DNA from: Daphnia carinata | Lineage: Eukaryota | Assembly (NCBI RefSeq): GCF_022539665.2 | Contig: NC_081331.1 | Span: 10,168,001-10,232,000, forward strand | Direction: 5' to 3' | Length of the DNA stretch: 64,000 nt | Part shown: one piece after another, positions 1-64,000 of the stretch | Position numbering within the stretch: position 1 is the first letter of the stretch | Layout: every line of letters starts with the position of its first letter | The notes under the pieces: model-generated | What the model was told of the DNA's origin: nothing | Seen by the model: only the letters and a program-made list of their open reading frames with translations | The model's database searches: none | Translations under genes and position numbers: made by a program

Positions 1-2420
1 AAGGTGAGAATCGAACCAACGCAAACAACCGTCATAAAAAAAACGAAGGTGCAAATCGGGCTTACAGGAACCCATTTGGGAAAAAGAATAAAACATAAGA
101 TGGTGGACTGGAGGTTACCAGTTTCAAATTGGATAGGCGGCGAGTTGATGGGTAAAAGAGCAACTTGCCATGACCGCCAAACCTTACCCTCCCCTCGCTA
201 GTAACCTACCCCACTTTCTGTCGTTTGCCATAAATCACGAAACTGGTCTTTTTAACAGAGAAAGTTTTTTTTTCCTTTGTTCCTTTCTTAAATAACTAAA
301 ATAAGAAAGTTTTTTTTTGGTTCTCAACTGGGGTAGATCATTCTACAAATGTAATTAGTGCCAAATGGCGGGGATTCAAGCCAAAAAACGAAAATCCCCA
401 CTATATTAGATGATGCAATGTTTTCAACATATTGTTGAAATCGATTGTCAAAGCTATTATTTAACTACTCAGCTAACCACAAAATATGAAGAAAACCGAG
501 AAAAAAAATTTATAGTGAGATAGTCCTTGCTTATATTGTATTAAAAAATAAATAAATAATAATCGTGTCAGGGACAACACGCATATTTGTACCGTCTCCA
601 GGAAATCCAGTAAAATGATAAAAGAATTGTTGGACAATAAAACAAAAATTCTTCAGCGACAGGCCGATGTCCATGAGGTATCAATTTTAATTTAAACTTG
701 AAACTAAAGATATCTAACATGGTGTATGTAGTAAACACTAACGTTTTTCATTGTAGGGACGAGTGTATACTCAACAAGGGTCATAAAGAAAACTACCTAA
801 TTTTTCATTTCCCATCACATTTTACAGCTTTTCCATCATCACGAGCATTGGTGCAATATTTCCTAGTACGAGCGAGATAAAAATCGAAACCTCGCGAAGT
901 TGTTGCGGTATTCTCTTTGTTAAAAAGTCGAATTCTTTTGGAATATTCTAAAGTCCGTCTGAAAGCAATCTCGTCGACCAAGATATGGATCTTTGGGTAT
1001 ATGGGAATGCTCAAAAATGCGTACATAAACGAGATAGCAATCTCTCCGGTAGTCACGTCAAGAAAAAGGCCATCGACATTTCGACATCGTTTTTTTTTTT
1101 TTTTGACACATGAAAACGCTACAGTACATCGTACTAACATTTTCGCTGTACATCATTTCCCACAAAATCGTTAAACCATACCCCACTGCAATTTTTAAAT
1201 CGTAAATTTGCGCTATGGTTTGGGTCAAGTGAGTATGAAACTCAAAAACAAATATACTAGACATTCTCTTATCAATAAAACCTTAAACCAATAACAGAAT
1301 ATCAGTCGCAATGGCAAAGAATGATAAAGAACCAGCAGAATAAAAACTTTATACTGGGGTTGAGATTGACAAGCATACACTGAGAAATATGATACCTAGA
1401 CAAATAGTTTACAGTACGTCTGAATGCTTGCAATCTATCCAATCAAAATTTAGGTCAGACGCTTATCAAAAGAAACTGTTTGAATCCGCAACAAACCCTG
1501 CCACCATGAACTGCTGATGTTGACATCTTCTTACCCGATATTACTATCCTAACCTCCATTAGACATCTTCTTTGGTTACAATTTAAGCAGGCTAAAGTTT
1601 CAGCAATATCTCAATTATATTTTCTGTAATAACAAAACTCTTCAAGCTCTTAGCGTAAACATGGTTTTCAATGTTCATACCTGATGACCTGTGATAGGTG
1701 AGACCTTAAGGTAACAAACCGGCCTTGCTGGCCCCGAATCTAGTAATCGAATTGTAAGGATTTTTCTTACGAAAACATCTAAAGAAACTTATAGGATTAC
1801 TTCACAGGATTCAATGCTATTAAAACTAAAGTGTTTTCTGGTAAATTACTAACTGAAGCGGAATGAAACTACAGAGCAAGAAGAAAATCAAAGTTTTATA
1901 GGTTTAGAAGTGATTTAGGGATGAATTACCTGAATTTCTTCAACAGAGTTCACTTGGCACAAGCAAAATATATTTAATACTTTGTTTAGGCGGCGGCCAT
2001 TTTCGTATGTCAAAGTACATGGTTGCCAACAGCGCACGGAAAAGCACGAAAGAAATATTAAGAAGTTACGTTCGCAGTAGTTGCCAATAATGTTTTTTTT
2101 TAACTCAGCATGTATTAGAAAAACTGTGTCTTTATTTCTCACATTTCTGTTTATCGTATTCCTTTGGCAATTATTCTGTCGGGCTAAACACTCTTGCGTG
2201 AAAATAGCTTCGCGTGAAACGTGTTATTTAAGGCCGACATCGTCTCTACCTAAACAAACTTGTAACCGCAGAAGAAATAAATGCAAGTGCAATAAAGGCT
2301 TTGAAAACAAAAAAAAAACAAAGAAAAAAAAAAACCGGCGCGTGATCAATCGGAAAGACCTCGTGTTGAAAATAAATATACAAACGTCTGAACATACCCC
2401 TGTGGCAAGACTATTAACAG

Positions 2421-2433
2421 TCTACAATGTTGG
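2421..2433 (+). promoter_or_regulatory. Candidate Dsx/DMRT binding site downstream of dsx1
   Basis: TCTACAATGTTGG matches the Drosophila dsxA site ACTACAATGTTGC at 11 of 13 positions. Confidence 0.35.
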
Positions 2434-5400
2434 ACGCTTTACGAATTATCAAGGTAAGTGGAGTAGAAGTCCAGAAGGTGTTGACGGAACAGTTTCATCC
2501 GTCGTAAAATCCACGATATAGGGTTGCGTTGAATAGTTTAGCCTTTTTTTCTTTTCAAGTTGTCGTTGTATGGGGCGGTTAGCCTATAACAATCGCCAAG
2601 TATGGTTCCCCTCCATTTCAAAGTAGGCTGGACGCGGTGGGAAACCCGGCTTAGGATAAACAAGCGGCAATTTCTCGGTCCGGAATGGGCCCATTGATCC
2701 TCCCATTGAGCGATGCCTATGCAAACCTAGAGGTAGGTTCAACAGCTTAAGTTAATGCTTTTGCTCGCTCACTTTACCATAGTCCCACACACATAGTGAA
2801 TTATAGAAAACCTTACAAAGACTTCCCAATAGAAACTTCGGGTTTACCTATTCACTTTTCTTAATTGCCTAAGACGAGCTTGTAGCTTTTCCATGTATGA
2901 AAATGTGGAACAAAATTATTCAACTTTTATTATGTGTACGGAAAATTGCGGTCCATGAGCGTTAGCAACTGTGACGTAGCTTCAAGCTTGTCTTAGAGCC
3001 AGCTATCCTCCGGGATTGCACATTATGAAACGGAACTCAACCCATGTAGGCGGAGGTCGTATATCTGTCCGAAATGGGTAATTGAGCTTTCACAAGCGTT
3101 CTGTTGCTAAGGGAAACTGTAAGATGACGGAATTGCTAGCCAACAGTAACAAAAAAATTCGGCTATAGTTACAAAGAAGCCTAATAAATAATATTTGGGC
3201 CTATAAAGTAGATGTGTATACAACCAATCAGAAACATTTCGCTTTTAGACAAAAATTTATTAATTTCATTTCCCAACATTCAAATTTCAATAGGCCGTCG
3301 TAATGACTAGGCTCCAAGGAGGTGAACAGCCATTTGTTATTACGTGCTGCACGACGGTATTTACGATTGCATTTATTCAACTATGAACCTCTTAGTGATT
3401 AGTTACTGGCCCGATTTCTGAACAGATAGATAGGTCTACTTGATTGTTAGTCATCCCTGTACAATATCGTAAATATAAAATGTACAGCCAAGTTATTTTG
3501 TGCACAAGCACATTTTTTTTCTCTCTCCCTCCCTTATTTTTTGTAAACTGTTTTTAGAAGAAGCAAATGTTTGAAACTAAATACGTACTGGAAGTTTGCC
3601 GAATTCAAAGCGAAGCAGCATGCACATACACACAAGGACAAGCTAATTTATGGCATGAAATCATAGGTTGGGTGTTGTGGCTCGAAGGCAAAAAAAAAAC
3701 GAACACGCTACACGAAGAAGGGTTCTTCTCAGTTCACTTTGAACGGGTTTTGCACGAAACGAAACACGCCTCCTAATTTGGAGACCAGTACGAGATTGAG
3801 GCTTTCTAACGTCGGGCGCATAAGGAAAGAAAAAAAAAGATGGTTCCTCTAGTCCAGTGTCGAGTTGCAAGACTTTGAAGCCGATTGGTTAGATATGCAT
3901 TTTTATTTTCATGTCAAGTAAAAAAAAACCACAGCGGCTGGAAAAAAAAAAATGTGGAAAATTTCTTGACTCGTTTTTTTTCGTGTTATCACGATTTTTT
4001 ACAAGTTTGTTCAACTTTGTTGGCCGATAAAGTATCGGGTCTTTTTCACTCTTTGTTTCAGGTAAACGGAATAGTCTCATCATCAGTTATCATTCAAAGT
4101 CACCTAGACACAAAATGTTCATTAGAAGGCGATCAATCCGCTTCATAAATAACGTAATCCTGATGGATCGAGTGTAAAGAAACCGCACATTGTCTTCTTC
4201 CTTTCACAAAGAATTTTTCGTTACGTCAGACGCAGCCGTAGTTTTTTTTAAGGTGCGGTAAAAGTGATGGTGACAGCCAATGTTTAATTTCAATTGCCTA
4301 CATAAATTCAAGCTAACTTCTGTTTTTACACCAAGTTATTTAACAAGTCCTATTATACGGAAGCGTGGTTTAAAGCATGACGTCACAGGCTGCCTGTATT
4401 GGGTGTGAATGTTCCGATTATGAACAGCTATACATGCCTCCCTCTTACCGCGTGGAATCCCCCGCTATCATTCCATTTCTACGTATCCTGTATATCTAAC
4501 CCATCACACCACAAGAAGAAATGGGCGACAGGCAAAAAAGCTTTTGTGCTTGCTTGCTTGCTTGCTTTGTCCCCCCCCCCCCCCCCCAAGACCTTAAGGG
4601 CATAAAGTAGCTTATAGAAGGATGGTAAAGCAAAGTACTTCTTACAAGTTGCAGGTCATAGGAATAACCGTTTGAAACAATAAGTTTCGGGTAGTACAAA
4701 TTATAATGTGAACTCTACGAACAACCCCGTTGTTCAACCCCCCTCACATAACGTGGCCTAAGCACGCCTTTTATTTTTTTTCCGTTTTGACAAAACCCAA
4801 CGTTTTTATACTGGTGAGATGAAACATACACAATTGTAATTTGGGTGTTTAGAAAACATGGTTAGGCCTAAACTACATAGCACTAGAGCGATAAATCACT
4901 AACCTGACGTTCTGTGTGATCCAATAATACGTCCGACGTTCAATGCAGTCAAAATTCGTCTGCACTTTTTTTCCGAGACAAAAAAACTTGCAATTGCGGG
5001 ATGGGAGATGACCTTGACAACATTTTTAGGCAAATTAGTCTGCGAGAAAGAACTAGAATGTTTTAAAACGAGCCTATTTTGTGGTAGAAAAACGACGACC
5101 TTATACCTCCATTTTTATTCATGGGCAATGAGGGGGTGGGCAAGGAAACATAAAAGGAATGACTTTGTTCGCGCCGTTTGGGTTAGACACAGTATATTTT
5201 AAGCATGTTCAGAAATACATTTCAGTTGAACTTTTCCTGCCATCAGCCAAAAACATTGTGTAATAATAATTAAAAAAAAAAACGGAGATTTGAAACTCCA
5301 AAATTGATCCATTAAATGGATTAGAAGCTAACATTGATAGTACACATTATTAAAATCTATAGGCCTATCGAAAAATGACGCGTAAAATTGAAAATTAGAA

Positions 5401-7650
5401 ACAAAACAAAAATGCTAAGCCATTGCTCTTCGAGTTATAATGAATCATCTCTTAACAAGACGGTTAGACCATCAGAGACAAGTCGTACTCACAGCACATC
5501 TGTCTTCCAATTAAAAGATGTTTTAGGGGGTGACATAACGATCACCACGTGAAACAAAATCAATTAGCTAACGATTATTTATGAACGTTAGACCCCTTCG
5601 AATAGTCCCTTTGTACGTAGATACTGAAGGTAACAACCCTTGGAAAGGGATAAACTATACCCCCCACCCTCACATCCCTTGCTCATCTTGACGCATTTCT
5701 TTTTACGACCACTGGTTCAGCTTTTTTTCTTTTAGAAAGATAAAAAAAAATTCAATTGTTGTTCGATTTAATGGAGTGCGAAATTTTAACGTTATGCATT
5801 GTTGAGCTTCTTTTCATCGAAAGGTTCAAGATTTTTAACTGCAACGCCTCAACAATTTTATATCGTATACTGGCATGATATAAATATTTTTTTTGTAACA
5901 ATAAAAAAAACATAGCCTGTCAAGAGACGCCTAGTCGTACAACTTCGAAAGTAATTCTCTTTTTTCCGTTTGTTTACTATATTTCAATTTTGAAGCAAAT
6001 AGCTGCTGATTATGTGTAATGTCACCTATAGGCCTGAATGTTTTTAATGCTAGTTACCTCCAGCTGCTTGATGTCTACATTTTATCTGCTGCCTCCAATA
6101 AAGGATGTTGTTCAAAAATGGTCATAGCCTAGTACAATCTTTTTTAAAAAAGGGACATTGTTCAAGGGCAATGAAACGATAAGACGGTGAGCGACAAAGT
6201 TGCAACTAAATGACGACGACACTTTTAGTACCGACAATCTATTCTCATATTGAAACAGTAATGCAACGATATAAAATTGTTACCGTCGCTTTTCGGAAAC
6301 TTAATGTACTGCCTTTTTGTGCTTAGCACCAACACAGGCCTACAAGATTTTTGTCTCGTTATAATGCGTACATTTACGAATTTCAGCGGTCTTTTTTTTT
6401 TGTTTTTGCGGCGGATGAAAGTTTTTATTTTTGGGTCCAACTACATCGTGATTCAAGATTTCAGTATGGGAGATAGGGATTATAACATACTTTTATGCAA
6501 AGGAGAGAAAATATTAGCGGTCGAAATGGTTATAAAAAAAATTGAATAGCTAGTTTTTTTCTGTAGCGAATTGTTAGATTGCAAACAAAAAAATGGGAGG
6601 GTCTAAAAAAACTGTTGGAAAAAGCACAACAAAATCTTATTTTTCCCTATTTTTTGTTAACTAAAATTATGTCCCTTAGTGAAAAAAAAAAACTAATCTG
6701 ATGCTAGATTGATATCAACTTGTTAGGTACCGGACTATTATTTCTATTATAGAAATTGGGAACGACAAGTGCTGTAACTACGAAACGATTCGTAGGCCTA
6801 CTAAACAAAAATAATTCCAGAAAGACAGAGGTCTATTATCAGGTCTCTTTTTATCAGTTGTTCGATCCAGAAATATTTTTCCTAGCTCAAATCCTTACAT
6901 TTCTCGATCAAAGGCCTCGATAATACAGTACGTTTTCCTTCGCGGGTATCAAGCAATTGTATAACTTGGCAAAATACATTCCCTTCCAATTTAGTTTATC
7001 CTAACTTTCCTCTATCAATTCCAATTAATGGCGGGTTGTGTGCCGGTTCCATAACAAACAAACAACTGGCTCTTCTCTTTGCGCTTCGCTTTAGCTAAAA
7101 TTCTAAACGTTCGTCTTGTGCCATCCAGCACGGGCAGTGCAACCGTTTTCAAGTCATAGAATTCACCTCGCACAAGACCACAACTCCATCACAGATTTTT
7201 GCAGTTCAAAGATTCACATCGATCGGTCAATTTCAATGGGATTTAAAAATAAATCACAATATCAGTCAAATTCCAAAAAAATATACCCATCAAGTTTTTC
7301 TTCCTTCGGGTGACAAGCTCAGGTGGTAATCATCGCACACTTAACAATCACTTGGAGGATGTTTTCATCAGGCTGTGTGAAAAATAGACATGTAAATCGT
7401 TCGGTTACTATAAAGATCAATCAAAGCAAAAAGGGGGATTTTCGTTGGCAGATTGGAATTTTTCACTAATTTCAACAATAAAAGAGTGCGAAGAAAGGAT
7501 GCCATAAAGAAGCAGAAACGATATAAATTCAAAAAAAGAAATGAAACAACATCAAATGTAAGGGAAAAAAACAAACAAATAATCTAAAATAATATCCCTT
7601 GCTAGCAAGAAGAAATCAATGAATAATAATAATAATTTAAAAAAAAACAA

Positions 7651-8643
7651 TCAATTGGGATATAAAGTTTGGTGTAGGGAAGGATGGGGGCCGTTAATGA
7701 CGGTCGCTCGAAACTGAGTCTGAAAAGATGAGGGGATTTGGTAATTATGAATGGATACTGGAGGCGCTGGATTTCCTTTTTGAAGTTGATCTTGACCATA
7801 CACCAGATTTGGATTGGGTACAAAATTTACATTTCCGGAATGAATCTTGATTTGAATTTCATGATGAATTTCGTTGAGTTGACAAGAGACCCTATCAATC
7901 TCCGCTTTGACGTCTTGAATTATCCGGAAGAGGAAACCCAACATTTCGAAGCCTAACCGTTTCTCGCAAACAGAGTGCCTCAGTAAGGAGACATTCTGGC
8001 CCATGAGAATGCTGCCAAGTGATAATTGTTGCCCAAAGACTACGGGACTCGATTGGTGGCATCCCGCGGCCGGTGTAGGCCGCGCTGGTGCATCGATTTT
8101 CACTTTTGGCGCCCTTTCCTCTCTGCCCGGCATCGAGTGTTGATGCTCGGAGCGAGACGGCCTCGCTTTCCCACAATCGGGCGAAGGCGATTGTTGGATA
8201 GAAGAGGGTGTAGTGATTGTTGACGCTGAGGAGCTTGAAATCCTTTCGAGTTGCTGAATAATTCCTTTTTTGCGCAGTTCTTCGTCTTGGGCTTGAGCTC
8301 GTCTCAGCGCCACTTGCTCCGCATTGATCTTTCTCTTTTTATTGGTGCCGTAGCACAACTCGCACATACATTGTCGCCAGGGACAGTATCTCTTGTGGCC
8401 TTTGAGTGTGCTTATCGTTTGGTGATTCTTGCAGAGGGCACAGGTTGGATGCCGCTGTGACGCACCATTGCTGTCATTCATCGCGTCCACTCCTTCGTTA
8501 CGGATACGAAAACTTGAAACGCTGCTGGATCCTTCTTCATCGCCATCCATGATAATCATGTTAGAAACGTGGTGATGGCGCTCTTTAGCTGAAATCGGCG
8601 ACGGTGCCCCAACGGACAATTCTTCTGCGTCGCTATCTGACAT
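7651..8643 (-). CDS. dsx1: Doublesex (DM-domain transcription factor), Daphnia Dsx1-like, single coding exon, 330 aa
   Basis: DM domain RHPTCALCKNHQTISTLKGHKRYCPWRQCMCELC...QVALRRAQAQDE and a C-terminal dsx dimerisation (OD2)-like segment LGFEMLGFLFRIIQDVKAEIDRVSCQLNEIHHEIQ. An uninterrupted CDS with acceptor AGs just upstream of the ATG (8651-8650 or 8665-8664) fits Daphnia dsx structure. The Dsx1 versus Dsx2 call rests on recalled length. Confidence 0.92.
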   Translation of the reverse strand: MSDSDAEELSVGAPSPISAKERHHHVSNMIIMDGDEEGSSSVSSFRIRNEGVDAMNDSNGASQRHPTCALCKNHQTISTLKGHKRYCPWRQCMCELCYGTNKKRKINAEQVALRRAQAQDEELRKKGIIQQLERISSSSASTITTPSSIQQSPSPDCGKARPSRSEHQHSMPGREERAPKVKIDAPARPTPAAGCHQSSPVVFGQQLSLGSILMGQNVSLLRHSVCEKRLGFEMLGFLFRIIQDVKAEIDRVSCQLNEIHHEIQIKIHSGNVNFVPNPNLVYGQDQLQKGNPAPPVSIHNYQIPSSFQTQFRATVINGPHPSLHQTLYPN

Positions 8644-9120
8644 TGATGTCTAATGAAAAGCACCTAATGTTTCAAGAGATAAAAAACAAAATTTGGGTTT
8701 AGATTTTCTTTTTTGCTTCATGCCGAAAACAAGTTGAAAAAAAAAACGGGTTTGCTTAATGACGGGCATAAAAAAAAATAAAAATGGGCCGATGTCTTAG
8801 ATAAGCCGAGATTAGGCAATCGATGGTAACTGATCGTGATGTAAGCACCACTTTGGTTGCGTAGGCATGGACTCTTCAACGCACGTCATCGAAATTCTTT
8901 AACAAACTAGTTTTTCTTTTCGTTTTTCACAACAAGAATATTTGAAACACACATAATTCTTTTTTTAAAAATCATACATTTAAAACGTATTAAAATTACC
9001 TATATATTGAATAAAAAAAAAGAACGTCAACACACACACACACGACGAAAACGAGAGGAAACTGTGCGACAAAAACACGAAGAGCCAAAAAATTCGAGAT
9101 TCGAGAACGAGCCAACTTAC

Positions 9121-9360
9121 TCGGTAAGGCACCAAAAGGGAACTAAGCAGTGGTTCTACGATATTTTTTCGGTACGAAGCTTTTCCTTCGCGCGGGGATC
9201 ATGCACTGTTGGTGGTATGGCAATGGCAAGGACACCAAACACAGCAGTCGGATCGTTTTACCCCTTCGACTTGCGAGCCCGGAAAACAAGCTGCTTTTAT
9301 TTTGGCTTTGACAGAAGTATACCCATACCGATTTGCGCCCCCCCCCCCGCCTCGTTCATC
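9121..9360 (-). other. Candidate non-coding 5'UTR exon of dsx1 (alpha-type leader region)
   Basis: Consensus donor CCGA|GTAAGT at 9121/9120 on the minus strand, about 460 nt upstream of the coding-exon acceptor. The 5' boundary is uncertain (TTCAG|ATG at ~9360 or a TSS nearby). Confidence 0.5.
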
Positions 9361-9372
9361 TGAACCGGAAGG

Positions 9373-9423
9373 GTAGTAGTAAGTTGTAGTAGTAGTAGTA
9401 GCAGCATACACACACACACACAC
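9373..9423. repeat. Compound microsatellite (TAG)n plus (CA)n next to the dsx1 leader
   Basis: tagtagtaagttgtagtagtagtagtagcagcatacacacacacacacaca. Confidence 0.85.
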
Positions 9424-12400
9424 AAATTCTGCGCACACGAAACGAAAATAGTCTTTTCCACAACTCGATATGCATATATATATAAATATGTGTGTATAAT
9501 TACACCCCACAAGTTCACCAAGTCTGCCAGCTTAAATGTGATTGATCGCAACAGAGGCCAATAATGTTAATCGCAAAGTATGTCAAGCCAAACTTTCGAA
9601 TATACGATACAATTTTTTTTTTTTTTGGAAACAACACAAATTACGTTGGACAAGATTTTAGAATCTACGCAGCCAACTGGGCGAAACATTTTTCGAGGGT
9701 TAAACAAACATTTTGATCAAATTACACAGAGATTACCATTTCTACAACTGATACACTTGTTTAGTCTACATGTCTCTTCAAGGCACACGTCTATAAATAT
9801 TCAAGCACGTCCCTGATCTACCTCTCCGAAATGAAAATTGTGACTCTCACAAGAGGTACGCCTTTCCAAAGAGTTTAATAAATCCTAAAGGCCTATAACT
9901 TTTGCTAGGTGTCGGCCAAGATTTTCTTTTTTTAAATCACCATAATTTTTACCGAAACAGTCGTAAGGTTTCCCCAATCTGCTTTTTTTTCTTTTTCTTT
10001 TTCGCTCGTGTTAATAACCCATGAGGTCCGTACCATCGTTGTTGTGTCGATGAATCCCCCCCCTATTTTTTTCGCTCTCCCTTTAATCACCAAATTGCTT
10101 TACAAAAGGGACTAAACGAAAAATCGATTCATTTCACGTGCGTAACTAAATCACCAAGTTTGACGTGAACGCGTTGCCTCTGTCGTAGTTAATGAAAAAA
10201 ATCCGTCAACTGCTTTGCCGAGCGGAAGATGGAACGATTAAGGTCGGGTTAAGAAAGATCACGACGATTCCCGCAGCGAAACAAAATGCTTTTTAAAAGA
10301 AAAGAGAAGAACAAACTGCCCACCCCCGACTGCGTTGCATACATCAGCCATTTTCGGCCGAACAATAATAAAAAATGAAATAAAATAAGAAGAACAATGT
10401 CAGTTCGGGAGAAGGGGGGGGGGGAGAAAAGAGAAAATAGGGATATCAAAGTCGTACGGAAACTAGACTAACTACACTGTGGAAGAACACTACTACCTAG
10501 AAAGATGATGAATTCTACTGAATGCACAAGACAATAAAACAAAAAAAAAAATGAAAATGCGGGTTTTTTACTGTTGTATACACTTGGCGAAAAACAAAAG
10601 AGAAGCGGAATAGTGCAGGGATGGTAACAAAGTACGGCCAAAAAAGAAGGGCGGCAGCCATTCGGATTGGGTACACAAAGCAATGAGCTGCGGCCCTCAA
10701 CGCTGTTGCTAGGGTCCTATAAAACCCTGAAGGCCAACACGGTTGGCAGCCATCCAAAAAAGCTCGAGGGGAAGATTTTCGCCAAAAAGACAAACAAAAC
10801 GGGAAAATAAAATAGAAAAAAAAAAAAAGGAATTTGCGACTGACTCTAGCCTAGCGGACACGTCGGATAATGTCTATAGAATGCGCGATCTACGGAGAAA
10901 AAAAAAAAAAGAAGAAAGAAACAAAACAGAAAAAAACCTTCCCATCAATCTGACCGCGTCTTATTGCCTTGAAGGGACAAGGTTAGCATCACAACAATAG
11001 CTCGGCAGTGGCTTTATATATAGTCGCGTGGCGGTCGATATGGATGGGAAAGTCTTCTTCTACCCAAATAGAAGAAGACGCTGAATCTGTTTCTTCAACA
11101 TCGGTGTGAGATTTATGACAAGAGATTGTGGCATTAGAAAAAAAAAAGGGGGGGGGGGGGACCCGACAATGCCGAAAGATCGAAATAGATCGAAAGTACC
11201 TCTCTAGAGACGGTGTGTGTAGGTAGGACCAAAATAGTCAATGTGTGCCATTTACTTTTTTTTTAGCCTGTTCCAATTTTTGATACTGTCGCCTCAATGT
11301 CCCGTTCCAGCGAAAAACACACATTGCATATCGCAAAAAAAAAAAAAAAATTGTTTGAGTCTGTTGTCAGCAGTAAGAAATGAAAATGTTTTGAAGGATA
11401 TCTAAAAGGTTAAGGGCAATAACGGATTCGGTTTTTTGGGTAGGTGCCCAGAAAACAATCACGCAACGGTGTGAAACAATGACGGAATCACTCAAAATGC
11501 AGCTTACTTTTTCCCCAGTGTGCGTTTTTTTTCGTGTGTGTCTTGCGCATATGCAAAATAGAAGTTGAAGCCATCAATAAAATCAGTACAGTATGTGTGT
11601 TCGCACACGCGAAAAGACACAAGGTTGCCAGTTATGGCCTTATATAGTTTTTCTTTTTTCTTGCGGTCTCAAGTTACCCAGCTGTCAATACACTAGCCCG
11701 CGTAGACCACACACACACACACACACACTCTTCGTTAGAAAGTAGATAGTTGTCCACAAGTCAAACAAAGTCGGATGCAATTGATTATTTCATCTCCCGC
11801 AACCACACGCTGCTAGCAAAACAAAGAAAAAAAGAACGATTGATACACCATTTATCACCGTCTCGAACAGAAAAAAACAAAAAAAAAAAAGATACTCGAA
11901 CGGAATTTCAAGTGAAGGCACACACACACACGAGTCACGCTTCGAATCCCTCGAGCTATTCGACCGCATTCCCCTAAAAATATATATATATATTTGCATG
12001 GCTCGAGGCTATAGAAAAATAAACGCACTATATTCCAATGATAATAATAATAATATCCGGTAAACTTTCTTAACCATTACACATTTTATTATTATTTAAC
12101 CCTTCAAAGTGAAAAAAAAAACCAACAAAAACAAAAATAAATAAAGATGCTAGTAGAGCGGTTCGTGCGTAATACCGTAGTATAAAAAATCAAAAGAGCT
12201 AACATGAAAAGAAAGAAAAAGGAATCAAATTTCGCCATTGGTTCATCCGGCGACCAATAGGCGAAATGGCACATCGGTTTGTGTTGTTGTTCGGGAGGGC
12301 TCCCCTATACGCTGTTTCACGTGACACGTGGAGAGACTAGTAGTCACGCAAATACATAACAAGGATCGCTGCTGTTTTGGCTTCTACTACTACTACCCCC

Positions 12401-14590
12401 GGTGTAACATGAGCTGCAATAGCAACAACAAAAAAATGAAAAGCGAACCAATTCGGCTGGTCAATTTGTACAGAGAATACAATGATGAGGTTGACCAATT
12501 GAACTTATTCTTTTTTTTTTTCAAAATCACTGGTGCAGAAAGCTTGACATTGACAAAACTTCCACAATATCGTTCTATTAACTTTCTACACCGGGGGTAG
12601 TGAGCGCAGTGTAGAACATAGATTCTAAAATGGCTACCTCCCTCCGAAAAAAAAGTGATGCGCTTCGAATTACAACCTGGTTGAAAGTAGGCGTGACCCA
12701 CTGTATCTTTCGGAGTAGCTTTCACTCCGCCACGGATGGCAGGTGCTTATTCGAAGGTAACTTTAAAAGAAAAAAACGAATAGAGCCACATCTTGTTGAG
12801 GGAGGTCGGCATGTCAAACCATCCCTTCGTTATGAATACTATAGAAAAAATTGACAACGACCCTGACGGCATCAGCCTGACATTTCGATCAAATTCAAAG
12901 AAAAAAAAGAAAGAATAAAAAAAAAAGAAAAGAAAAAACATCACGCGATAGTAATGGGACCCCTATGGCCCCGTTTCCATTATAGTAGAGCTAAAGATAT
13001 ACGAGCGGCAACGCCACGGACGTAGTAGATTCGAATAAACAGTTTGAAAGCCGCTGGAAGGGAATGAAAATGAATTGGAATCGTCAACGATGTGCAGTAA
13101 ATGGGTATATATATATGCAGCAGAAGCAGCCACCACTCCCCCCGGTTAGCATAGGAAGAAACGCAAGGCTATTATAAGGGCGACGAGAGACAAGCTCAGT
13201 CGGCATTCCGACTTTTCAACTTCTCCTGGTCCCGTTTCTCTTATAAAACAACACACAGAGAGCGACGTGGCACAAATGAAGAGGAATGGTCGAGAAAACC
13301 TGATTGGTCGGCAACGAGAGAAATTTTTCTCTCATAGAAAAAAAAAAACGACACAACTCTACGAGAAACAAAAAAAAAACGTCCATCGATTTTCTCGTTC
13401 TTTCTCAATGCCACGTCGTCTTTGTCTTGACGGTTGCCACATTCTCGCTGTCTTTGGCTGTTCCCCTCGTCCAAATGAATAGTTGTCGAGCAGGAAGAAA
13501 TGTATGATTACAAACATAAAACCACCCGTGTGTCTGTTTCAACCGTTTGTTTGACAAACGGTATACAAGTTTTTTTTTCTTTTCTTTATCTTTTTTTTTT
13601 CTTTTTCCCAGATAACTTCCAGTTCCACGCGCTCGAAGTTACCCATCGGTGTAAACAGGAAAGGGAGAAATAAAAAAAGTGGCACGCACATATCCTATAA
13701 GTATGACTATGTTGTAGCCATATTGATGTAATGACATGAATAAAGGGAAAATTGAAAAAAATAAAATAAAATAAATAAGGAAACGGAACCAATGCGAGAG
13801 TTTTCAATAAACAGAAGGTCGACGAGAGAGATTGTAAGCCCTTTGGCCTTCCAAAGTATTTTGTCTGCTATCACATCAAACACTGATCATGGGAAAGATA
13901 TCAACAAAGCAGCAGGAGGGGTGAGCCTCACATCTGCTGATGTAATCCGATCAAAGAAAAACTTTGAACCATAAAAGAAAAAAAAAAAAAAAGGAAACTC
14001 TTGCACGACAACAAACTACATCTACCCTGCCCTCGTTCGTCGACAAACTTGGCGCAAGAGCGTCAACAAGTTCACTCGTCCGAATAAACACTCGTGGAGG
14101 GTAGGAACCCCATTTTTTTTTCTCTCTTTCGTTCACGACCATTGAATCCAGTTTGGGGATGTTTCTTTTTTTTTCCCCTTCCCTTTCATGGCTCCCTCCG
14201 TTACAGATGGCGTGAAATCCTTCGCTCAAAGTTTCGAATGCAACAATACGGAGCAACACAAAATATCATTAGCGACGGTTCGCTTCCTGAATAATAATTA
14301 AAGGGATCAGATAAGGAACCTTTCGTGTGTCTGGTGGCAGGAATTTTCTTTCCACCACCTCCCGTCTTATATTTAAGAATACAATTTTTTTTTTTTGCTT
14401 TTCCTACGTCGTAACAATCAATGGCTTTAGCCCCGTAACCAATTCCAGGCGTGCGGCACATAACAACCACCTTTAAAGACCATCTGCACACACACACACA
14501 GGATGATCTAAACACCTTGGCGTAACCGCACGCATGGCATACCTGGGATTGCGTTACGAGGCGCCAATAACAACAAAAGACGCACTCAGC

Positions 14591-14623
14591 GTTATTAACG
14601 TTATAACAATGTAGTTATATAAC
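14591..14623. promoter_or_regulatory. Overlapping Dsx-binding site and bZIP (Vrille/NFIL3/PAR-type) site upstream of dsx1
   Basis: ATAACAATGTAGT at 14603-14615 (reverse ACTACATTGTTAT, DM consensus core ACA[A/T]TGT) overlaps the palindrome GTTATATAAC at 14614-14623 (close to RTTAYGTAAY). Further half-palindromes GTTATTAAC and GTTATAAC lie at 14591-14607. Same layout as the Drosophila yolk-protein fat-body enhancer. Confidence 0.7.
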
Positions 14624-17600
14624 GATTTCCCCCCTGCCGCGCCTCTTTTCTTTTTCCTTCTATTTCTCGCTTCAGTTTCATTAAACAAACGTCCTAGTTT
14701 ACGACCTCAGATTTCGTGACATCAATGAACCATTTGAGTTTTTTTTTTTATTGATATAACTCATTCAGACGATAGGGGAGAGAAGAAAAAAAAACGGGAG
14801 CTCATTGGATGTTTTCGAATAGAAAAGTTGACGAATTGAAAAAAAAAATAATGTTTTATTTCTCTGCCCCCCTATTGTGCAACAAAAGTGTTTCGGCCCA
14901 ACACTAATAAATAACACACAAGTTTACGCGTATTGAACACTATCCCCAATTCCATTACAGCCCGCCCTTCCCGCCTCTTCCCTTTTGAACTTGCCGGAGA
15001 AACAACGTCTACAAAATAAAATTCAAAAAAAAAGCTTCAATTCTCTCCCCCCTTGTTTGAATGAGAAAGAATTCATTATCAACAAGCTCAGACTAGTCGT
15101 TATCGCCACGGCGACTAAAGAACCTCCAAGGAAATAATCACCAACTAAATTATTTTTCCCCTCCCCACCAAAGTTTCTTTTTTTCCCGATGTCTTTCGAA
15201 CGAAAAAGTTTATTTTTGAAAAGAACAACGAAAAATACAAAAAAATACAAACGAAACCCGAGGCTTTCGGGAGAAAACAGACTCGGGTCGTCGCCATTTT
15301 TCTTTTTGTTTTCTCCCGTACGGAAAGATGAGATTTACCACGGAGAACGTGACGTAAGATCCCAATTCCAATCAAAATTCAACAATAATCTAATTACACT
15401 CACATTCGATTGGTCGCCACAGACGTGGTGGTGTCGTTTTCTATCCCAAAGTAATAGCGCATTTTCTATAAGCGTAGCCATGGCAGCCATGTTTCACCGT
15501 AGACTGTCGGGACTAAAGCCCCTACACACGAATTTCTTCACGCTGCCTAAGGGGTCCCTATAGCATCAAAAAGAATTGACTTGGCGAAAAGGGAGAAAAA
15601 AAAATACTAGTCGCATCAAACGCCATCTGTATATAGGCAACGACGTATAAAAACATCAAGGCCTAGGCCGACGCCATCTTGGTTGCAGCCTAGTAGTTTA
15701 CTAATTTACGATCCAAGGGACACCTTCAGGGACTTTTCCTCAATACAAAAATGATCATTTTTTTGTGTTTCAGACAAATTATAATGCATGTGATTAAACA
15801 CGGATGTGACAAAAATATGCATTATTATCCACAGGGCATAGAAACATCTGTTTCAACGTTTCTTTTTTTTTAACGCTATAAAGAGGTGGTACTGTTGCTA
15901 GGCAAAGTAATTTGCTAAACCCTCCCCTTCTATCGGGAAAAGAATCTCTTAGATTGCCATCACATGGGGATGTCAGGACTCTCTTGAATAATGTTTCAGC
16001 TTGATTGCCAGGGTGTCGTAAAGTTAGTTGTCGCCGTTTCCCGACTTTTTCCCATTTCTTTGTTCATCGCCTTTCTCATGTCTTGAGCAAAAAAAAAAAT
16101 ATAAAACAAAACGCCCGAAAAAAAGAGGGGTGGAAGACGTTGTTTCGTTAGATTCCCTCCCTTTGGCGACCATTTACTGAAATCTAAAAATAAATATATA
16201 GACACAGTGCAAAAAAAAAAAAAGGAAAAAAAAATACCCTATGATTTTCAAGTTATCGCATTTTGCCAATTTTCTACACGCCTTTCCTTTTGGCAATGGA
16301 CTCGATATGACGTAATAAGTGTTGATGGTTGAAAGACTACGTTTCGTAAATGTAAGAAACGTACACTTTTTGGCAAACCATGTCCCCCGCCGTAAAAAAT
16401 TACGATAAAAGCAATGGAAAAGAATCGCTTTCGTAGAGTGGCTTGATAAAAGCGTAATAAATGTCGAAGAATATTTATATACGTAAAGCTTTGGCAGGTG
16501 AATTTTCACTCGAGTTTCGAAATCAGTAATGTGATTGAGCCAAAAAAAAAGGGGGATTTAAGTAGACAACAAAATGTTCGTGCTTTGTATGTTTTTAGCA
16601 AAAAAAAAAACGTTAGCATGAAATTTGTGAAGGTAAATTGAATTCCAGTTTGGGTTTTTTTCTAAGAAAGATTTGCATGTTTCACGACGCAAAAAGACAC
16701 CGCATTTCTTTTGTTTTTGACATTGTTATTGGAGCTCTTGTTCATGGTAACGAGCCTCAAAACGGATGAAATAAAGAGAAAAATGGCAATAAAAAGTCAA
16801 CTGATGCCAATTTACCATAAAGCCAAACGAAACGTCGTTTGAGACACGGACTAGTTTAAAGGCAAAACTTGATACAGTTGGGCAGCCGTCGGCAAGCAAA
16901 GCTACGAGATTTAAGCCAATACGCGAAAATCAGAATAAAAATGTGTTGACTTACATTTCGGTGTGAAACGACGTTCATTCAATTGGTCAACGTCATTTTT
17001 GCATAGCGACAGGATTGATTTTCGGTTGTTGAACACGCGTACACACACAGATTTCGGGTGGCTCACTGGGCGGCCATTTTGGACGCCGCAAGGAATGGGT
17101 GTAAACAGCAACCGTTGGCGAGAGCTATTCACCTAAAAAAGTTGGGTAGAAAAAGCTGTGAAAAACTTTTGAAGCAGTTTTCCTCCTTCACATTGATCAC
17201 TCGACGCTATAAAAACCATTTGTCATATACGTGTTGTTGCTGTATCCCTTTTTATCGGCCATTAAATTGATAAAACTGAAGCTTATGGCTCTTTCCATAA
17301 AACAAAACAACAAAAAAAACGCAAGAAAATGAATACTTCAGCCCTGTCAGTTGCTGTTTAGTATTCATGGCCCTGTGAAAAACAACTGAGAAACGGGACA
17401 AATGACTGCCGATTAGGCTGTTTAATAGTTTGAGTAACACAAGATGATGCTAATACGTTTCACCTTAGAGTATACAAATTTTTTTTTCGAAAAACCTGAC
17501 ACAGCCGTGAATGTTTGCACGTGTTGCCGACAAACTCTCGCTTTGAACTTGCGACCCACACACACACATCGTAAACAGCAAGAATGTGAGAGACACTTGT

Positions 17601-20600
17601 CAATTTGCTAGTTTATTAATCACAGAGTACATCTTGCGGCCAAATGATTGGTATTCAATGCTACAAAACTCGGCGGCATTCTTTCCCTTTTTTCAATAAT
17701 TATCGACTGCTGTATGCGATCGTGATGTGCCCTTTAAGCAACAGCCGGTTTTGTTCAAGTGCCACATTTTCCCAGATAATCTCCCGTGTTATCGTGTCTC
17801 TATGCCGTTCACGTGTACGCCATTATCTAAATAACGCGCGCAAAAAGAAAAACGAAAAAACTTTGGGTGAAATCGTATTTTCCTCGCCTTTCACAGGTTT
17901 CCGTCGTGACGCTAGTTGTAACACCTTTCCCGTGTAGGCAAGTGGAAAAGATTCCACGTCTAGAAACTTTCAGTGGTTATACCTGGCCATAGATACATAA
18001 GCCCTTTGAGCTGGGAACGAAAACTTGCACATTTCGAAATGGCCGGGAATTTGTAACATTTTTTTTTTTGCCCCATTCTTTTTCTTTCATCGTGCAATTT
18101 TGACGATGTGCAAAAGTTACGACAAATCCGTGAGTCTGCGTGTACTTCACTTTGGGGAAAGCTATCTCAAGAATTTCCTTACATTTATGCTTGCCTATAC
18201 CCAAACAGAAGTTAGACAAGGTATATTTATATCTGCTAAAAATTCTCCACATATGTTTGGCGAATGTAACTCACGTCAGCATTCCCCCTCCTTCTCGCAC
18301 AGTGATTTACGGCCATTCAAAAAAAAAAAAAGGCCATCGTTGGCTTATATACACGGGAGAGAGAGAATGGCTTTTCTGTTGCTATTTGGGTTGTTTCAAT
18401 CCCGGAGAGACCAGATGATAATTATCTTCCAAGAATCGGTGAGTACATCGGAAGTGTATGCAAATCAACTTTCTAAAAAAAAAAAAAAAAAAAGGTAATT
18501 CGATCCATACTTTTCAATATCAAAATTAAACATGTTTCTCTTCAAAAGAGGAAAAATAAAATGGAGTCATAATGTTGTATGGGACTCGGTTACAGTCTAT
18601 AAAAGATGTTATGGAAATAACCAATATTTGGCACGTCTACATCCTTGAAGAACAACCAAATGACTCTAGTGAAAAGCCGTAAAGGTATATATCATTTGAA
18701 AAAAAAATTGTGGCTGTGTGTTCATCTCGTTCAGTGGAGCAGATGAATTACTGTGGATCACTGCAAGTAGCTCGCGCACATACGAAACTTCTTTGATTGT
18801 AGCAATAGCAAACAGTCCCACAGACACCGAGAGGCGAACATAATGAGATTGTTTAAAGAGCGATGCTTATTATGCAGGAGCAAATAATGGCCTAACAATT
18901 TCTTTTGTCAAGAAAACCACAGGAAAAACAAAGACGTGGGGGCAATCAAAAAAGCAACGGTTTTGGGATACAATGCGGAAAAAGAATGCCACGGGTTCCA
19001 TCAACGTATGTTGGCGGATTTGAGGATTTCATGTTGCTATGCAAACAAAATAACATATGGAAAAAAAAATAAAGAAAAAATGACGGAACCAGTCCGGAAC
19101 CAAACGAAATAACACGTCAAAGCTCAAAAAGAAAATTTCTAAACAAAAATTAAATGGCTCTGAAATCGTGGCGAATTATGCAACTTCATGGTCTGTCATT
19201 TACATGATTATCGCAGTGAATTTTCCTAGCCATTTTCGCCTATAAGCCACACAGAGATTTTAGCATTTAATTCCATCAAGTCACACCGTGAAACATTGAC
19301 TAGCTTTTGCGTTTAATCCTTTTGATGGACGTCGTCTTTCGTTGGGTTTTGGATCCGCACGAACACCCTAGGCGCGTGTAAATGAACTCATCAGAAAGAC
19401 TTTGCGCAACTCTCGCAATCGTTATAAACCCAACCCAGGAAGCCAAACAGAAAACAGGTACATTGGCAAAATAAGAAAAAAAAACAATTTCATAAATTGC
19501 GCAAATGGATTGAAACTTGATTCATCTCATTTCCTCGGGCGTCGCAAAATCGGAGGAGTTGCAGGTAGCGGAGATTGAATCTTACGGCGCAACCCGATAG
19601 TCTCTTTGTTTCCTGCCATGAGCATCGGAAACTGAAGATGAACCTGCCAACCGAATGCGTCACTCGATACTATGTGTTCACTTCAAGGTGAAACTCTTGT
19701 TTCTATACAATTCATGACGTCTAAGAGAGACACGTAACAAGTGCTCACACGAGCATAATCGAACAGTTTCGTATACCTATAAAGAAAAAAATGATGAAAG
19801 CGTTCACCATTCAAACGAAACCAACTAACACATGCACAGCCCATTTAACACGGCTGTGGGGGTTTTTAGCAAAATGATTTCCTTTTTCGTTACCTCGATT
19901 CACGCCGACTTCCTCAATGCTAAAAAACTTCCATTTTTTCGATTTTGCGCTGCACGCAAAGCGATAATCTGATCAGCCCCCCATCACTCTCTCTCTCTAT
20001 ATAACATATAGACAGAAAAGGAAACAAAAAGACGAATGTTTCTCGAAAATAAAGGGAGGGAAATATGACAGGCAACATCGGTCAATAAATTACGATGTAT
20101 TTGCCTTTTTTTTATATATATTTCTTAGATAGTAGAGAGATACATTTTCTTCATAAAAACTGCTGACGCCAGCGGGGACAGCCGTGTGCAATAACTAATT
20201 CATGTTGATATTGTCTATCTTTCGGGTGAGGGTATTCATTCTTTTTCTTTGTTCTGATGACAGCAACTCGAAGGAGAATTCAGGATCATGAAGGAAGAAA
20301 ATAAAAATAAAGAGAACCTTGTGGAAGTCGGACTCTTTTTTTTTTTTGAGGGATCTTACCGACCGGTTCCGCAACGAAAGGCGCATAACAGCAATGAATT
20401 CAGAGCCGTCGATAAGATCCTATATTCGTCTTTACGAAGGCCAACGAATTGGCATGCATCCAAAATCCCGGGGATTGCGAATACATATAAAATAATAATA
20501 ATCATAAAAAAAAGGCGAAAAATGGAAGGTGATTTCACGCTAGTCTCCTGTCTGTCCCCGATAAAATTTAGATGCCTTGATTAACAACTATTCCCTAAAA

Positions 20601-23600
20601 ATAAAATCCTAAAAGAAAACAGGATATTCGTCAGGTTTGTGCTGATGAGTGACAGTCATGATAATTAACAATGAGAAGCGTAGCACGTCTAGACACTGAC
20701 CATATGGAAATCATTAGTAATGTATAAAAGCGGCAAAATCTTGATGCATTTAAAGAAAAAATATCACAAAAAAAAAACCATTTGACTCTGTCAAACTTAT
20801 TTGTACCGCTCGGGGCAAACCATGAAAATAAAATTCAAATAAAATTAAAAAAAAAAAAATATGGCGTGGTGCTGTTGCAAATTGATGACGCGGGTTATTG
20901 TTGAAAAATGCTACCAAAAACAATTCGAGAAATTGCATACAAAACAGGAATGTTTCCAGATAGTCTCGTACCGACCGTAAAAAGAAAACAAATTTCTATT
21001 TCTCCTACGTCTTATCCTGAAAGGAATATAAAATCGTCTCTTAAGCTTTTCTTTTTTTCTTTTCTCAGCCCAAGTCAAAGGTTCCACAAGCCGCTGCGAG
21101 GACACAACTGGTTTGTCAGTTGACTCAATGTCTGTCACGGTCTAAAAACGTCCAAAAAGGAGGGGAGAAAACGTACGAGATGCTTATCAACGACGAGTCA
21201 AACTCTGATTGGATGCAAGGTTCAAAAAGGAAAAAAATAAAAAACAAAATGCATGACTATGTTAGACATTATTTCTGCAACCAATCGATCGTATTGGGTC
21301 GACAACTGCGGACTGCTAACCAGATAAGATGGAGCCCCTTATCACCGGTCGGCAGAAGCGTCAACCAAAGACATTTCATACAAAGGACAATGTAAAAATG
21401 GGGGGAAAAAACGGGCATCACGCTATATTCCATGCCATAAACGTCGGGAAAAGAAGAAAAAGATGTCGATTTTTCGATAGCGAACGGGAGGGTATTGGGA
21501 TGCCACTTGACCCAACAAAGGATTGATATCATCAATTGAAAAGGAGAAAAAAAAAAAACAGGACCAAGTGGTTGGACGCGTTAAAACAATACAAGACCGA
21601 CGAATCGCTTTTTATTGATCTTACAAAAAAAAAAAAGAAGAAAAAATCCACGATCGATTTCAATCTAATACTAACTGTTTGAATCCATGTTATTCTATCC
21701 CGATAATAAAATTGTAATGTCCAACACCAATAAAGGCCATATAAAACATACAAATAAAAAACGAAAAAAAAATGCTAGTTCCAAGATTTCGAGAAACGAC
21801 GTGGTCCGTGGTAACGTTGGATACAACGGACCTTGAAAAGAAAAAGAAGCCGAGGGTCTCCTCCTCAAAAACGGCAAAATTTCGTCATTGGTTCTTAGGG
21901 CGACCAATGGGTAAAATTTCGCATGGGTGGGTGTCCCGTTCACGGCAGATTCCCTGCCCCTTTCCTCGCCACCCCTTTTCTCCCGCACGACACGTGGAGT
22001 GGCGGAAGTAGGAATTGCAGTCACGCACAGTACACACATGAAGAGAACCGGTACATGTCGACTTTCCAGTAGCAACAAAATGCGGCCAATCCGATTCTAT
22101 TCCGTCACCTTTTGTAACTTCACACTGAATCAACCAATTGCGAGTTGGATTCCTTTCATACCCTCAATTATTACTGTGTATGCATACACACACACAAAAC
22201 CCCCTTCCATTTTTCCCCGAAAAAAAAAAATTAAAAAATGGGAACACAGTCGACGATTTGGCTAAACAGTTAGCGACTAGCAAATTACTAACTGCTGAGG
22301 AGGGGGGCGTCAGCTACGAGGCAGAGTACTTATTTGAATTTGGCGACGACTATTGTGATGTGTGTTTCTTTTTAGCATCAAAATCAAATTGGGGCTCGTT
22401 TTCCAAATGCCTCAAAGGCAATTACGATGTGACTGTCGGCGTGTTTCACCGGCAAAACTGCTGCCAGTCATCCAAATAATATCGCAGTCGACTCATCTCA
22501 ATGGAGGACATGATTCCCAGGCTTTCTTTTGCGCAATTTCCGGACGACGAAAAAAAACTTTTATGTATAGTTCATTTGTAAACCGACTCACGAAAGGGAG
22601 TGGGGGAAAAAAGACTTGATTTTTTTAATGAAAAGCTAGTCCCCTTTTATTCAAACAATTTGCATCAAAACGCGTTTCAATCAACCAGATTCTTGTTCTT
22701 TTTTTTTTTTTCAAAGAGATTAATGCTTTTTTTTGAATCTGTGATTCAGATCAAAACAGTTTGCTAATTGCCTTTCTGTTCCTTTTAAGCTAGAAGGTCG
22801 CAAAAAAAAAGCAATCAATATCCGTTTTCAGTAATTGGGGGTATGGATTAAACACTTAAAAGGCAGACTAGAAAAAACACAGCCTTAACTCCTACGAACG
22901 AAAATAAATAAATACACGAACAAAAAGAAAAAGCCTTGGGAGGCTCAATCTCAATGACCACATCCTTTCGTGTTGGATATCAGAAAGAAGTTGGGCGCAT
23001 CAACAAATTCACCCGGCCATTAACAACAAACTTGCCATTTCCTATTGAAAACGTTTTTCGTTTTTTTTTTTTACATTCAGCCTTTCCTCCCGAAAATGCC
23101 GTGTTCTTCTGCACAGAGAGCTTTCCATATATTAAGAAATTCGCTGTCTCGCTTGAGGCACTTTCTCAGGACACGACTATCCCACAACGATAGAAACAGA
23201 AAAAAAAAATGCAAAAAAGATGGTGAGGCTGTTATTTCGTGGTTTCGAGACGATGAGAACCTCCTCTTCATGAGCTAAAAGTGGCGTAAAATTTCCTCTT
23301 CCCGATAGAAAATAATCGATGGCCTTGGTTGCTAGGTCGTCGAGAGCACCACCGAGAGCTCACTACCCATGAGCGATCACGATCATTTAACTATTCAAAC
23401 ACCATATAACACAATTGCATAATAAGACAAGAAAAAATAGTATCGAGCTATAAATCCTTGTGTATCCCCCCCCAACAGTGTAACGACCATGTTCATTCCC
23501 CCCTTTAGTCAGCGCATAAAATCGATATGTATGTATAAAAAAACATACTTGTGTCATTACTTTCTCAAAGATTCTTTTTTTTTCGCCCATCACGTTGGAT

Positions 23601-26503
23601 GTACTCTACTAGATACGAGGATAGTTAGCCCGGTTATTACGAGACTAAACGCAATAATCTCTTTTTTTTGCGGCGATACAAGAAAAGTCCCTGGGCAATC
23701 AAAGAGCAATCGTTTTCCCGGAAACTTTTTTTTATACAAAAAAAAAAAAGCTACATGAATAAGTAATAAGTTTTTTTTTTTTTACTCTTGCAAGGGGCGA
23801 TCATTGAATCAACAAACACTCTCGAGCAAAGTGTATTAAGCTTACTATATGTATAGCTCAATGACTGTACAAACAAAAGTGGAGGGAGCGTATCTTCTTA
23901 CAAGACGCCAATATAAAGTAGAAGTTTACCATACAAACAAGTGTGCCATAATTCCTTAATAACGTTCTCGGATAACTGGCCCCCAACGCAAATAAAGAGT
24001 TAAGACTACTCCAATTCCGACGGGCGAAATTTATTGTGTAAACCACGTGTCAAAGTAATTGGAATCTTTTGAGTGAAACGAAGTTTCAAAAGAATTTTTC
24101 ACAAGGCACTAAAACGCTAACGTCTTTTTCCCAAAAAAAGAAAAAAAGAATGTTAATCATTTCGTGTCAATACATTTTGAGAAGCCGATACATAAAAGCA
24201 ACACAAAATGTAGGTAGGGGTAACACGAGCTGCCCTACCACATCCTCGACGACCCAAAGAGAATCAAAATTTCCAGGGAGAAAAAAACAAAAATCTCCTA
24301 GCCAACGCCATCTCTATATAGAAACTCTAAGGTTTCCCTACATTCCTATCGGTGAAACCCTTTCTTTCCAAATTCTCTATGGCCTCTATGATGGCAACAG
24401 TGGAATTATTTTTAAGCACAGTATATAGGGAACCACTAAAAGCAAACAAAATTAAAAAAGAATCCACTGGGACATTTTCTCAAGTCGAAAGTTTTGCGCT
24501 AGCCCCAAACCCAATTGGTAGGCGTCGCACTTGACATGCGTTCCTTTATTACTGGGGTCGTGTCGTTAAAAACACATTTCAAACCGAGCGAGCACTCTTT
24601 TTATTCAACCCTGTCAAACTTGTTGCTACGCGAAGGGGGCAAATTTATTGGACTCTGGCCCAATCCGACGGGGGCAAGAGGAAGAAGAAAAAAAACAAAA
24701 TAGAAGTAAAAACTCAGATCGCCATTGGACACAAGACACTTTTGTTGGTCTCTCGTTCTGCTCCGCTTAATTGCTTGCCAGTCATAAAGTTGACGCGCAT
24801 TTTTTTATATATTTTATTTTGTTTTGTTTTTAAACAGCTGAAAACTTTCATAACCCAATCGTGCTTTTCCTTTCGTCTCCGACACCAATTTTTTTTGAGG
24901 AAAAGCAAAAAAATAAATCGCTTATTTCAAATTCCCCACCCCAACAAAACATTTTTTACTGGTGCGGCTGCCGTAAAAAATAAAATAACACATTGGGCAA
25001 TACAAAACTGGTCGTGCCGCCATTGTGCAAAAAAAAAAAAGTTAAGCATGAAGACATTTTCCAATGAATTGGTAATAAGGTTTGGTCTGACCCCACGGGT
25101 GAGAGGTTCACACGTTACAAGCCTGAGGGTGTCGAAAGTTATGGCCGTTTGCAGAAACACGCCTTTTGTAATCCCAAGTCAAGAGGCTATGAACTATGAT
25201 GGCCGCAAAAATCGTGTTTGCAAATCAATGTGATCAATATTGATGGGATTTTAAAAGTCTCGTGATTTTTTTTTTAGTAAGGCGCCCTGTCAAGTCTTTG
25301 AAGTCCTCCCAAAAAGATCGTCTGCTAAAATGAAATGGGAAAAAAAAACAAGACGCGCCAAACCTATTTTCACGAACGACAAGGAAAAGGAGGCAAAGAC
25401 TCCCAAGTTGAAATCAACTAGTGGTGTAACATTTTATATCAAGGACTATGTGATGAGCATGACGTGAGTTTTTTGCTTATGCAAATGAGCACGTGAAAAA
25501 CGGTTATTTATTCCACGCAGACAAATATGGTTAGAATGCTTTATTGCCTTTGACTGTTGTGTTTTATAATGGTGAGAATGTCGGGACATTTTGGCCAAGA
25601 AAAAGAAGAAAAGGTTTCAAGCACAAAGAATCTATTCACAGCATGTGAAAGAGGAAACGTGACCAGATCGCAAAAAATCTAATCAAGGTTGCAGAGAAAA
25701 CCATTTATGAATTTTTGCAGCACAAACGAATCGTACGTGTCGAGTGAGATGCTTCAGAACATCTTAATCTTACTTACAACACGAATAAGGATAAATAGGG
25801 AATATCAAGGTTGCAAACTTACCAATAGTTGGGGGTGCTGTTGATGATCAAAGATCACTTTCGATTGATGATAAGATAGCCTTTTGGTGAAACCAGCTTC
25901 AATGTTTACCACAAGTTTCTTTTTACTTTCTGGGTGCCGCCATATTAGGACCCCAATGAACCAATAGTACAAGGTTGCCATATGAAATGATCACATTTAC
26001 GGTGAAATATTTCTGTCTGTTCTTGGAAGCTGTTTGTTGTTTAATTTCTGTTACGACAGCAGTTGTAACTTCTTCATGTTATCATTACTTGCAATCAATA
26101 CTACGCATAAGCTGATGGGTTGGGTTTTTTAATGAATGAGCAAAATTCCCAGGAATTACGTCAAGATGCTTCATATTAGCAACAAACAGGTCATAAATTA
26201 ACAAGAATTTCAAAGAACTGTATACGATGTTCATCAATAATGATAGCCATTTAAGAGACGTTACGCAATAGTTGTTTAAATTTGCCTTTTATTTGCCCTT
26301 TGGTCCTTGGACCATTTGCTAGTTGATTTTTCGTTTTGCGTTTTAGAAAAGCAAAGGCAATGGTGGTGTACCAGTTTTTTTCGTTAAAAACACGAATTTA
26401 CGCCATCTAGTAGTTCTTTTTTGATTTGCATTGCAATCATGAAGATTCGTCTGCTACGGTTTAAAACTTTTGTAGGACTCATGTGGTTATTATTGACGTC
26501 AAA

Positions 26504-27852
26504 ATGTCGGAAATTGAAGAATTATCGCAGTTTCTCGCTTTGGATATGCGACTAGATGTAAAGGCCCTAGCACTACAACAGACCCTAGGTAACTACTGAG
26601 TTTTTCATAAACTGTTTCAGTTACTTAATCTGTTTCCATACAGGATTGACAGGTACCACCGATGGAAGGCACCTTTTGATTAACACACCATGCATTGTTA
26701 AGAACCTCTGCCAACTTTTAAATGATAGCCAAAACTCAGTTGCAAAAGATGCAAGCTTGGCGCTCATCAACCTTTCAGCTGACGAAGAAGTCATACCAGC
26801 TTTGCTTGCTGAAGCGACAAATATTGTCGAACATATGTTGAAGATCATAAGCAATCCTGAACACAACCTTGCTGATCCTGCTTGTATGGTGTTGTCAAAT
26901 CTTACACGGTCGAAACTTGGAAGTGAAAAAGTGTTTCAAAGTATGGATGGAAATTTAGACAAATATGTTGACATATTCTGCCAAGAAAAATACAACAAGA
27001 AAGGTGCACGGCTCCACTATCTTGCATCTGTATTGTCCAATTTGAGCCAACTTCCTGCTGTGAGAAGGTATTTGCATTACTCACCGTATGCCAATTGTTA
27101 ACTGCACTATTTTTTCTTTCTCTTAGTTATATTCTGGACCCATCTCGGTCATGCCTGCAGAGGCTAGTTTCTTTTACAGATTACAAGGATTCCATCAGTA
27201 GAAGAGGTGCTATTCTTGGACTGATAAAAAATTGCTGTTTTGAAACAGGTAAACTGTTGCCAGAATGCTAATATGATTCAATCCTGCAAAATTATTTCAT
27301 TGCTGTGCAGACCACCACGAATTTTTACTGAGTGAAGCTGTCGACTTGCTCCCCAAGTTACTTATTCCTCTAGCCGGTCCCGAGGAGTTCGACGAAGAAG
27401 ATAACGATAAGCTACCCATCGATTTGCAATATTTGGGTGAAGAGAAAACTAGAGAGCCTGATCCTGACATACGTAAAATGCTTTTGGAGGCATTGACCCA
27501 GGTATTCCTACTTATACTAGATTACTGTGACGCCGTAAGCTACCTCTCAATTCCTATAAAAGTTATGCGCCACTAAATTTGGACGTGAATACTTGCGCTC
27601 AAAAAATACTTACGTCATCCTCCGTGAGCTCCACAAGTGGGAAAAGAACGAAAATGTTTTGGTAATTCTTGAACATTTGGTCAACATACTGATTAGGTAA
27701 TATATAGCCTGTAATTATTTTTAACGTCACAGTTAATAATTGAATCCAAATAATGTAGGTTCGAGCACGAAATCGGCCACGACAATCTCAAAGAAGTAGA
27801 AATTCCGGATGAAATAACTGAAAAATTTAATGCTTTAGAGCCTGCTTTGTGA
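26504..27852 (+). CDS. HGH1: HGH1 homolog (FAM203, eEF2 chaperone), 6 exons: 26504-26588, 26644-27067, 27127-27248, 27311-27501, 27563-27696, 27759-27852
   Basis: GT-AG spliced ORF MSEIEELSQFL...ALINLSADEE...LADPACMVLSNLTR...RRGAILGLIKNCCFET...LLPKLLIPLAGPEEFDEEDNDKLPIDLQYL...REPDPDIRKMLLEALTQLCATKFGREYLR...YVILRELHKWE, the hallmark HGH1 motifs. Confidence 0.9.
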
Positions 27853-28202
27853 TCCATTTTATGATACACACCAATATACTATGGTTTATCTTGTTATTTT
27901 ATTGAGTTTTGAAACATAGGTTAAGACTGTACATTTCATATAACTTTCTTAATTGCTATAGTTAAAAAGTTTTAAGAGGTTTTTTTTTTCACGAATCTTA
28001 TATAAATTAATTAAACCGCTCCTCATCGACGTCTCTATACCTGGCCGTAGAGATGCGGGAGGCCCCGTTCTGTAAAACACCATTCCCTTTTTATTATCGT
28101 ATTTTTTTTTTCTTTTTTATAAAGAGAGGAAGGGTTAATATCTTAGCTTAGGGTTAAGCATTTAGCAACAAAAGAAAGAGAAAGGTGTTTGTGGGAAACT
28201 TG

Positions 28203-31200
28203 TTATGGAAGGTATCCCAAGGAATTTTCTAATTCACTTCGCTTCGAGAAACCATTCTTATTGTTCCGGTTTGCGCCTCGAAAATGCATCGAGCTGTAAG
28301 CATCATCAGTGGAAAGCTCAGACGCCGTGTCTTCGGTTGCCTCACTGTCATCAATGACAATATCCGTGGTTTGGTTGAGCTTGATGTTGGAAAACATGGC
28401 CGCTATTTCGGTCGTCTTCTTAGCCGAAAGCGCACCTTCTGGCACCGCCTTCGTGATGGAACGATGGTGGTGTTGACTGTGATGAGTCGATCCAGCTGAT
28501 GAGGTTCCTCGGTAAACAACCTTGCCCTTGGGGTCCACTGCCGACACCATCAGAAACTGGAATAATAGGCTATTATTACAAGGAATCCAATCAAGGATAA
28601 AAAGAAACCAAAATAAGGAAAACAAAATCAATAAAAACAAATTCGTACTTTATTGCCACGAAACGAGTTTTGTGACTTTAGTGATCTATCGCTAGAGGAA
28701 TTCGAATTCCTCCGGCCCTCGCTAACGGAACTCAGATTTTCCAAGCTGAAATTCCTCGATGTCCGTCCGCTGCTGCCCGTCGAATCATAACTTTGGTATC
28801 CGACCGATTCCGCTGGGCTGGTTTTACGCTGCTGTCGTTGCTGTTGGCTGGAAATCGAAACTGGACCGCGGACGAAACTGTTGCAACTCGTCGAATCCAT
28901 TTCCGTCTCGCTTGATAAATACGAACTACGGCTTTTCCTGCGTAAAATCTCTGGCTGTTTAGCGAACGAACTTTTGCCGTTAGCCGACTTGTGGGCCGGC
29001 TCAGTCATGGCTACCACATCCGAATCTAATGACGTGTCACTTAAATAAGAGCTTAAACTCTTTTGCCTCAAAGAAGATGCGCTGGACAACGTAAAGCGGG
29101 TAGATGGCGCGGAAGGCTTAGTTGTCGTTGCTGGAGCGGAATGTTGCAAATTAGCCGTATTTCTTCGCCAGGCAGTTAATGGAGACTCGGCTCCGGATAA
29201 AGCAGACCAGGACGTCATACTAGCCGATTTTCTTGCATAATTCGGACGATTCTTTGTAGGCTTAATGTGAGGTGGATGTCTGACGGCCGGTTCGGGCAAA
29301 CTGTCGTGGCTTGTGTCTGTGTCATCAGAGTCGAGACGGATGCGATAAACTGGAGCCCCGCTCGACTTGCTGATTCTCTTTAACGAGCAGTAACATCGTT
29401 CAGCGTCGCTGTAATCAGTGGTGTCTTGCGACTGTGTTTCGTTGAATGAACAATAGCATTTATGTGAACACGATTCACTGTCATAGCCGCATTCAGAACA
29501 GGATGCACTGTAATCAGGCGCTTTGTTGACGATGCTGTTCTTGTTGTTGGCGACAACAGACCTCGGTGGCAACGGCGTCTTGGGATTGAAATGCTTGGTT
29601 GGGAAAACCAATGGAGCCACGGAAACAATGGAGGGCTCCGGGCTCTTAATAATTTTAATGTTCTTAATTAGCTGAGGCTCGGATGCTTGTTTCTCTTCCT
29701 TGGTAACAGAGTAACCGGTGGATGCGGAGCGGGCAGCGCCCCATTTCGAGAAAGACTTTTTGGTGGCTCTCAAGACGCTACTGATGCGTGAAGAACTGGT
29801 ACTGTGCTCAGCGTCCGAATCCCGTCCGGCCGATTTATTGGTCCCGTTTCTGGTGATATCTGCTTTGGCTTTCGACTTGGTTTTGCTCAGATTACTCGTC
29901 TGGTGCCTCATTATGTTCTTGGAGCGCTGGAACATCTCGTCCTTGCTCAGTGTCAAGGCTAGTTTCATCAGCATCTCTTTGTAGGCCGGCGTCAAATCAT
30001 TGAAAGACATTCGGTCTTTATTGACTATTGTTTTCAGGACATCGTCTACACTCCGAACACCTTCATGTTTCTGCGCAAAGTAAGAAATGCGAATATTAAA
30101 AAAAAAAACCGAACTTTAAATAGAATCATTAAAAATTGTACCTTTAATTCTTCAAAAAGTTCGGAAAAGGAGTAATTTTGTTGTGGAACGGTCATGAAAC
30201 TCTTGCTTCGCGGAATGGCTACTTTGGTGAGTATGTCTCCATTGTTACCGTGATCCGGCCCGTCCAACCCATCTGACGTTAATACCTCGCCCAAATGTCG
30301 CTCAGACACGCTACGTTTAACAACAACACGGCCGGTGTTACTCCGTTGGCTAGCGTTACGCATACTGCGACGTAAATTTGCTTTGCCTTGCGAAGATCTC
30401 GTTTTATTTTGACTTCGTCGGATACTCTTCCGTCTTTCAAGGCCTCCATCAAGAGGCTTTGAGGATTTCTTGCGTCGCGGCGGGCGAACGGGCTGCGTGA
30501 AACTTGAAGTGACTGAACTCTCGCTCCAATTAGAGACACTGGTCGAGGGCGAGTAGATGGGTTGAGCAATTTTGTTAACGGGAGTAGCAGATGTCGGCGG
30601 AGGTGGTGGTGCCTGTTGTTGCGGTGGTTGTTGCTGCTGTTGCGATGATTCATTGTTTTTCATATTGCGCAGCAGGGCCTGGTAGAGATTAGCTGCAATA
30701 ACAATGGCGTCTTCGGGATTGTCGCAAACGAATGCGTGACATTCCAAGTTCTTTGGAGCCTGCGTGTTGCGCATGACGCAGGTAAACAATGGCGGGTGGA
30801 AGGTGGGTGAAGTCACCCATTCTCCGTCATCAGCCGGGCTCAGCGGGTGGAAAAGATTCTGTTTGTCCTGATTCTCCGGATCGCAAATGAGCGGCAAAAA
30901 GGCAAACTTTCGCCCGCCGGGCTCGGAACGTGCCACAAACTTGACGGCCGCCCAAACGGCAATAGTGGGAAATGGGTTTAAGATCTCCTTAGGAACAGAG
31001 GGTCTACGATTGTCTGACAAATAGTATTGGATTTTCAAACCGGCTGGAGAAATTTCCATTGTACCGCGGTAGATTTTATTCCTGTTCGCATTTTCATGCT
31101 GCCGATATTGGCTATAAAGCTCTTTCAATGGAAACTGGAGCGACTCCAGGCTTGTAGCTCGGCCTGGAAGGGATAACGAGCCAAGATAATCAACTTTGTA

Positions 31201-31959
31201 CTGATTGGTATTGGTCATTGATGATGAGGAAGGCGGCGACGGTGGTGGCACGGCCGGAATCGGTGGAAGAGGAACATTTTGCTTGTTATGCACTGCTTTT
31301 TGAGTAGGTAACGGGTAGTCGGAACGGACATTGATCACCGCTTTATGATTCGTTATGTTGATAACGGACGAGCTCGGATCATTCACGGTCGATGGTGACG
31401 ACGTTGAGACGTGATGGTTCATCGCCGTTTTGTTCGATTGCTGGCCGTTGCTATTTGTTGATGCATCTTGGAACATCTTCTCAATTTGCGCTTGAACGGC
31501 TGTGCGGGCCTCGTTGAAACGCTGGGCTCGACTCTCAGGTGTTGAATCACGCATCAACGTGTGATTTACCTGATTGTTGACTTGAATGTACGTCGTCGAA
31601 TTATTTTTGGAGGCCGGAGTGGCTGGAACAGGTGATGTGACGCTTCCGCGTTGTTCGGCCAAAACCTTTTGGAAATGCAGTTGCAAATGTTCCATGGTTG
31701 GTTCATCCACTGCCGCGTCATCTTCTTCCTCGATGAGCGTCTTGTGGTTCTCGCTCGTGTGGCGGCGGAGATGTTGTTGCCGGAACAAGCTGTCGATTCT
31801 TTCCTTGTAGACGGAGCTGTCCAGAGTCGACGCACCACTGTGATCAGATATGAGAGTTCCGGTTGGGCTACCGCCGTTCACATCACCGTTGTTGCCGTTG
31901 CTGTTCACCAATCGGAATGTGTAGCCCCGTTCACCGGCTTCCGGGCGGTATCTCACCAT
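28203..31959 (-). CDS. Large PTB/PID-domain, Ser-rich protein (~1197 aa; resembles the Drosophila CG12581-type family). Exons 31959-30142, 30070-28649, 28556-28203
   Basis: Three long ORFs join in frame through two short phase-0 GT-AG introns. PTB-like segment YKVDYLGS...HPPLFTCVMR...LECHAFVCDNPEDAIVIAANLYQAL; C-terminus ELENSLGYLP. Confidence 0.8.
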
Positions 31960-34514
31960 TCCTTCTTCTTGTACCTGTTAAGAAAAATAAACAACGAAAA
32001 TGAACCAATTGAAAAGGAATTTTCTTCATCAATTCCCAAGAACAAGACAGTTGAAAATAATGGCGAAACACTAAACAAAAAAAAAAAAAAAAAAAAACAG
32101 TTGAAGAAAGAAAGAAAAAAACAATTCCGGCTGAGATGAAAGAGTGCGCGGGAAACGATCACAGCTGGCAGGCGGCCAAGACTTGCCGGGGGTCTTGAAT
32201 AGAAATAATAATAAAATATCGTAGTGAGTTAGCAAATATAGCACCTTTCCTTTTATCGTATAAGAAATCTAGATTCGAATATATGCGATTGGAGAACAAC
32301 AGAATAGCATCTACGCAAAAAAGAATTAGTTGCCCAATCCCAATAGCACAAACCATTTTGTTGTGTCAATAGTTTATGGCATTCCCATTTTAAGGTAACA
32401 AGTCATCTGGAAAGATCGCCTTGATAATGAAAACATAAGACCTGATAACCACCCATTTCAAAAAAATTTCCCATTTTGCTTCATTTTCACAGAACATTTT
32501 CTTTTCAAGGTCGATGGCTACTGCGAGTCCACTGAACTTCTTTCGTTTCTTTCTCTATTACACACTCGTTTGCCAGAAAAAAGTTTCTTCTTCTTCGGTG
32601 CCTATGGGATGTTGGCAGTGGGCACGGTGAGGCGGCAATCGGTGGCTGCCTCTTTAGTTCCAGACAACAGATGGTCTCTTACTTTTTCCTCGAGACCAAT
32701 AGCCTTTCTCTACCCTCCCTCTCTGCACGCACTTACACTTTTTTTTCTTCCTGAGCCGAAATTCCCCCCACCAGGGCGCCTTCAGGGCGACATGTCTGAA
32801 TAATTTGATCTAGTCTGCATTAACGTTTTTTCCTTTCTTTCTAGTATTTTCTGTTTCTTATAAAATATGGTATTTAAAAAGCAATCAGCTTCACACACAC
32901 AAAAAAAGATACTTTCCGTACTTGAGTATACATTCTCCCTCTTCTACCCTCAACTAGCACCTGCCCGCTTTGCTTTGATTAATAATTGCCCAACGGGACT
33001 AATCCATTACTATGAAATAGCCTTGCAGAGACGCATGTTTTGTTTTTTATTTTCTTAGCTTGTCGGCTTAAGGATACGTTCGATGGCTCCCAACTTCAGG
33101 GGAGGCATCATTTCGATGTCTTTGACCTTCACCCTACGTGTTGGGATCGTTTCAAATTGAGCGCCACCAGCACCTGCGCACTGCTCCCTATCACGTTACA
33201 AAATCTAGACGTTTATATTAAAAAGAGGCGACGATCATCGCAATACCGCCTTTTTTATAACGTAATCGGCTACTCTTCGGTGTCACTCAGTGTCGTTGTA
33301 ACGCATTGGGAGTGAGAGACGGAGCATTCGAGCGCGACACCGTGATAAATTTGAGTTGGGCGGGCATTGCTTGTCAGGAAAAATGGAAAGCGCTTGGCTG
33401 GTCAAGCGCATCCAAGAAGTTCTTCTTCTTCAAAACTGCCGCCCCAACTCATAGTACGGTTATGAATATTTGCACCGTATACGCAGAGAAAAATAAAAAT
33501 AAATAACACAAAAGCAAACCATACGACAACGGAATGAACAAATACCTTCATCCGCGCCACGGAACACTGGTCAACGCTACTGAAGCTCTCATAAGAAACT
33601 AAAAGCTTTCCATCGTTTGACATGGCAAATCACCTTTTGTTTCTTCTTTTACTAACAAACCCGGAAGCCTTTTGGGAGGTGGTGAATAAAAAAAAAAGGC
33701 ACCTGATTTTGTGTGATTCTTTTTCCTGCTTTCTTGAGTGCATACATGTTTCCGTCTTTCTCCGGACAGTAAAAAAAAAGTATGAAACAATAATAAATGA
33801 ACTTGCAAACACAGCTGTCGTGTTCCCGAGCGGAATTCAACAAAAGGATGAAAAGAAAAAAACAAATCGTAATGACGAAAAAAAGCGCGACCAAGTTCGA
33901 AATGTGGTCTGACGCACACCAGCTGGTCGAACCGTGACCAACAAAAGAAAGAGGGAAAAAAAACGGCGATAGACTCACGAAATTCAAGAACGTTTTTCCT
34001 GTAAATCAGCTAAATTAGGAAGGAAGGTAAGAACGGGGAAAAAAATCGGGAAAGTGTTGTGTAATCAAGCAGTTTCGTGCTGTGCTCTAATATGTTTACG
34101 TTACTTGCACCGAGGAAAATCGATAAAAATTGATGGGCTGTGAGCTCGTAGAGTAATCGAAAAATGGTAACAACGAGAGAAGCTAAGAATTTATCGAGCA
34201 CGAGAGTTGTTGCGCCGGCACGCTTCGCTGACCTCGTAAACGACCAGAAAAGAAGAACTAAAACTTGAATTTATCTTTCCCACCGTCAGGTTGAACGACA
34301 GCTACTTGTGTTCTCTTCACGTACGAACAATTTCCCGAAAGAGATACGACCGCCTAATCTTCGCCTTTTTATCTGCGCCACTTTGTTCTGACAATCGAAT
34401 GTGTCAGTGACTTTGGCAACGCTTTAAAAAAAAATCTGAGTGATCTAACTAACTAGCTTCGTTGCTAATTTCGCTTTAGGAACAACAACCGATTATGAAG
34501 AAAAACGACTTTAC

Positions 34515-34918
34515 CTTTTAGAGATGACCCCCGTGTGTGCCTTGGATGTGAATGATGTTTGCAGACGAGAAACAACAAGAAGACGGATGAACACGGATCT
34601 TTGCTAAGAAATGGGCAGCGGGACATGCGACTTTGTAAGCGGTTCGAGAGGTACTACCAACTGGCTGCAGGGATGTTCCAGGCGGGCAGATTGCGTTTCC
34701 TCGGCAAGAAGCAAAAGAGTCACAGAGACGAATCGGGTGGGAGGAGCTCTCAGTTGCTTGGTTCCTTCGGCTGACGGCTGCTGTTGTTTCGGCAAAACTT
34801 GCTGGTCGGTCAGTCAGTCGAAAATACGGGTACACTCACCTATACCAAAAGGCATGATGTTTTATTTTTCCTTGAATAAATCACGAGAGTTCCACCAACC
34901 GCTGTCGACCGTACAAAC
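34515..34918 (-). other. Probable upstream non-coding exon of the PTB gene
   Basis: Donor AAAG|GTAAAG at 34515/34514 and acceptor-like GCAG|G near 34919. An in-frame TAA just before the donor makes it UTR relative to the 31974 acceptor. Confidence 0.35.
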
Positions 34919-37364
34919 CTGCTGACATCAATACAATGCATGCTGATTTTTTGTGAGATCCAATCAGTCCTCCAGGACAAAAAAAGACACGGTACCAAAA
35001 GGACAAGGCCCAGCTGTCGTCCAGGATATTCACTTCCGTGGAATCTGGAAAACCGTTTACATTCTACAATTAACGAATTAAATTGCGGGAAAACACATAC
35101 AATACGACCTTGAAAATGCAAGTTTTTTTTTCTTCTCCTCATTCCCTTGACTGATGAAGAATTTTTGCGATGCCAATGAGGAGGGGCTATTGTCCGTCTT
35201 TTTACGTGACAGCCTTTTTTGGATGGTGTAAGATCCACCGAAGAATAAACCTAAGGAATGAAGAAGTAAATGACTGAGTTATAGGTAATGTGTCCTGAAT
35301 CATCAGAGCGTCTTCTTTCTCAACATAGCTATTGAAATGAAAAATTCCAAGCTGGGCCAATTCTTCTTTTACGTTGTTATTCCCGTCTTCCGTCGTAAAT
35401 CGCTCAGTCGTAAATTCGTAACACGACCCTCTTAAAAAAAAAAAGGCGAGATTCATCTGATCCGATCAATTCAAAAGCTACTTTTTCCTTGAGGGATGGG
35501 AAGCGTATCTACTACTAAACATGACTATTTGGAAAAGTCCACAATAAAAAAAAAAATGATACAAACCTTGTCCATCTCTTCCCCTTCTTTTATTTATTTA
35601 CATTTTTTTTAAAGCCGATAAAACCAGTGACGCTCCAGGTGAAGTATCTCGTCATCTCGACTGGAACCTTGCGGTCAATACGAAGGTTGAGCAATCTCGT
35701 AAAGGTTCCCAGCCCCTGGTGTTTCCAAAGAGAGATTCACTGCTTATTACCGCTACTACAAATATGGAAAAGGATAAGAATGCCATGATGGATAAAAAAA
35801 GAAATCGATGAGGTTGTCGACACAAATCGGGTACGCCTATTTTCACAAATCGGAAAAATTCCACGCTAAATCCTCTTCCTTTCCGGCCCAATTATTCGCT
35901 CCTAGAATCGGAAAAACATTTTTGCTTTTATCCATCCCATCCGGATGAGGAAGAATCTAAAAAGAATCAATATCCTTGTGGGAAAAGAAGAATGGCGACG
36001 GTATGTCGTATAATTACTTGTCCGATCTTGTGCCAATTGGCGTTGAGAATTGTAGAGGACCATCCAGACCGGAAAGGCTTTTAATAGAAACAAACGTCCA
36101 TAAGAGATAAATCACTTATTGTAGGTTAGATAACAGCAATGGAAATTTATATCTTTACATGTGAAAGAATGGCAGAATTGGTCGAGGCCGGCAAGGATGA
36201 GGAAATATTAACGGGCATTGATTACTAGAGTGGGAAAAAAAGCGGTATACACTTGTATAAAAATGTCGTTTCACTGAAGAGATGCACATTTCTTTTGTTT
36301 TTCTCTGACTTTTTTCTGACCGTTTGTGGCTTTTTTCTCCATGCGGACGTCAGCCGGTTCTTTTCTTCTTAGACGGGCAAAAACGTTATTCGCAGAAAAA
36401 ATGTGAAGAAAATGCATTTTATATTTCTTGGGACGTAAGTACAGTAGAGGCTGGTTTTTTTCAAACATCCTGCTGGCCCCAGTGTTGAGAAATCACATAA
36501 CTAGACCCATTGACGTTCGGGAAACTTCTACGACTGAACAAATTCTATTATCTGTTACGTCTAAGTTTTGAAGCAAAGATGGTTGTAAAACGCAACGAAC
36601 CAGAGACGACGACGAAGGAAGTAAAATAACGGTGCAACGTCCGCTATCAACATCCATCTTGCTTTAGACCTAGTCTTTGAAGACATTTATTGAAAGCAAT
36701 CATCGATCGTAGTAATGTTCGGTGATTTAGCAAAATCCTAACTCAATAGCTGTGACTTCGATTGGTACAAGTTTGGGCGTATAACCACATCAAACGATGG
36801 TTTTCCTGGTATTCGAAACTTTTTTTTTAACACAAGTTTAAAGCAATCGAAGTATTTTTAATCAAAAACGCGCAGCGAAACCTAATAATAACAACGGACT
36901 ATCTTTACAACGTTGATGCTCCACCGGTTATCCATAGACATTGTATGCGTGGCGACAAGGGACGTCTTCGTTTCCCAAGTCGGAAACACCTGAATCGCAC
37001 ACTCAACGCACACAGAATCCCATAGCGAAATTGTAAGCTCACCTGAAGCGTTTCCAATTCCCACCATCACCCGATGTCGGTGACGAAAAGCAACAGCGGA
37101 AAGAGGGGGACAACAAACGTATCCTAAGCTTTTTCGTCGTTTCCCTATACGATCAGATTTAATACATACTATGATGTACATAAACATTTGTTTATTTTCT
37201 TTGTACTTTTTACTTAACAAATTTTTTAGTGATTTATACGGGATTAGAACGCAACACTCGGGAGAGCTCAGCGATGTTTTAGTGTGTAACAAAACAAAAA
37301 TAAAAAGAAAGCTTAATCTGAGTTTTGAGACTTTTCTATCACATGATAAAAAAAAAGCGGACGA

Positions 37365-37439
37365 AAAAGGCAAAAACATCAGGACATGGAAGATTTGTTA
37401 ATTAAAAAATTTTTACTCTCACGCCTTCATAAACCTTTT
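37365..37439 (-). promoter_or_regulatory. SECIS element (type II-like) in the 3'UTR of the SelH gene
   Basis: Minus strand AAAAGGUUU-AUGAA-GGCGUGAGAGU-AAAAAUUUUUUAAUU-AACAAAUCUUCCAUGUCC-UGAU-GUUUUUGCCUUUU. It has the AUGA/UGA core, an ~11-bp helix II, apical AA, and helix I AAAAGGU/GCCUUUU, about 150 nt after the stop codon. Confidence 0.85.
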
Positions 37440-37589
37440 ACTCAGGCCTCTTTCTTTTCTCAAGTGGTAGATATGCTCTCTTCAACTGAATCTTGTACAT
37501 TGGACGATCAGTGCAAGTGAAAGTGCAATAAAATTAACGAACGCGAACAATGAAGACAAAAAATCTAAACCTATGCGAATTAACGACTC

Positions 37590-40209
37590 TTAAGCTAGGG
37601 CTTCCTTTAAGCCAGCAATCAAAGAATTAGGATCCGGAAATTTGAGACGTCGTGGCGGACCACGCTTAATTCCGCTCCATAATATAGTCTCTGAAAAACA
37701 AGATCAAATATAGGTATGTGACCTTTTGGGCAACCCCAGCTAATCTAAACGAAAATTGCCATACCGACACCATGGGAATTGGTCACTATGATTTCGAACG
37801 CCCCCCTACGCGGAGCCGAAACATTCATTTCCACCACCAGGTCAGCGCAATGTTGGAGGAACAGCTCTTGAATTTCAAGAGCCTTCCTCTTGAATACGGA
37901 TCAGGATTTGCTATGCCATAACCACACTATCACGGACAACCTTTCATGCAAACGAAAGTAAGGTATGGTGGCACTTACCAATGTTCCATTGCGACCCGCG
38001 ATGAAGCGCGAGGCTTCTTCATGTTGCCATTGTCATTATTTTCTCCTTCAGAATCCTACGGAAACGAAGGTTCAATATTAATTTTTATACTAAACGTGGA
38101 AACTGGAAAACAAACTGACCCGTTTTTTTGCACGCGCCCATCTCGTCGATGCCCCTTTTTTACCAGCAGCTGACAGTTTCTCGTGTGTGCTTGGTTCGTC
38201 TTCCTCCGATTCACCCGCGGAATTCTTTATACCAATAACCAATTTAAAAAAACAGACCGACATATAGACTCCTTAACTAAAAAACTTGCTTGTTGTTGCT
38301 GAGCGTGTGCCTTTCGTGTCGCTGCTGCCTTTCTCCCCGCCTCGACCCTAATTTTATGCAATCGGGCAGCTTTTTCATCTTCATTCTCGTCACCCTCTTC
38401 TTCTTCAGCCGAACCCTTGGAAGAAAAATTTAATGAAAGATGGCTCATTATCTGTGAATTACCATACGATGTTATACCTCGCCCTTTTCGCGAGCCCATC
38501 GGGCTGAGGCTCCTTTTTTGCCGATTGCCGACAATTGTTCGTGTAAAACCGCATCGGCCTCTTCGTCCGACTGCACTCCAGGATCCTATTGAGAAATAAT
38601 CTTCCATTAGAATGTACTTCTCAACTGGATACATGATATTTAAAAATAAACCTGCTCCTTCAGCCGTTGCTTACGTGTCGCCATTGATTTCTTTCCTGCT
38701 TGTACTCTGATCTCATGCATCCGGGCTTCCTTCTCGTCTTCGTCTTCTTCTTGTTCTTCACCCTCACCCTGATCGCCGCCCTTAACATAAAGATACGGAA
38801 TTAGGCATACATTACTCGATACAATGATATCGCCATTGATTTCGCAAATTAGACGCTGACTAATTAACGTCAATATTTACACCGTCATGCTTACTTGTCC
38901 TTTGTCGTACGACCATCTCGCTGCTGCGCCTTTCTTACCGATGGCTGACAACTGGTCGTGCAGGACTGCGTCAGCCTCTTCATCCGACTGTATTCCAGGA
39001 TCCTTAAAAAAAAAAAATGTTTTCTGTTTAAGCAAACCTATTGGATTTGAATCTTCCAAGTTGGTAACCTGTTCTCTGATATGTTGTTTTCTTGTTGCAA
39101 TTGCTTTCTTCCCTGCTTCTACTCTGATATTGTGCAACCGTGCTTCTTTATCCTCTTCTCCTTGATTCTCTTCCTCCCCCCCATTGTCCTTTTCAAGTAA
39201 AAAAAAAATGGTAAGTAAGAACTGGTACAGTATGCTCCCATGATTGTTTTCGAAAGTGAAAGACCAAAGGAGGGAGGATACTGCGATGGTCAACCTACCT
39301 CATCGTTGTCCCGCGACCATCTAGCTGAAGCTCCTTTTTTACCGATGGCTGATAACTGATCGTGTAAGACAGTGTCTGCGTCTTTGTCTGATTTGACGTT
39401 AGGATCCTACCAAAAGTAAGATTATGGAATTATAAGTCCAACCTTCTGCTATAAATACTATACAAACCTGTTCTTTAATGTGAGCCTTTCTTGTTGCAAT
39501 TGCTTTCTTCCCTGCTTCCACTCTTATTTTATGCATCCGATCTTCTTTATTTTCTCCTTCTCCTTCCTCTTCTCCTTCCTCTTCAAAATTTTCTTCTTCT
39601 TCCACAGGTTCCTCTTGAAATTCCTCTTTATACGCTTCTTTGTCATCTTCATTTTCTTCGTTCATTTCATAGTCTGGATCAGGACCCTTGCAAAGAATAC
39701 CAACATTACCAATAAGCACAAAATTACAAGCAATTGGTAAATCCAATGCTGAACTCACTCCTTCTTGTTCTTGTCTTTCTTTTGACCACCTCACTGAGGC
39801 ACCCTTCTTGCCAGCTGACGCAAGTTTTTTGTGAGTGCTAGGTTCTACATGTTTCCCTCCTGATTCCTGCTATAGAACAAAACATTGCAATTGTTGGTAG
39901 TAATAAATGAAGGTCACCATTTCTACTAACCTTTTTGCTTTTATCAAACTTCATTGTTTTCTCTTTTTCTTCTTCATCAGCCATTTCTTCAAGTTGTTTC
40001 ACCTTTGTGTCCTTTCCTTTTGGTTTAGCAGCAACCAATTTAGCTTTTGCCGCAGCCCCAGCAAGGGGTGGTTTTCCGTTTGAAGATTTTGATTGTTCGG
40101 AATTCCAGGATTTCGATTCTGGGATAACATCTTCAATTATATCATCTGCTCGGATGGCATCCGCAGCTTTCTTCTCTGCAACTTCTGCAGCACGTCTTCG
40201 CTGGGACAT
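37590..40209 (-). CDS. SELENOH: Selenoprotein H (SelH/BthD family) with a long repeat-containing N-terminal extension, ~578 aa, 13 exons: 40209-39931, 39869-39759, 39686-39468, 39406-39299, 39188-39069, 39002-38895, 38780-38652, 38585-38478, 38415-38290, 38224-38120, 38055-37979, 37910-37765, 37690-37590
   Basis: The spliced C-terminus reads VAMEHCKS-UGA-SVFKRKALEIQELFLQHCADLVVEMNVSAPRRGAFEIIVTNSHGVETILWSGIKRGPPRRLKFPDPNSLIAGLKEALA*. This aligns by eye with SelH (IEHCxxU...PRRGSFEV...LWTGIKKGPPRKLKFP). TGA is at 37903-37901 and all exons keep frame. Confidence 0.88.
38120..39869 (-). repeat. Exon-level tandem protein repeat, alternating B-A-B-A-B-A-B-A-B
   Basis: Type B (5 copies, 35-37 aa) contains HxxLSAxGKKGASARW. 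Type A (4 copies) is an acidic run followed by R[LM]HxIRV[EQ]AG[KR]KAxATRK. Each repeat is one phase-0 exon. Confidence 0.9.
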
Positions 40210-40257
40210 CTTAGTTCCTTTAATTGCTAGTAACAACTTAGCTAACCAATAGTGATA

Positions 40258-40283
40258 CTAACTGATCAAAAATATTGCACGTG
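40258..40283 (-). promoter_or_regulatory. Candidate core promoter of the SelH gene (Inr TCAGTT plus E-box CACGTG)
   Basis: GATCAGTT on the minus strand about 55 nt upstream of the ATG, with CACGTG at 40278-40283. Confidence 0.4.
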
Positions 40284-40670
40284 TTCTCCGTCTAGACTCT
40301 CAACGTGGTTTGAATTTTCTGCCCGCCCTACCTGCAGATCATACCTTAAGTCGCAAATGAGCGCCGAAATAGTGAAATAGTCGTACGGCTTACGACGTTG
40401 CCTTTCTTGGATTTTTAGAAACCAACGTTTAGCTGATCGAATTTCACGGTCGTCAATCGATCGAACTGAAATACCAATGAAAATTGACGTTATCAGTTCG
40501 TTAGATCAAGGTGTGCGTATTAATAGGACAAAATAAAAATAAAAATAATTCAGGGAAAATAAACGTTGTTGCTTGCGTTTGATGGTTATTATGATACATG
40601 AACTAAATTAGCGATGATACGTAATGGGCATTTTATGGTTTCAAGCTGATGGACTATTACATTCATTTTT

Positions 40671-41625
40671 TATGGTAATCCGTTTTACCCCCCAAAAAAA
40701 AAAAATATTGTTATTTTTTCAGTTTTATACTATCGCCATCTACCGATCAGATTTCTAGCTAATTCTCTACATACACTTACCGAATATTTATGCTGCATCG
40801 CGCTGGCGCTGTAGCGTACTGGCGCTTGGGCTTTTTGTACATACACTGACCGAAAAAAATTTTAAGCCCGACTAAATAAGGCCGACTTTTTGTTTTTTAC
40901 GGTTAATTCAAAAAGCAGAAGCCTGATACAAAAATATACCCCATTTTCGTGATCAGCGATCAATTCAAATCGGAATAATGTATTTAAAAAAAATCAAGGA
41001 TTTGAAGAAAATTGGAAAAATGAGAAGGCCTTCTCACTTTTTCAATTTTGGCAAAATTTTAGATTTCGCTTTAAATACATAGCTTCGATGCAGAATTGAA
41101 CGGGCAACACGAATATGAGGATTTTTTTCTCGTGGGACTCATTGCTTTTGAATAAATCGTAATAAAAGGTTAAAGTTGGATTAAAAAATAAGCCCGACTT
41201 TACCTTTCGGGCTTAAAAATCGTTCCTATTAAAAAATAATATCATTAAATCTCGTTAACTATACAGGATTATCATTCAAAATTAACCAAGGAACACGAAA
41301 ATGGAATTTGTTTTCACGTAGAGTATATACCTTTGGAATAATCTAAAATATAATTTTAAGTGTGTGTGCGAAACGAAACCATTACTAGCGCGCCAGTACG
41401 CCACAGCACTAGCGTGACACATCAAACTTCTTTGATTATTCAAAAACCATAAACTCTACGTGAAATCAAATTTCATTTTCGACTTCCTTGTTAAATTTTG
41501 AATCAGAATCATATATAGTTATGTAGATTTAATGATATTATTTTTTAATAGGGAAAAATTTTAAGCCCGACAATATAAACCCGACTTTCTGCTGTATCGC
41601 GAGAACGGATTGCCATATTGCCATA
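40671..41625. mobile_element. Non-autonomous TIR DNA element (~950 bp)
   Basis: Termini TATGGTAATCCGTT and AACGGATTGCCATA (right end carries a duplicated TTGCCATA), flanked by ATTTTT on both sides (40665-40670, 41626-41631). The first ~80 nt resemble 46282-46360. No ORF; internal AAGCCCGAC repeats. Confidence 0.65.
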
Positions 41626-41786
41626 ATTTTTCACGTTACTTACATTAGCGCGTTGAATTTTTACAATTTGAATTTGTATCTTGCGCCATCTCGAGGCTGC
41701 CTCATAAGCCTTACCAAATTTTCCATGCCACTGCAGACTATCCAAGCAGATGTTTATGGCTTGTGCACGTGCAGTTGATTCAAAAA

Positions 41787-42530
41787 ATGGTTAGATTCAA
41801 GAACCGGTAAAATATTTGTATTCAACAATATTAACCTTAATAATTTTAACTATTTCCGTCTCTTTAAAATGGATAAATATTGAGCAATGTAAATGAAGAT
41901 TCATTTGAAGAGAAGTTTATCGTTTGGGTCTCTGATGTATGTTCTACTTGCTCATTTGATTTTTACAATTTTATCAGGTATTTTACTACAGAGATCACAC
42001 CCCTGGATGATGGACATACTGCGCAACCTCTAAATTTAAAAACGTACGATATCCTGAAATCGGTTCTTGCTGCAACTGAACAAATACATGGAGAGTTTGG
42101 GGCTGCAGCAATTAAGAATGGATTAGAGGGTATATTTTGTTTTTCTTGGCTATCGTAAAAGCAGAAATTAGAAAATATTTGCAATCTCTAGTCAAATATT
42201 CCAATGAAAGTACCCAAATAGCAATAATCCGATGTAGACATGGCCCACATAGGCTTTTAGCCTCATCTCTTCCTTTCTTGTCCAGTATTGGAAAAAGGAA
42301 AGTTCAGCTTCAAAGTATGTATACAGGGGCAACTTTGGTAAAATGCTATAAATTCTTAAAGGTTAGTATGATACAAGAGTTGTTTAGGTAAAGAATTCTT
42401 TTCTATAAGTTTTGTTTCTTTGTAGAAATTTCATCAGGAAAAAATTAATGAAGCTTTGAAAACGTGCAGAACAGAACAAGAAAAAAAGAAAGTTTTGGAA
42501 ATTATGTCCAAGACAAAGTATGGATTGTGA
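41787..42530 (+). CDS. POP5: RNase P/MRP subunit POP5, 4 exons
   Basis: Spliced MVRFKNR|YFTTEI...HGEFGAAAIKNGLE|VKYSNESTQIAIIRCRHGPHRLLASSLPFL...GATLVKCYKFLK|KFHQEK...YGL*. The MVRFKxRY start is diagnostic. Confidence 0.9.
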
Positions 42531-42581
42531 AACTTCTGAAAATGGCCAATACACTTTATTTTCAATTATATTTCTATATTA

Positions 42582-43323
42582 TTAGTGCCTCATATAGTAG
42601 TCTATTGCAGTAGAGAATGCTGCAAATCCTAATGCTCCTACAATTCCTGGTTTAAGTCCAGCTCTGAGACCAATCAGTCCACCAGTGATTCCACCAGCCT
42701 ACAATTAAAGAATTTTTATTTAAAAGTATGTTGTAGGTTATTTCAGAAATACATACATAAGTTCCATTTTTCCAATCTCCTTTTCCTCTATACTATAAAC
42801 AAAATAATGCATTATGCAAACAATGGTATTTACAGCAACATAAACTGTACTCACAGATTCAATGGTGCACTCTACTGCTGAAAACATAAGACCAACAACA
42901 GCAAAGTTTTTGGCATAGCTAAGGGTAGAGAATTTTAAATCCCTGAAGATTTCTCTTGCTGACTGTTGGGGTGCATCAGGTGCTGTGATATTTGGACTGA
43001 CACTGGCACTGAACAAACCCAATGCAGCTCCCAAACCGTACCCTGCAAAATTCATTAAAAAGCTGCAAGATGTGGAGCTTGTTTCTAAATAAGAGTAATT
43101 ATGAATTACCCATGACACTTGCAACGAGTGACTTGAAAGCACATGATTCAAAAACTGCTTCTACTCGTTTCTCATCAACACTTTTTATGTGAATTGGACC
43201 AACTGTTCTGGGGATGATAATTTGTTCACGATATTTGCAGTTGTTTCCGACGAAGTATTTCATTAAGGAATCCATCTCCTTCGGCGAAAAACCAACGGAA
43301 GAATCTGTTTTCGATTCCTCCAT
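42582..43323 (-). CDS. TIMM22: Mitochondrial import translocase subunit TIM22, 4 exons including a 36-nt exon ([12 protein letters not shown])
   Basis: [29 protein letters not shown]...[31 protein letters not shown]...[37 protein letters not shown]. Confidence 0.93.
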
Positions 43324-43901
43324 GTTCCGTCAAAAAAGTAATCAGTTTCGATATGTAGTTACTGACACACAACCACTTTTAGACAATTCCTACGGCAGCG
43401 CTAACGTCAGTTATTTAAAAAATCGTTACTATTACAAACTAGATAAGTTAGAATGCCCGTAGAAATGGGCACCAAAGATGAGTTCTACGAAGAGCAACAC
43501 AGGATTCGGAGTGTAGTAATATCGTCTGCTGTTTGGCCCAGCATTGCCCATCACAGATAAAAATTTCAAGCTAACCAATCCAATCGTAACGTTACAATAG
43601 TCTGCTGCTGCAATATAGTATATTTACGGAAATAAGAAACCCCCAAAAAATGAAAGAAAAGACAAGAAATGAAGGAGAAAGAACCTTGAATTAAGACTCT
43701 TCCCGATTCAATGGAACGTAGAACCACGGAATGTTAAAAACACATTTCGATCACCAAATAAAGTTTCTTGATTAATATAACTGAATAGAAAATTATGACG
43801 CCTACATTTACCAACTGAATAATGACAAATATATTTACGCCCAAGGAAACCCAGAACGAACTTGGAATTTTGCCTTCCCTTAAGAGAAGAATTAGGCATT
43901 G

Positions 43902-45398
43902 AGTTTCTCGTTGATGAAGGTTTCCAACTTGACTGCGTCAACTGCGAATTTGCGGATGCTAAAATTTGTAGACGTATTAGTTATTTTCTTTAAATGACTA
44001 AATGTTAGCTATCCTAGAAACCAAATTACCCATCACTGAGTTTGTCAGTAGCCATCTGATCTTCATTTAACATCCATCGGAAAGCCTTCTCGTCCAAAGA
44101 AATGCGTTCGAGATCGTAAGATTTGGCTTGTTCTGCATCTAATTTTCTAGCGACTGTTGTCGTACTAGCATCTAGTTCTTCCAGCAACTTCGGGCTAATC
44201 GTTAAAAGATCGCATCCTGCAAGAGCAATTACCTCGCCTACGAATCGATATAATGGGTTACCTCTATTCACAAATTTACATAGCGTTTGGGTATACCAGT
44301 GTTTCGGAAGGATGCTCCCATCACAACAGTTTTATAGCCAAATTTTTTATAGTAATTATAGATCTGGGTGACCGACTTTACTCCAGGATCATCTTCCGGA
44401 GCATAAGATTTGGTGGAAGTGTTGCTAACATACCTGATGACGAGAATTTAAAACTTTGTTACCCATTTGTACATCTCAATTGTTTTTTACCAATCCAAAA
44501 TGCGACCAACGAATGGGGATATCAGCGTAACACCGGCCTCGGCACATGCAACCGCTTGACAGAAACTGAACAAGAGCGTTAAGTTGCAGTGAACATCGTG
44601 CTTTTCCTCCAGTTCCCTGCGTGATAGCATTTGTTAAAACAAATTAATAAATAAAGGAAACACAAGATGTTACATTGTATAATATAGATAATAACTTTGA
44701 TTACTTTGCTGCCTGAATTCCTTCCCAGGTCGAGGCCAATTTAATAAGAACTCTTTCTTTGTCGATACCCTCTTCGGCGTACAGCTCGATAAGCTTGAGA
44801 GCTTTCTTCACGCTTCCTTCTTGGTCAAAAGAAAGTCTGTGGACGAGAAAACGAAAGTTAAGGGACATAATTCAGTATTCACCATCCACATGGTGGTAAA
44901 CCACCTTGCATCCACTTCGGTAGAAACGCGACCAGGAACAATTTTCAATATTTCAACCCCAAACAAGACAAACAGCTTATCCATCGTTGCAGCCAACTTT
45001 GCAGCATTGTCTCTAACACAAGCAGACATCAGAATTAATTTGAATACTTAAGACTGATGCTTCAATGCATTGGTTGACATCGCAATTGTGTTTTTTAGAA
45101 TACCCATCCTGCTTTTTGCCATAATCAACAGCTTTCTGAACAAGATGTTGATATTGAGGCAGGGTGGCAGCAGCTAACAGTAAAGATGGATTGGTGGTTG
45201 CATCAGTAGGTTTGTACTTGATCATGGCTGTAATCAAAAAATGTGTTTACTAAAAGTGATTTGCCAACTGATTGTCAAGAATTCCAGGCAGTTAAAAATG
45301 ACAATAAAAAAGATTTTAATAACAAGGGCTCATTTACTTTCAAAATCTCCTGTGTCAGCCACCACTACTGTCATGGTCTTTAGTTGTTCCAATGCCAT
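43902..45398 (-). CDS. TALDO1: Transaldolase (multi-exon; 5'UTR exon ends near 45546)
   Basis: [113 protein letters not shown] motifs. Confidence 0.96.
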
Positions 45399-46427
45399 TT
45401 TTGAAGAAATCTAAAGAAAACAGAAATGAGTTAATAACTTTTGAATAACTGGCAAATTTGCAAAAGAACCAACAGCTTTCTTCTTTGATCCAAACAATTC
45501 AACACAGCCACAAAACATGAGGATGATTGAAGAGGAACGACTTACCGAATTGACTATAGAGCAGAGAATGTTATAGAGATAGCCGGCAGAGAAACTTCAC
45601 CTAAACGCGGTGAGAGGAACGTCCGTTCAACGTGAGTAGTGAAGCTTAAAAGGCGACCAGAAACCGATTCTTTGCTCCGAAGTAAATTTTTTTAAATATC
45701 AAACGAAACACTACAGACCGCAGCCAGTGGTTAAGAGATTATTAGAGCAAAAGAGAAATTGAAGTACACACATCGACTAGACCTTCACCCATTAAGTTTG
45801 ACTAGAAACCCGTTATTGAAGTTGATTGGTTAACTTGTTTCCCTTTTCCCCTAACCAGTTTGACAGCATTCTGCCATCTGGCGACAATTGCAGTTTCCCT
45901 ATAGGGATATTATTTAGATGAGACGCCACAACGAACGACCTGTTTTTTGTATGATATTTCTCGCAACAGATGACGTTAGCTATGAATAGGGATCCACACA
46001 CGTTTCGGGGGTTTCAAGAAATGTTTTACACGTTTTGTTTATTGCCGATTGTACTTGTTTGTGTGTTTAGTTTGTTTATTGTCAGTTGATGGCTCATAAA
46101 CCGGTGTTGCTGTGCAAAATTACGCTTCCGTTTTTTAACCATCTTAATTAGGGAAAATGCAGCAATAAAGGCTAATGTTAGCTTTGCCTATTGTTCATGG
46201 CCATCGCTAGATGGCGACGATGTGAATACTTTGTATTTATTGCCGAATATTTGATGCAATGTTAGCGCACCAGTACGCTACTATGGCAATCCGTTTTACA
46301 TAAAAAAAAAAAATCGCACTTTTTTCTTTTTTTCCGACACGTAGCCATCTACCGCTCAGACTCGTTATTACTGGCGTAGGCAATTTCAGTCCATTGGATG
46401 CCATTCGCAGTTAGTTCAGTAGCGTGG

Positions 46428-47226
46428 ATGGAGAATAACGCGTGGCTGGAGGAACAATTGAAAAATGGATAAGATAATACAATAAAAGGATGGTAAGTAT
46501 AAAATTTATTATATTGGTTTTCAATTATTAATTATTTTTTATTAGATCAAATTATGAAGCTGCAGGCCCAATTATTGGAACAACACAAAATATTAGATAA
46601 CAGCAAAGCTAAGGATGGTAAGGCCTAATACGTAATGATTCTATTTATTTGCTTTTATTCATTTGTGTTTTGTAGCTCAAATTTTGAGTCTACAAGCTCA
46701 GCTAGGGGAAAATAACAAATTGGAACGGAACAGTTTCCAAACAGTGAAGGAGGTTTTTCAAAACTCTTCCCTAACTGAACGTGAGGATGAGTTGGCATTA
46801 GGCGAACACAGTCAGGTACCTAAACTTTTCAAATAAGAATTCAAAATAAGTATGGAATTTTAACAAACAATTATTTATTGTTTTGTTATTCAGTCCACCA
46901 CCTGACAGTGTGTTAAAGTTAAATTCTGTTAGTGCTGCACTAAAAGAATCGTTAGTAATAAGTCCATGCAGTGAAGGAAGTGAACAATTGTGGGATCGTA
47001 TTTGGGCCGAAAATGGGTGTGGTACGGAAACCGAGATATGGCACGAGTTCAACATAAAGCATGGATTAGGTACTTTTCGGTTTTTTGTCTATCGAAAAAG
47101 TATTTTTAATGCTATTATTTTGCATTCACAGAATTTTAGCAGGGGATCAAGTCAAGTCTGGAAGTGTTACAAGATGGAAGAGTCAGCCTACAGTTGAAAA
47201 AACACTGAGAGTGGATTACCATTAAG
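46428..47226 (+). pseudogene. Decayed spliced gene (coiled-coil-like N-terminus) in the left palindrome arm
   Basis: Regular GT-AG exon/intron pattern (GATG|GTAAGT, GATG|GTAAGG, CAG|GTACCT) with peptide pieces QIMKLQAQLLEQHKILDNSKAKD and QILSLQAQLGENNKLERN, but with in-frame stops and a frameshift. Confidence 0.5.
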
Positions 47227-48523
47227 GTATGAGGTAAAGTAATTGTGAGAGATGAGTATGCACATTGTCTAATGAGAAGTACTATCTTGTGTGAATGAAT
47301 CCTGTATAACAGCAATCCTTTATAGTTCTGTCACAGCTAGAAGCCTCAAATAATTCTGCTTCCCTTGCTAAAGAACAACTTGTCCTTTACGCTCAGAGTG
47401 TTGGTGAAGCTGGGTACTTAAATGGCCCTAAAGATGTTTCACTTCACTGGCATTGCAGCGATGAACATCATACATGGACTCTTTAGGTATGAAAGGAATT
47501 TTCTTGAAAATTTTTTGAATTTATGATGAAGTTTTTCTCCTCTTTTTTGCCAACCATGTCTAAACTACAAAAAAAAATTTATCCAATAGGAAAGGATTTT
47601 CAGCATACTGGGAACACAACTATCAACAATGCTACATTCTAGGGGTGCTATTTTATCATTCAAGAGCCTTATACAATGATTTTCATCTACAATTTGTATG
47701 GCCTTTCCCAAGCTTCTGTCAGAAGTTGAATCTATGAGTCATGTAAGTCACATGAGCAACAATTGAGATGCTTAATGGTGTTGTTTTTCTTTTCTCAGTG
47801 TAGGTTAATAGTAACATTGGATCTGAAAAAATTCTTGGTTGGGGCATGACACTGAATAAATTGTAATGATTGGATGGATGACATGATATTTCTATACTTC
47901 ATTCGGATTCCCGAGACGGTATTTTATATTCAAAAAATTGAAGTGCATATCTGGGCTCCCTTCCTTTCCGTAGCCCCGTTTCCCCTCGACTCGTAATAAG
48001 CCCGTAGGGGGTCATGCCCCTACTGTACGGTATATATAAAAATAACATATACCGAGGTTTGGAGGGCTCTGGCCGGAAAGGGGACGTGGGGGTCCGCGTA
48101 GTCCGATGATGTGTTCACGGAGGGCGACGTGGCTACCCGCAAATCCGAACTAAAGGTTAATCGCTCCAGTAAAAATGTTCCAAATCTTCGGCTCTTCTTC
48201 CGGCTTCTCTTAGCCAATCACCGGGTAATCTCCCCGGTGGGTCAACAAGGCAGTGTCTCCCCCTGCCTGGGTTGACGGCAACTTTTGAAAGGGCTATTGT
48301 GCCTTTTTAAAGTTGCAAAATCATTTATATGTGCAGAGTAATGTCAATACAATTTATTTTTTTAAACAATAAAAGCAAAACTTGTGTTTTCAACTTTATT
48401 CTTACTGTGCGCTTGTTTTTCCTTGCATTTTTTTTTCCACACATATAACCACAATTATGAGTTATCTCTAGTTGTTGATACATACCTGAGAGCCTTATTT
48501 GTTTTGATTGAGCTTTCAATTTT

Positions 48524-48590
48524 GACTCATTGGGGAATCGAACCTTGGATGTTCGGCATACCGCGTCGATGGTCTACCAATGAGCCATGA
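48524..48590 (-). pseudogene. tRNA-like relic (A box and B box)
   Basis: Minus strand TCATGGCTCATTGGTAGACCATCG...GGTTCGATTCCCCAATGAG, with Pol III A-box TGGCTCATTGG and B-box GGTTCGATTCC at tRNA spacing; stems imperfect. Confidence 0.55.
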
Positions 48591-48715
48591 ATCATATGAT
48601 ATAAAGTTGGCTTTTTTCTTGTAACTTACGGACTTACATTTACACTTAGAATAAAATTGATATGTAATGCTGCAATTTTCTTTTCTATAATTATTCTGCT
48701 TCATTTTTTATACAT

Positions 48716-48776
48716 CAACTGTGGTTTGAACCCAGGGAAACAAATATCGCAACTAAACGCTCTACCACAGAGCTAT
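48716..48776 (-). pseudogene. tRNA-like relic
   Basis: Minus strand TATAGCTCTGTGGTAGAGCG (intact D-arm GCTC/GAGC) ... CTGGGTTCAAACCACAG (T-arm-like). Confidence 0.55.
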
Positions 48777-48881
48777 AGTCCTTATGAAACAAAAAGACAG
48801 ATAAACATATAGTTGTGAAAGACTGCATAAACATCCTAGACGATAACATTTGATATGCGATAATAAAACAATTAGATATAT

Positions 48882-48948
48882 CTCGTGGCTCAATGACAGA
48901 GCATCGGCGTTGCACGCTGAATGTCAGGGGATCGGTTCCCATGCGAGT
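48882..48948 (+). pseudogene. tRNA-like relic, diverged inverted paralog of 48524-48590
   Basis: CTCGTGGCTCAATGACAGAGCATCGGCG...GGATCGGTTCCCATGCGAG, with D-arm GCTC/GAGC and a degenerate B-box. Confidence 0.45.
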
Positions 48949-50317
48949 AAAATAAAATACAAAATTACTTCAGAAAATATTCACAAGTTGTTCCTTGAGT
49001 ATAAGTTGATGAATACAAAAAGTGTAATGAATAAAAATTAAATGCTTAAAGATAAACAATTAACCACTGGAAACAATGCTTACCATCAAAGGTGGCAAAA
49101 ACAATAAAGGTGAATTGAGCAAGCTGTGTGAAAACAGCGAATACAGACAAAGAAAGAAACAAATTTTGCAAAAAATTTTTTACAAAAAAAATTTTATTGA
49201 CAATTCTCTGCACATTAGAATTATTTTTGCAACTTTAAAAAGGCACAATAGCCCTTTCAAAAGTTGCCGTCAACCCAGGCAGGGGGAGACACTGCCTTGT
49301 TGACCCACCGGGGAGATTACCCGGTGATTGGCTAAGAGAAGCCGGAAGAAGAGCCGAAGATTTGGAACATTTTTACTGGAGCGATTAACCTTTAGTTCGG
49401 ATTTGCGGGTAGCCACGTCGCCCTCCGTGAACACATCATCGGACTACGCGGACCCCCACGTCCCCTTTCCGGCCAGAGCCCTCCAAACCTCGGTATATGT
49501 TATTTTTATATATACCGTACAGTAGGGGCATGACCCCCTACGGGCTTATTACGAGTCGAGGGGAAACGGGGCTACGGAAAGGAAGGGAGCCCAGATATGC
49601 ACTTCAATTTTTTGAATATAAAATACCGTCTCGGGAATCCGAATGAAGTATAGAAATATCATGTCATCCATCCAATCATTACAATTTATTCAGTGTCATG
49701 CCCCAACCAAGAATTTTTTCAGATCCAATGTTACTATTAACCTACACTGAGAAAAGAAAAACAACACCATTAAGCATCTCAATTGTTGCTCATGTGACTT
49801 ACATGACTCATAGATTCAACTTCTGACAGAAGCTTGGGAAAGGCCATACAAATTGTAGATGAAAATCATTGTATAAGGCTCTTGAATGATAAAATAGCAC
49901 CCCTAGAATGTAGCATTGTTGATAGTTGTGTTCCCAGTATGCTGAAAATCCTTTCCTATTGGATAAATTTTTTTTGTAGTTTAGACATGGTTGGCAAAAA
50001 AGAGGAGAAAAGCTTCATCATAAATTCAAAAAATTTTCAAGAAAATTCCTTTCATACCTAAAGAGTCCATGTATGATGTTCATCGCTGCAATGCCAGTGA
50101 AGTGAAACATCTTTAGGGCCATTTAAGTACCCAGCTTCACCAACACTCTGAGCGTAAAGGACAAGTTGTTCTTTAGCAAGGGAAGCAGAATTATTTGAGG
50201 CTTCTAGCTGTGACAGAACTATAAAGGATTGCTGTTATACAGGATTCATTCACACAAGATAGTACTTCTCATTAGACAATGTGCATACTCATCTCTCACA
50301 ATTACTTTACCTCATAC

Positions 50318-51116
50318 CTTAATGGTAATCCACTCTCAGTGTTTTTTCAACTGTAGGCTGACTCTTCCATCTTGTAACACTTCCAGACTTGACTTGATCC
50401 CCTGCTAAAATTCTGTGAATGCAAAATAATAGCATTAAAAATACTTTTTCGATAGACAAAAAACCGAAAAGTACCTAATCCATGCTTTATGTTGAACTCG
50501 TGCCATATCTCGGTTTCCGTACCACACCCATTTTCGGCCCAAATACGGTCCCACAATTGTTCACTTCCTTCGCTGCATGGACTTATTACTAACGATTCTT
50601 TTAGTGCAGCACTAACAGAATTTAACTTTAACACACTGTCAGGTGGTGGACTGAATAACAAAACAATAAATAATTGTTTGTTAAAATTCCATACTTATTT
50701 TGAATTCTTATTTGAAAAGTTTAGGTACCTGACTGTGTTCGCCTAATGTCAACTCATCCTCACGTTCAGTTAGGGAAGAGTTTTGAAAAACCTCCTTCAC
50801 TGTTTGGAAACTGTTCCGTTCCAATTTGTTATTTTCCCCTAGCTGAGCTTGTAGACTCAAAATTTGAGCTACAAAACACAAATGAATAAAAGCAAATAAA
50901 TAGAATCATTACGTATTAGGCCTTACCATCCTTAGCTTTGCTGTTATCTAAAATTTTGTGTTGTTCCAATAATTGGGCCTGCAGCTTCATAATTTGATCT
51001 AATAAAAAATAATTAATAATTGAAAACCAATATAATAAATTTTATACTTACCATCCTTTTATTGCATTATCTTATCCATTTTTCAATTGTTCCTCCAGCC
51101 ACGCGTTATTCTCCAT
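50318..51116 (-). pseudogene. Mirror copy of the decayed spliced gene in the right palindrome arm
   Basis: Reverse complement of 46428-47226. Confidence 0.5.
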
Positions 51117-52787
51117 CCACGCTACTGAACTAACTGCGAATGGCATCCAATGGACTGAAATTGCCTACGCCAGTAATAACGAGTCTGAGCGGTAGATGGC
51201 TACGTGTCGGAAAAAAAGAAAAAAGTGCGAAGTAAAAAAAGTAGCGTACTGGTGCGCTAACATTGCATCAAATATTCGGCAATAAATTTTTTTTCCATGA
51301 ACAATAGGCAAAGCTAACATTAGCCTTTATTGCTGCATTTTTCCTAATTAAGATGGTTAAAAAACGGAAGCGTAATTTTGCACAGCAACACCGGTTTATG
51401 AGCCATCAACTGACAATAAACAAACTAAACACACAAACAAGTACAATCGGCAATAAACAAAACGGATTGCCATACGCTACAGCGCTAGCGCGATGCAGCA
51501 GAAAGTCGGGCTTATTTATCAGTAGGGCTTAAAATTTTTTTCTGCAAAAACTGACACTCATCGGAATTGGTTGAGCATCACAGGATATACTCAAGATTGA
51601 ATACTGATTCCGGGGAAATTGCTATTTTTTTCATTAAGTTAATCGTTTTTGAAATACACCGAATATTTAGCACAGTGCTAGCGCGCCAGTACGCTACAGC
51701 ACTAGTGCGATGCAGCAGAAATATTCAGCCATCTACACCATCCTACGGTTAATTCCCTCCCTTCAAAATTGGCAGACGAATTCCCTGCAACCAAAAGAGT
51801 GTGCTAGGCGGCTGATTCGAATTTTGGGCAAGGAATGATAATACAACACCTTGTATACATTATAAACAATTATTAAAGCACTCTGGAGGGCCAAAAACAA
51901 ACAAGGTGAGACATTATGGCATGAATGATTGCCTTCTATCCCTAATTTATTAATACGCTTACCAACAGGGCCTCCGTGCAGCGCAACGCCGCATAAAAGT
52001 TCACACATGCATCCGCTTCCAATGCGCGTCACCATTAGCTGTGCAGTGGCGTATTTAATCGGGGTCAGAACAATAGAATCGGAATAATCGGAATCGGCGT
52101 TGCAATAACCGATAATTTCAGTGCGATAGCAGAACGCTCCTTTCTGAATGAGTCGATGAAAGAGTAGGTCAAACGACGTTCAAGTATCTTGAAGATTTTT
52201 GCTTATGCATTCAAGATCAATCAAGATGACTTACTCGTGAAATGAATATATATCTGTATATTGGCGTTGATGATAGGGATGTAATATAGACACACACGCA
52301 CATTAATTCACAGCACGACATATATAAACATTTATACTCTTCTATTTTTTGTTTTGTTTCTTTCTCTCTTATTTTTATGCTGTTTTTGCTTTTTATTGTT
52401 TTATTAATAACGGTGGCTTTGCATATTTATATAGACCTGTCATGACTTATTGATCGGCTTCAGCCAATCGGATTTTGTAACTCTTCCACATGCGAATAAA
52501 TCAGAAAAAAAATCAACATGATTTGGGCGCTAGGATGCACATCGAATAACATATAGTTGCAGGGTGTGTGTTGCATAATCAATTAGCAAAAAAAAAAAAA
52601 CGTGCCGGTTAGCTATAAACATCTTTGAGATTATGGTTGTGTTTTGTCAGCAAACATTGACTTGAGTATTGGTAGAATCATGCGATATCCAATATAATAT
52701 GTACATATACACCGACACATATAAAGCTAGAATTTCCTTTTTTTCCCATTCTGTCTGTTGCTTCTTCTAATTTCTCATGATATTTCT

Positions 52788-55700
52788 TTAGATGTAGAAA
52801 TAGTTTTCGTAGTCGTGGTAAGATGAGGAGCGTGGAATGAGTGCCGTTTCCGATCCGTCTGACGTCGAACTGGCCGACGAGGAACTCTCGCTGGTCGAGA
52901 TATCCAGACTCTTGCTCCATGGCAGCTAAATTCGAATGAAAAAGAAATAACAACTCGTTCACGATTTGCAGCCAAAATTGAACTGCTAGTTTAAAGTAGA
53001 GTATCAAATTACCCTTCGTCTGGCCATTTGGGCGCTGTTGTCGGGATTGCGTTTTAGCACGAAGGAGAAGTAGGATTGTGGGCTGGTGGCCATGGTGGCG
53101 TTTGGTGCTGCCGTTGTGCCAGTGCTGCTATTGGCGCTGTTCCCGCAATCGAAACGCGTCTTCCATGCCGTCTGAATATTGAGCGGCAGATCGTCTGGAT
53201 GTAATTTCCGTTCGTGCTCGTAGCCAGGGATATTGCAAACCTGCAGACAAAAATATCGACATGTTAGGTTTCAAGTCAAAATGTGAAACGAATTGATCTC
53301 GACAAGAGGATAAAAAAAAAATACGTACCTCGTAGATGGAGAAGCGCTCAATGCGTTCGTTGTTGCTATGGCAACGCAGCAACAATTCAATCAGATCGTC
53401 GATGGTGGTCCGTTCCGAAATGAGTAGACTCTTGTACTGAGACTGCATAAAATCAATCACTATTATTAAAACCATCGCTCTTGAAAAAAAATACAAAAAC
53501 ATTTCGAGCGTGTTACGTTGGGCATGAGGACGCTGTCGTGGACGCGGACCAGTCCGCCGCGTCTCATTTGGATGGAGAATCTCGATCCGCCTCGCGGATA
53601 GCAAGCTTGCAATTCAGCCGGGCAAGCATCATCATCCAGTACCAATAGGGTCCTAACTGGAGCTCCTGAATTACAAACCAAAACGAAACATTAGGAATAG
53701 TGAAATCAAAAACTCTTCATCAGCATCTAGAGCTACGCAAGACCAAGGCTGGCCTTATTCTTTTTCCCGACATCGTTATCTAGCACGACCGTTTCTTCGA
53801 AATAAACACATCGCACTCCTCGACACATTTACTCATCTTGCCTCTCCTCTCTCTCTCTCCCCCTTTCTTTTGCTCCTTTCGAACCGTATAATGTTTCTCG
53901 ATGTTGGCCGCGCTTGTCGGTAAAGCTTCCCAGGGTATCGAAATTCAATTGATAGCCGAGGCGGATGAGATAAATGGCCGTCACGGACATATGCATCTGG
54001 CCGGCCGAAGGCATCATCACGAGATATAGAACCTTGGCTAATGTCGGAACCAGAGAGGAGTGGTTCACGCAAACTGACCCCGGCCGTCCAGTGCGGCAAA
54101 TAATATGCGCCAAAAAAAAAAAAAAAAAAAAAGTTTATGACGAATTTCGGATGTATGCCTTGCAGCTCTCGGCGCAAACAAAAGTTGTTTTATTTTTTTT
54201 TGTTTCAACAGGCATGTCAAAATCAATTTTTTTTTAATGAAGGGAGATTTCGTTTCTTTTTTCCCGTGACGTGATCGTTTTCTTGGCTATTTGACCAAAG
54301 TGTTTTTTGTTTTTTTTCGTTTCGTTTTCTCTTCTTTTTGTTGTCTTTTTTTTTTCCATCGTTCTCATTGTCTCTTGCCATCATCATCATGACGGGACGC
54401 GTGACTCTATCCCAACGACGGCGTCGCAAACATTCGGATGAAGAACGACGCGTTTCGACGCTAAATCTCTCGAGGCGATGTTTCAAACAGCGCATTGTAT
54501 GTTAATCTCCTTCACGCAAAGTGAACGACCGAAGGAGTGAACGTGCAACAAGGAGTTATTCAAATAAGTGTATATTCAGACTGTAATCAGTTCGCTCCAG
54601 GGGCCAGCCATACGTCAGACACCTATGGCTCGTGTGAGAAACTTCGCTTCTGCTGTCCGGTTGCATCAACGTGCATTTCAGTAGAACTTGCGTAATCTTT
54701 TACTTTTTATTTTCACGGCCGAATTTAATTACTTTCCGAGAATCGCCATCTGTCCGAATCATTGAACTTGAAAATTGTGGGGTGCGAGTCACTTTGATTC
54801 GAAGAACAACTCGGGTGTTGACACGAGGCCGCCAGGTGAATAGGAACTAGAACTAAAACCGCAAAACCCAGTAGATTGAGCAGCGGCTACTCATTTCATT
54901 GCGCCCAGCGCCAACGTGTTTCGTTAAACCAGCAGTAATCAAACATCTGGAATCATTGATTTATTGGTTTCCTTTGCGGCCGAGCGAATAGCCAAACGGC
55001 AAAGGTTTTCCAATCATCTTGGCCACCCATACAGCACCCACAAATTAACACCGATAAATCATAGTCTTTTTATGTTTGCTTCTTTTTTTTTTTTTTTTTT
55101 TTCCTTTCCTTTTCGGCGGTCTTTCCATCCCAATTTGCATACGTCGTTTTCGATGCTGCCGCTTTGATAAAGGACGACTGTTCAGCCTTCCCGTTTTACC
55201 TCCCACCTGCACGCCCAGTTCACGCACGACGAGTACCGAATTTCTGTTATTGACAGGACACGACGCCAGTTGAATAAAGTAATATCAAATTATCATTTTT
55301 TTTCTCTCTCTCTCTCTCTCTTTCTCCCCTAAACTCCTAGGGAGGTGCAGACCATAATGTTCAAACATCACGACAGCGATGTCGTGACTGGATTCCTTGA
55401 AACGATACAAAAGATTCTGTAACCGCCCGATGTACATAGCGCACAGGCAAATTAGTGAAAATAGAAAAATGTAACGCCGAGGTGGAGTTGTTAGTCGGAG
55501 GAAGTTTGTGTTTTCTCAGCCACTTAACGCGCCATAGACGCCACAGATGCCAACCGTCTACTTTAACGAACACGGCGAAAATGCAAAGAGAGAGCGAGAA
55601 ATATTCAATTTTTGACATGCCGCATTGGAGAGAAAAGACTCGCGTATTACTCCACCCATGAATAATTCTTTGAAGTATTTTTTTAAAAACCCGACCTAAC

Positions 55701-56054
55701 ATATCTGTTGGGCTAAATATATGCAAGTGACTCAACAGAAATTGCTAGATCATTTTCGAAAACATCGAAAACGAAGCTGGAGGGTCACTTCTAGAATTCT
55801 TTTGCCACACACACAACATTGAAAGATTTGGAAGGAAACAAAACAAGAAAAAAAAAATGAGTTGTGTCTATGTACCTGATTTGCGTACGCCGACCTCCAT
55901 GGTGAGGTAAAAGAGTTTGGGGTCGCGGTGCTTCATCTTGGCCTTGTTGAGCAGCATCATGATCAGCTCCTTGCAGCTCGTCTGGTAGTTGATGACCAGC
56001 GTCTTGTACTCGATGTCGGGCCGGAGGCATCGACAGTAGATTTTCACCGTTGTC
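52788..56054 (-). CDS. Tandem Ras-association (RA) domain protein, rau-like; 5' end not located in this window
   Basis: Spliced exons: TTVKIYCRCLRPDIEYKTLVINYQTSCKELIMMLLNKAKMKHRDPKLFYLTMEV (56054-55876), ...GGLVRVHDSVLMPN|SQYKSLLISERTTIDDLIELLLRC...FSIYE|V...ERKLHPDDLPLNIQ...FVLKRN, ending SYHDYENYFYI*. Two ubiquitin-like RA folds, as in Drosophila Rau. Confidence 0.8.
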
Positions 56055-59000
56055 TGTAAAAAACACAGAGAAAACGAAAAATAAACAATGAGATATTACA
56101 ATGAGAGAAAGCGCAACATTTTTTTTTTTTTTTTTAACAGCAGATTTCTAACATGTCCGGGGATCGACTCCATATATTAGAGAGGCTCACACATCCAGCG
56201 AGAGAGAGAGAGCTAGTCGATAATAAGAAAACAACTAGAGAAGATACAAGGTCCTATATAAGTGTGCCTAACTGCCGTGTGATGTCTATAAAGAACTGAG
56301 CGCACATATATAAATAAGCAGGGGAAAATAACAATTCCGATTCATGTATGTGTGTGTGTGACCCCGTCGGGGGTTCAAACTCCGCTCCCATCAAAAATAG
56401 AAGTCTCACACGTTCAGGCGTCTGTATAAAGAAAGCTATAGGCTTGTTGGTAGGCTACAGGTTATATAGTGCACGGCACCATTTGGCTTAGATATATAGA
56501 CCACCCGGAGTGCGCGACTCCGGTTTTCTATTATTATTTTTCTTTTTTTTTTCCAGGTGCGTACAACATTTCTCACAGTAGCTGAGAGGGCTACACGCCT
56601 TTAGAGGATATAGCCCTACTCGATACTGTTCCGAGTCTCACATGGCGGCGAAATACATAAGGTACAATCAAAGGAAGAAAAAAAAAAAAACTATCAGCAT
56701 CTTGGAGAGGTCGTACACAAGTTCATGCTTTCATCCGAGAAAAAAAAAGTCGGCATACAAAGTGAAAAAAAAAAAAATAAATAATTGATAGAATTAAATA
56801 TTTTGAACAATTTCACAGTTGGTGATAAGGCGACAATAAGCTACGATATGGGATTATTCGTAGATTTATTATCCATTGGATTTTTTTTTCAAGTCAACAA
56901 TATAATGCGATTTGTTATGCAGCCGTTAGCAAAGGTAACTGAGAAAAGAGAGGGGAAGAAAATGATAGAAGTCAACGGCCAAACAAAAACAGCCGCATCG
57001 TCGACCCGGAAATTTCAAAACTGGCAAACGACACTGACCGACCGGATGGCTCTTGTTGTCAAAGTCAATCCTAGCGTGAACTAGATTTATTTTTGTGTAT
57101 CTTCTTTCTTCTCCTTTTCGACTAGCCTATTCTAATTCCAGCTGAAAGGGACTTCACACAGAAATAAAAATAAAAATAAAAGTTAATAATAATAGACTTT
57201 GCCGGTGGGAAATGCGACTTTGTTTTCGTTCAAAAAATTCTTTCTTCCATTATCTTCGTTATCTTCTGTTTGCTTTTCTCCATTCGTCGAATTCATTCAC
57301 AGATGAGCGGGAGACATTTCCGGACAATACTGGCATTCCCGCTATTTATTCATCGTCTTCGTCGTTTTTTTTTTTTTTTTTTTTAAATAATACGAGAGAC
57401 AGTCGCGACCTGAATTGGCTGTGCCTTTGCGCATAAAATCGTTGTACGCTATACAAGAGATTTCAAACAACAACATGGGAACCATCGCGATGAACTCTTC
57501 CGACCACACCTTCGGTAGCTCCTGGTTCGCTACACTCAACAGGAAATGGCGTAGGCAGAGACGCAAAATAATAAGAAGAAAAAAAAAAAAAAAAAAAAAA
57601 AAAAAGATGATATGGCTGATGATTCTCCTTTGTTTCTATCCTAGTTGTCTTGATGTTAGTATCACTAGGTAAACATGTGCGTGCGTGTTTGTAGGCCACC
57701 GGTACGTTTCGTTCGTTCAAAAGGTTTGTGGGTCAAATCAAAAGCGGACGGAAATATATTTTTTTGTCGTCCCCAGTGCCCTATAGCTGCAAACTTTGTT
57801 AGGCATTGTTTGTGCGCCATCAAAATAAAAAAAAAAAAAAAAAAAAAAAAAAGGAAAATGCGGTTTTCATTTCTCTGGCCTATTGCGCGTTTTAACTTCG
57901 CGTGTCACACGATTGCAGTGTCTTTTCTCAAGAACGTTTTCCAACCATTCGCATATATCAGAGACTGCAACTGGTGCATATCCGGCCTGATGAATTTCCA
58001 TACGAGATTATGATCGTGTCACTTTTTTTTTTTTTTTATTCCGCGGAAGATCGGAGAAAAAAAAAATTTTATTCAAAAAAGAAAGTTTTTGTTTAGTTTT
58101 AAGAGATAGCGCGCATTTTTTTTTTTTTTTTTTCGAAAGGTATCCAATTTCTAATGTGGATAAATATGGCGGAATTTATTGGATGGAGAACTTGTATCGA
58201 GTGACTTTGACGAGTGAACAAACAAAGGCTTCACAACAGTGTCGGTTACATCTCACCATCAGCAAGGCGGTAGTTGTCGGCACCTTAATAAAAGAGGAAA
58301 GGTCCGAAAAAGAAAGAAGAAAAAAAAAAGGTGGAAGCCTTTCAAATCACGTTGCGAGTTTTAGAGCATGAAAAATGCCGATTATTTATAGGTGAAAGGA
58401 AAGAACGGAGGAAGAAAGTTTTTGATAAGGCAATCCTATGGTAAATAAACTCCCCCCCCCAAAAAAAAAAAAAATCGAAACACACGTTAGAAGAAATTTC
58501 ATCTTCTTGCCTTGTACGGCGTGTGCAAAGAGAAAGAAGAAATGAATCAATTGAATAGGAGAAGGTATATAATCTAAAAGGGCTCATCCCAACAGTCAAC
58601 GGTAAATATTTCTTTTGAGGGGCTGTTGCAGACAGCTCCGTTGGATGGGAACACGAAAAGGTATAATCGTTACGGCGGGATAATAATAATCAAAAAAGAA
58701 AAAAAAAAAACTCATCGGACGCTTGCCGCTCAGCACGATACGCTTGTGCACGAAATTATGATCACAAAAGGCGTATTGCAGCGCGTCCGACCTGCAAAAA
58801 AACAAAACAAATCCGGAACGGCAGCAAGCGCAATCTATTAAAATGCTGATATTAGCCGTTATTTTATTTTATTTTTTATTTTTTTCATCTTTTTTAGTTT
58901 ATGTTTACCCATTCTTCAAGTCTGAAATGTTTCGCCCATTCGTCAAGGAGCCATCGCAATAATAGTAAATAATAATAACTGGGCCAATGAGAAACTCGTG

Positions 59001-60435
59001 TTTCACCCGCTAGGTATATATATATATATACCCGATGTAAATTGTTCTTCCTAACTCTTAAGTTTTCTTTTTGTTCTCTCGCTTTGTTACATCGAAATCA
59101 ACGCAGAAATGCAACATAAATACACGCAAAAGATAACAACAATGTTCACTTAGCGAAAATCATCTTTGCGTGTTGAAACTGTCAAAACGGGATTCTTCAC
59201 GTCAAACATTTCAACCGTCAAGACACACACACAAAAATACCGACGTTCATTAACCCATTCGCTTGTACAGCGCACGACCAGACAACAAAAAATTGAGTAG
59301 CTAAGCCAAAAAAAAAAAAAAAAAAGAAGAGCTCGATGACCTCTAGCCCCTCCACGACCTTACCGTATTTTCCACGCTCATCGGGAGCGTGTGATGTGTG
59401 CTATTGTTTTTGTTTTATTTTCCCCGGAAAATAAAAAAAAAGGAAAAGAGATATTTGAGAAGAAGGCGACAGATCTCGCTTCCTATATTCCCCGGCATTG
59501 TTTTATTGCCCGTGAGTATCGAGAGCTGCACGCAATTCGAACGAAATCGGGTCGGCATGAAAAAAAAAAAAACAAAAAAACATTCGTAGATCCGTTCACT
59601 AGGCCGAGATGAGCCGACCCCAAGACAATAATCTCGCCCTCAATTTGTCGCTGTAAAAGAAGAGCTATTCGCAAAGAGAAATAAGAATCGAGTTTCACCG
59701 CATTAGCTCGTAAACTCATCTGCCATTTTTTACTCGTCATCAAACGACCGTCGGAAATGCAATCGTTAATATTTTCTTATTAGTTTTCTTTTCTTTCCTC
59801 TTTCTCACAATAGATTTTCTATTGTCTCATTTCTTTTTTTTTTTTTTTTTTTTTTTTCTATTTGGCCCCTGTCGTTTTTGTGGTGATGCTCGTCAAATTT
59901 TTGTTATTTCCTTTTCACCAATAAAAAGAGCGAGGGGGAAACGAGAGAAAAAGAAAAATGACGTGAAAGAATTCCAAATGAATTATGGGCCGTTGGTATT
60001 CGATAACCAATAGGCTCGTTACAATTGACGTGCAATTGTTGTGTGTCGATTGTGTGTGTACAGATGACGGAACAGGATGATAAAATAAAAAAAAAATAGA
60101 GGGGGAAAAAAGCGGTCCGATTTTCCGCCAGGTTGCCGCAACAGCAGGCGGTATCAGGCTCCTCTACACAATAAAATGGAGGGGAACTCGACAAAAACCT
60201 TAAGTTTAACAATACAAAAAAAAAAAAAAAAAAAAAAGAATGTAAAAAAAAAAAAAAAAAGAAGATGCCCTTATTCACCAGCCCGATGGTGTGTCTTTGA
60301 ATTCCAGAAAAGAAAAAGAGACCTATAGTCAAGTGAAGAAGAGGTGGGAGGGCAGATGAAAGTCAATTTTTCAAGACTGGAAATAGCTCGCGCGAGCCAG
60401 AAGAGGAGAAGCAGCGGTGTTTTCGGAGAACCGAC

Positions 60436-60482
60436 TCTTCTTCTTCTTCTTCTTCTTCTTCTTCTTCTTCTTTATTATTATT
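60436..60482. repeat. (CTT)n followed by (TTA)n microsatellite
   Basis: About 12 CTT units followed by TTA repeats. Confidence 0.9.
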
Positions 60483-63400
60483 GTATTGGATTCCGACACA
60501 CATACACACACACGCGGAGAGAGAGGAGAAGAAGCACCAGGAAATGGGATCCTTGTTAGTAAGCACAAAATATACAAGTTCTTCCCTTTTTTTTCTTTTT
60601 TTTTTAAGGTGAAGAGGGGGGCAAAGAAAAAAAAAGGCTAGCAGACGGAGGCAAGCTTGACGAGCAGCTGCTCAAACGGCCCACAACAAAATAAATATCA
60701 TAAATCGACGTCTTTTTTTTTTTTTTTCTACCCTTACATACATAACCGGAGTATCTACGAAAAAAAGAGCACGTGCCCCGAATTTCCTGCCTGGTGTTCT
60801 TTTAGCAAGAAAATGTGTTCCCTTATCCGTGTACGTATATTTATATATAGAGACAGAGTCAACAAAAGATATGTGCGTACCAAATATAATCAACTGGAGG
60901 AAGAAGAAGAAGAAGAAATTGAAAGAATCTCGAGACATACACAAACACAGACGTCCTTCTTATCTCCCATGTCTACTCTTCTTAATAACCATCATTTCTC
61001 TTCAGCTCAGTAGACAAGAGTGACGTAGAGAGAGAGAGAGAGCTCAAGATCTTAATTTATTATCGTTGCTGCAGTTTGTTGTTGTTGGGCTCTCAGAATT
61101 GTGGGGGGGGGGGGGAGTTTAAACTGGACTAGTTAATTGTGTTCTTTTTTTTTTTCCTCATTCTCTTCCTCCTCTAGTTTCCCAGAAGTGAAATGGAAGA
61201 AGTTCGATAAGACAAGGTCGTTAACTTTTATTGTGTCACTTGCGATCTAAAATGTACAACAAAAAAAAAAAAACAACAAGAAATTCCTCACGAGGACGTG
61301 CATACGGTTGGGGCGTTGTCTTCCTCAATAAAACCGAGGAAAAAAAAAATTAAAATTGGCTTGTCCTTGTTCATTTCCCTTGTAATTGTTGCTAGTTTTA
61401 AAGTTGATGTAGTAAAAAAACATTGCGGTTAAATTGTAGCATTAAACTACTTCTGGTTTCAAAACAACCTTTCCATTTTTTTTTTTTTTTTTTTTTTTGC
61501 CTTCTCAAATTTCCCGCGTCTCGCTATAATCTTGTAAAAAGACGTAAACGGACGAGCGACTCGTAAACGAAAATACATACACAGAGCGTTCCGTCTGACG
61601 TTTAACGTCGTTCGCCAAACAGCCGTCAAGAGAGAAACTGCGCCGCTTTCTCCTGTTTCGGTAAAGATACACGCACGCAGATTGTAAACGGAGAAAGACG
61701 GAAAACAAAAAATAAAAAAAATAAAAACTATTTAAAAATGGAATGTTATTCTATAACCCGTGCAAAAGAACGTCGTGTGACTAGAGACGGGAAAAAATGA
61801 GGCCAGCTATGTTGCGCACTTTTAGATAAACATGGTGTATGTCTTTTCATTGTCGGGATGTCTCTCCCTCTGACATCCGAATGAACACACGCTCGGTAAA
61901 TCATGTTCACGAAGGTTACGACGCAAATTCAAAGAGAAAAAAAAAAAAAAAAAATGGCATTTGATGTGTAAATGTAAATCAATTGAAATGCCGGAGCTTT
62001 GAGACAGGCGAAGAAAGTGCATCCGAGATATGATAACCCAATTTAATGAGCGTAAAGAAAAAGCAAAATACAAGAAAACGGAATTTCCAAAAAAGCAAAC
62101 GCAATTTAAGTTGAAAAAATGTAAATCATTTCGAAAGAACTTTCACCCGAGAAAAAGTTCTGCAGCTATTATCAACCGCCAAACACTCAATTCAATAAAC
62201 CGTTCGTTTTAATTGCGCTCGTTGGATAATACAAACGATAAGGGCCACGGTCCAATCATGCAAGAAAATAAAGAATCCCTTCAGGCAGAAAAGTAGATTC
62301 CAGTACGCAAATCATTTTTCCGGAAATAAAATAAAATAAAAAAAAAAAAAAAAAAAATGGGTGGACTGTGGGGTGTTTGATAGATTCGACCGGTTCTTCT
62401 TTCTCCTTTTCCTTTTGTCACCCGCTTTCTTTTCTTTCATGTCGCTCGAGACGTAATGAAGCGGAAAAACGCCTGACATAGTTACGCACTATTTACCTCG
62501 CATCTTCTTTGAAGAGACTCCCTCCCCCCTTTACAAAAAAAAAAAAAAAAAAAATGTTTGACAATAGTTCGGACCCATCTAAGTGTTTGTAATACGAGCA
62601 GAATTCTTCGTTGGTTGTTATACAATTGAATTCCAACACCTGGCCCCAGTAGCAGAAGGAGTAATAATGCTCTGCAAATATTTGCCCTTTTTTTTTTATT
62701 CATGGGCGTGTTATTGGGAGGGAATTATAATAATAATAATAATAAATAAAAAGACGCATCCAAGGCATCCGATTTCTTTTTCCAATTGTCCCGTCAGTCG
62801 TTATGTCCCCCCTCCTTTTTTGAATAAATAATAGCTCCAGTTATGCGCAAACACACAACTGGGCACAGGACATCTTTGTTGAAATGAAGGGAAATTATTT
62901 AAAAGAAAAAAAAAAAAAAAAAAAAGGGAAGGATGAAAAGTGGTGGCTATTACACAGAGCTGGAACGCGCAACCGTCTTTCTCGGAGAGAGAGAGAGTCG
63001 TTACGGCCCGCGGCTTCAACTGGAGAACTTGGCGGTTTTTGAAAAAAAAAATAAAATAAAATAAAATAAAATAAAATGATTTTCCTTCCAACGCAAACGA
63101 AATTAGTGGACGGAATGTTTTCGCTATGACGGACGTGATCCCTCCAAAAAAAAAAATTAAACAATGAGACAAAAGGTCCGTGAATCTTGTCAAAAAAACA
63201 ATTTTTGGCCGTCATCAACGCTAAGCAAAAGTGTAATTCAATGTGGCAAGAGTGGTCAAAAATTACATCATTTCGGCTGTCTTGTACGTATCCACTTTGT
63301 ATTGGGACCGTGAAAAGCATTCGACAGTCGACTGATGTTCACTTGAACTTGGTTTTTTTTTTTTTAGAACCTTACAGGCCCGAGGGGTCTTCATTTACTT

Positions 63401-64000
63401 GAGAATTTCCTTCTTTCCTTCCTAGTTTTTTTGTTTTTTTTTACCACGTCCGACAAAAGGTAAAAAGAAGAAAGACAACTACAACAACTAGAAGAATCGG
63501 GGCCTTTTTTTCTTGTGTGCCATCAAATTGTTCCCTGGAACTGCTTGAATAAAAAGAGACAAAAAGAAAGAAAAAGTACAAAAAAAAAAGGGACATTCCT
63601 CTTGATTTTTATTCTTTTTCAAACTACCGTCCACTGTGGTTGCACAGCGCTGCTCTTTTATTGTCCACGACTCTCCCATAATAATCCATTCAAATGTTTG
63701 TTTTTTTTTTCTTTCAGTTTCCCAGAACGAAACATGAATTTTAAGTGAGAAAAGGAAAGGGAGACATGAACAAGAATTTTGCACTAATTTTATAATCCCC
63801 TTCAAAAAAATAAGAATCTACTCCTCCTTTTTTTACTAATTAGAGCCAATGACATTCAACGTCTTGTTAGTTCTTACCCCCTGCAGATCAGCAAAGTAAA
63901 AAAAAAAAAAAACTCTTTTTTAAACTCCCCTTCGAGGAAGCAGCGTCCGAACATCCGTCAACCTCCCAAACGCACCAGTTGATCCATGGCTTTCAAAAGA

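Follow-up and report, generated by a model that had tools for sequence, protein, structure and literature searches.

A gene on the minus strand of the Daphnia carinata DNA analysed here (a stretch of 64 kb, called the window) carries an in-frame TGA at 37903-37901 and, in its 3' UTR, a stem-loop at 37365..37439. This raises the question of whether the codon ends translation or is decoded as selenocysteine. It was concluded that the stem-loop is, with a probability of roughly 93%, a conserved SECIS-type element of a selenoprotein H-like gene which likely directs UGA 37903-37901 to selenocysteine. The assignment as a SECIS element follows from its anatomy, its position and its conservation.

The coding sequence (37590..40209, minus strand) was reconstructed as 13 exons giving 578 codons with a single internal TGA. 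This codon 500 (37901..37903) is the predicted selenocysteine of a C-K-S-U motif, and the true stop codon is a TAA at 37590..37592, found at the same position in an orthologous contig, L001. The model matches XP_057371701.1 and its last three junctions were recovered in spliced contigs. Intron 9 (38225..38289, minus strand) is of the GC-AG type with the donor GCAAGT. The junction of exon 9 at this GC donor agrees with the public protein (P0026) and with loose ends of contigs; the matching intron of L001 starts with GT. At the end of exon 12 (37771-37765, minus strand), two possible GT donors lie 6 nt apart, of which the contigs use the downstream one; the residue pair encoded in between is missing from a D. 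pulex protein (P0032).

Up to the UGA, the translation agrees residue for residue (1-499) with D. carinata XP_057371701.1 (P0026), a protein of 499 residues annotated as uncharacterized. This entry terminates with C-K-S, as do D. sinensis KAI9565690.1 and D. pulex XP_046447076.1 ('nucleolin-like'). In an older D. pulex annotation, the sequence beyond the UGA appears as a partial protein of its own, P0032, with 75 residues. The three public proteins are what would be expected if the UGA were a real stop, the product a charged repeat protein of 499 residues, and both the SECIS look-alike and the Rdx exons relics or chance. One point against this very improbable reading is that truncation of selenoproteins at the UGA is a known fault of automatic annotation (PMC3753652).

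The end of exon 11 and exons 12-13 encode a C-terminal Rdx / SelT-W-H domain (TIGR02174; 37590..37998, minus strand, the 5' limit being approximate). Exon 12 alone matched TIGR02174 with an E value of 4.9e-6 and Pfam Rdx (PF10262) with 0.01, both below the cut-off, and the spliced orthologue P0032 passed the cut-offs of both models. The Daphnia protein displays both the CxxU and the G-x-F-E-I(V) motif, and CxxU and G-x-F-E-I define the SelH / Rdx family (PMC10650576, in part). Among 62 homologues, three have a specific name, which is selenoprotein H in each case, two have the generic name selT/W/H, and the others are unnamed or hypothetical. Among SelH, SelW, SelT and SelV, these names point to SelH as the family nearest to the Daphnia domain. 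The column of the UGA holds a Cys in one homologue (P0083) and a Trp in four, where we infer a TGA read under another code. Alignments A5 and A6 were made without P0033 and P0035 (unrelated repeat proteins) and without P0002 and P0034 (unspliced gene calls). The structure model of P0032 reached a pLDDT of 81; its top Foldseek row was 2fa8, a SelW-related structure (TM 0.62, E 0.81), and no row was obtained at E<=0.001. Sequence searches of the PDB gave no match at E<=0.001. It is likely that this gene, listed as a shorter protein of no known function, encodes selenoprotein H.

Conservation was followed in L001, a metagenome contig that was the one orthologue among 345 candidate stretches and the sole full orthologous DNA compared. 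It shows about 67% nucleotide identity with the window over the last exons, and the sequence C-K-S-TGA is kept. After the UGA, 37 of the 51 differences fall on third positions, and of 77 codons 26 differ synonymously and 16 non-synonymously. The third-position bias and the excess of synonymous changes indicate that the codons after the UGA are under purifying selection. Further downstream, a block at 36703-34002 of the window is 68% conserved in L001 (2903-5596), hence synteny is kept; six ORF pieces of this block gave no match to Pfam.

Transcripts of a relative (organism A) were also considered. Twenty-four sequencing runs were listed, with only 0.07 of words in common, and four of them (three of organism A, one of a crustacean metagenome) were compared at 80% likeness. 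All four delivered contigs free of introns over the last exons. The complete list of differences in the UGA exon amounts to 8, 8, 8 and 4 in the four runs, none of them in the TGA. In run X14, record 2 (1576 nt) extends from exon 10 to 37364 and includes the UGA exon as well as the last junction and the SECIS element, which places the UGA and the SECIS element on one spliced molecule; the type of this run was guessed, and the intron-less contig is the basis for calling it spliced mRNA. Runs X6 and X2 cover the SECIS element on separate contigs and the contig of X24 stops inside it. Record 3 of X2 (6628 nt) continues for 6 kb beyond the 3' UTR and enters the conserved downstream block.

The frame after the UGA is open, spliced and under purifying selection, and the domain that it encodes matches TIGR02174, all of which argues against a real stop. 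The original prediction that TGA 37903-37901 encodes selenocysteine instead of being a nonsense mutation agrees with the CxxU motif, the Rdx domain, the TGA kept in L001 and in all four runs, and the purifying selection; as far as sequence can tell, the codon is a probable selenocysteine codon.

The evidence for the stem-loop at 37365..37439 (minus strand) consists of the Rfam SECIS_1 match, a constrained fold, the arms shared with L001 and the spliced contig, and the stem-loop is probably a type 2 SECIS element with a weak A/U apical mini-stem. Its strand and its distance of about 150 nt to the stop had been predicted correctly: it lies on the minus strand and starts at 37439, exactly 150 nt past the TAA (37592-37590). 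On the spliced mRNA the UGA is located 397 nt upstream of it. The predicted AUGAA...UGAU core was recovered at 37426..37430 (37430-37426, an A plus the 5' core) and 37378..37381 (37381-37378, the tandem G.A partners). The first of these is identical in L001 inside a run of 17 nt (37433-37417) and the second inside a run of 10 nt (37386-37377). The core AUGA/GA with tandem G.A pairs (UGAN/KGAW) is thus present as UGAA/UGAU after an A in both the window and L001. In a fold constrained to leave the core and three A's unpaired, helix I consists of 7 pairs (37439-37433 with 37365-37371) and helix II of 9 pairs (37425-37416 with 37382-37392), the latter interrupted by an A37419.C37389 mismatch and a bulged U37384. 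Both helices had been foreseen, as had an apical AAA, which belongs to five unpaired adenines at 37410..37414. In the constrained fold the adenines follow the AUGA by 12 nt. The apical AA lies 12 nt after the quartet and 32 nt before the 3' GA; the SECIS descriptor of PMC2375036 allows 10-13 nt and 15-39 nt for these two distances. In the window as in L001, position -3 of the element is a U (37433 in the window) and position +2 a G-C pair (37425-37382).

The apical mini-helix was proposed as AAUU/AAUU. This pairing appeared only in a suboptimal fold (+0.5 kcal/mol) and would be broken by a change of organism A at 37409; it was disfavoured, as a register between a U-run and an A-run fits the variants better, and the proposed AAUU mini-helix is probably in the wrong register. 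The likely mini-stem (37394..37408, minus strand) pairs 37408-37404 with 37394-37398, a register inferred from the variants of organism A and from the mini-stem of L001. At least eight positions of the SECIS element differ in organism A; those listed affect the apex, the 3' internal loop and the final pair of helix I. With the pairs assigned manually, 37407 and 37395 both differ, which turns U-A into C-G, and a change at 37397 mends a mismatch in this register, from U.C to U-A. An inverted repeat of 19 nt (89%) links 37408-37390 with 37225-37207 and could pair the apex of the SECIS element with the far 3' UTR; this AT-rich repeat is probably due to chance.

Taken alone, the SECIS element is weak evidence and only modestly beyond chance. 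Rfam SECIS_1 covers 37438-37366 with 20.1 bits, compared to a gathering score of 35, and with an E value of 0.48 over 4227 families, which by our own arithmetic corresponds to about 1e-4 for a single family. The gathering score is a cut-off of the database and not a biological definition, and SECISearch3 uses its own model. The covariance model SECIS_1 matches at this place, with a score under the 35-bit cut-off; at gathering level, the Rfam scan of the 64-kb window returned no match. Further low-scoring Rfam matches in the vicinity of the UTR (6A, DGCR5, RUF1, L20 leader, mir-241) were taken as chance. Folding was no better than that of shuffled sequences, the z-scores being 0.03 over 96 nt and -0.83 over 75 nt. 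The upper stem-loop reached -4.2 and the whole 75-nt element -9.3 (constrained) or -11.9 kcal/mol, compared to thresholds of -3.7 and -12.6 kcal/mol (PMC2375036, in part), and the L001 element, at -11.2 and -13.6, beats both, with energy parameters that differ from those of the original program. A SECIS descriptor of our own, built from the pattern in PMC2375036 and used without the energy filter on the whole structure, found 8 sites in 128 kb, 37439-37365 among them; out of 2000 shuffled versions of the 420-nt 3' UTR, it matched 5. No second descriptor match was found elsewhere in the 3' UTR. The weak Rfam score and folding are points in favour of a real stop with a SECIS look-alike. For the same reasons, namely a score under the Rfam cut-off and a stability no greater than that of shuffles, the claim that the element 'independently' argues for selenocysteine was too strong: it supports selenocysteine, and convinces through its place and its conservation.

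That conservation is concentrated on the arms. The 3' UTRs of the window and L001 align with 48% identity over 465 columns, 65% inside the SECIS element and 44% outside, and the two longest identical runs are the SECIS arms, namely the 17 nt at 37433-37417 and the 10 nt at 37386-37377. When columns were permuted, a 17-nt run occurred in 13 of 20000 cases and both runs in 1 of 20000, figures that ignore local clustering and bias of the aligner. Arms that are the best-conserved stretches of the UTR are not what relics or chance would leave downstream of a real stop. The architecture of helix I, internal loop and helix II is retained, with 7 + 9 pairs in the window and 6 + 10 in L001, where helix I has different letters and still pairs (6 pairs). 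The apical mini-stem of L001 has 6 bp and, as type 2 SECIS elements are defined by a mini-stem (PMC2761289, in part), the element is probably of type 2. In L001 the AAA lies 15 nt after the AUGA, outside the range of 10-13, and 31 nt before the 3' GA. Our descriptor did not detect the L001 element, and SECIS_1 was absent among the five Rfam matches of L001 at E<=10.

No letter changes over 17 nt of the 5' arm, which exceeds what pairing requires, and the 6628-nt record of X2 extends far past the 3' end. Both would suit another regulatory element that merely resembles a SECIS element, such as a protein or microRNA site or an overlapping transcript. This is exceedingly improbable, since conservation extends to both arms and the core, the altered helix I and mini-stem still pair, the stretch is free of TGA on the plus strand, and the upstream in-frame UGA needs a SECIS element, for which the UTR offers no other descriptor match. 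A candidate poly(A) signal AATAAA lies downstream of the SECIS element at 37191..37196 (minus strand), is unique between the stop and 36900 and is also present in L001 at 2409. Weaker poly(A) hexamers occur at 37456, 37442 and 37417, none of which is found in L001.

A second RNA structure was detected in the coding region when the sequence directly downstream of the UGA was inspected specifically. A hairpin of 15 bp (37856..37889, minus strand; 1716-1749 in L001) starts 11 nt after the UGA and is a candidate selenocysteine redefinition element. In both species, every one of 200 shuffles is less stable than the hairpin (37889-37856; z -4.2 to -5.8), and synonymous recodings reached its energy in only 4 and 2 per 3000 for the window and 0 and 1 per 3000 for L001. 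With -20.5, it is the most stable of 563 51-nt windows of the CDS, one GC-rich window reaching -19.7. Three loci in the 64 kb fold this stably within 34 nt, the hairpin included; the other two are at 8058-8091 and 28440-28473. Third positions differ from L001 in 2 of 12 codons inside the hairpin and in 35 of 65 outside (Fisher p 0.018), and organism A has none of its 8 differences there (p 0.12, not significant). The three differences between the window and L001 cluster at the bulge and the 15 bp are kept. With only two sequences, 14 pairs are invariant and no two-sided change was seen, meaning that the hairpin is supported by constraint and not by covariation. Redefinition elements have been described for SEPN1 and SPS genes (PMC4561486, PMC3541580, both in part). 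By analogy, the hairpin has a somewhat better than even chance of acting as such an element, disfavouring termination and supporting a SECIS element with weak marks.

The hairpin is also the main argument for a different decoding, in which it would cause the UGA to be read mainly as another amino acid and the SECIS element would be degenerate, a situation like that of insect SPS1-UGA. In stability the hairpin exceeds the SECIS element by far, helix II of L001 is longer than the usual range, and such hairpins can promote read-through independent of selenocysteine (PMC4561486, in part). SPS1-UGA is nevertheless described in that source as being without a SECIS element; here, two diverged lineages retain the core, the apical A's and both helices. 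The UGA is moreover the catalytic U of CxxU, aligned with Cys in P0083, and Daphnia pulex has tRNA-Sec. Decoding as another amino acid is thus judged improbable, and selenocysteine remains the preferred reading. For D. pulex, two tRNA-Sec genes and 16 predicted selenoproteins have been reported (PMC5330540, in part); ARAGORN found no tRNA in the 64-kb window.

Decoding as selenocysteine would proceed by the eukaryotic pathway of SBP2 on the kink-turn, EFsec and Sec-tRNA, as outlined in parts of PMC2500217 and PMC2761289. The tandem G.A core would form a kink-turn bound by SBP2, which would recruit EFsec and Sec-tRNA to the UGA, and the product would be a 578-residue protein with a redox-active C-K-S-U site. 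In humans, all six weak SECIS elements, that of SelH included, carry the marks U at -3 and G-C at +2 (PMC2761289, in part). Weak recoding by the Daphnia SECIS element is only a guess by analogy, because each mark is common (65% and 62%, same source) and the rule is human. The coding hairpin might compensate for such weak recoding. In a more speculative and rather unlikely scenario, the weak SECIS element and the strong hairpin would set the ratio of two products in a selenium switch, a stable 499-residue form free of selenocysteine and a 578-residue redox form, which would share lineage-specific, exon-duplicated repeats of nucleic-acid-binding or hydrophilin-like nature.

These repeats are encoded by exons 2-10 (38120..39869, minus strand), nine phase-0 exons each with an acidic stretch and a basic H-x6-G-[KR]-K-x4-R repeat; the counterpart in L001 is at 241-1483. 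The extension of about 490 residues is 43% charged with a net charge of -26. Nine copies are present in D. carinata and D. sinensis, four in a D. pulex isoform and, by our reading, seven in L001, and the order of the repeats also differs between species. A profile of the repeats retrieved unnamed proteins of other organisms with acidic and G-K-K repeats (P0013, P0015, P0019), and an Atlas search with the repeats gave no usable match. A Pfam TIM21 match of P0026 (28.4 bits, above its cut-off of 24.1), covering only the charged repeat stretch, was treated as compositional, as was a YL1 match (E 0.52). Human SELENOH is a 14-kDa protein with an N-terminal RKRK/AT-hook-like segment (PMC10650576, in part), is nucleolar and binds DNA without sequence preference (PMC10650576, PMC10646972, both in part). 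By analogy, the repeats most likely amplify the nucleic-acid-binding N-terminus of SELENOH, a hydrophilin-like role being the rival reading. The long extension with its varying copy number might show what SelH binds.

Upstream of the gene, the intergenic region 40791-41570 contains nested inverted repeats, with 140-nt arms that are 84% complementary and 35-nt arms at 40791 and 41390, possibly the remnant of a MITE. The neighbours at 41877-45050 are members of the Rpp14/Pop5 family (plus strand) and of the Tim17/22/23 family (minus strand) and a transaldolase (minus strand).

The SECIS element corrects the annotation of a gene that is cut short or divided in the records of three Daphnia species, under the names uncharacterized, hypothetical and 'nucleolin-like'. 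Daphnia is a genus used in selenium ecotoxicology. In the literature consulted, no SECIS element of a Daphnia selenoprotein H was found; the supplements of PMC5330540 and PMC2500217 and SelenoDB may list Daphnia SelH.

SECIS elements, SelH and redefinition elements are known kinds, and the Daphnia SECIS element itself is ordinary. It resembles type 2 elements of Rfam RF00031 (SECIS_1) in its core, helix I, internal loop, helix II and apical A's 12 nt after the AUGA, as well as in its location in the 3' UTR on the sense strand. It differs in that it is under the curated cut-off, that helix II contains a bulge and an A.C mismatch, and that the mini-stem is very weak in the window and strong in L001, whose 5' arm is 3 nt longer. 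The coding hairpin is like the redefinition elements of SEPN1 and SPS2 and the hymenopteran HRE, being a stable stem-loop just 3' of the selenocysteine UGA under synonymous constraint. Compared with the SEPN1 element, whose spacer is about 6 nt, the Daphnia hairpin has a spacer of 11 nt and no covariation. Vertebrate SelH is among the genes with a predicted redefinition element, and a conserved hairpin of this kind in an arthropod SelH merits follow-up. The proteins retrieved with the repeats resemble LEA_5 / Con-6-like hydrophilins in their E-A-G-K-K-A-A and G-K-K-G-A-x-x-R-W repeats, with P0015 giving a sub-threshold LEA_5 match, whereas the Daphnia repeats match no LEA or Con-6 model and are fused to an Rdx domain. 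With selenoprotein H (SELENOH; Drosophila SelH/BthD), the Daphnia protein has in common CxxU, G-x-F-E-I, one UGA and one SECIS element, and with the named SelH proteins a C-terminal W-x-G...G-P-P-R...K-F-P segment. Unlike the 14-kDa human SELENOH, it has 578 residues, with an acidic/basic extension of about 490 residues containing nine repeat exons.

What the first reader, a model, noticed from the sequence alone, without database searches (positions are those of the whole stretch)
37590..40209. Hidden selenoprotein H fused to a ~470-aa modular acidic/basic repeat array
Seen: 13 GT/GC-AG exons splice in frame into one ~578-aa ORF whose last ~90 aa are a SelH thioredoxin-like domain with CKS-UGA. 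The Cys codon is split by an intron (TG|C, 37979/37910), so ORF finders miss it. Known: canonical SelH is a small nucleolar redox protein with a basic N-terminal NLS, and Drosophila BthD carries a C-terminal Lys-rich extension. Inference: here a large repeat array sits between a SelH-like basic N-terminus (MSQRRR) and the catalytic domain, an architecture I do not recognise from any described selenoprotein. It may couple a Sec redox domain to a disordered nucleic-acid-binding or stress-protective scaffold. Automated annotation would probably truncate it at UGA or split it.
Basis: partly seen in the sequence, partly recalled or inferred. Interest (0 to 1): 0.9.

Follow-up and report, generated by a model that had tools for sequence, protein, structure and literature searches.

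The report
Water-flea selenoprotein H with stress-repeat tail
This water-flea gene joins a selenoprotein H redox domain to a 380-residue tail of charged repeats that weakly resemble microbial and seed stress proteins; database models cut it off at the codon that likely encodes selenocysteine, and the tail would likely hold the enzyme on DNA or RNA in the nucleus.

Summary
The gene model is confirmed. Thirteen minus-strand exons give 578 codons with one internal stop, UGA at codon 500 in C-K-S-U. Residues 1-499 match RefSeq Daphnia carinata XP_057371701.1 letter for letter; that model ends at the UGA. D. sinensis (501 aa) and D. pulex ('nucleolin-like', 307 aa) models also end there. The last 86 residues score 87 bits against outgroup SelH. 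A weak SECIS-like element lies 150 nt past the stop (20 bits, cut-off 35). The array is about 380 aa, not 470: nine old phase-0 exon repeats of two types, under purifying selection (pN/pS 0.12-0.30), with lineage-variable copy number. New here: both repeat types recur in stand-alone hydrophilic repeat proteins that weakly match KGG, LEA_5 and Con-6. The Daphnia repeats themselves fail those Pfam cut-offs. None of 25 non-Daphnia SelH loci showed the repeat, though few had long upstream sequence. No reads were seen, so Sec insertion and function are untested. Verdict: a real, mis-annotated new variant of SelH, architecturally like mammalian SELENOV.

The parts
39931..40209 (-). Exon 1, residues 1-93, non-repetitive N-terminal region (ATG at 40209)
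   Evidence: homologous region in D. sinensis, D. pulex and unnamed P0084
39759..39869 (-). Exon 2, diverged A-type repeat; tandem acceptors at 39869 (RefSeq) and 39866
39468..39686 (-). Exon 3, long acidic tract plus B-type repeat
39299..39406 (-). Exon 4, A-type repeat (108 nt, phase 0)
39069..39188 (-). Exon 5, B-type repeat
38895..39002 (-). Exon 6, A-type repeat (108 nt)
38652..38780 (-). Exon 7, B-type repeat
38478..38585 (-). Exon 8, A-type repeat (108 nt)
38290..38415 (-). Exon 9, B-type repeat; ends at a GC donor
   Evidence: same junction in RefSeq model
38120..38224 (-). Exon 10, last A-type repeat, also kept in D. pulex
37979..38055 (-). Exon 11, linker with basic patch KKPR and the first two bases of the Cys497 codon
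37765..37910 (-). Exon 12, SelH/Rdx domain part 1 (C-K-S-U and GxFEI motif)
   Evidence: TIGR02174 E 6e-5, 23 bits, below the 34.2 cut-off as an isolated 45-aa piece; Pfam Rdx E 0.02
37901..37903 (-). In-frame TGA, codon 500, predicted selenocysteine
   Evidence: TGA at the same CxxU position in 5 intron-free outgroup loci
37590..37690 (-). Exon 13 coding part, SelH domain part 2 (LWSGIKRGPP motif) and TAA stop
37366..37438 (-). SECIS-like element in the presumed 3' UTR (AUGA at 37430, AAA loop, GA)
   Evidence: Rfam SECIS_1, full model, 20.1 bits, below gathering 35; pattern scan; folding energy not better than shuffles
37191..37196 (-). First canonical AATAAA after the stop, candidate poly(A) signal downstream of the SECIS
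   Evidence: candidate only

Best explanation
This is one Daphnia selenoprotein H gene whose 13 exons encode a 578-residue frame: a 93-residue leader, nine duplicated charged repeats, and a C-terminal Rdx domain in which a UGA is likely read as selenocysteine; the repeats would likely act as a flexible, multivalent nucleic-acid-binding tail holding the redox domain in the nucleus or nucleolus. Shown: the exon structure, the domain, the same junctions in three named species, and purifying selection on the repeats. Predicted by AlphaFold: each unit is an acidic disordered stretch followed by a basic helix, broken at a G-K-K turn in the internal A units, with no overall fold. Inferred: the SECIS directs Sec insertion, and the CxxU centre works as in other SelH proteins. 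Inferred: the basic helices bind DNA or RNA without sequence specificity, as the short basic tail of human SELENOH is thought to, while the acidic tracts bind basic nuclear proteins or damp the binding. Inferred: when selenium is scarce, termination at the UGA would give a 499-residue tail-only protein. The tail grew by duplication of phase-0 exons from a KGG/LEA-1-like motif.
For: Identity with the RefSeq model up to the UGA. D. sinensis and D. pulex models join repeats to exon 11 and the CKS junction; unnamed P0033 joins the repeats to exon 11. Three more divergent unnamed fragments run from a repeat exon into exon 11 or its shifted frame (P0058, P0061, P0064). Introns of 61-114 nt leave little room for a gene boundary. 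The domain downstream of the UGA is intact: 87 bits, and 87% identical over 45 aa in another genome. pN/pS is 0.12-0.30 in 9 of 9 repeat pairs, with near-saturated synonymous sites. Helix pLDDT is about 72-88 in most array helices, pTM 0.21. Human SELENOH is nucleolar and binds DNA without sequence specificity (PMC10646972, passages). One outside repeat relative has a weak HMG-box match (P0078, E 0.001).
Against: No reads, proteomics or localisation were seen. The SECIS is weak: 20.1 bits against a cut-off of 35, folding z of -0.5 to -1.1. No AT-hook or RKRK motif is present; the basic-cluster scan found only three short clusters. The array is net acidic (96 D/E against 64 K/R), which argues against strong DNA binding by the whole tail. 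Copy number and unit type vary between species. No call tested nucleic-acid binding. The W at the Sec position in P0004 could be TGA read under another code or a real Trp.
Confidence: 0.45

Rival explanations
1. Same single selenoprotein, but the array works as a hydrophilin (group 1 LEA/KGG/Con-6-like): disordered when hydrated, helical on drying, protecting proteins or chromatin in resting eggs while the Sec domain handles oxidative damage.
For: Array GRAVY -1.55, Gly 9.3%, no Cys. Both repeat types recur, often in the same B-then-A order, in outside stand-alone repeat proteins. 8 of 30 proteins scanned have a KGG, LEA_5 or Con-6 match. An HMM of outside A units scores the D. carinata protein 116 bits (best shuffle 8) and E. 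coli YciG 24.7 bits (0 of 939 reported shuffles as high). The nearest Atlas clusters to P0083 are Em/GsiB-type, score 0.84-0.85, a lead only. Daphnia resting stages survive dry diapause (PMC10684647, passages).
Against: The Daphnia proteins miss the cut-offs: KGG 9-14.9 bits against 20.4, and no LEA_5 match. Only 1 of 30 proteins passes a KGG/LEA_5/Con-6 cut-off. Daphnia-only HMMs score YciG at about 5 bits or below, and hhalign probability is 8.8%. The outside set was found with the Daphnia profile, so the reciprocal test is partly circular. The array has 5 Trp, whereas most hydrophilins lack Trp (PMC3691520, passage). No expression data.
Confidence: 0.27
2. The locus mainly yields two products: an array-only protein (UGA stop, or the RefSeq X2 splice form) and a short ordinary SelH started inside exon 11; the full-length fusion is minor.
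For: RefSeq X2 ends at MEH, which needs a splice from exon 11 to an acceptor starting with A, for example skipping exon 12. Met483 and Met494 could start 96- or 85-aa proteins, and a TATAAA lies in intron 10, 34 nt before exon 11.
Against: Met483 is not kept in D. pulex or P0033. TATAAA occurs in 2 of 12 introns, at a background of 0.04 per 64 nt. All three named species join exon 10 to 11 to 12.
Confidence: 0.13
3. The array is a largely neutral expansion of the ordinary acidic/basic SelH tail, acting only as a spacer and localisation signal.
For: Outgroup SelH proteins already have charged tails of about 50-115 aa (U at 55, 60 or 118). Copy number ranges from 4 to 9.
Against: pN/pS is 0.12-0.30 between old copies. 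H, G-K and R positions are invariant across 12 aligned units. The B motif is near-identical between D. pulex and D. carinata.
Confidence: 0.1
4. The UGA is a true stop and exons 12-13 are a decaying relic, so the product is the 499-aa protein the databases list.
For: Three named database models end there; the SECIS score is below threshold.
Against: The downstream 78 codons are stop-free across an intron, score 87 bits as SelH, and are conserved in another genome. The UGA sits exactly at the CxxU position.
Confidence: 0.05

Closest known systems
Selenoprotein H (SELENOH / Drosophila BthD), Rdx family (Pfam PF10262, TIGR02174)
   Same: CxxU motif, GxFEI motif, C-terminal W-S/T-G-x-K-x-G-P-P motif shared with the 25 outgroup loci it was used to find, and a basic patch before the domain.
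   Different: Sec at residue 500 of 578, against 44 of 122 in human (PMC13437758, passage) and about 55-118 in outgroup loci. It carries a 378-aa exon-duplicated repeat array and lacks the RKRK/AT-hook.
Mammalian SELENOV
   Same: An Rdx CxxU selenoprotein enlarged by an N-terminal region of unknown function (PMC10650576, passage).
   Different: SELENOV derives from SELENOW. Its extension is recalled as Pro/Thr-rich, not charged helical repeats. Independent origin.
KGG (PF10685; E. coli YciG), LEA_5 / group 1 LEA (PF00477; Em, GsiB) and Con-6 (PF10346) hydrophilin repeats
   Same: Helix-G-K/R-K-G/A core, very hydrophilic and Gly-rich, tandem repeats; linked through outside relatives that match these families.
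   Different: The Daphnia units fall below all three cut-offs, have long acidic spacers (about 76-79-aa B+A period) and a conserved Trp, and are fused to an enzyme domain.
Unnamed stand-alone repeat proteins (P0054, P0062, P0073, P0083, P0087, P0088 and others)
   Same: Closest sequence relatives of both repeat types, often B then A, with acidic spacers.
   Different: No SelH domain is evident in their sequences (no Rdx match); function unknown. Only P0088 has a named source (a Methanomassiliicoccus MAG). Shared ancestry and convergence cannot be told apart on 20-aa motifs.

Membership tests
Selenoprotein H / Rdx | CxxU motif with in-frame UGA | tested here: met
   C497-K-S-TGA500; same position as TGA in 5 intron-free outgroup loci
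Selenoprotein H / Rdx | Rdx domain with GxFEI(V) motif | tested here: met
   GAFEII present; motif as given in PMC10650576; 87 bits against an HMM of outgroup proteins, one of which passes TIGR02174 at 46.8 bits. The isolated exon 12 is below the Pfam and TIGR cut-offs.
Selenoprotein H / Rdx | SelH rather than SelW/SelT subfamily | tested here: inconclusive
   The C-terminal GPP motif is recalled as SelH-specific; the outgroup loci are unnamed and no SelW/SelT comparison was run
Selenoprotein H / Rdx | SECIS element in the 3' UTR | tested here: inconclusive
   Full-length SECIS_1 match, right strand and place, core motifs present, but 20.1 bits against 35, E 1-2, folding not above shuffles
Selenoprotein H / Rdx | N-terminal RKRK NLS / AT-hook | tested here: not met
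   Only QRRR, KKR and KKPR clusters; this feature is described for vertebrate SELENOH and is also not evident in the L009 outgroup sequence
Selenoprotein H / Rdx | Sec incorporation, oxidoreductase activity, nucleolar location | not testable with these tools
   Needs experiments
KGG repeat (PF10685) | Pfam gathering score 20.4 | tested here: not met
   9.0, 13.9, 14.9 bits for three long Daphnia-type proteins; none for D. pulex
Group 1 LEA / LEA_5 (PF00477) | Pfam match and 20-residue tandem period | tested here: not met
   No LEA_5 match in the Daphnia proteins; B-to-A spacing is about 38 aa in Daphnia against 20 in outside relative P0083
Hydrophilin (compositional class) | High charge and Gly content, very hydrophilic, few Cys/Trp | tested here: inconclusive
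   GRAVY -1.55, Gly 9.3%, 0 Cys but 5 Trp in the array; D. pulex Gly 5.5%
Hydrophilin (compositional class) | Induced by water deficit or dormancy | not testable with these tools
   No expression data could be examined
TIM21 (PF08294) | Single contiguous domain match | tested here: not met
   The summed score passes the cut-off (28-32 bits against 24.1) only from three partial repeats matching about positions 50-120 of 145; absent in D. pulex. Treated as spurious.

The most novel reading that the evidence does not exclude
Cladocerans fused a KGG/LEA-1-like stress-protein module to selenoprotein H and amplified it by exon duplication. The result is a selenoprotein-hydrophilin chimera that shields nuclear DNA in dormant, drying resting eggs while its Sec domain removes oxidants, with selenium supply switching between the full-length enzyme and a tail-only protectant.
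Probability: 0.2. Interest if true: 0.85.

Novelty: new variant of a known kind. Interest (0 to 1): 0.6.

Why it matters
Daphnia is a standard model for ecotoxicology and dormancy. In three species' annotations this gene is filed as 'uncharacterized', 'hypothetical' or 'nucleolin-like' and cut at the UGA, so its redox domain is absent from those protein models and from any proteomic search built on them. At about 64 kDa it is three to four times the length of the other SelH sequences seen here. It gives a direct test of what the poorly understood SelH tail does, because species differ naturally in repeat number. If the hydrophilin link holds, it offers a candidate protein protectant for resting eggs and a first animal example, within my searches, of this unnamed repeat family.

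Tried and rejected
No sequencing runs and no whole genome were available, so read support, expression and a search for a second SelH gene in this genome are missing; no second copy lies in the window. The word-based homologue search with exon 12 found 1 protein among 5 candidates. The first search with exons 5-6 found 2 of 99 candidates and missed D. pulex relatives found later, so its blanks are weak. The repeat gave no match in phages, plasmids or viral contigs, no usable Atlas hit, and only E about 1 in PDB sequences (actinobacterial IHF). One bacterial contig matched 20 residues, and plasmid DnaD-domain proteins matched an outside relative at E 0.6; both were rejected as non-significant, though they show the motif is generic. 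The TIM21 Pfam match was rejected. NUMOD3 matched one outside relative only (P0088). The AlphaFold model (2 sequences, pTM 0.21) was not used for a fold search. The spliced SelH domain was not folded. No complex prediction was run. A second SECIS-like pattern at 36703 has no Rfam support and lies beyond the first poly(A) signals. Earlier-findings look-ups returned nothing. Paper searches with no description of this gene. Most supplements of PMC4244043, including its selenoprotein table, were not searched; subscription papers and selenoprotein databases were out of reach.

Full report
1. Observation. The minus strand from 40209 to 37590 carries 13 exons separated by 12 introns of 61-114 nt, 11 GT-AG and one GC-AG. 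Spliced, they give 578 codons (577 with the second of two tandem acceptors of exon 2; about 64 kDa, pI 5.4). There is a single internal stop, TGA at 37903-37901, codon 500, three residues after Cys497, whose codon is split TG|C between 37979 and 37910. Exons 1-10 all end in phase 0.

2. Identity. A search with exons 5-6 returned 2 proteins among 99 candidates: Daphnia carinata LOC130692579 and D. sinensis GHT06_009482. RefSeq isoform X1 (XP_057371701.1, 499 aa) equals my model letter for letter up to the UGA and stops there. Isoform X2 ends three residues earlier, which needs a different acceptor after exon 11. The D. sinensis model (501 aa, 92% identical) and D. pulex XP_046447076.1 ('nucleolin-like isoform X3', 307 aa, 64%) also end in E-H-C-K-S. 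An unnamed 570-aa record (P0033) has exons 1-11 and then diverges. So three named annotations link the repeats to the SelH junction and treat the UGA as the end. I could not see the transcript evidence behind these models, and no reads were examined.

3. The C-terminal domain. A degenerate scan of metagenome contigs for the exon 13 motif gave 25 loci, none of them Daphnia-like. Five of the 25 read as intron-free CxxU genes with TGA at the same position, and U lies at about residue 55, 60 or 118. One of these passes TIGR02174 (SelT/SelW/SelH) at 46.8 bits. An HMM from their domains scores residues 492-577 of the Daphnia model at 87 bits; the reversed protein scores 2. The isolated exon 12 piece is below the Pfam Rdx and TIGR02174 cut-offs. 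None of the 25 loci shows the repeat by tblastn or by motif scan, but only 7 of 25 hold 2 kb or more upstream. Human SELENOH has 122 residues with Sec44 (PMC13437758, passages). The subfamily call SelH rests on a recalled motif; no SelW/SelT comparison was run.

4. SECIS. Rfam SECIS_1 matches 37438-37366 on the coding strand over the whole model, 150 nt after the stop and before the first AATAAA (37196). The score is 20.1 bits against a cut-off of 35, E 1.1-2.4. The AUGA, AAA and GA elements are in place and the predicted fold has the two expected stems, but its energy is no better than shuffles (z -0.5 to -1.1). My own pattern, written after seeing this site, found 2 sites in 128 kb of both strands (37430 and 36703) and hit only 7 of 25 outgroup loci. 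The SECIS is likely, not proven.

5. The array. Exons 2-10 (residues 94-471) are nine units: five A-type and four B-type, alternating; HMMER also counts 9 stretches. A and B align with each other on H, G-K-K and R. Copies are old: nucleotide identity is 59-83%, and 10 of 12 intron pairs are no more alike than shuffles (z below 1.4; two reach 2.7-2.8). They are constrained: pN/pS is 0.12-0.30 in 9 of 9 pairs (exons 2 and 10 were left out of this test). D. pulex has three B units and one A unit. Among unnamed genomic fragments, P0058 runs from an A exon into exon 11, P0064 and P0061 run from an A or B exon into the shifted frame of exon 11, and P0084 joins an exon 1 homologue to an A unit. The layout therefore extends to more divergent relatives, with variable content. 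AlphaFold on a 2-sequence alignment predicts a 27-34-residue helix per B unit and a helix-turn-helix in the three internal A units, with low-confidence acidic linkers and no global fold (mean pLDDT 57, pTM 0.21). The array has 96 acidic and 64 basic residues, GRAVY -1.55, Gly 9.3%.

6. What the repeat resembles. A profile of 12 A and B units against 1.84 billion representatives gave 50 hits at E up to 0.001. Besides Daphnia-like exon fragments there are stand-alone tandem-repeat proteins carrying both motif types. I picked 14 of the 50 by eye as outside relatives, leaving out the cladoceran-like fragments, a 1689-aa repeat protein and five other short proteins. They hold 40 A-like and 14 B-like units, often B then A. 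HMMs from these score the D. carinata protein at 116 (A) and 19 (B) bits, against shuffle maxima of 8 and 6; this test is partly circular. Of 30 proteins scanned in Pfam, 8 match KGG, LEA_5 or Con-6, 1 of them above cut-off, and 1 passes NUMOD3. The outside A HMM scores E. coli YciG, a named KGG protein, at 24.7 bits, above all 939 reported shuffles. Daphnia-only HMMs give about 5 bits or less, and hhalign gives 8.8% probability. The Atlas places one outside relative nearest to Em/GsiB-type clusters at 0.84-0.85, a lead only. The Daphnia proteins reach only 9-15 bits on KGG (cut-off 20.4). The repeat is therefore KGG/LEA-1-like through intermediates but is not a member by Pfam. Of 10 hits looked up, only one has a named organism, an archaeal MAG. 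Descent, transfer and convergence cannot be separated on such short motifs.

7. Mechanism. Shown: one reading frame, the domain, conserved junctions, and selection on the repeats. Inferred: Sec insertion and SelH-type redox chemistry. Human SELENOH is nucleolar and binds DNA without sequence preference at about 1 micromolar, and its isolated N-terminal peptide does not bind (PMC10646972, passages). I think it most likely (0.45) that the array is an amplified nuclear tail whose basic helices give multivalent nucleic-acid binding, while acidic tracts bind basic proteins or tune the binding. A hydrophilin role in dormancy is the main rival (0.27) and is not exclusive. LEA_5 proteins are random coils that partly structure on drying (PMC2292704, passages). 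conF and conJ affect spore desiccation tolerance (PMC12731236, passages; their link to Con-6/KGG is recalled). Daphnia resting stages survive dry diapause (PMC10684647, passages). Lesser rivals are separate tail-only and short SelH products (0.13), a neutral spacer (0.10) and a true stop (0.05). The probability that a full-length Sec-containing fusion is made at all is about 0.85.

8. Novelty. Searches for Daphnia with selenoprotein H, SelH, selenoproteome or SECIS, and for six accession numbers, returned no description of this gene. PMC2500217 (passages) and PMC4244043 (passages; most supplements not searched) surveyed D. pulex selenoproteins, but the passages seen do not describe its SelH structure. 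Also seen as passages: PMC10650576, PMC3691520, PMC5437024, PMC10253035. Verdict: a real gene and a new variant of a known kind; interest 0.6.

Noticed in passing
window 46031-48370 and 49175-51464: Long inverted repeat: arms of about 2.1 kb at 98% identity plus 170 bp at 99%, with an 800-bp spacer. Could be a foldback-type element or an assembly feature.
   Followed up: partly
window 7654-8649 (-): DM DNA-binding domain (doublesex/Dmrt type), Pfam E 5e-18.
   Followed up: partly
window 26589-27098 (+): DUF383 exon, E 2e-19; recalled as the HGH1 family.
   Followed up: partly
window 42741-43160 (-): Tim17/Tim22/Tim23-family exon upstream of the SelH gene on the same strand, E 2e-11.
   Followed up: partly
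window 28206-31977 (-): Long open frames (643, 495 and 148 aa) of a large gene; weak PTB/PID match, E 1e-4, below cut-off.
   Followed up: partly
window 36655-36703 (-): Second SECIS-like pattern 887 nt after the SelH stop; its hairpin has z -2.1 but there is no Rfam SECIS match.
   Followed up: partly
proteins P0054, P0062, P0073, P0077, P0078, P0087: An apparently unnamed family of long hydrophilic repeat proteins with a G-[KR]-K-G-A-x-x-R-W motif and acidic spacers; P0078 has a weak HMG-box match.
   Followed up: partly
protein P0028: Unnamed fragment with a short RGG-rich N-terminus followed by a single A unit; it could represent a minimal ancestral tail, but its link to a SelH domain was not shown.
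   Followed up: no
loci L004, L012, L019, L024: Two SECIS-like patterns downstream of one outgroup SelH gene.
   Followed up: no

What the first reader, a model, noticed from the sequence alone, without database searches (positions are those of the whole stretch)
38120..39869. One-exon-one-repeat A/B alternation with KGG/LEA-like motifs
Seen: nine phase-0 exons alternate strictly between motif B (LHDQLSAIGKKGASARW-like) and motif A (acidic tract plus RLHxIRVEAGKKAIATRK-like), a clear record of two-exon cassette duplication. Any exon could be skipped without frameshift. Inference: the xxxG[KR]KG/A cores resemble the KGG stress-repeat of bacterial GsiB/YciG, fungal Con-10 and group 1 LEA/Em hydrophilins, suggesting a desiccation or dormancy role, or a charge-patterned phase-separating region.
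Basis: partly seen in the sequence, partly recalled or inferred. Interest (0 to 1): 0.7.

Follow-up and report, generated by a model that had tools for sequence, protein, structure and literature searches.

The report
Selenoprotein H with exon-built repeat arm
The nine alternating exons are real and encode a charged, floppy arm of nine short helices at the front of a water-flea gene whose far end is predicted to be a selenium antioxidant enzyme (selenoprotein H) that public gene models cut off, and the arm likely tethers the enzyme to nucleic acid, with a seed-protein-like drying-protection role as the runner-up.

Summary
Observation confirmed: nine phase-0 exons (39869-38120, minus strand) run B-A-B-A-B-A-B-A-B. 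They are exons 2-10 of a 13-exon gene identical to Daphnia carinata LOC130692579. The finding leaves out what follows: exons 11-13 encode a selenoprotein H domain (CxxU with in-frame TGA, SECIS-like hairpin in the 3' UTR, both kept in a pulex-type contig). The carinata, sinensis and pulex public proteins stop at that TGA, unnamed or called nucleolin-like. A and B are one ancestral unit (invariant H, G, K, R), predicted as isolated helices between acidic linkers, under purifying selection. Inner A+B pairs arose by cassette duplication, but pulex-type copies run A-A-A-B or hybrid-A-A-A-B-A-B, so strict alternation is lineage-specific. No window repeat meets Pfam KGG or LEA_5 cut-offs. Yet the repeat profile finds proteins that do hit KGG, LEA_5 and Con-6, plus homing-endonuclease and phage tails, and 8 of 9 units fit the group 1 LEA motif in one register. 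Best reading: SelH with a multivalent nucleic-acid or nucleolar tether (inferred); LEA-like protection is the rival. Exon skipping and expression untested. New variant of a known kind.

The parts
39931..40209 (-). Coding exon 1 (93 aa): basic start with the AAEVAEKK block, kept in all relatives
   Evidence: block also in P0033, P0084
39759..39869 (-). E2, B-type repeat (closer to E10 than to E4/E6/E8); tandem acceptor 39869/39866
39468..39686 (-). E3, long acidic tract plus A-type repeat
39299..39406 (-). E4, B-type repeat (inner cassette)
39069..39188 (-). E5, A-type repeat (inner cassette)
38895..39002 (-). E6, B-type repeat (inner cassette)
38652..38780 (-). E7, A-type repeat (inner cassette)
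38478..38585 (-). E8, B-type repeat (inner cassette)
38290..38415 (-). E9, A-type repeat of the terminal pair shared with pulex-type copies; GC donor
38120..38224 (-). E10, B-type repeat of the terminal pair
37979..38055 (-). E11: linker and first strand of the SelH domain, ends in the first two bases of the Cys codon of CxxU
37765..37910 (-). E12: Rdx/SelH core with in-frame TGA at 37903-37901 (predicted Sec, residue 500)
   Evidence: (TIGR02174 E=7.3e-6; Pfam Rdx E=0.011)
37590..37690 (-). E13: SelH C-terminal block (LW..GPPR.LKFP) and TAA stop
   Evidence: by-eye match to human SELENOH seen
37366..37438 (-). SECIS-like hairpin in the 3' UTR (ATGA ... AA ... GA core)
   Evidence: SECIS_1 20.1 bits, below the 35-bit cut-off; core conserved in L001; fold

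Best explanation
The nine exons encode the disordered front arm of a predicted 578-residue selenoprotein H, and the arm likely works as a multivalent tether that holds the redox domain on nucleic acid or in the nucleolus. Shown: exon structure; identity with the public carinata protein up to the TGA; one shared unit H-x6-G-[KR]-K-x4-R per exon; basic cores (net +2 to +5 per 18 aa in the window) between acidic linkers (-2 to -25); purifying selection on the cores; TGA and SECIS core kept in a relative. Predicted: each core is a lone helix, with H, G and R on one face around small residues. Inferred: UGA is read as selenocysteine; the helices bind RNA or DNA weakly and add up; the acidic blocks mask them or drive condensate partitioning, as in nucleolin-type proteins; the arm takes over from the short basic DNA-binding N-terminus of vertebrate SelH; exon-sized phase-0 units let the number of helices change by duplication. 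Odds: gene is a Sec-SelH with this arm 0.9; tether role about 0.5 given that.
For: SelH domain: TIGR02174 E=7.3e-6 on exon 12 alone; CxxU, PRRG and GPPR..LKFP blocks match human SELENOH by eye (supplement of PMC10646972); pN 0.10 against pS 0.56 downstream of the TGA versus L001, so the part after the TGA is under coding constraint; three species' public proteins end at the same codon. SECIS core identical over 17 and 10 nt amid a diverged UTR. Repeats: pN 0.06-0.19 against pS 0.5-0.9 in the comparisons involving window cores; AlphaFold2 gives separate helices for 8 of 9 units, pTM 0.23; H0, G7, K9, R14 invariant in 16 of 16 cores, H/G/R at 0, 340, 320 degrees; charge blockiness above 300 of 300 shuffles. 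Human SelH is nucleolar and binds DNA without sequence preference (PMC10646972, passages). Like helices occur as repeats beside HNH and GIY-YIG nuclease domains and hit NUMOD3 or STPR profiles (P0077, P0099, P0106, P0107) and behind DUF6291 domains.
Against: No binding, location or expression data. The arm is net acidic (-29; whole protein -22), which would oppose nucleic-acid binding unless the blocks act apart. No window repeat hits a DNA-binding family, and there is no AT-hook core. The isolated human N-terminal peptide did not bind DNA (PMC10646972). The nearest non-daphnid multi-repeat proteins look like hydrophilins, not nucleic-acid binders: 9 of 39 scanned hits match KGG, LEA_5 or Con-6 at E<0.01. 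The SECIS is below Rfam's cut-off, gave no SECIS hit in L001, folds no better than shuffles (z -0.28 and -1.33), and my crude pattern scan missed it in L001 and gave 9 sites in the window. E2 is not helical in the model.
Confidence: 0.48

Rival explanations
1. The arm is a diverged group 1 LEA/KGG-type hydrophilin that protects proteins or other cell parts during drying, freezing or dormancy (resting eggs), fused to a selenium peroxide-handling domain.
For: Gly 9.3%, GRAVY -1.56. 8 of 9 units fit the published 20-residue group 1 LEA motif in the same register; 6 of 9 are matched by at most 7 of 300 shuffles. Profile of the nine cores finds P0071 (E=3.5e-7) and P0074 (1.5e-6), which hit LEA_5 at 1.5e-6 and 3.3e-6 and carry A-like then B-like units, and P0058 and P0016, which pass the KGG cut-off. 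Group 1 LEA is reported in another branchiopod, Artemia (PMC5014412, passages); a large KGG-domain disordered protein is needed for drying tolerance in Acinetobacter (10.1101/2021.08.11.455981, passages).
Against: No window exon or full protein hits KGG or LEA_5 (best is D. sinensis KGG E=0.071 over 11 aa). Units score 19-32 on the LEA motif against 54-57 for P0071; H1-like, endonuclease and phage cores score 24-34 too. Spacing is 36-76, not 20; B has Trp, which Em proteins lack (PMC12473993). No dormancy expression data.
Confidence: 0.27
2. The helices are repeated protein-binding motifs (for a histone, ribosomal protein, calmodulin-like or redox client), and the acidic tracts are a chaperone surface that delivers clients to the Sec site.
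For: Conserved H/G/R stripe with a small-residue notch suits helix docking in a groove; long D/E tracts are typical of chaperones for basic proteins (general knowledge); two fixed subtypes suggest two partners or two sites.
Against: Low hydrophobic moment (0.04-0.24); no matching family or solved structure; like cores occur in bacteria and phages, which lack those eukaryotic partners.
Confidence: 0.15
3. The main product is the repeat-only protein of 496-499 residues (UGA read as stop, or exon 12 skipped); the Sec form is minor.
For: Public isoform X2 ends at ...MEH, which is what joining E11 to E13 gives; X1 ends at the TGA.
Against: Four other acceptors give the same X2 end; the TGA lies 136 nt before the last junction, so stopping there would invite decay; the downstream frame and SECIS core are conserved.
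Confidence: 0.07
4. The array is neutral filler, tolerated because phase-0 exons duplicate easily.
For: Number and order differ between lineages.
Against: Core pN is far below pS among paralogous copies (0.08 vs 0.78 for B, 0.15 vs 0.50 for A); four residues invariant in 16 of 16 cores.
Confidence: 0.03

Closest known systems
Selenoprotein H (SELENOH, Drosophila BthD; Rdx family PF10262, TIGR02174)
   Same: C-terminal domain with CxxU, PRRG and GPPR..LKFP blocks; SECIS-like 3' UTR element; a basic start with an A..VAEK block like the human one (by eye).
   Different: Human SelH is 122 aa with Sec at 44 (PMC13437758); here Sec is at 500 behind about 470 extra residues with nine helical repeats; no AT-hook or RKRK motif.
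Group 1 LEA / Em proteins (Pfam LEA_5, PF00477)
   Same: Hydrophilic, Gly-rich, disordered; G-[RK]-K and T-R-K fall in the same register as the published 20-mer; LEA_5-like intermediates carry A-like and B-like units.
   Different: No Pfam hit; spacing 36-76 with acidic inserts, not 20; no EGY/EM or GG; Trp present; fused to an enzyme domain.
KGG repeat (PF10685; YciG, YmdF) and Con-6 (PF10346)
   Same: About 10-12 residue S.AG[KR]KG core shared with B (hhalign 73%, 12 columns); P0058 and P0016 hold units that are KGG in front and B-like behind.
   Different: The NFA..D.E front and the GG end are missing; KGG profile built from six named proteins scores 1.8 bits on the window protein.
NUMOD3/STPR-like helices of homing endonucleases and DUF6291 protein tails
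   Same: S.AG[KR]KGA..R[W] helix, repeated beside nuclease domains; B against these tails 98% in hhalign, though they were picked by the same profile.
   Different: They mostly lack the invariant His; no direct profile hit for window exons; likeness may be convergent.
Nucleolin / nucleophosmin-type acidic-basic disordered regions (recalled)
   Same: Alternating acidic and basic blocks; the D. pulex protein is labelled nucleolin-like.
   Different: No RRM or other nucleolin domain in Pfam; the label rests on composition.

Membership tests
Selenoprotein H (Rdx) | CxxU motif with in-frame UGA | tested here: met
   C497-x-x-U500; TGA at 37903-37901, kept in L001; carinata, sinensis and pulex proteins end there
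Selenoprotein H (Rdx) | Rdx / SelT-W-H profile match above cut-off | tested here: inconclusive
   Exon 12 alone (48 aa): TIGR02174 26.2 bits, E=7.3e-6, cut-off 34.2; Pfam Rdx 16.4, cut-off 22.6. The whole domain spans three exons and was not scanned.
Selenoprotein H (Rdx) | SelH-type C-terminal block (LW.G.K.GPPR.LKFP) | tested here: met
   E13 and L001 compared by eye with human SELENOH in the supplement of PMC10646972
Selenoprotein H (Rdx) | SECIS element in the 3' UTR | tested here: inconclusive
   SECIS_1 20.1 bits, cut-off 35, E=2.7; none in L001; but right place and strand, core arms identical in both
Selenoprotein H (Rdx) | N-terminal AT-hook-like and RKRK motif of the vertebrate protein | tested here: not met
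   No GRP core; only RRR at the start and KKR in E10. Feature as given for human SELENOH in PMC13437758; whether it defines invertebrate SelH was not checked.
Selenoprotein H (Rdx) | Sec insertion, redox activity, nucleolar location | not testable with these tools
   Needs labelling, assay and imaging
KGG repeat (PF10685) | Pfam KGG score above 20.4 bits | tested here: not met
   0 of 9 exons; none on P0002/P0030; D. sinensis 13.9 bits; controls YciG and YmdF 65 and 67 bits
KGG repeat (PF10685) | KGG tripeptide with the NFA..D.E front | tested here: not met
   Cores read KKGA or KKA; front columns score negative
KGG repeat (PF10685) | Stress-induced expression | not testable with these tools
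   No RNA run was listed
Group 1 LEA (LEA_5) | Pfam LEA_5 score above 40 bits | tested here: not met
   No hit on exons or full proteins
Group 1 LEA (LEA_5) | Tandem 20-residue motif | tested here: not met
   Spacing 36-43 and once 76; 4-8 of 20 positions identical
Group 1 LEA (LEA_5) | Core residues in register with the 20-mer | tested here: inconclusive
   8 of 9 units in one register, 6 of 9 at p<=0.023 by shuffling, but non-LEA cores picked by the same profile also pass
Hydrophilin (composition class) | High Gly and strong hydrophilicity (thresholds above 6% Gly and index beyond 1.0 are recalled) | tested here: met
   Gly 9.3%, GRAVY -1.56 over 378 aa; no compact fold predicted
Hydrophilin (composition class) | Induction by water loss and protective activity | not testable with these tools
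   No expression or assay data
NUMOD3 / STPR DNA-binding repeats | Profile match | tested here: not met
   No hit for window exons; hits only in some profile neighbours (P0013, P0077, P0099)

The most novel reading that the evidence does not exclude
Water fleas carry a hidden LEA-selenoenzyme fusion: a group 1 LEA/KGG-derived hydrophilin, chopped into one-exon units and re-expanded separately in each lineage, is joined to selenoprotein H, and the gene makes two products (arm alone, by exon 12 skipping or UGA stop; arm plus Sec domain) so that resting eggs get drying protection without selenium and coupled peroxide defence with it. It would be a second animal lineage with group 1 LEA-type sequence after Artemia.
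Probability: 0.18. Interest if true: 0.78.

Novelty: new variant of a known kind. Interest (0 to 1): 0.52.

Why it matters
It corrects an annotation gap in a model organism group: three public Daphnia proteins are truncated selenoproteins under empty or misleading names. It shows a small, well-known redox protein grown about fivefold by a modular arm whose unit number and order differ between Daphnia lineages, a clean case of exon-by-exon protein evolution. The unit belongs to a widespread short helix of unknown biochemistry that KGG, group 1 LEA, Con-6 and some nuclease repeats share; Daphnia offers genetics, dormant eggs and a natural copy-number series to find out what that helix binds.

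Tried and rejected
No whole genome is held for the window, so paralogues outside the 64 kb were not checked. No RNA holder was listed, so no reads were laid; splicing rests on the match to public models. The search for related loci in metagenome contigs: 595 pattern matches, none confirmed; a DNA pattern gave 1 locus, L001. ESM Atlas: no usable hit for P0030 160-475 or P0033. PDB sequence search: 0 hits for the core profile, only chance ankyrin hits (E>=0.24) for exon 12. PHROGs: 4 weak families, best E=0.043. tblastn of single repeats and of P0016 against plasmids or phages: no match. LEA_5 family search reached only E. coli (0 of 1; control rang in B. subtilis, no sequence returned), so no real Em or GsiB alignment was available and the LEA test used the published motif only. 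Pfam TIM21 hit (28.4 bits, over the cut-off) rejected: it is summed over repeats on profile positions 50-120 and the protein has no membrane segment. YL1 and Nif11 hits rejected as weak. A-to-B introns of the window show no clear mutual likeness (171 pairs, only E4-E5 with E6-E7 at z=3.5), so introns add little to the cassette case in this species. The pair count on the SECIS alignment was not obtained. No fold search was run on the low-confidence model (mean pLDDT 56), and no complex was predicted since no partner is claimed. Earlier findings of the scan: none in three look-ups.

Full report
OBSERVATION. Translation of the minus strand and exon mapping give a 13-exon coding gene from 40209 to 37590. 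Exons 2-10 lie between 39869 and 38120 as stated, are all multiples of three with phase-0 introns of 61-114 nt, and run B A B A B A B A B. The donor after E9 is GC; an unnamed relative reads V at that point (P0007), as a GT donor would. The spliced product up to the first TGA equals XP_057371701.1 of Daphnia carinata LOC130692579. D. sinensis KAI9565690.1 has the same nine units (458 identical positions of 499). No other copy of the unit lies in the window.

WHAT THE FINDING LEFT OUT. The frame does not end at the TGA. E11 and E12 together give C-x-x-TGA, and E12-E13 continue for 78 codons to a TAA (578 residues in all, Sec at 500). Exon 12 alone hits TIGR02174 SelT/SelW/SelH (E=7.3e-6, 26.2 bits, cut-off 34.2) and Pfam Rdx (E=0.011). 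By eye its blocks match human SELENOH as printed in the supplement of PMC10646972. Rfam SECIS_1 matches 37366-37438 on the same strand, about 150 nt after the stop, at 20.1 bits, below the 35-bit cut-off. The one related locus found, L001 (1 locus; pulex-type by likeness to the D. pulex protein), keeps the TGA, the downstream frame (pN 0.10, pS 0.56), the exon layout and the two SECIS core arms (17 and 10 identical nt in a diverged UTR), and its downstream DNA is syntenic with the window. Against: Rfam gave no SECIS in L001, neither hairpin folds better than shuffles, and my crude pattern scan missed L001 and gave 9 sites in the window. The public carinata X1, sinensis and D. pulex (XP_046447076.1, labelled nucleolin-like) proteins all end at the TGA. 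Carinata X2 ends three residues earlier, which joining E11 to E13 would give, as would four other acceptors. The TGA is 136 nt before the last junction.

THE REPEAT. A and B align without gaps over 30 columns with H, G, K and R invariant, also in 16 of 16 cores from the window and L001; L001 has a hybrid exon, so they are one ancestral unit. AlphaFold2 on a four-row alignment gives a separate helix for 8 of 9 units (not E2), low-confidence linkers and pTM 0.23. H, G and R lie on one face around small residues. Cores are basic, linkers acidic; charge blockiness exceeds 300 of 300 shuffles. Cores are under purifying selection (pN 0.06-0.19, pS 0.5-0.9 for comparisons with window cores).

HISTORY. 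On 69-nt cores, E3/E5/E7 and E4/E6/E8 form clades (95 and 96; other nodes are weak) and the A-to-B distance is always 36 residues, which fits duplication of an A+B cassette. E9-E10 is the terminal pair shared with L001; E2 is nearer E10 (64%) than E4/E6/E8 (52-54%). L001 runs hybrid-A-A-A-B-A-B, with its own recent cassette copy (B cores 96% alike; introns z=7.9, best of 171 pairs) and a single-exon copy (86%; z=4.2). The D. pulex X3 protein runs A-A-A-B; skipping or copy number cannot be told apart. P0059 has an A unit directly before E11-like sequence. Strict alternation is therefore a trait of the carinata/sinensis lineage. Skipping of repeat exons is frame-neutral but unshown.

KGG AND LEA. 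Direct tests fail: 0 of 9 exons hit KGG or LEA_5 at E<=10; full proteins give only D. sinensis KGG at E=0.071; a profile from six named KGG proteins scores 1.8 bits on P0030, and B shares only a 12-column core with it. Indirect tests are partly positive. The nine-core profile finds 61 proteins at E<=0.001 among 1.84 billion; 49 of 61 have all four invariant residues and 24 look like single exons read into an intron, taken as other cladoceran orthologues (inferred; three carry E11-like and one fragment exon-1-like sequence). I scanned 39 of the 53 new ones (14 short fragments left out): 9 of 39 hit KGG, LEA_5 or Con-6 at E<0.01, two of them over a cut-off (P0058 KGG, P0074 Con-6), and P0016 passes KGG too. 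P0071 and P0074 carry A-like then B-like units 20 residues apart and hit LEA_5 at about 1e-6. Against the published 20-residue group 1 LEA motif (PMC5014412, PMC12473993; passages), 8 of 9 window units take one register and 6 of 9 are matched by at most 7 of 300 shuffles, but they score 19-32 against 54-57 for P0071, and H1-like, endonuclease and phage-type cores also pass. The same search finds repeats beside HNH and GIY-YIG domains and a NUMOD3 match, and one search finds the B core behind DUF6291 domains. These neighbours were chosen by the profile, and repeat scores add up, so their E-values overstate kinship. The unit belongs to a widespread short helix; membership of KGG or LEA_5 is not met.

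MECHANISM. Human SelH is nucleolar, has a basic N-terminal segment thought to bind DNA, and binds DNA without sequence preference (PMC10646972, PMC13437758; passages). The Daphnia arm sits between a similar start block and the redox domain. I infer a multivalent tether: weak nucleic-acid-binding helices, damped or condensed by acidic blocks, tuned by exon number (0.48). The LEA-like protectant reading is second (0.27) and not exclusive; protein docking (0.15), a mainly repeat-only product (0.07) and neutral filler (0.03) follow.

NOVELTY. SelH is known in arthropods (PMC2500217, passages and section 26), and D. pulex is listed with 16 selenoproteins (PMC5330540, passages; the list itself and the supplements of these surveys were not seen and may include this SelH). 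Ten full-text searches listed no paper on a repeat arm in Daphnia SelH; most subscription papers are outside the library. Other papers seen as passages: PMC4244043, PMC9262955, PMC7161692, 10.1101/2021.08.11.455981. Verdict: new variant of a known kind, interest 0.52.

Noticed in passing
window 40791-41570: Nested inverted repeats (140-nt arms 84% complementary, 35-nt arms 80%) just upstream of the gene; looks like a non-autonomous DNA transposon.
   Followed up: no
window 41877-45246: Neighbours: Rpp14/Pop5-like (plus, E=0.002), Tim17/22 family (minus, E=2e-11) and transaldolase (minus, E=3e-11).
   Followed up: partly
window 33817-36703 and L001 2903-5772: Downstream gene region is syntenic at 68% identity; two ORF pieces scanned inside it had no Pfam hit.
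   Followed up: partly
window 36965-37064 and L001 2507-2608: A 100-nt block 78% conserved between the SECIS and the next gene; possibly a regulatory or UTR element.
   Followed up: no
window 39758-39687 and 39068-39003: Introns E2-E3 (72 nt) and E5-E6 (66 nt) are multiples of three without a stop, so retention would keep the frame.
   Followed up: no
window 37979 / 37690 joint: Skipping exon 12 would put a TGA at the Cys position of CxxU, upstream of the SECIS; it could be a stop or be recoded.
   Followed up: partly
P0010, P0012, P0022, P0056, P0058, P0071, P0074, P0108: Unnamed metagenome proteins, intron-free and strongly hydrophilic, with 2-15 A-like and B-like helices; they look like an unannotated branch of LEA_5/KGG/Con-6-type hydrophilins.
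   Followed up: partly
P0002, P0003, P0030: Pfam TIM21 passes its cut-off on these proteins by summing repeat matches; a likely source of wrong annotation.
   Followed up: yes
window 28203-31977: Large minus-strand exons with a weak PTB/PID match (E=1e-4).
   Followed up: no
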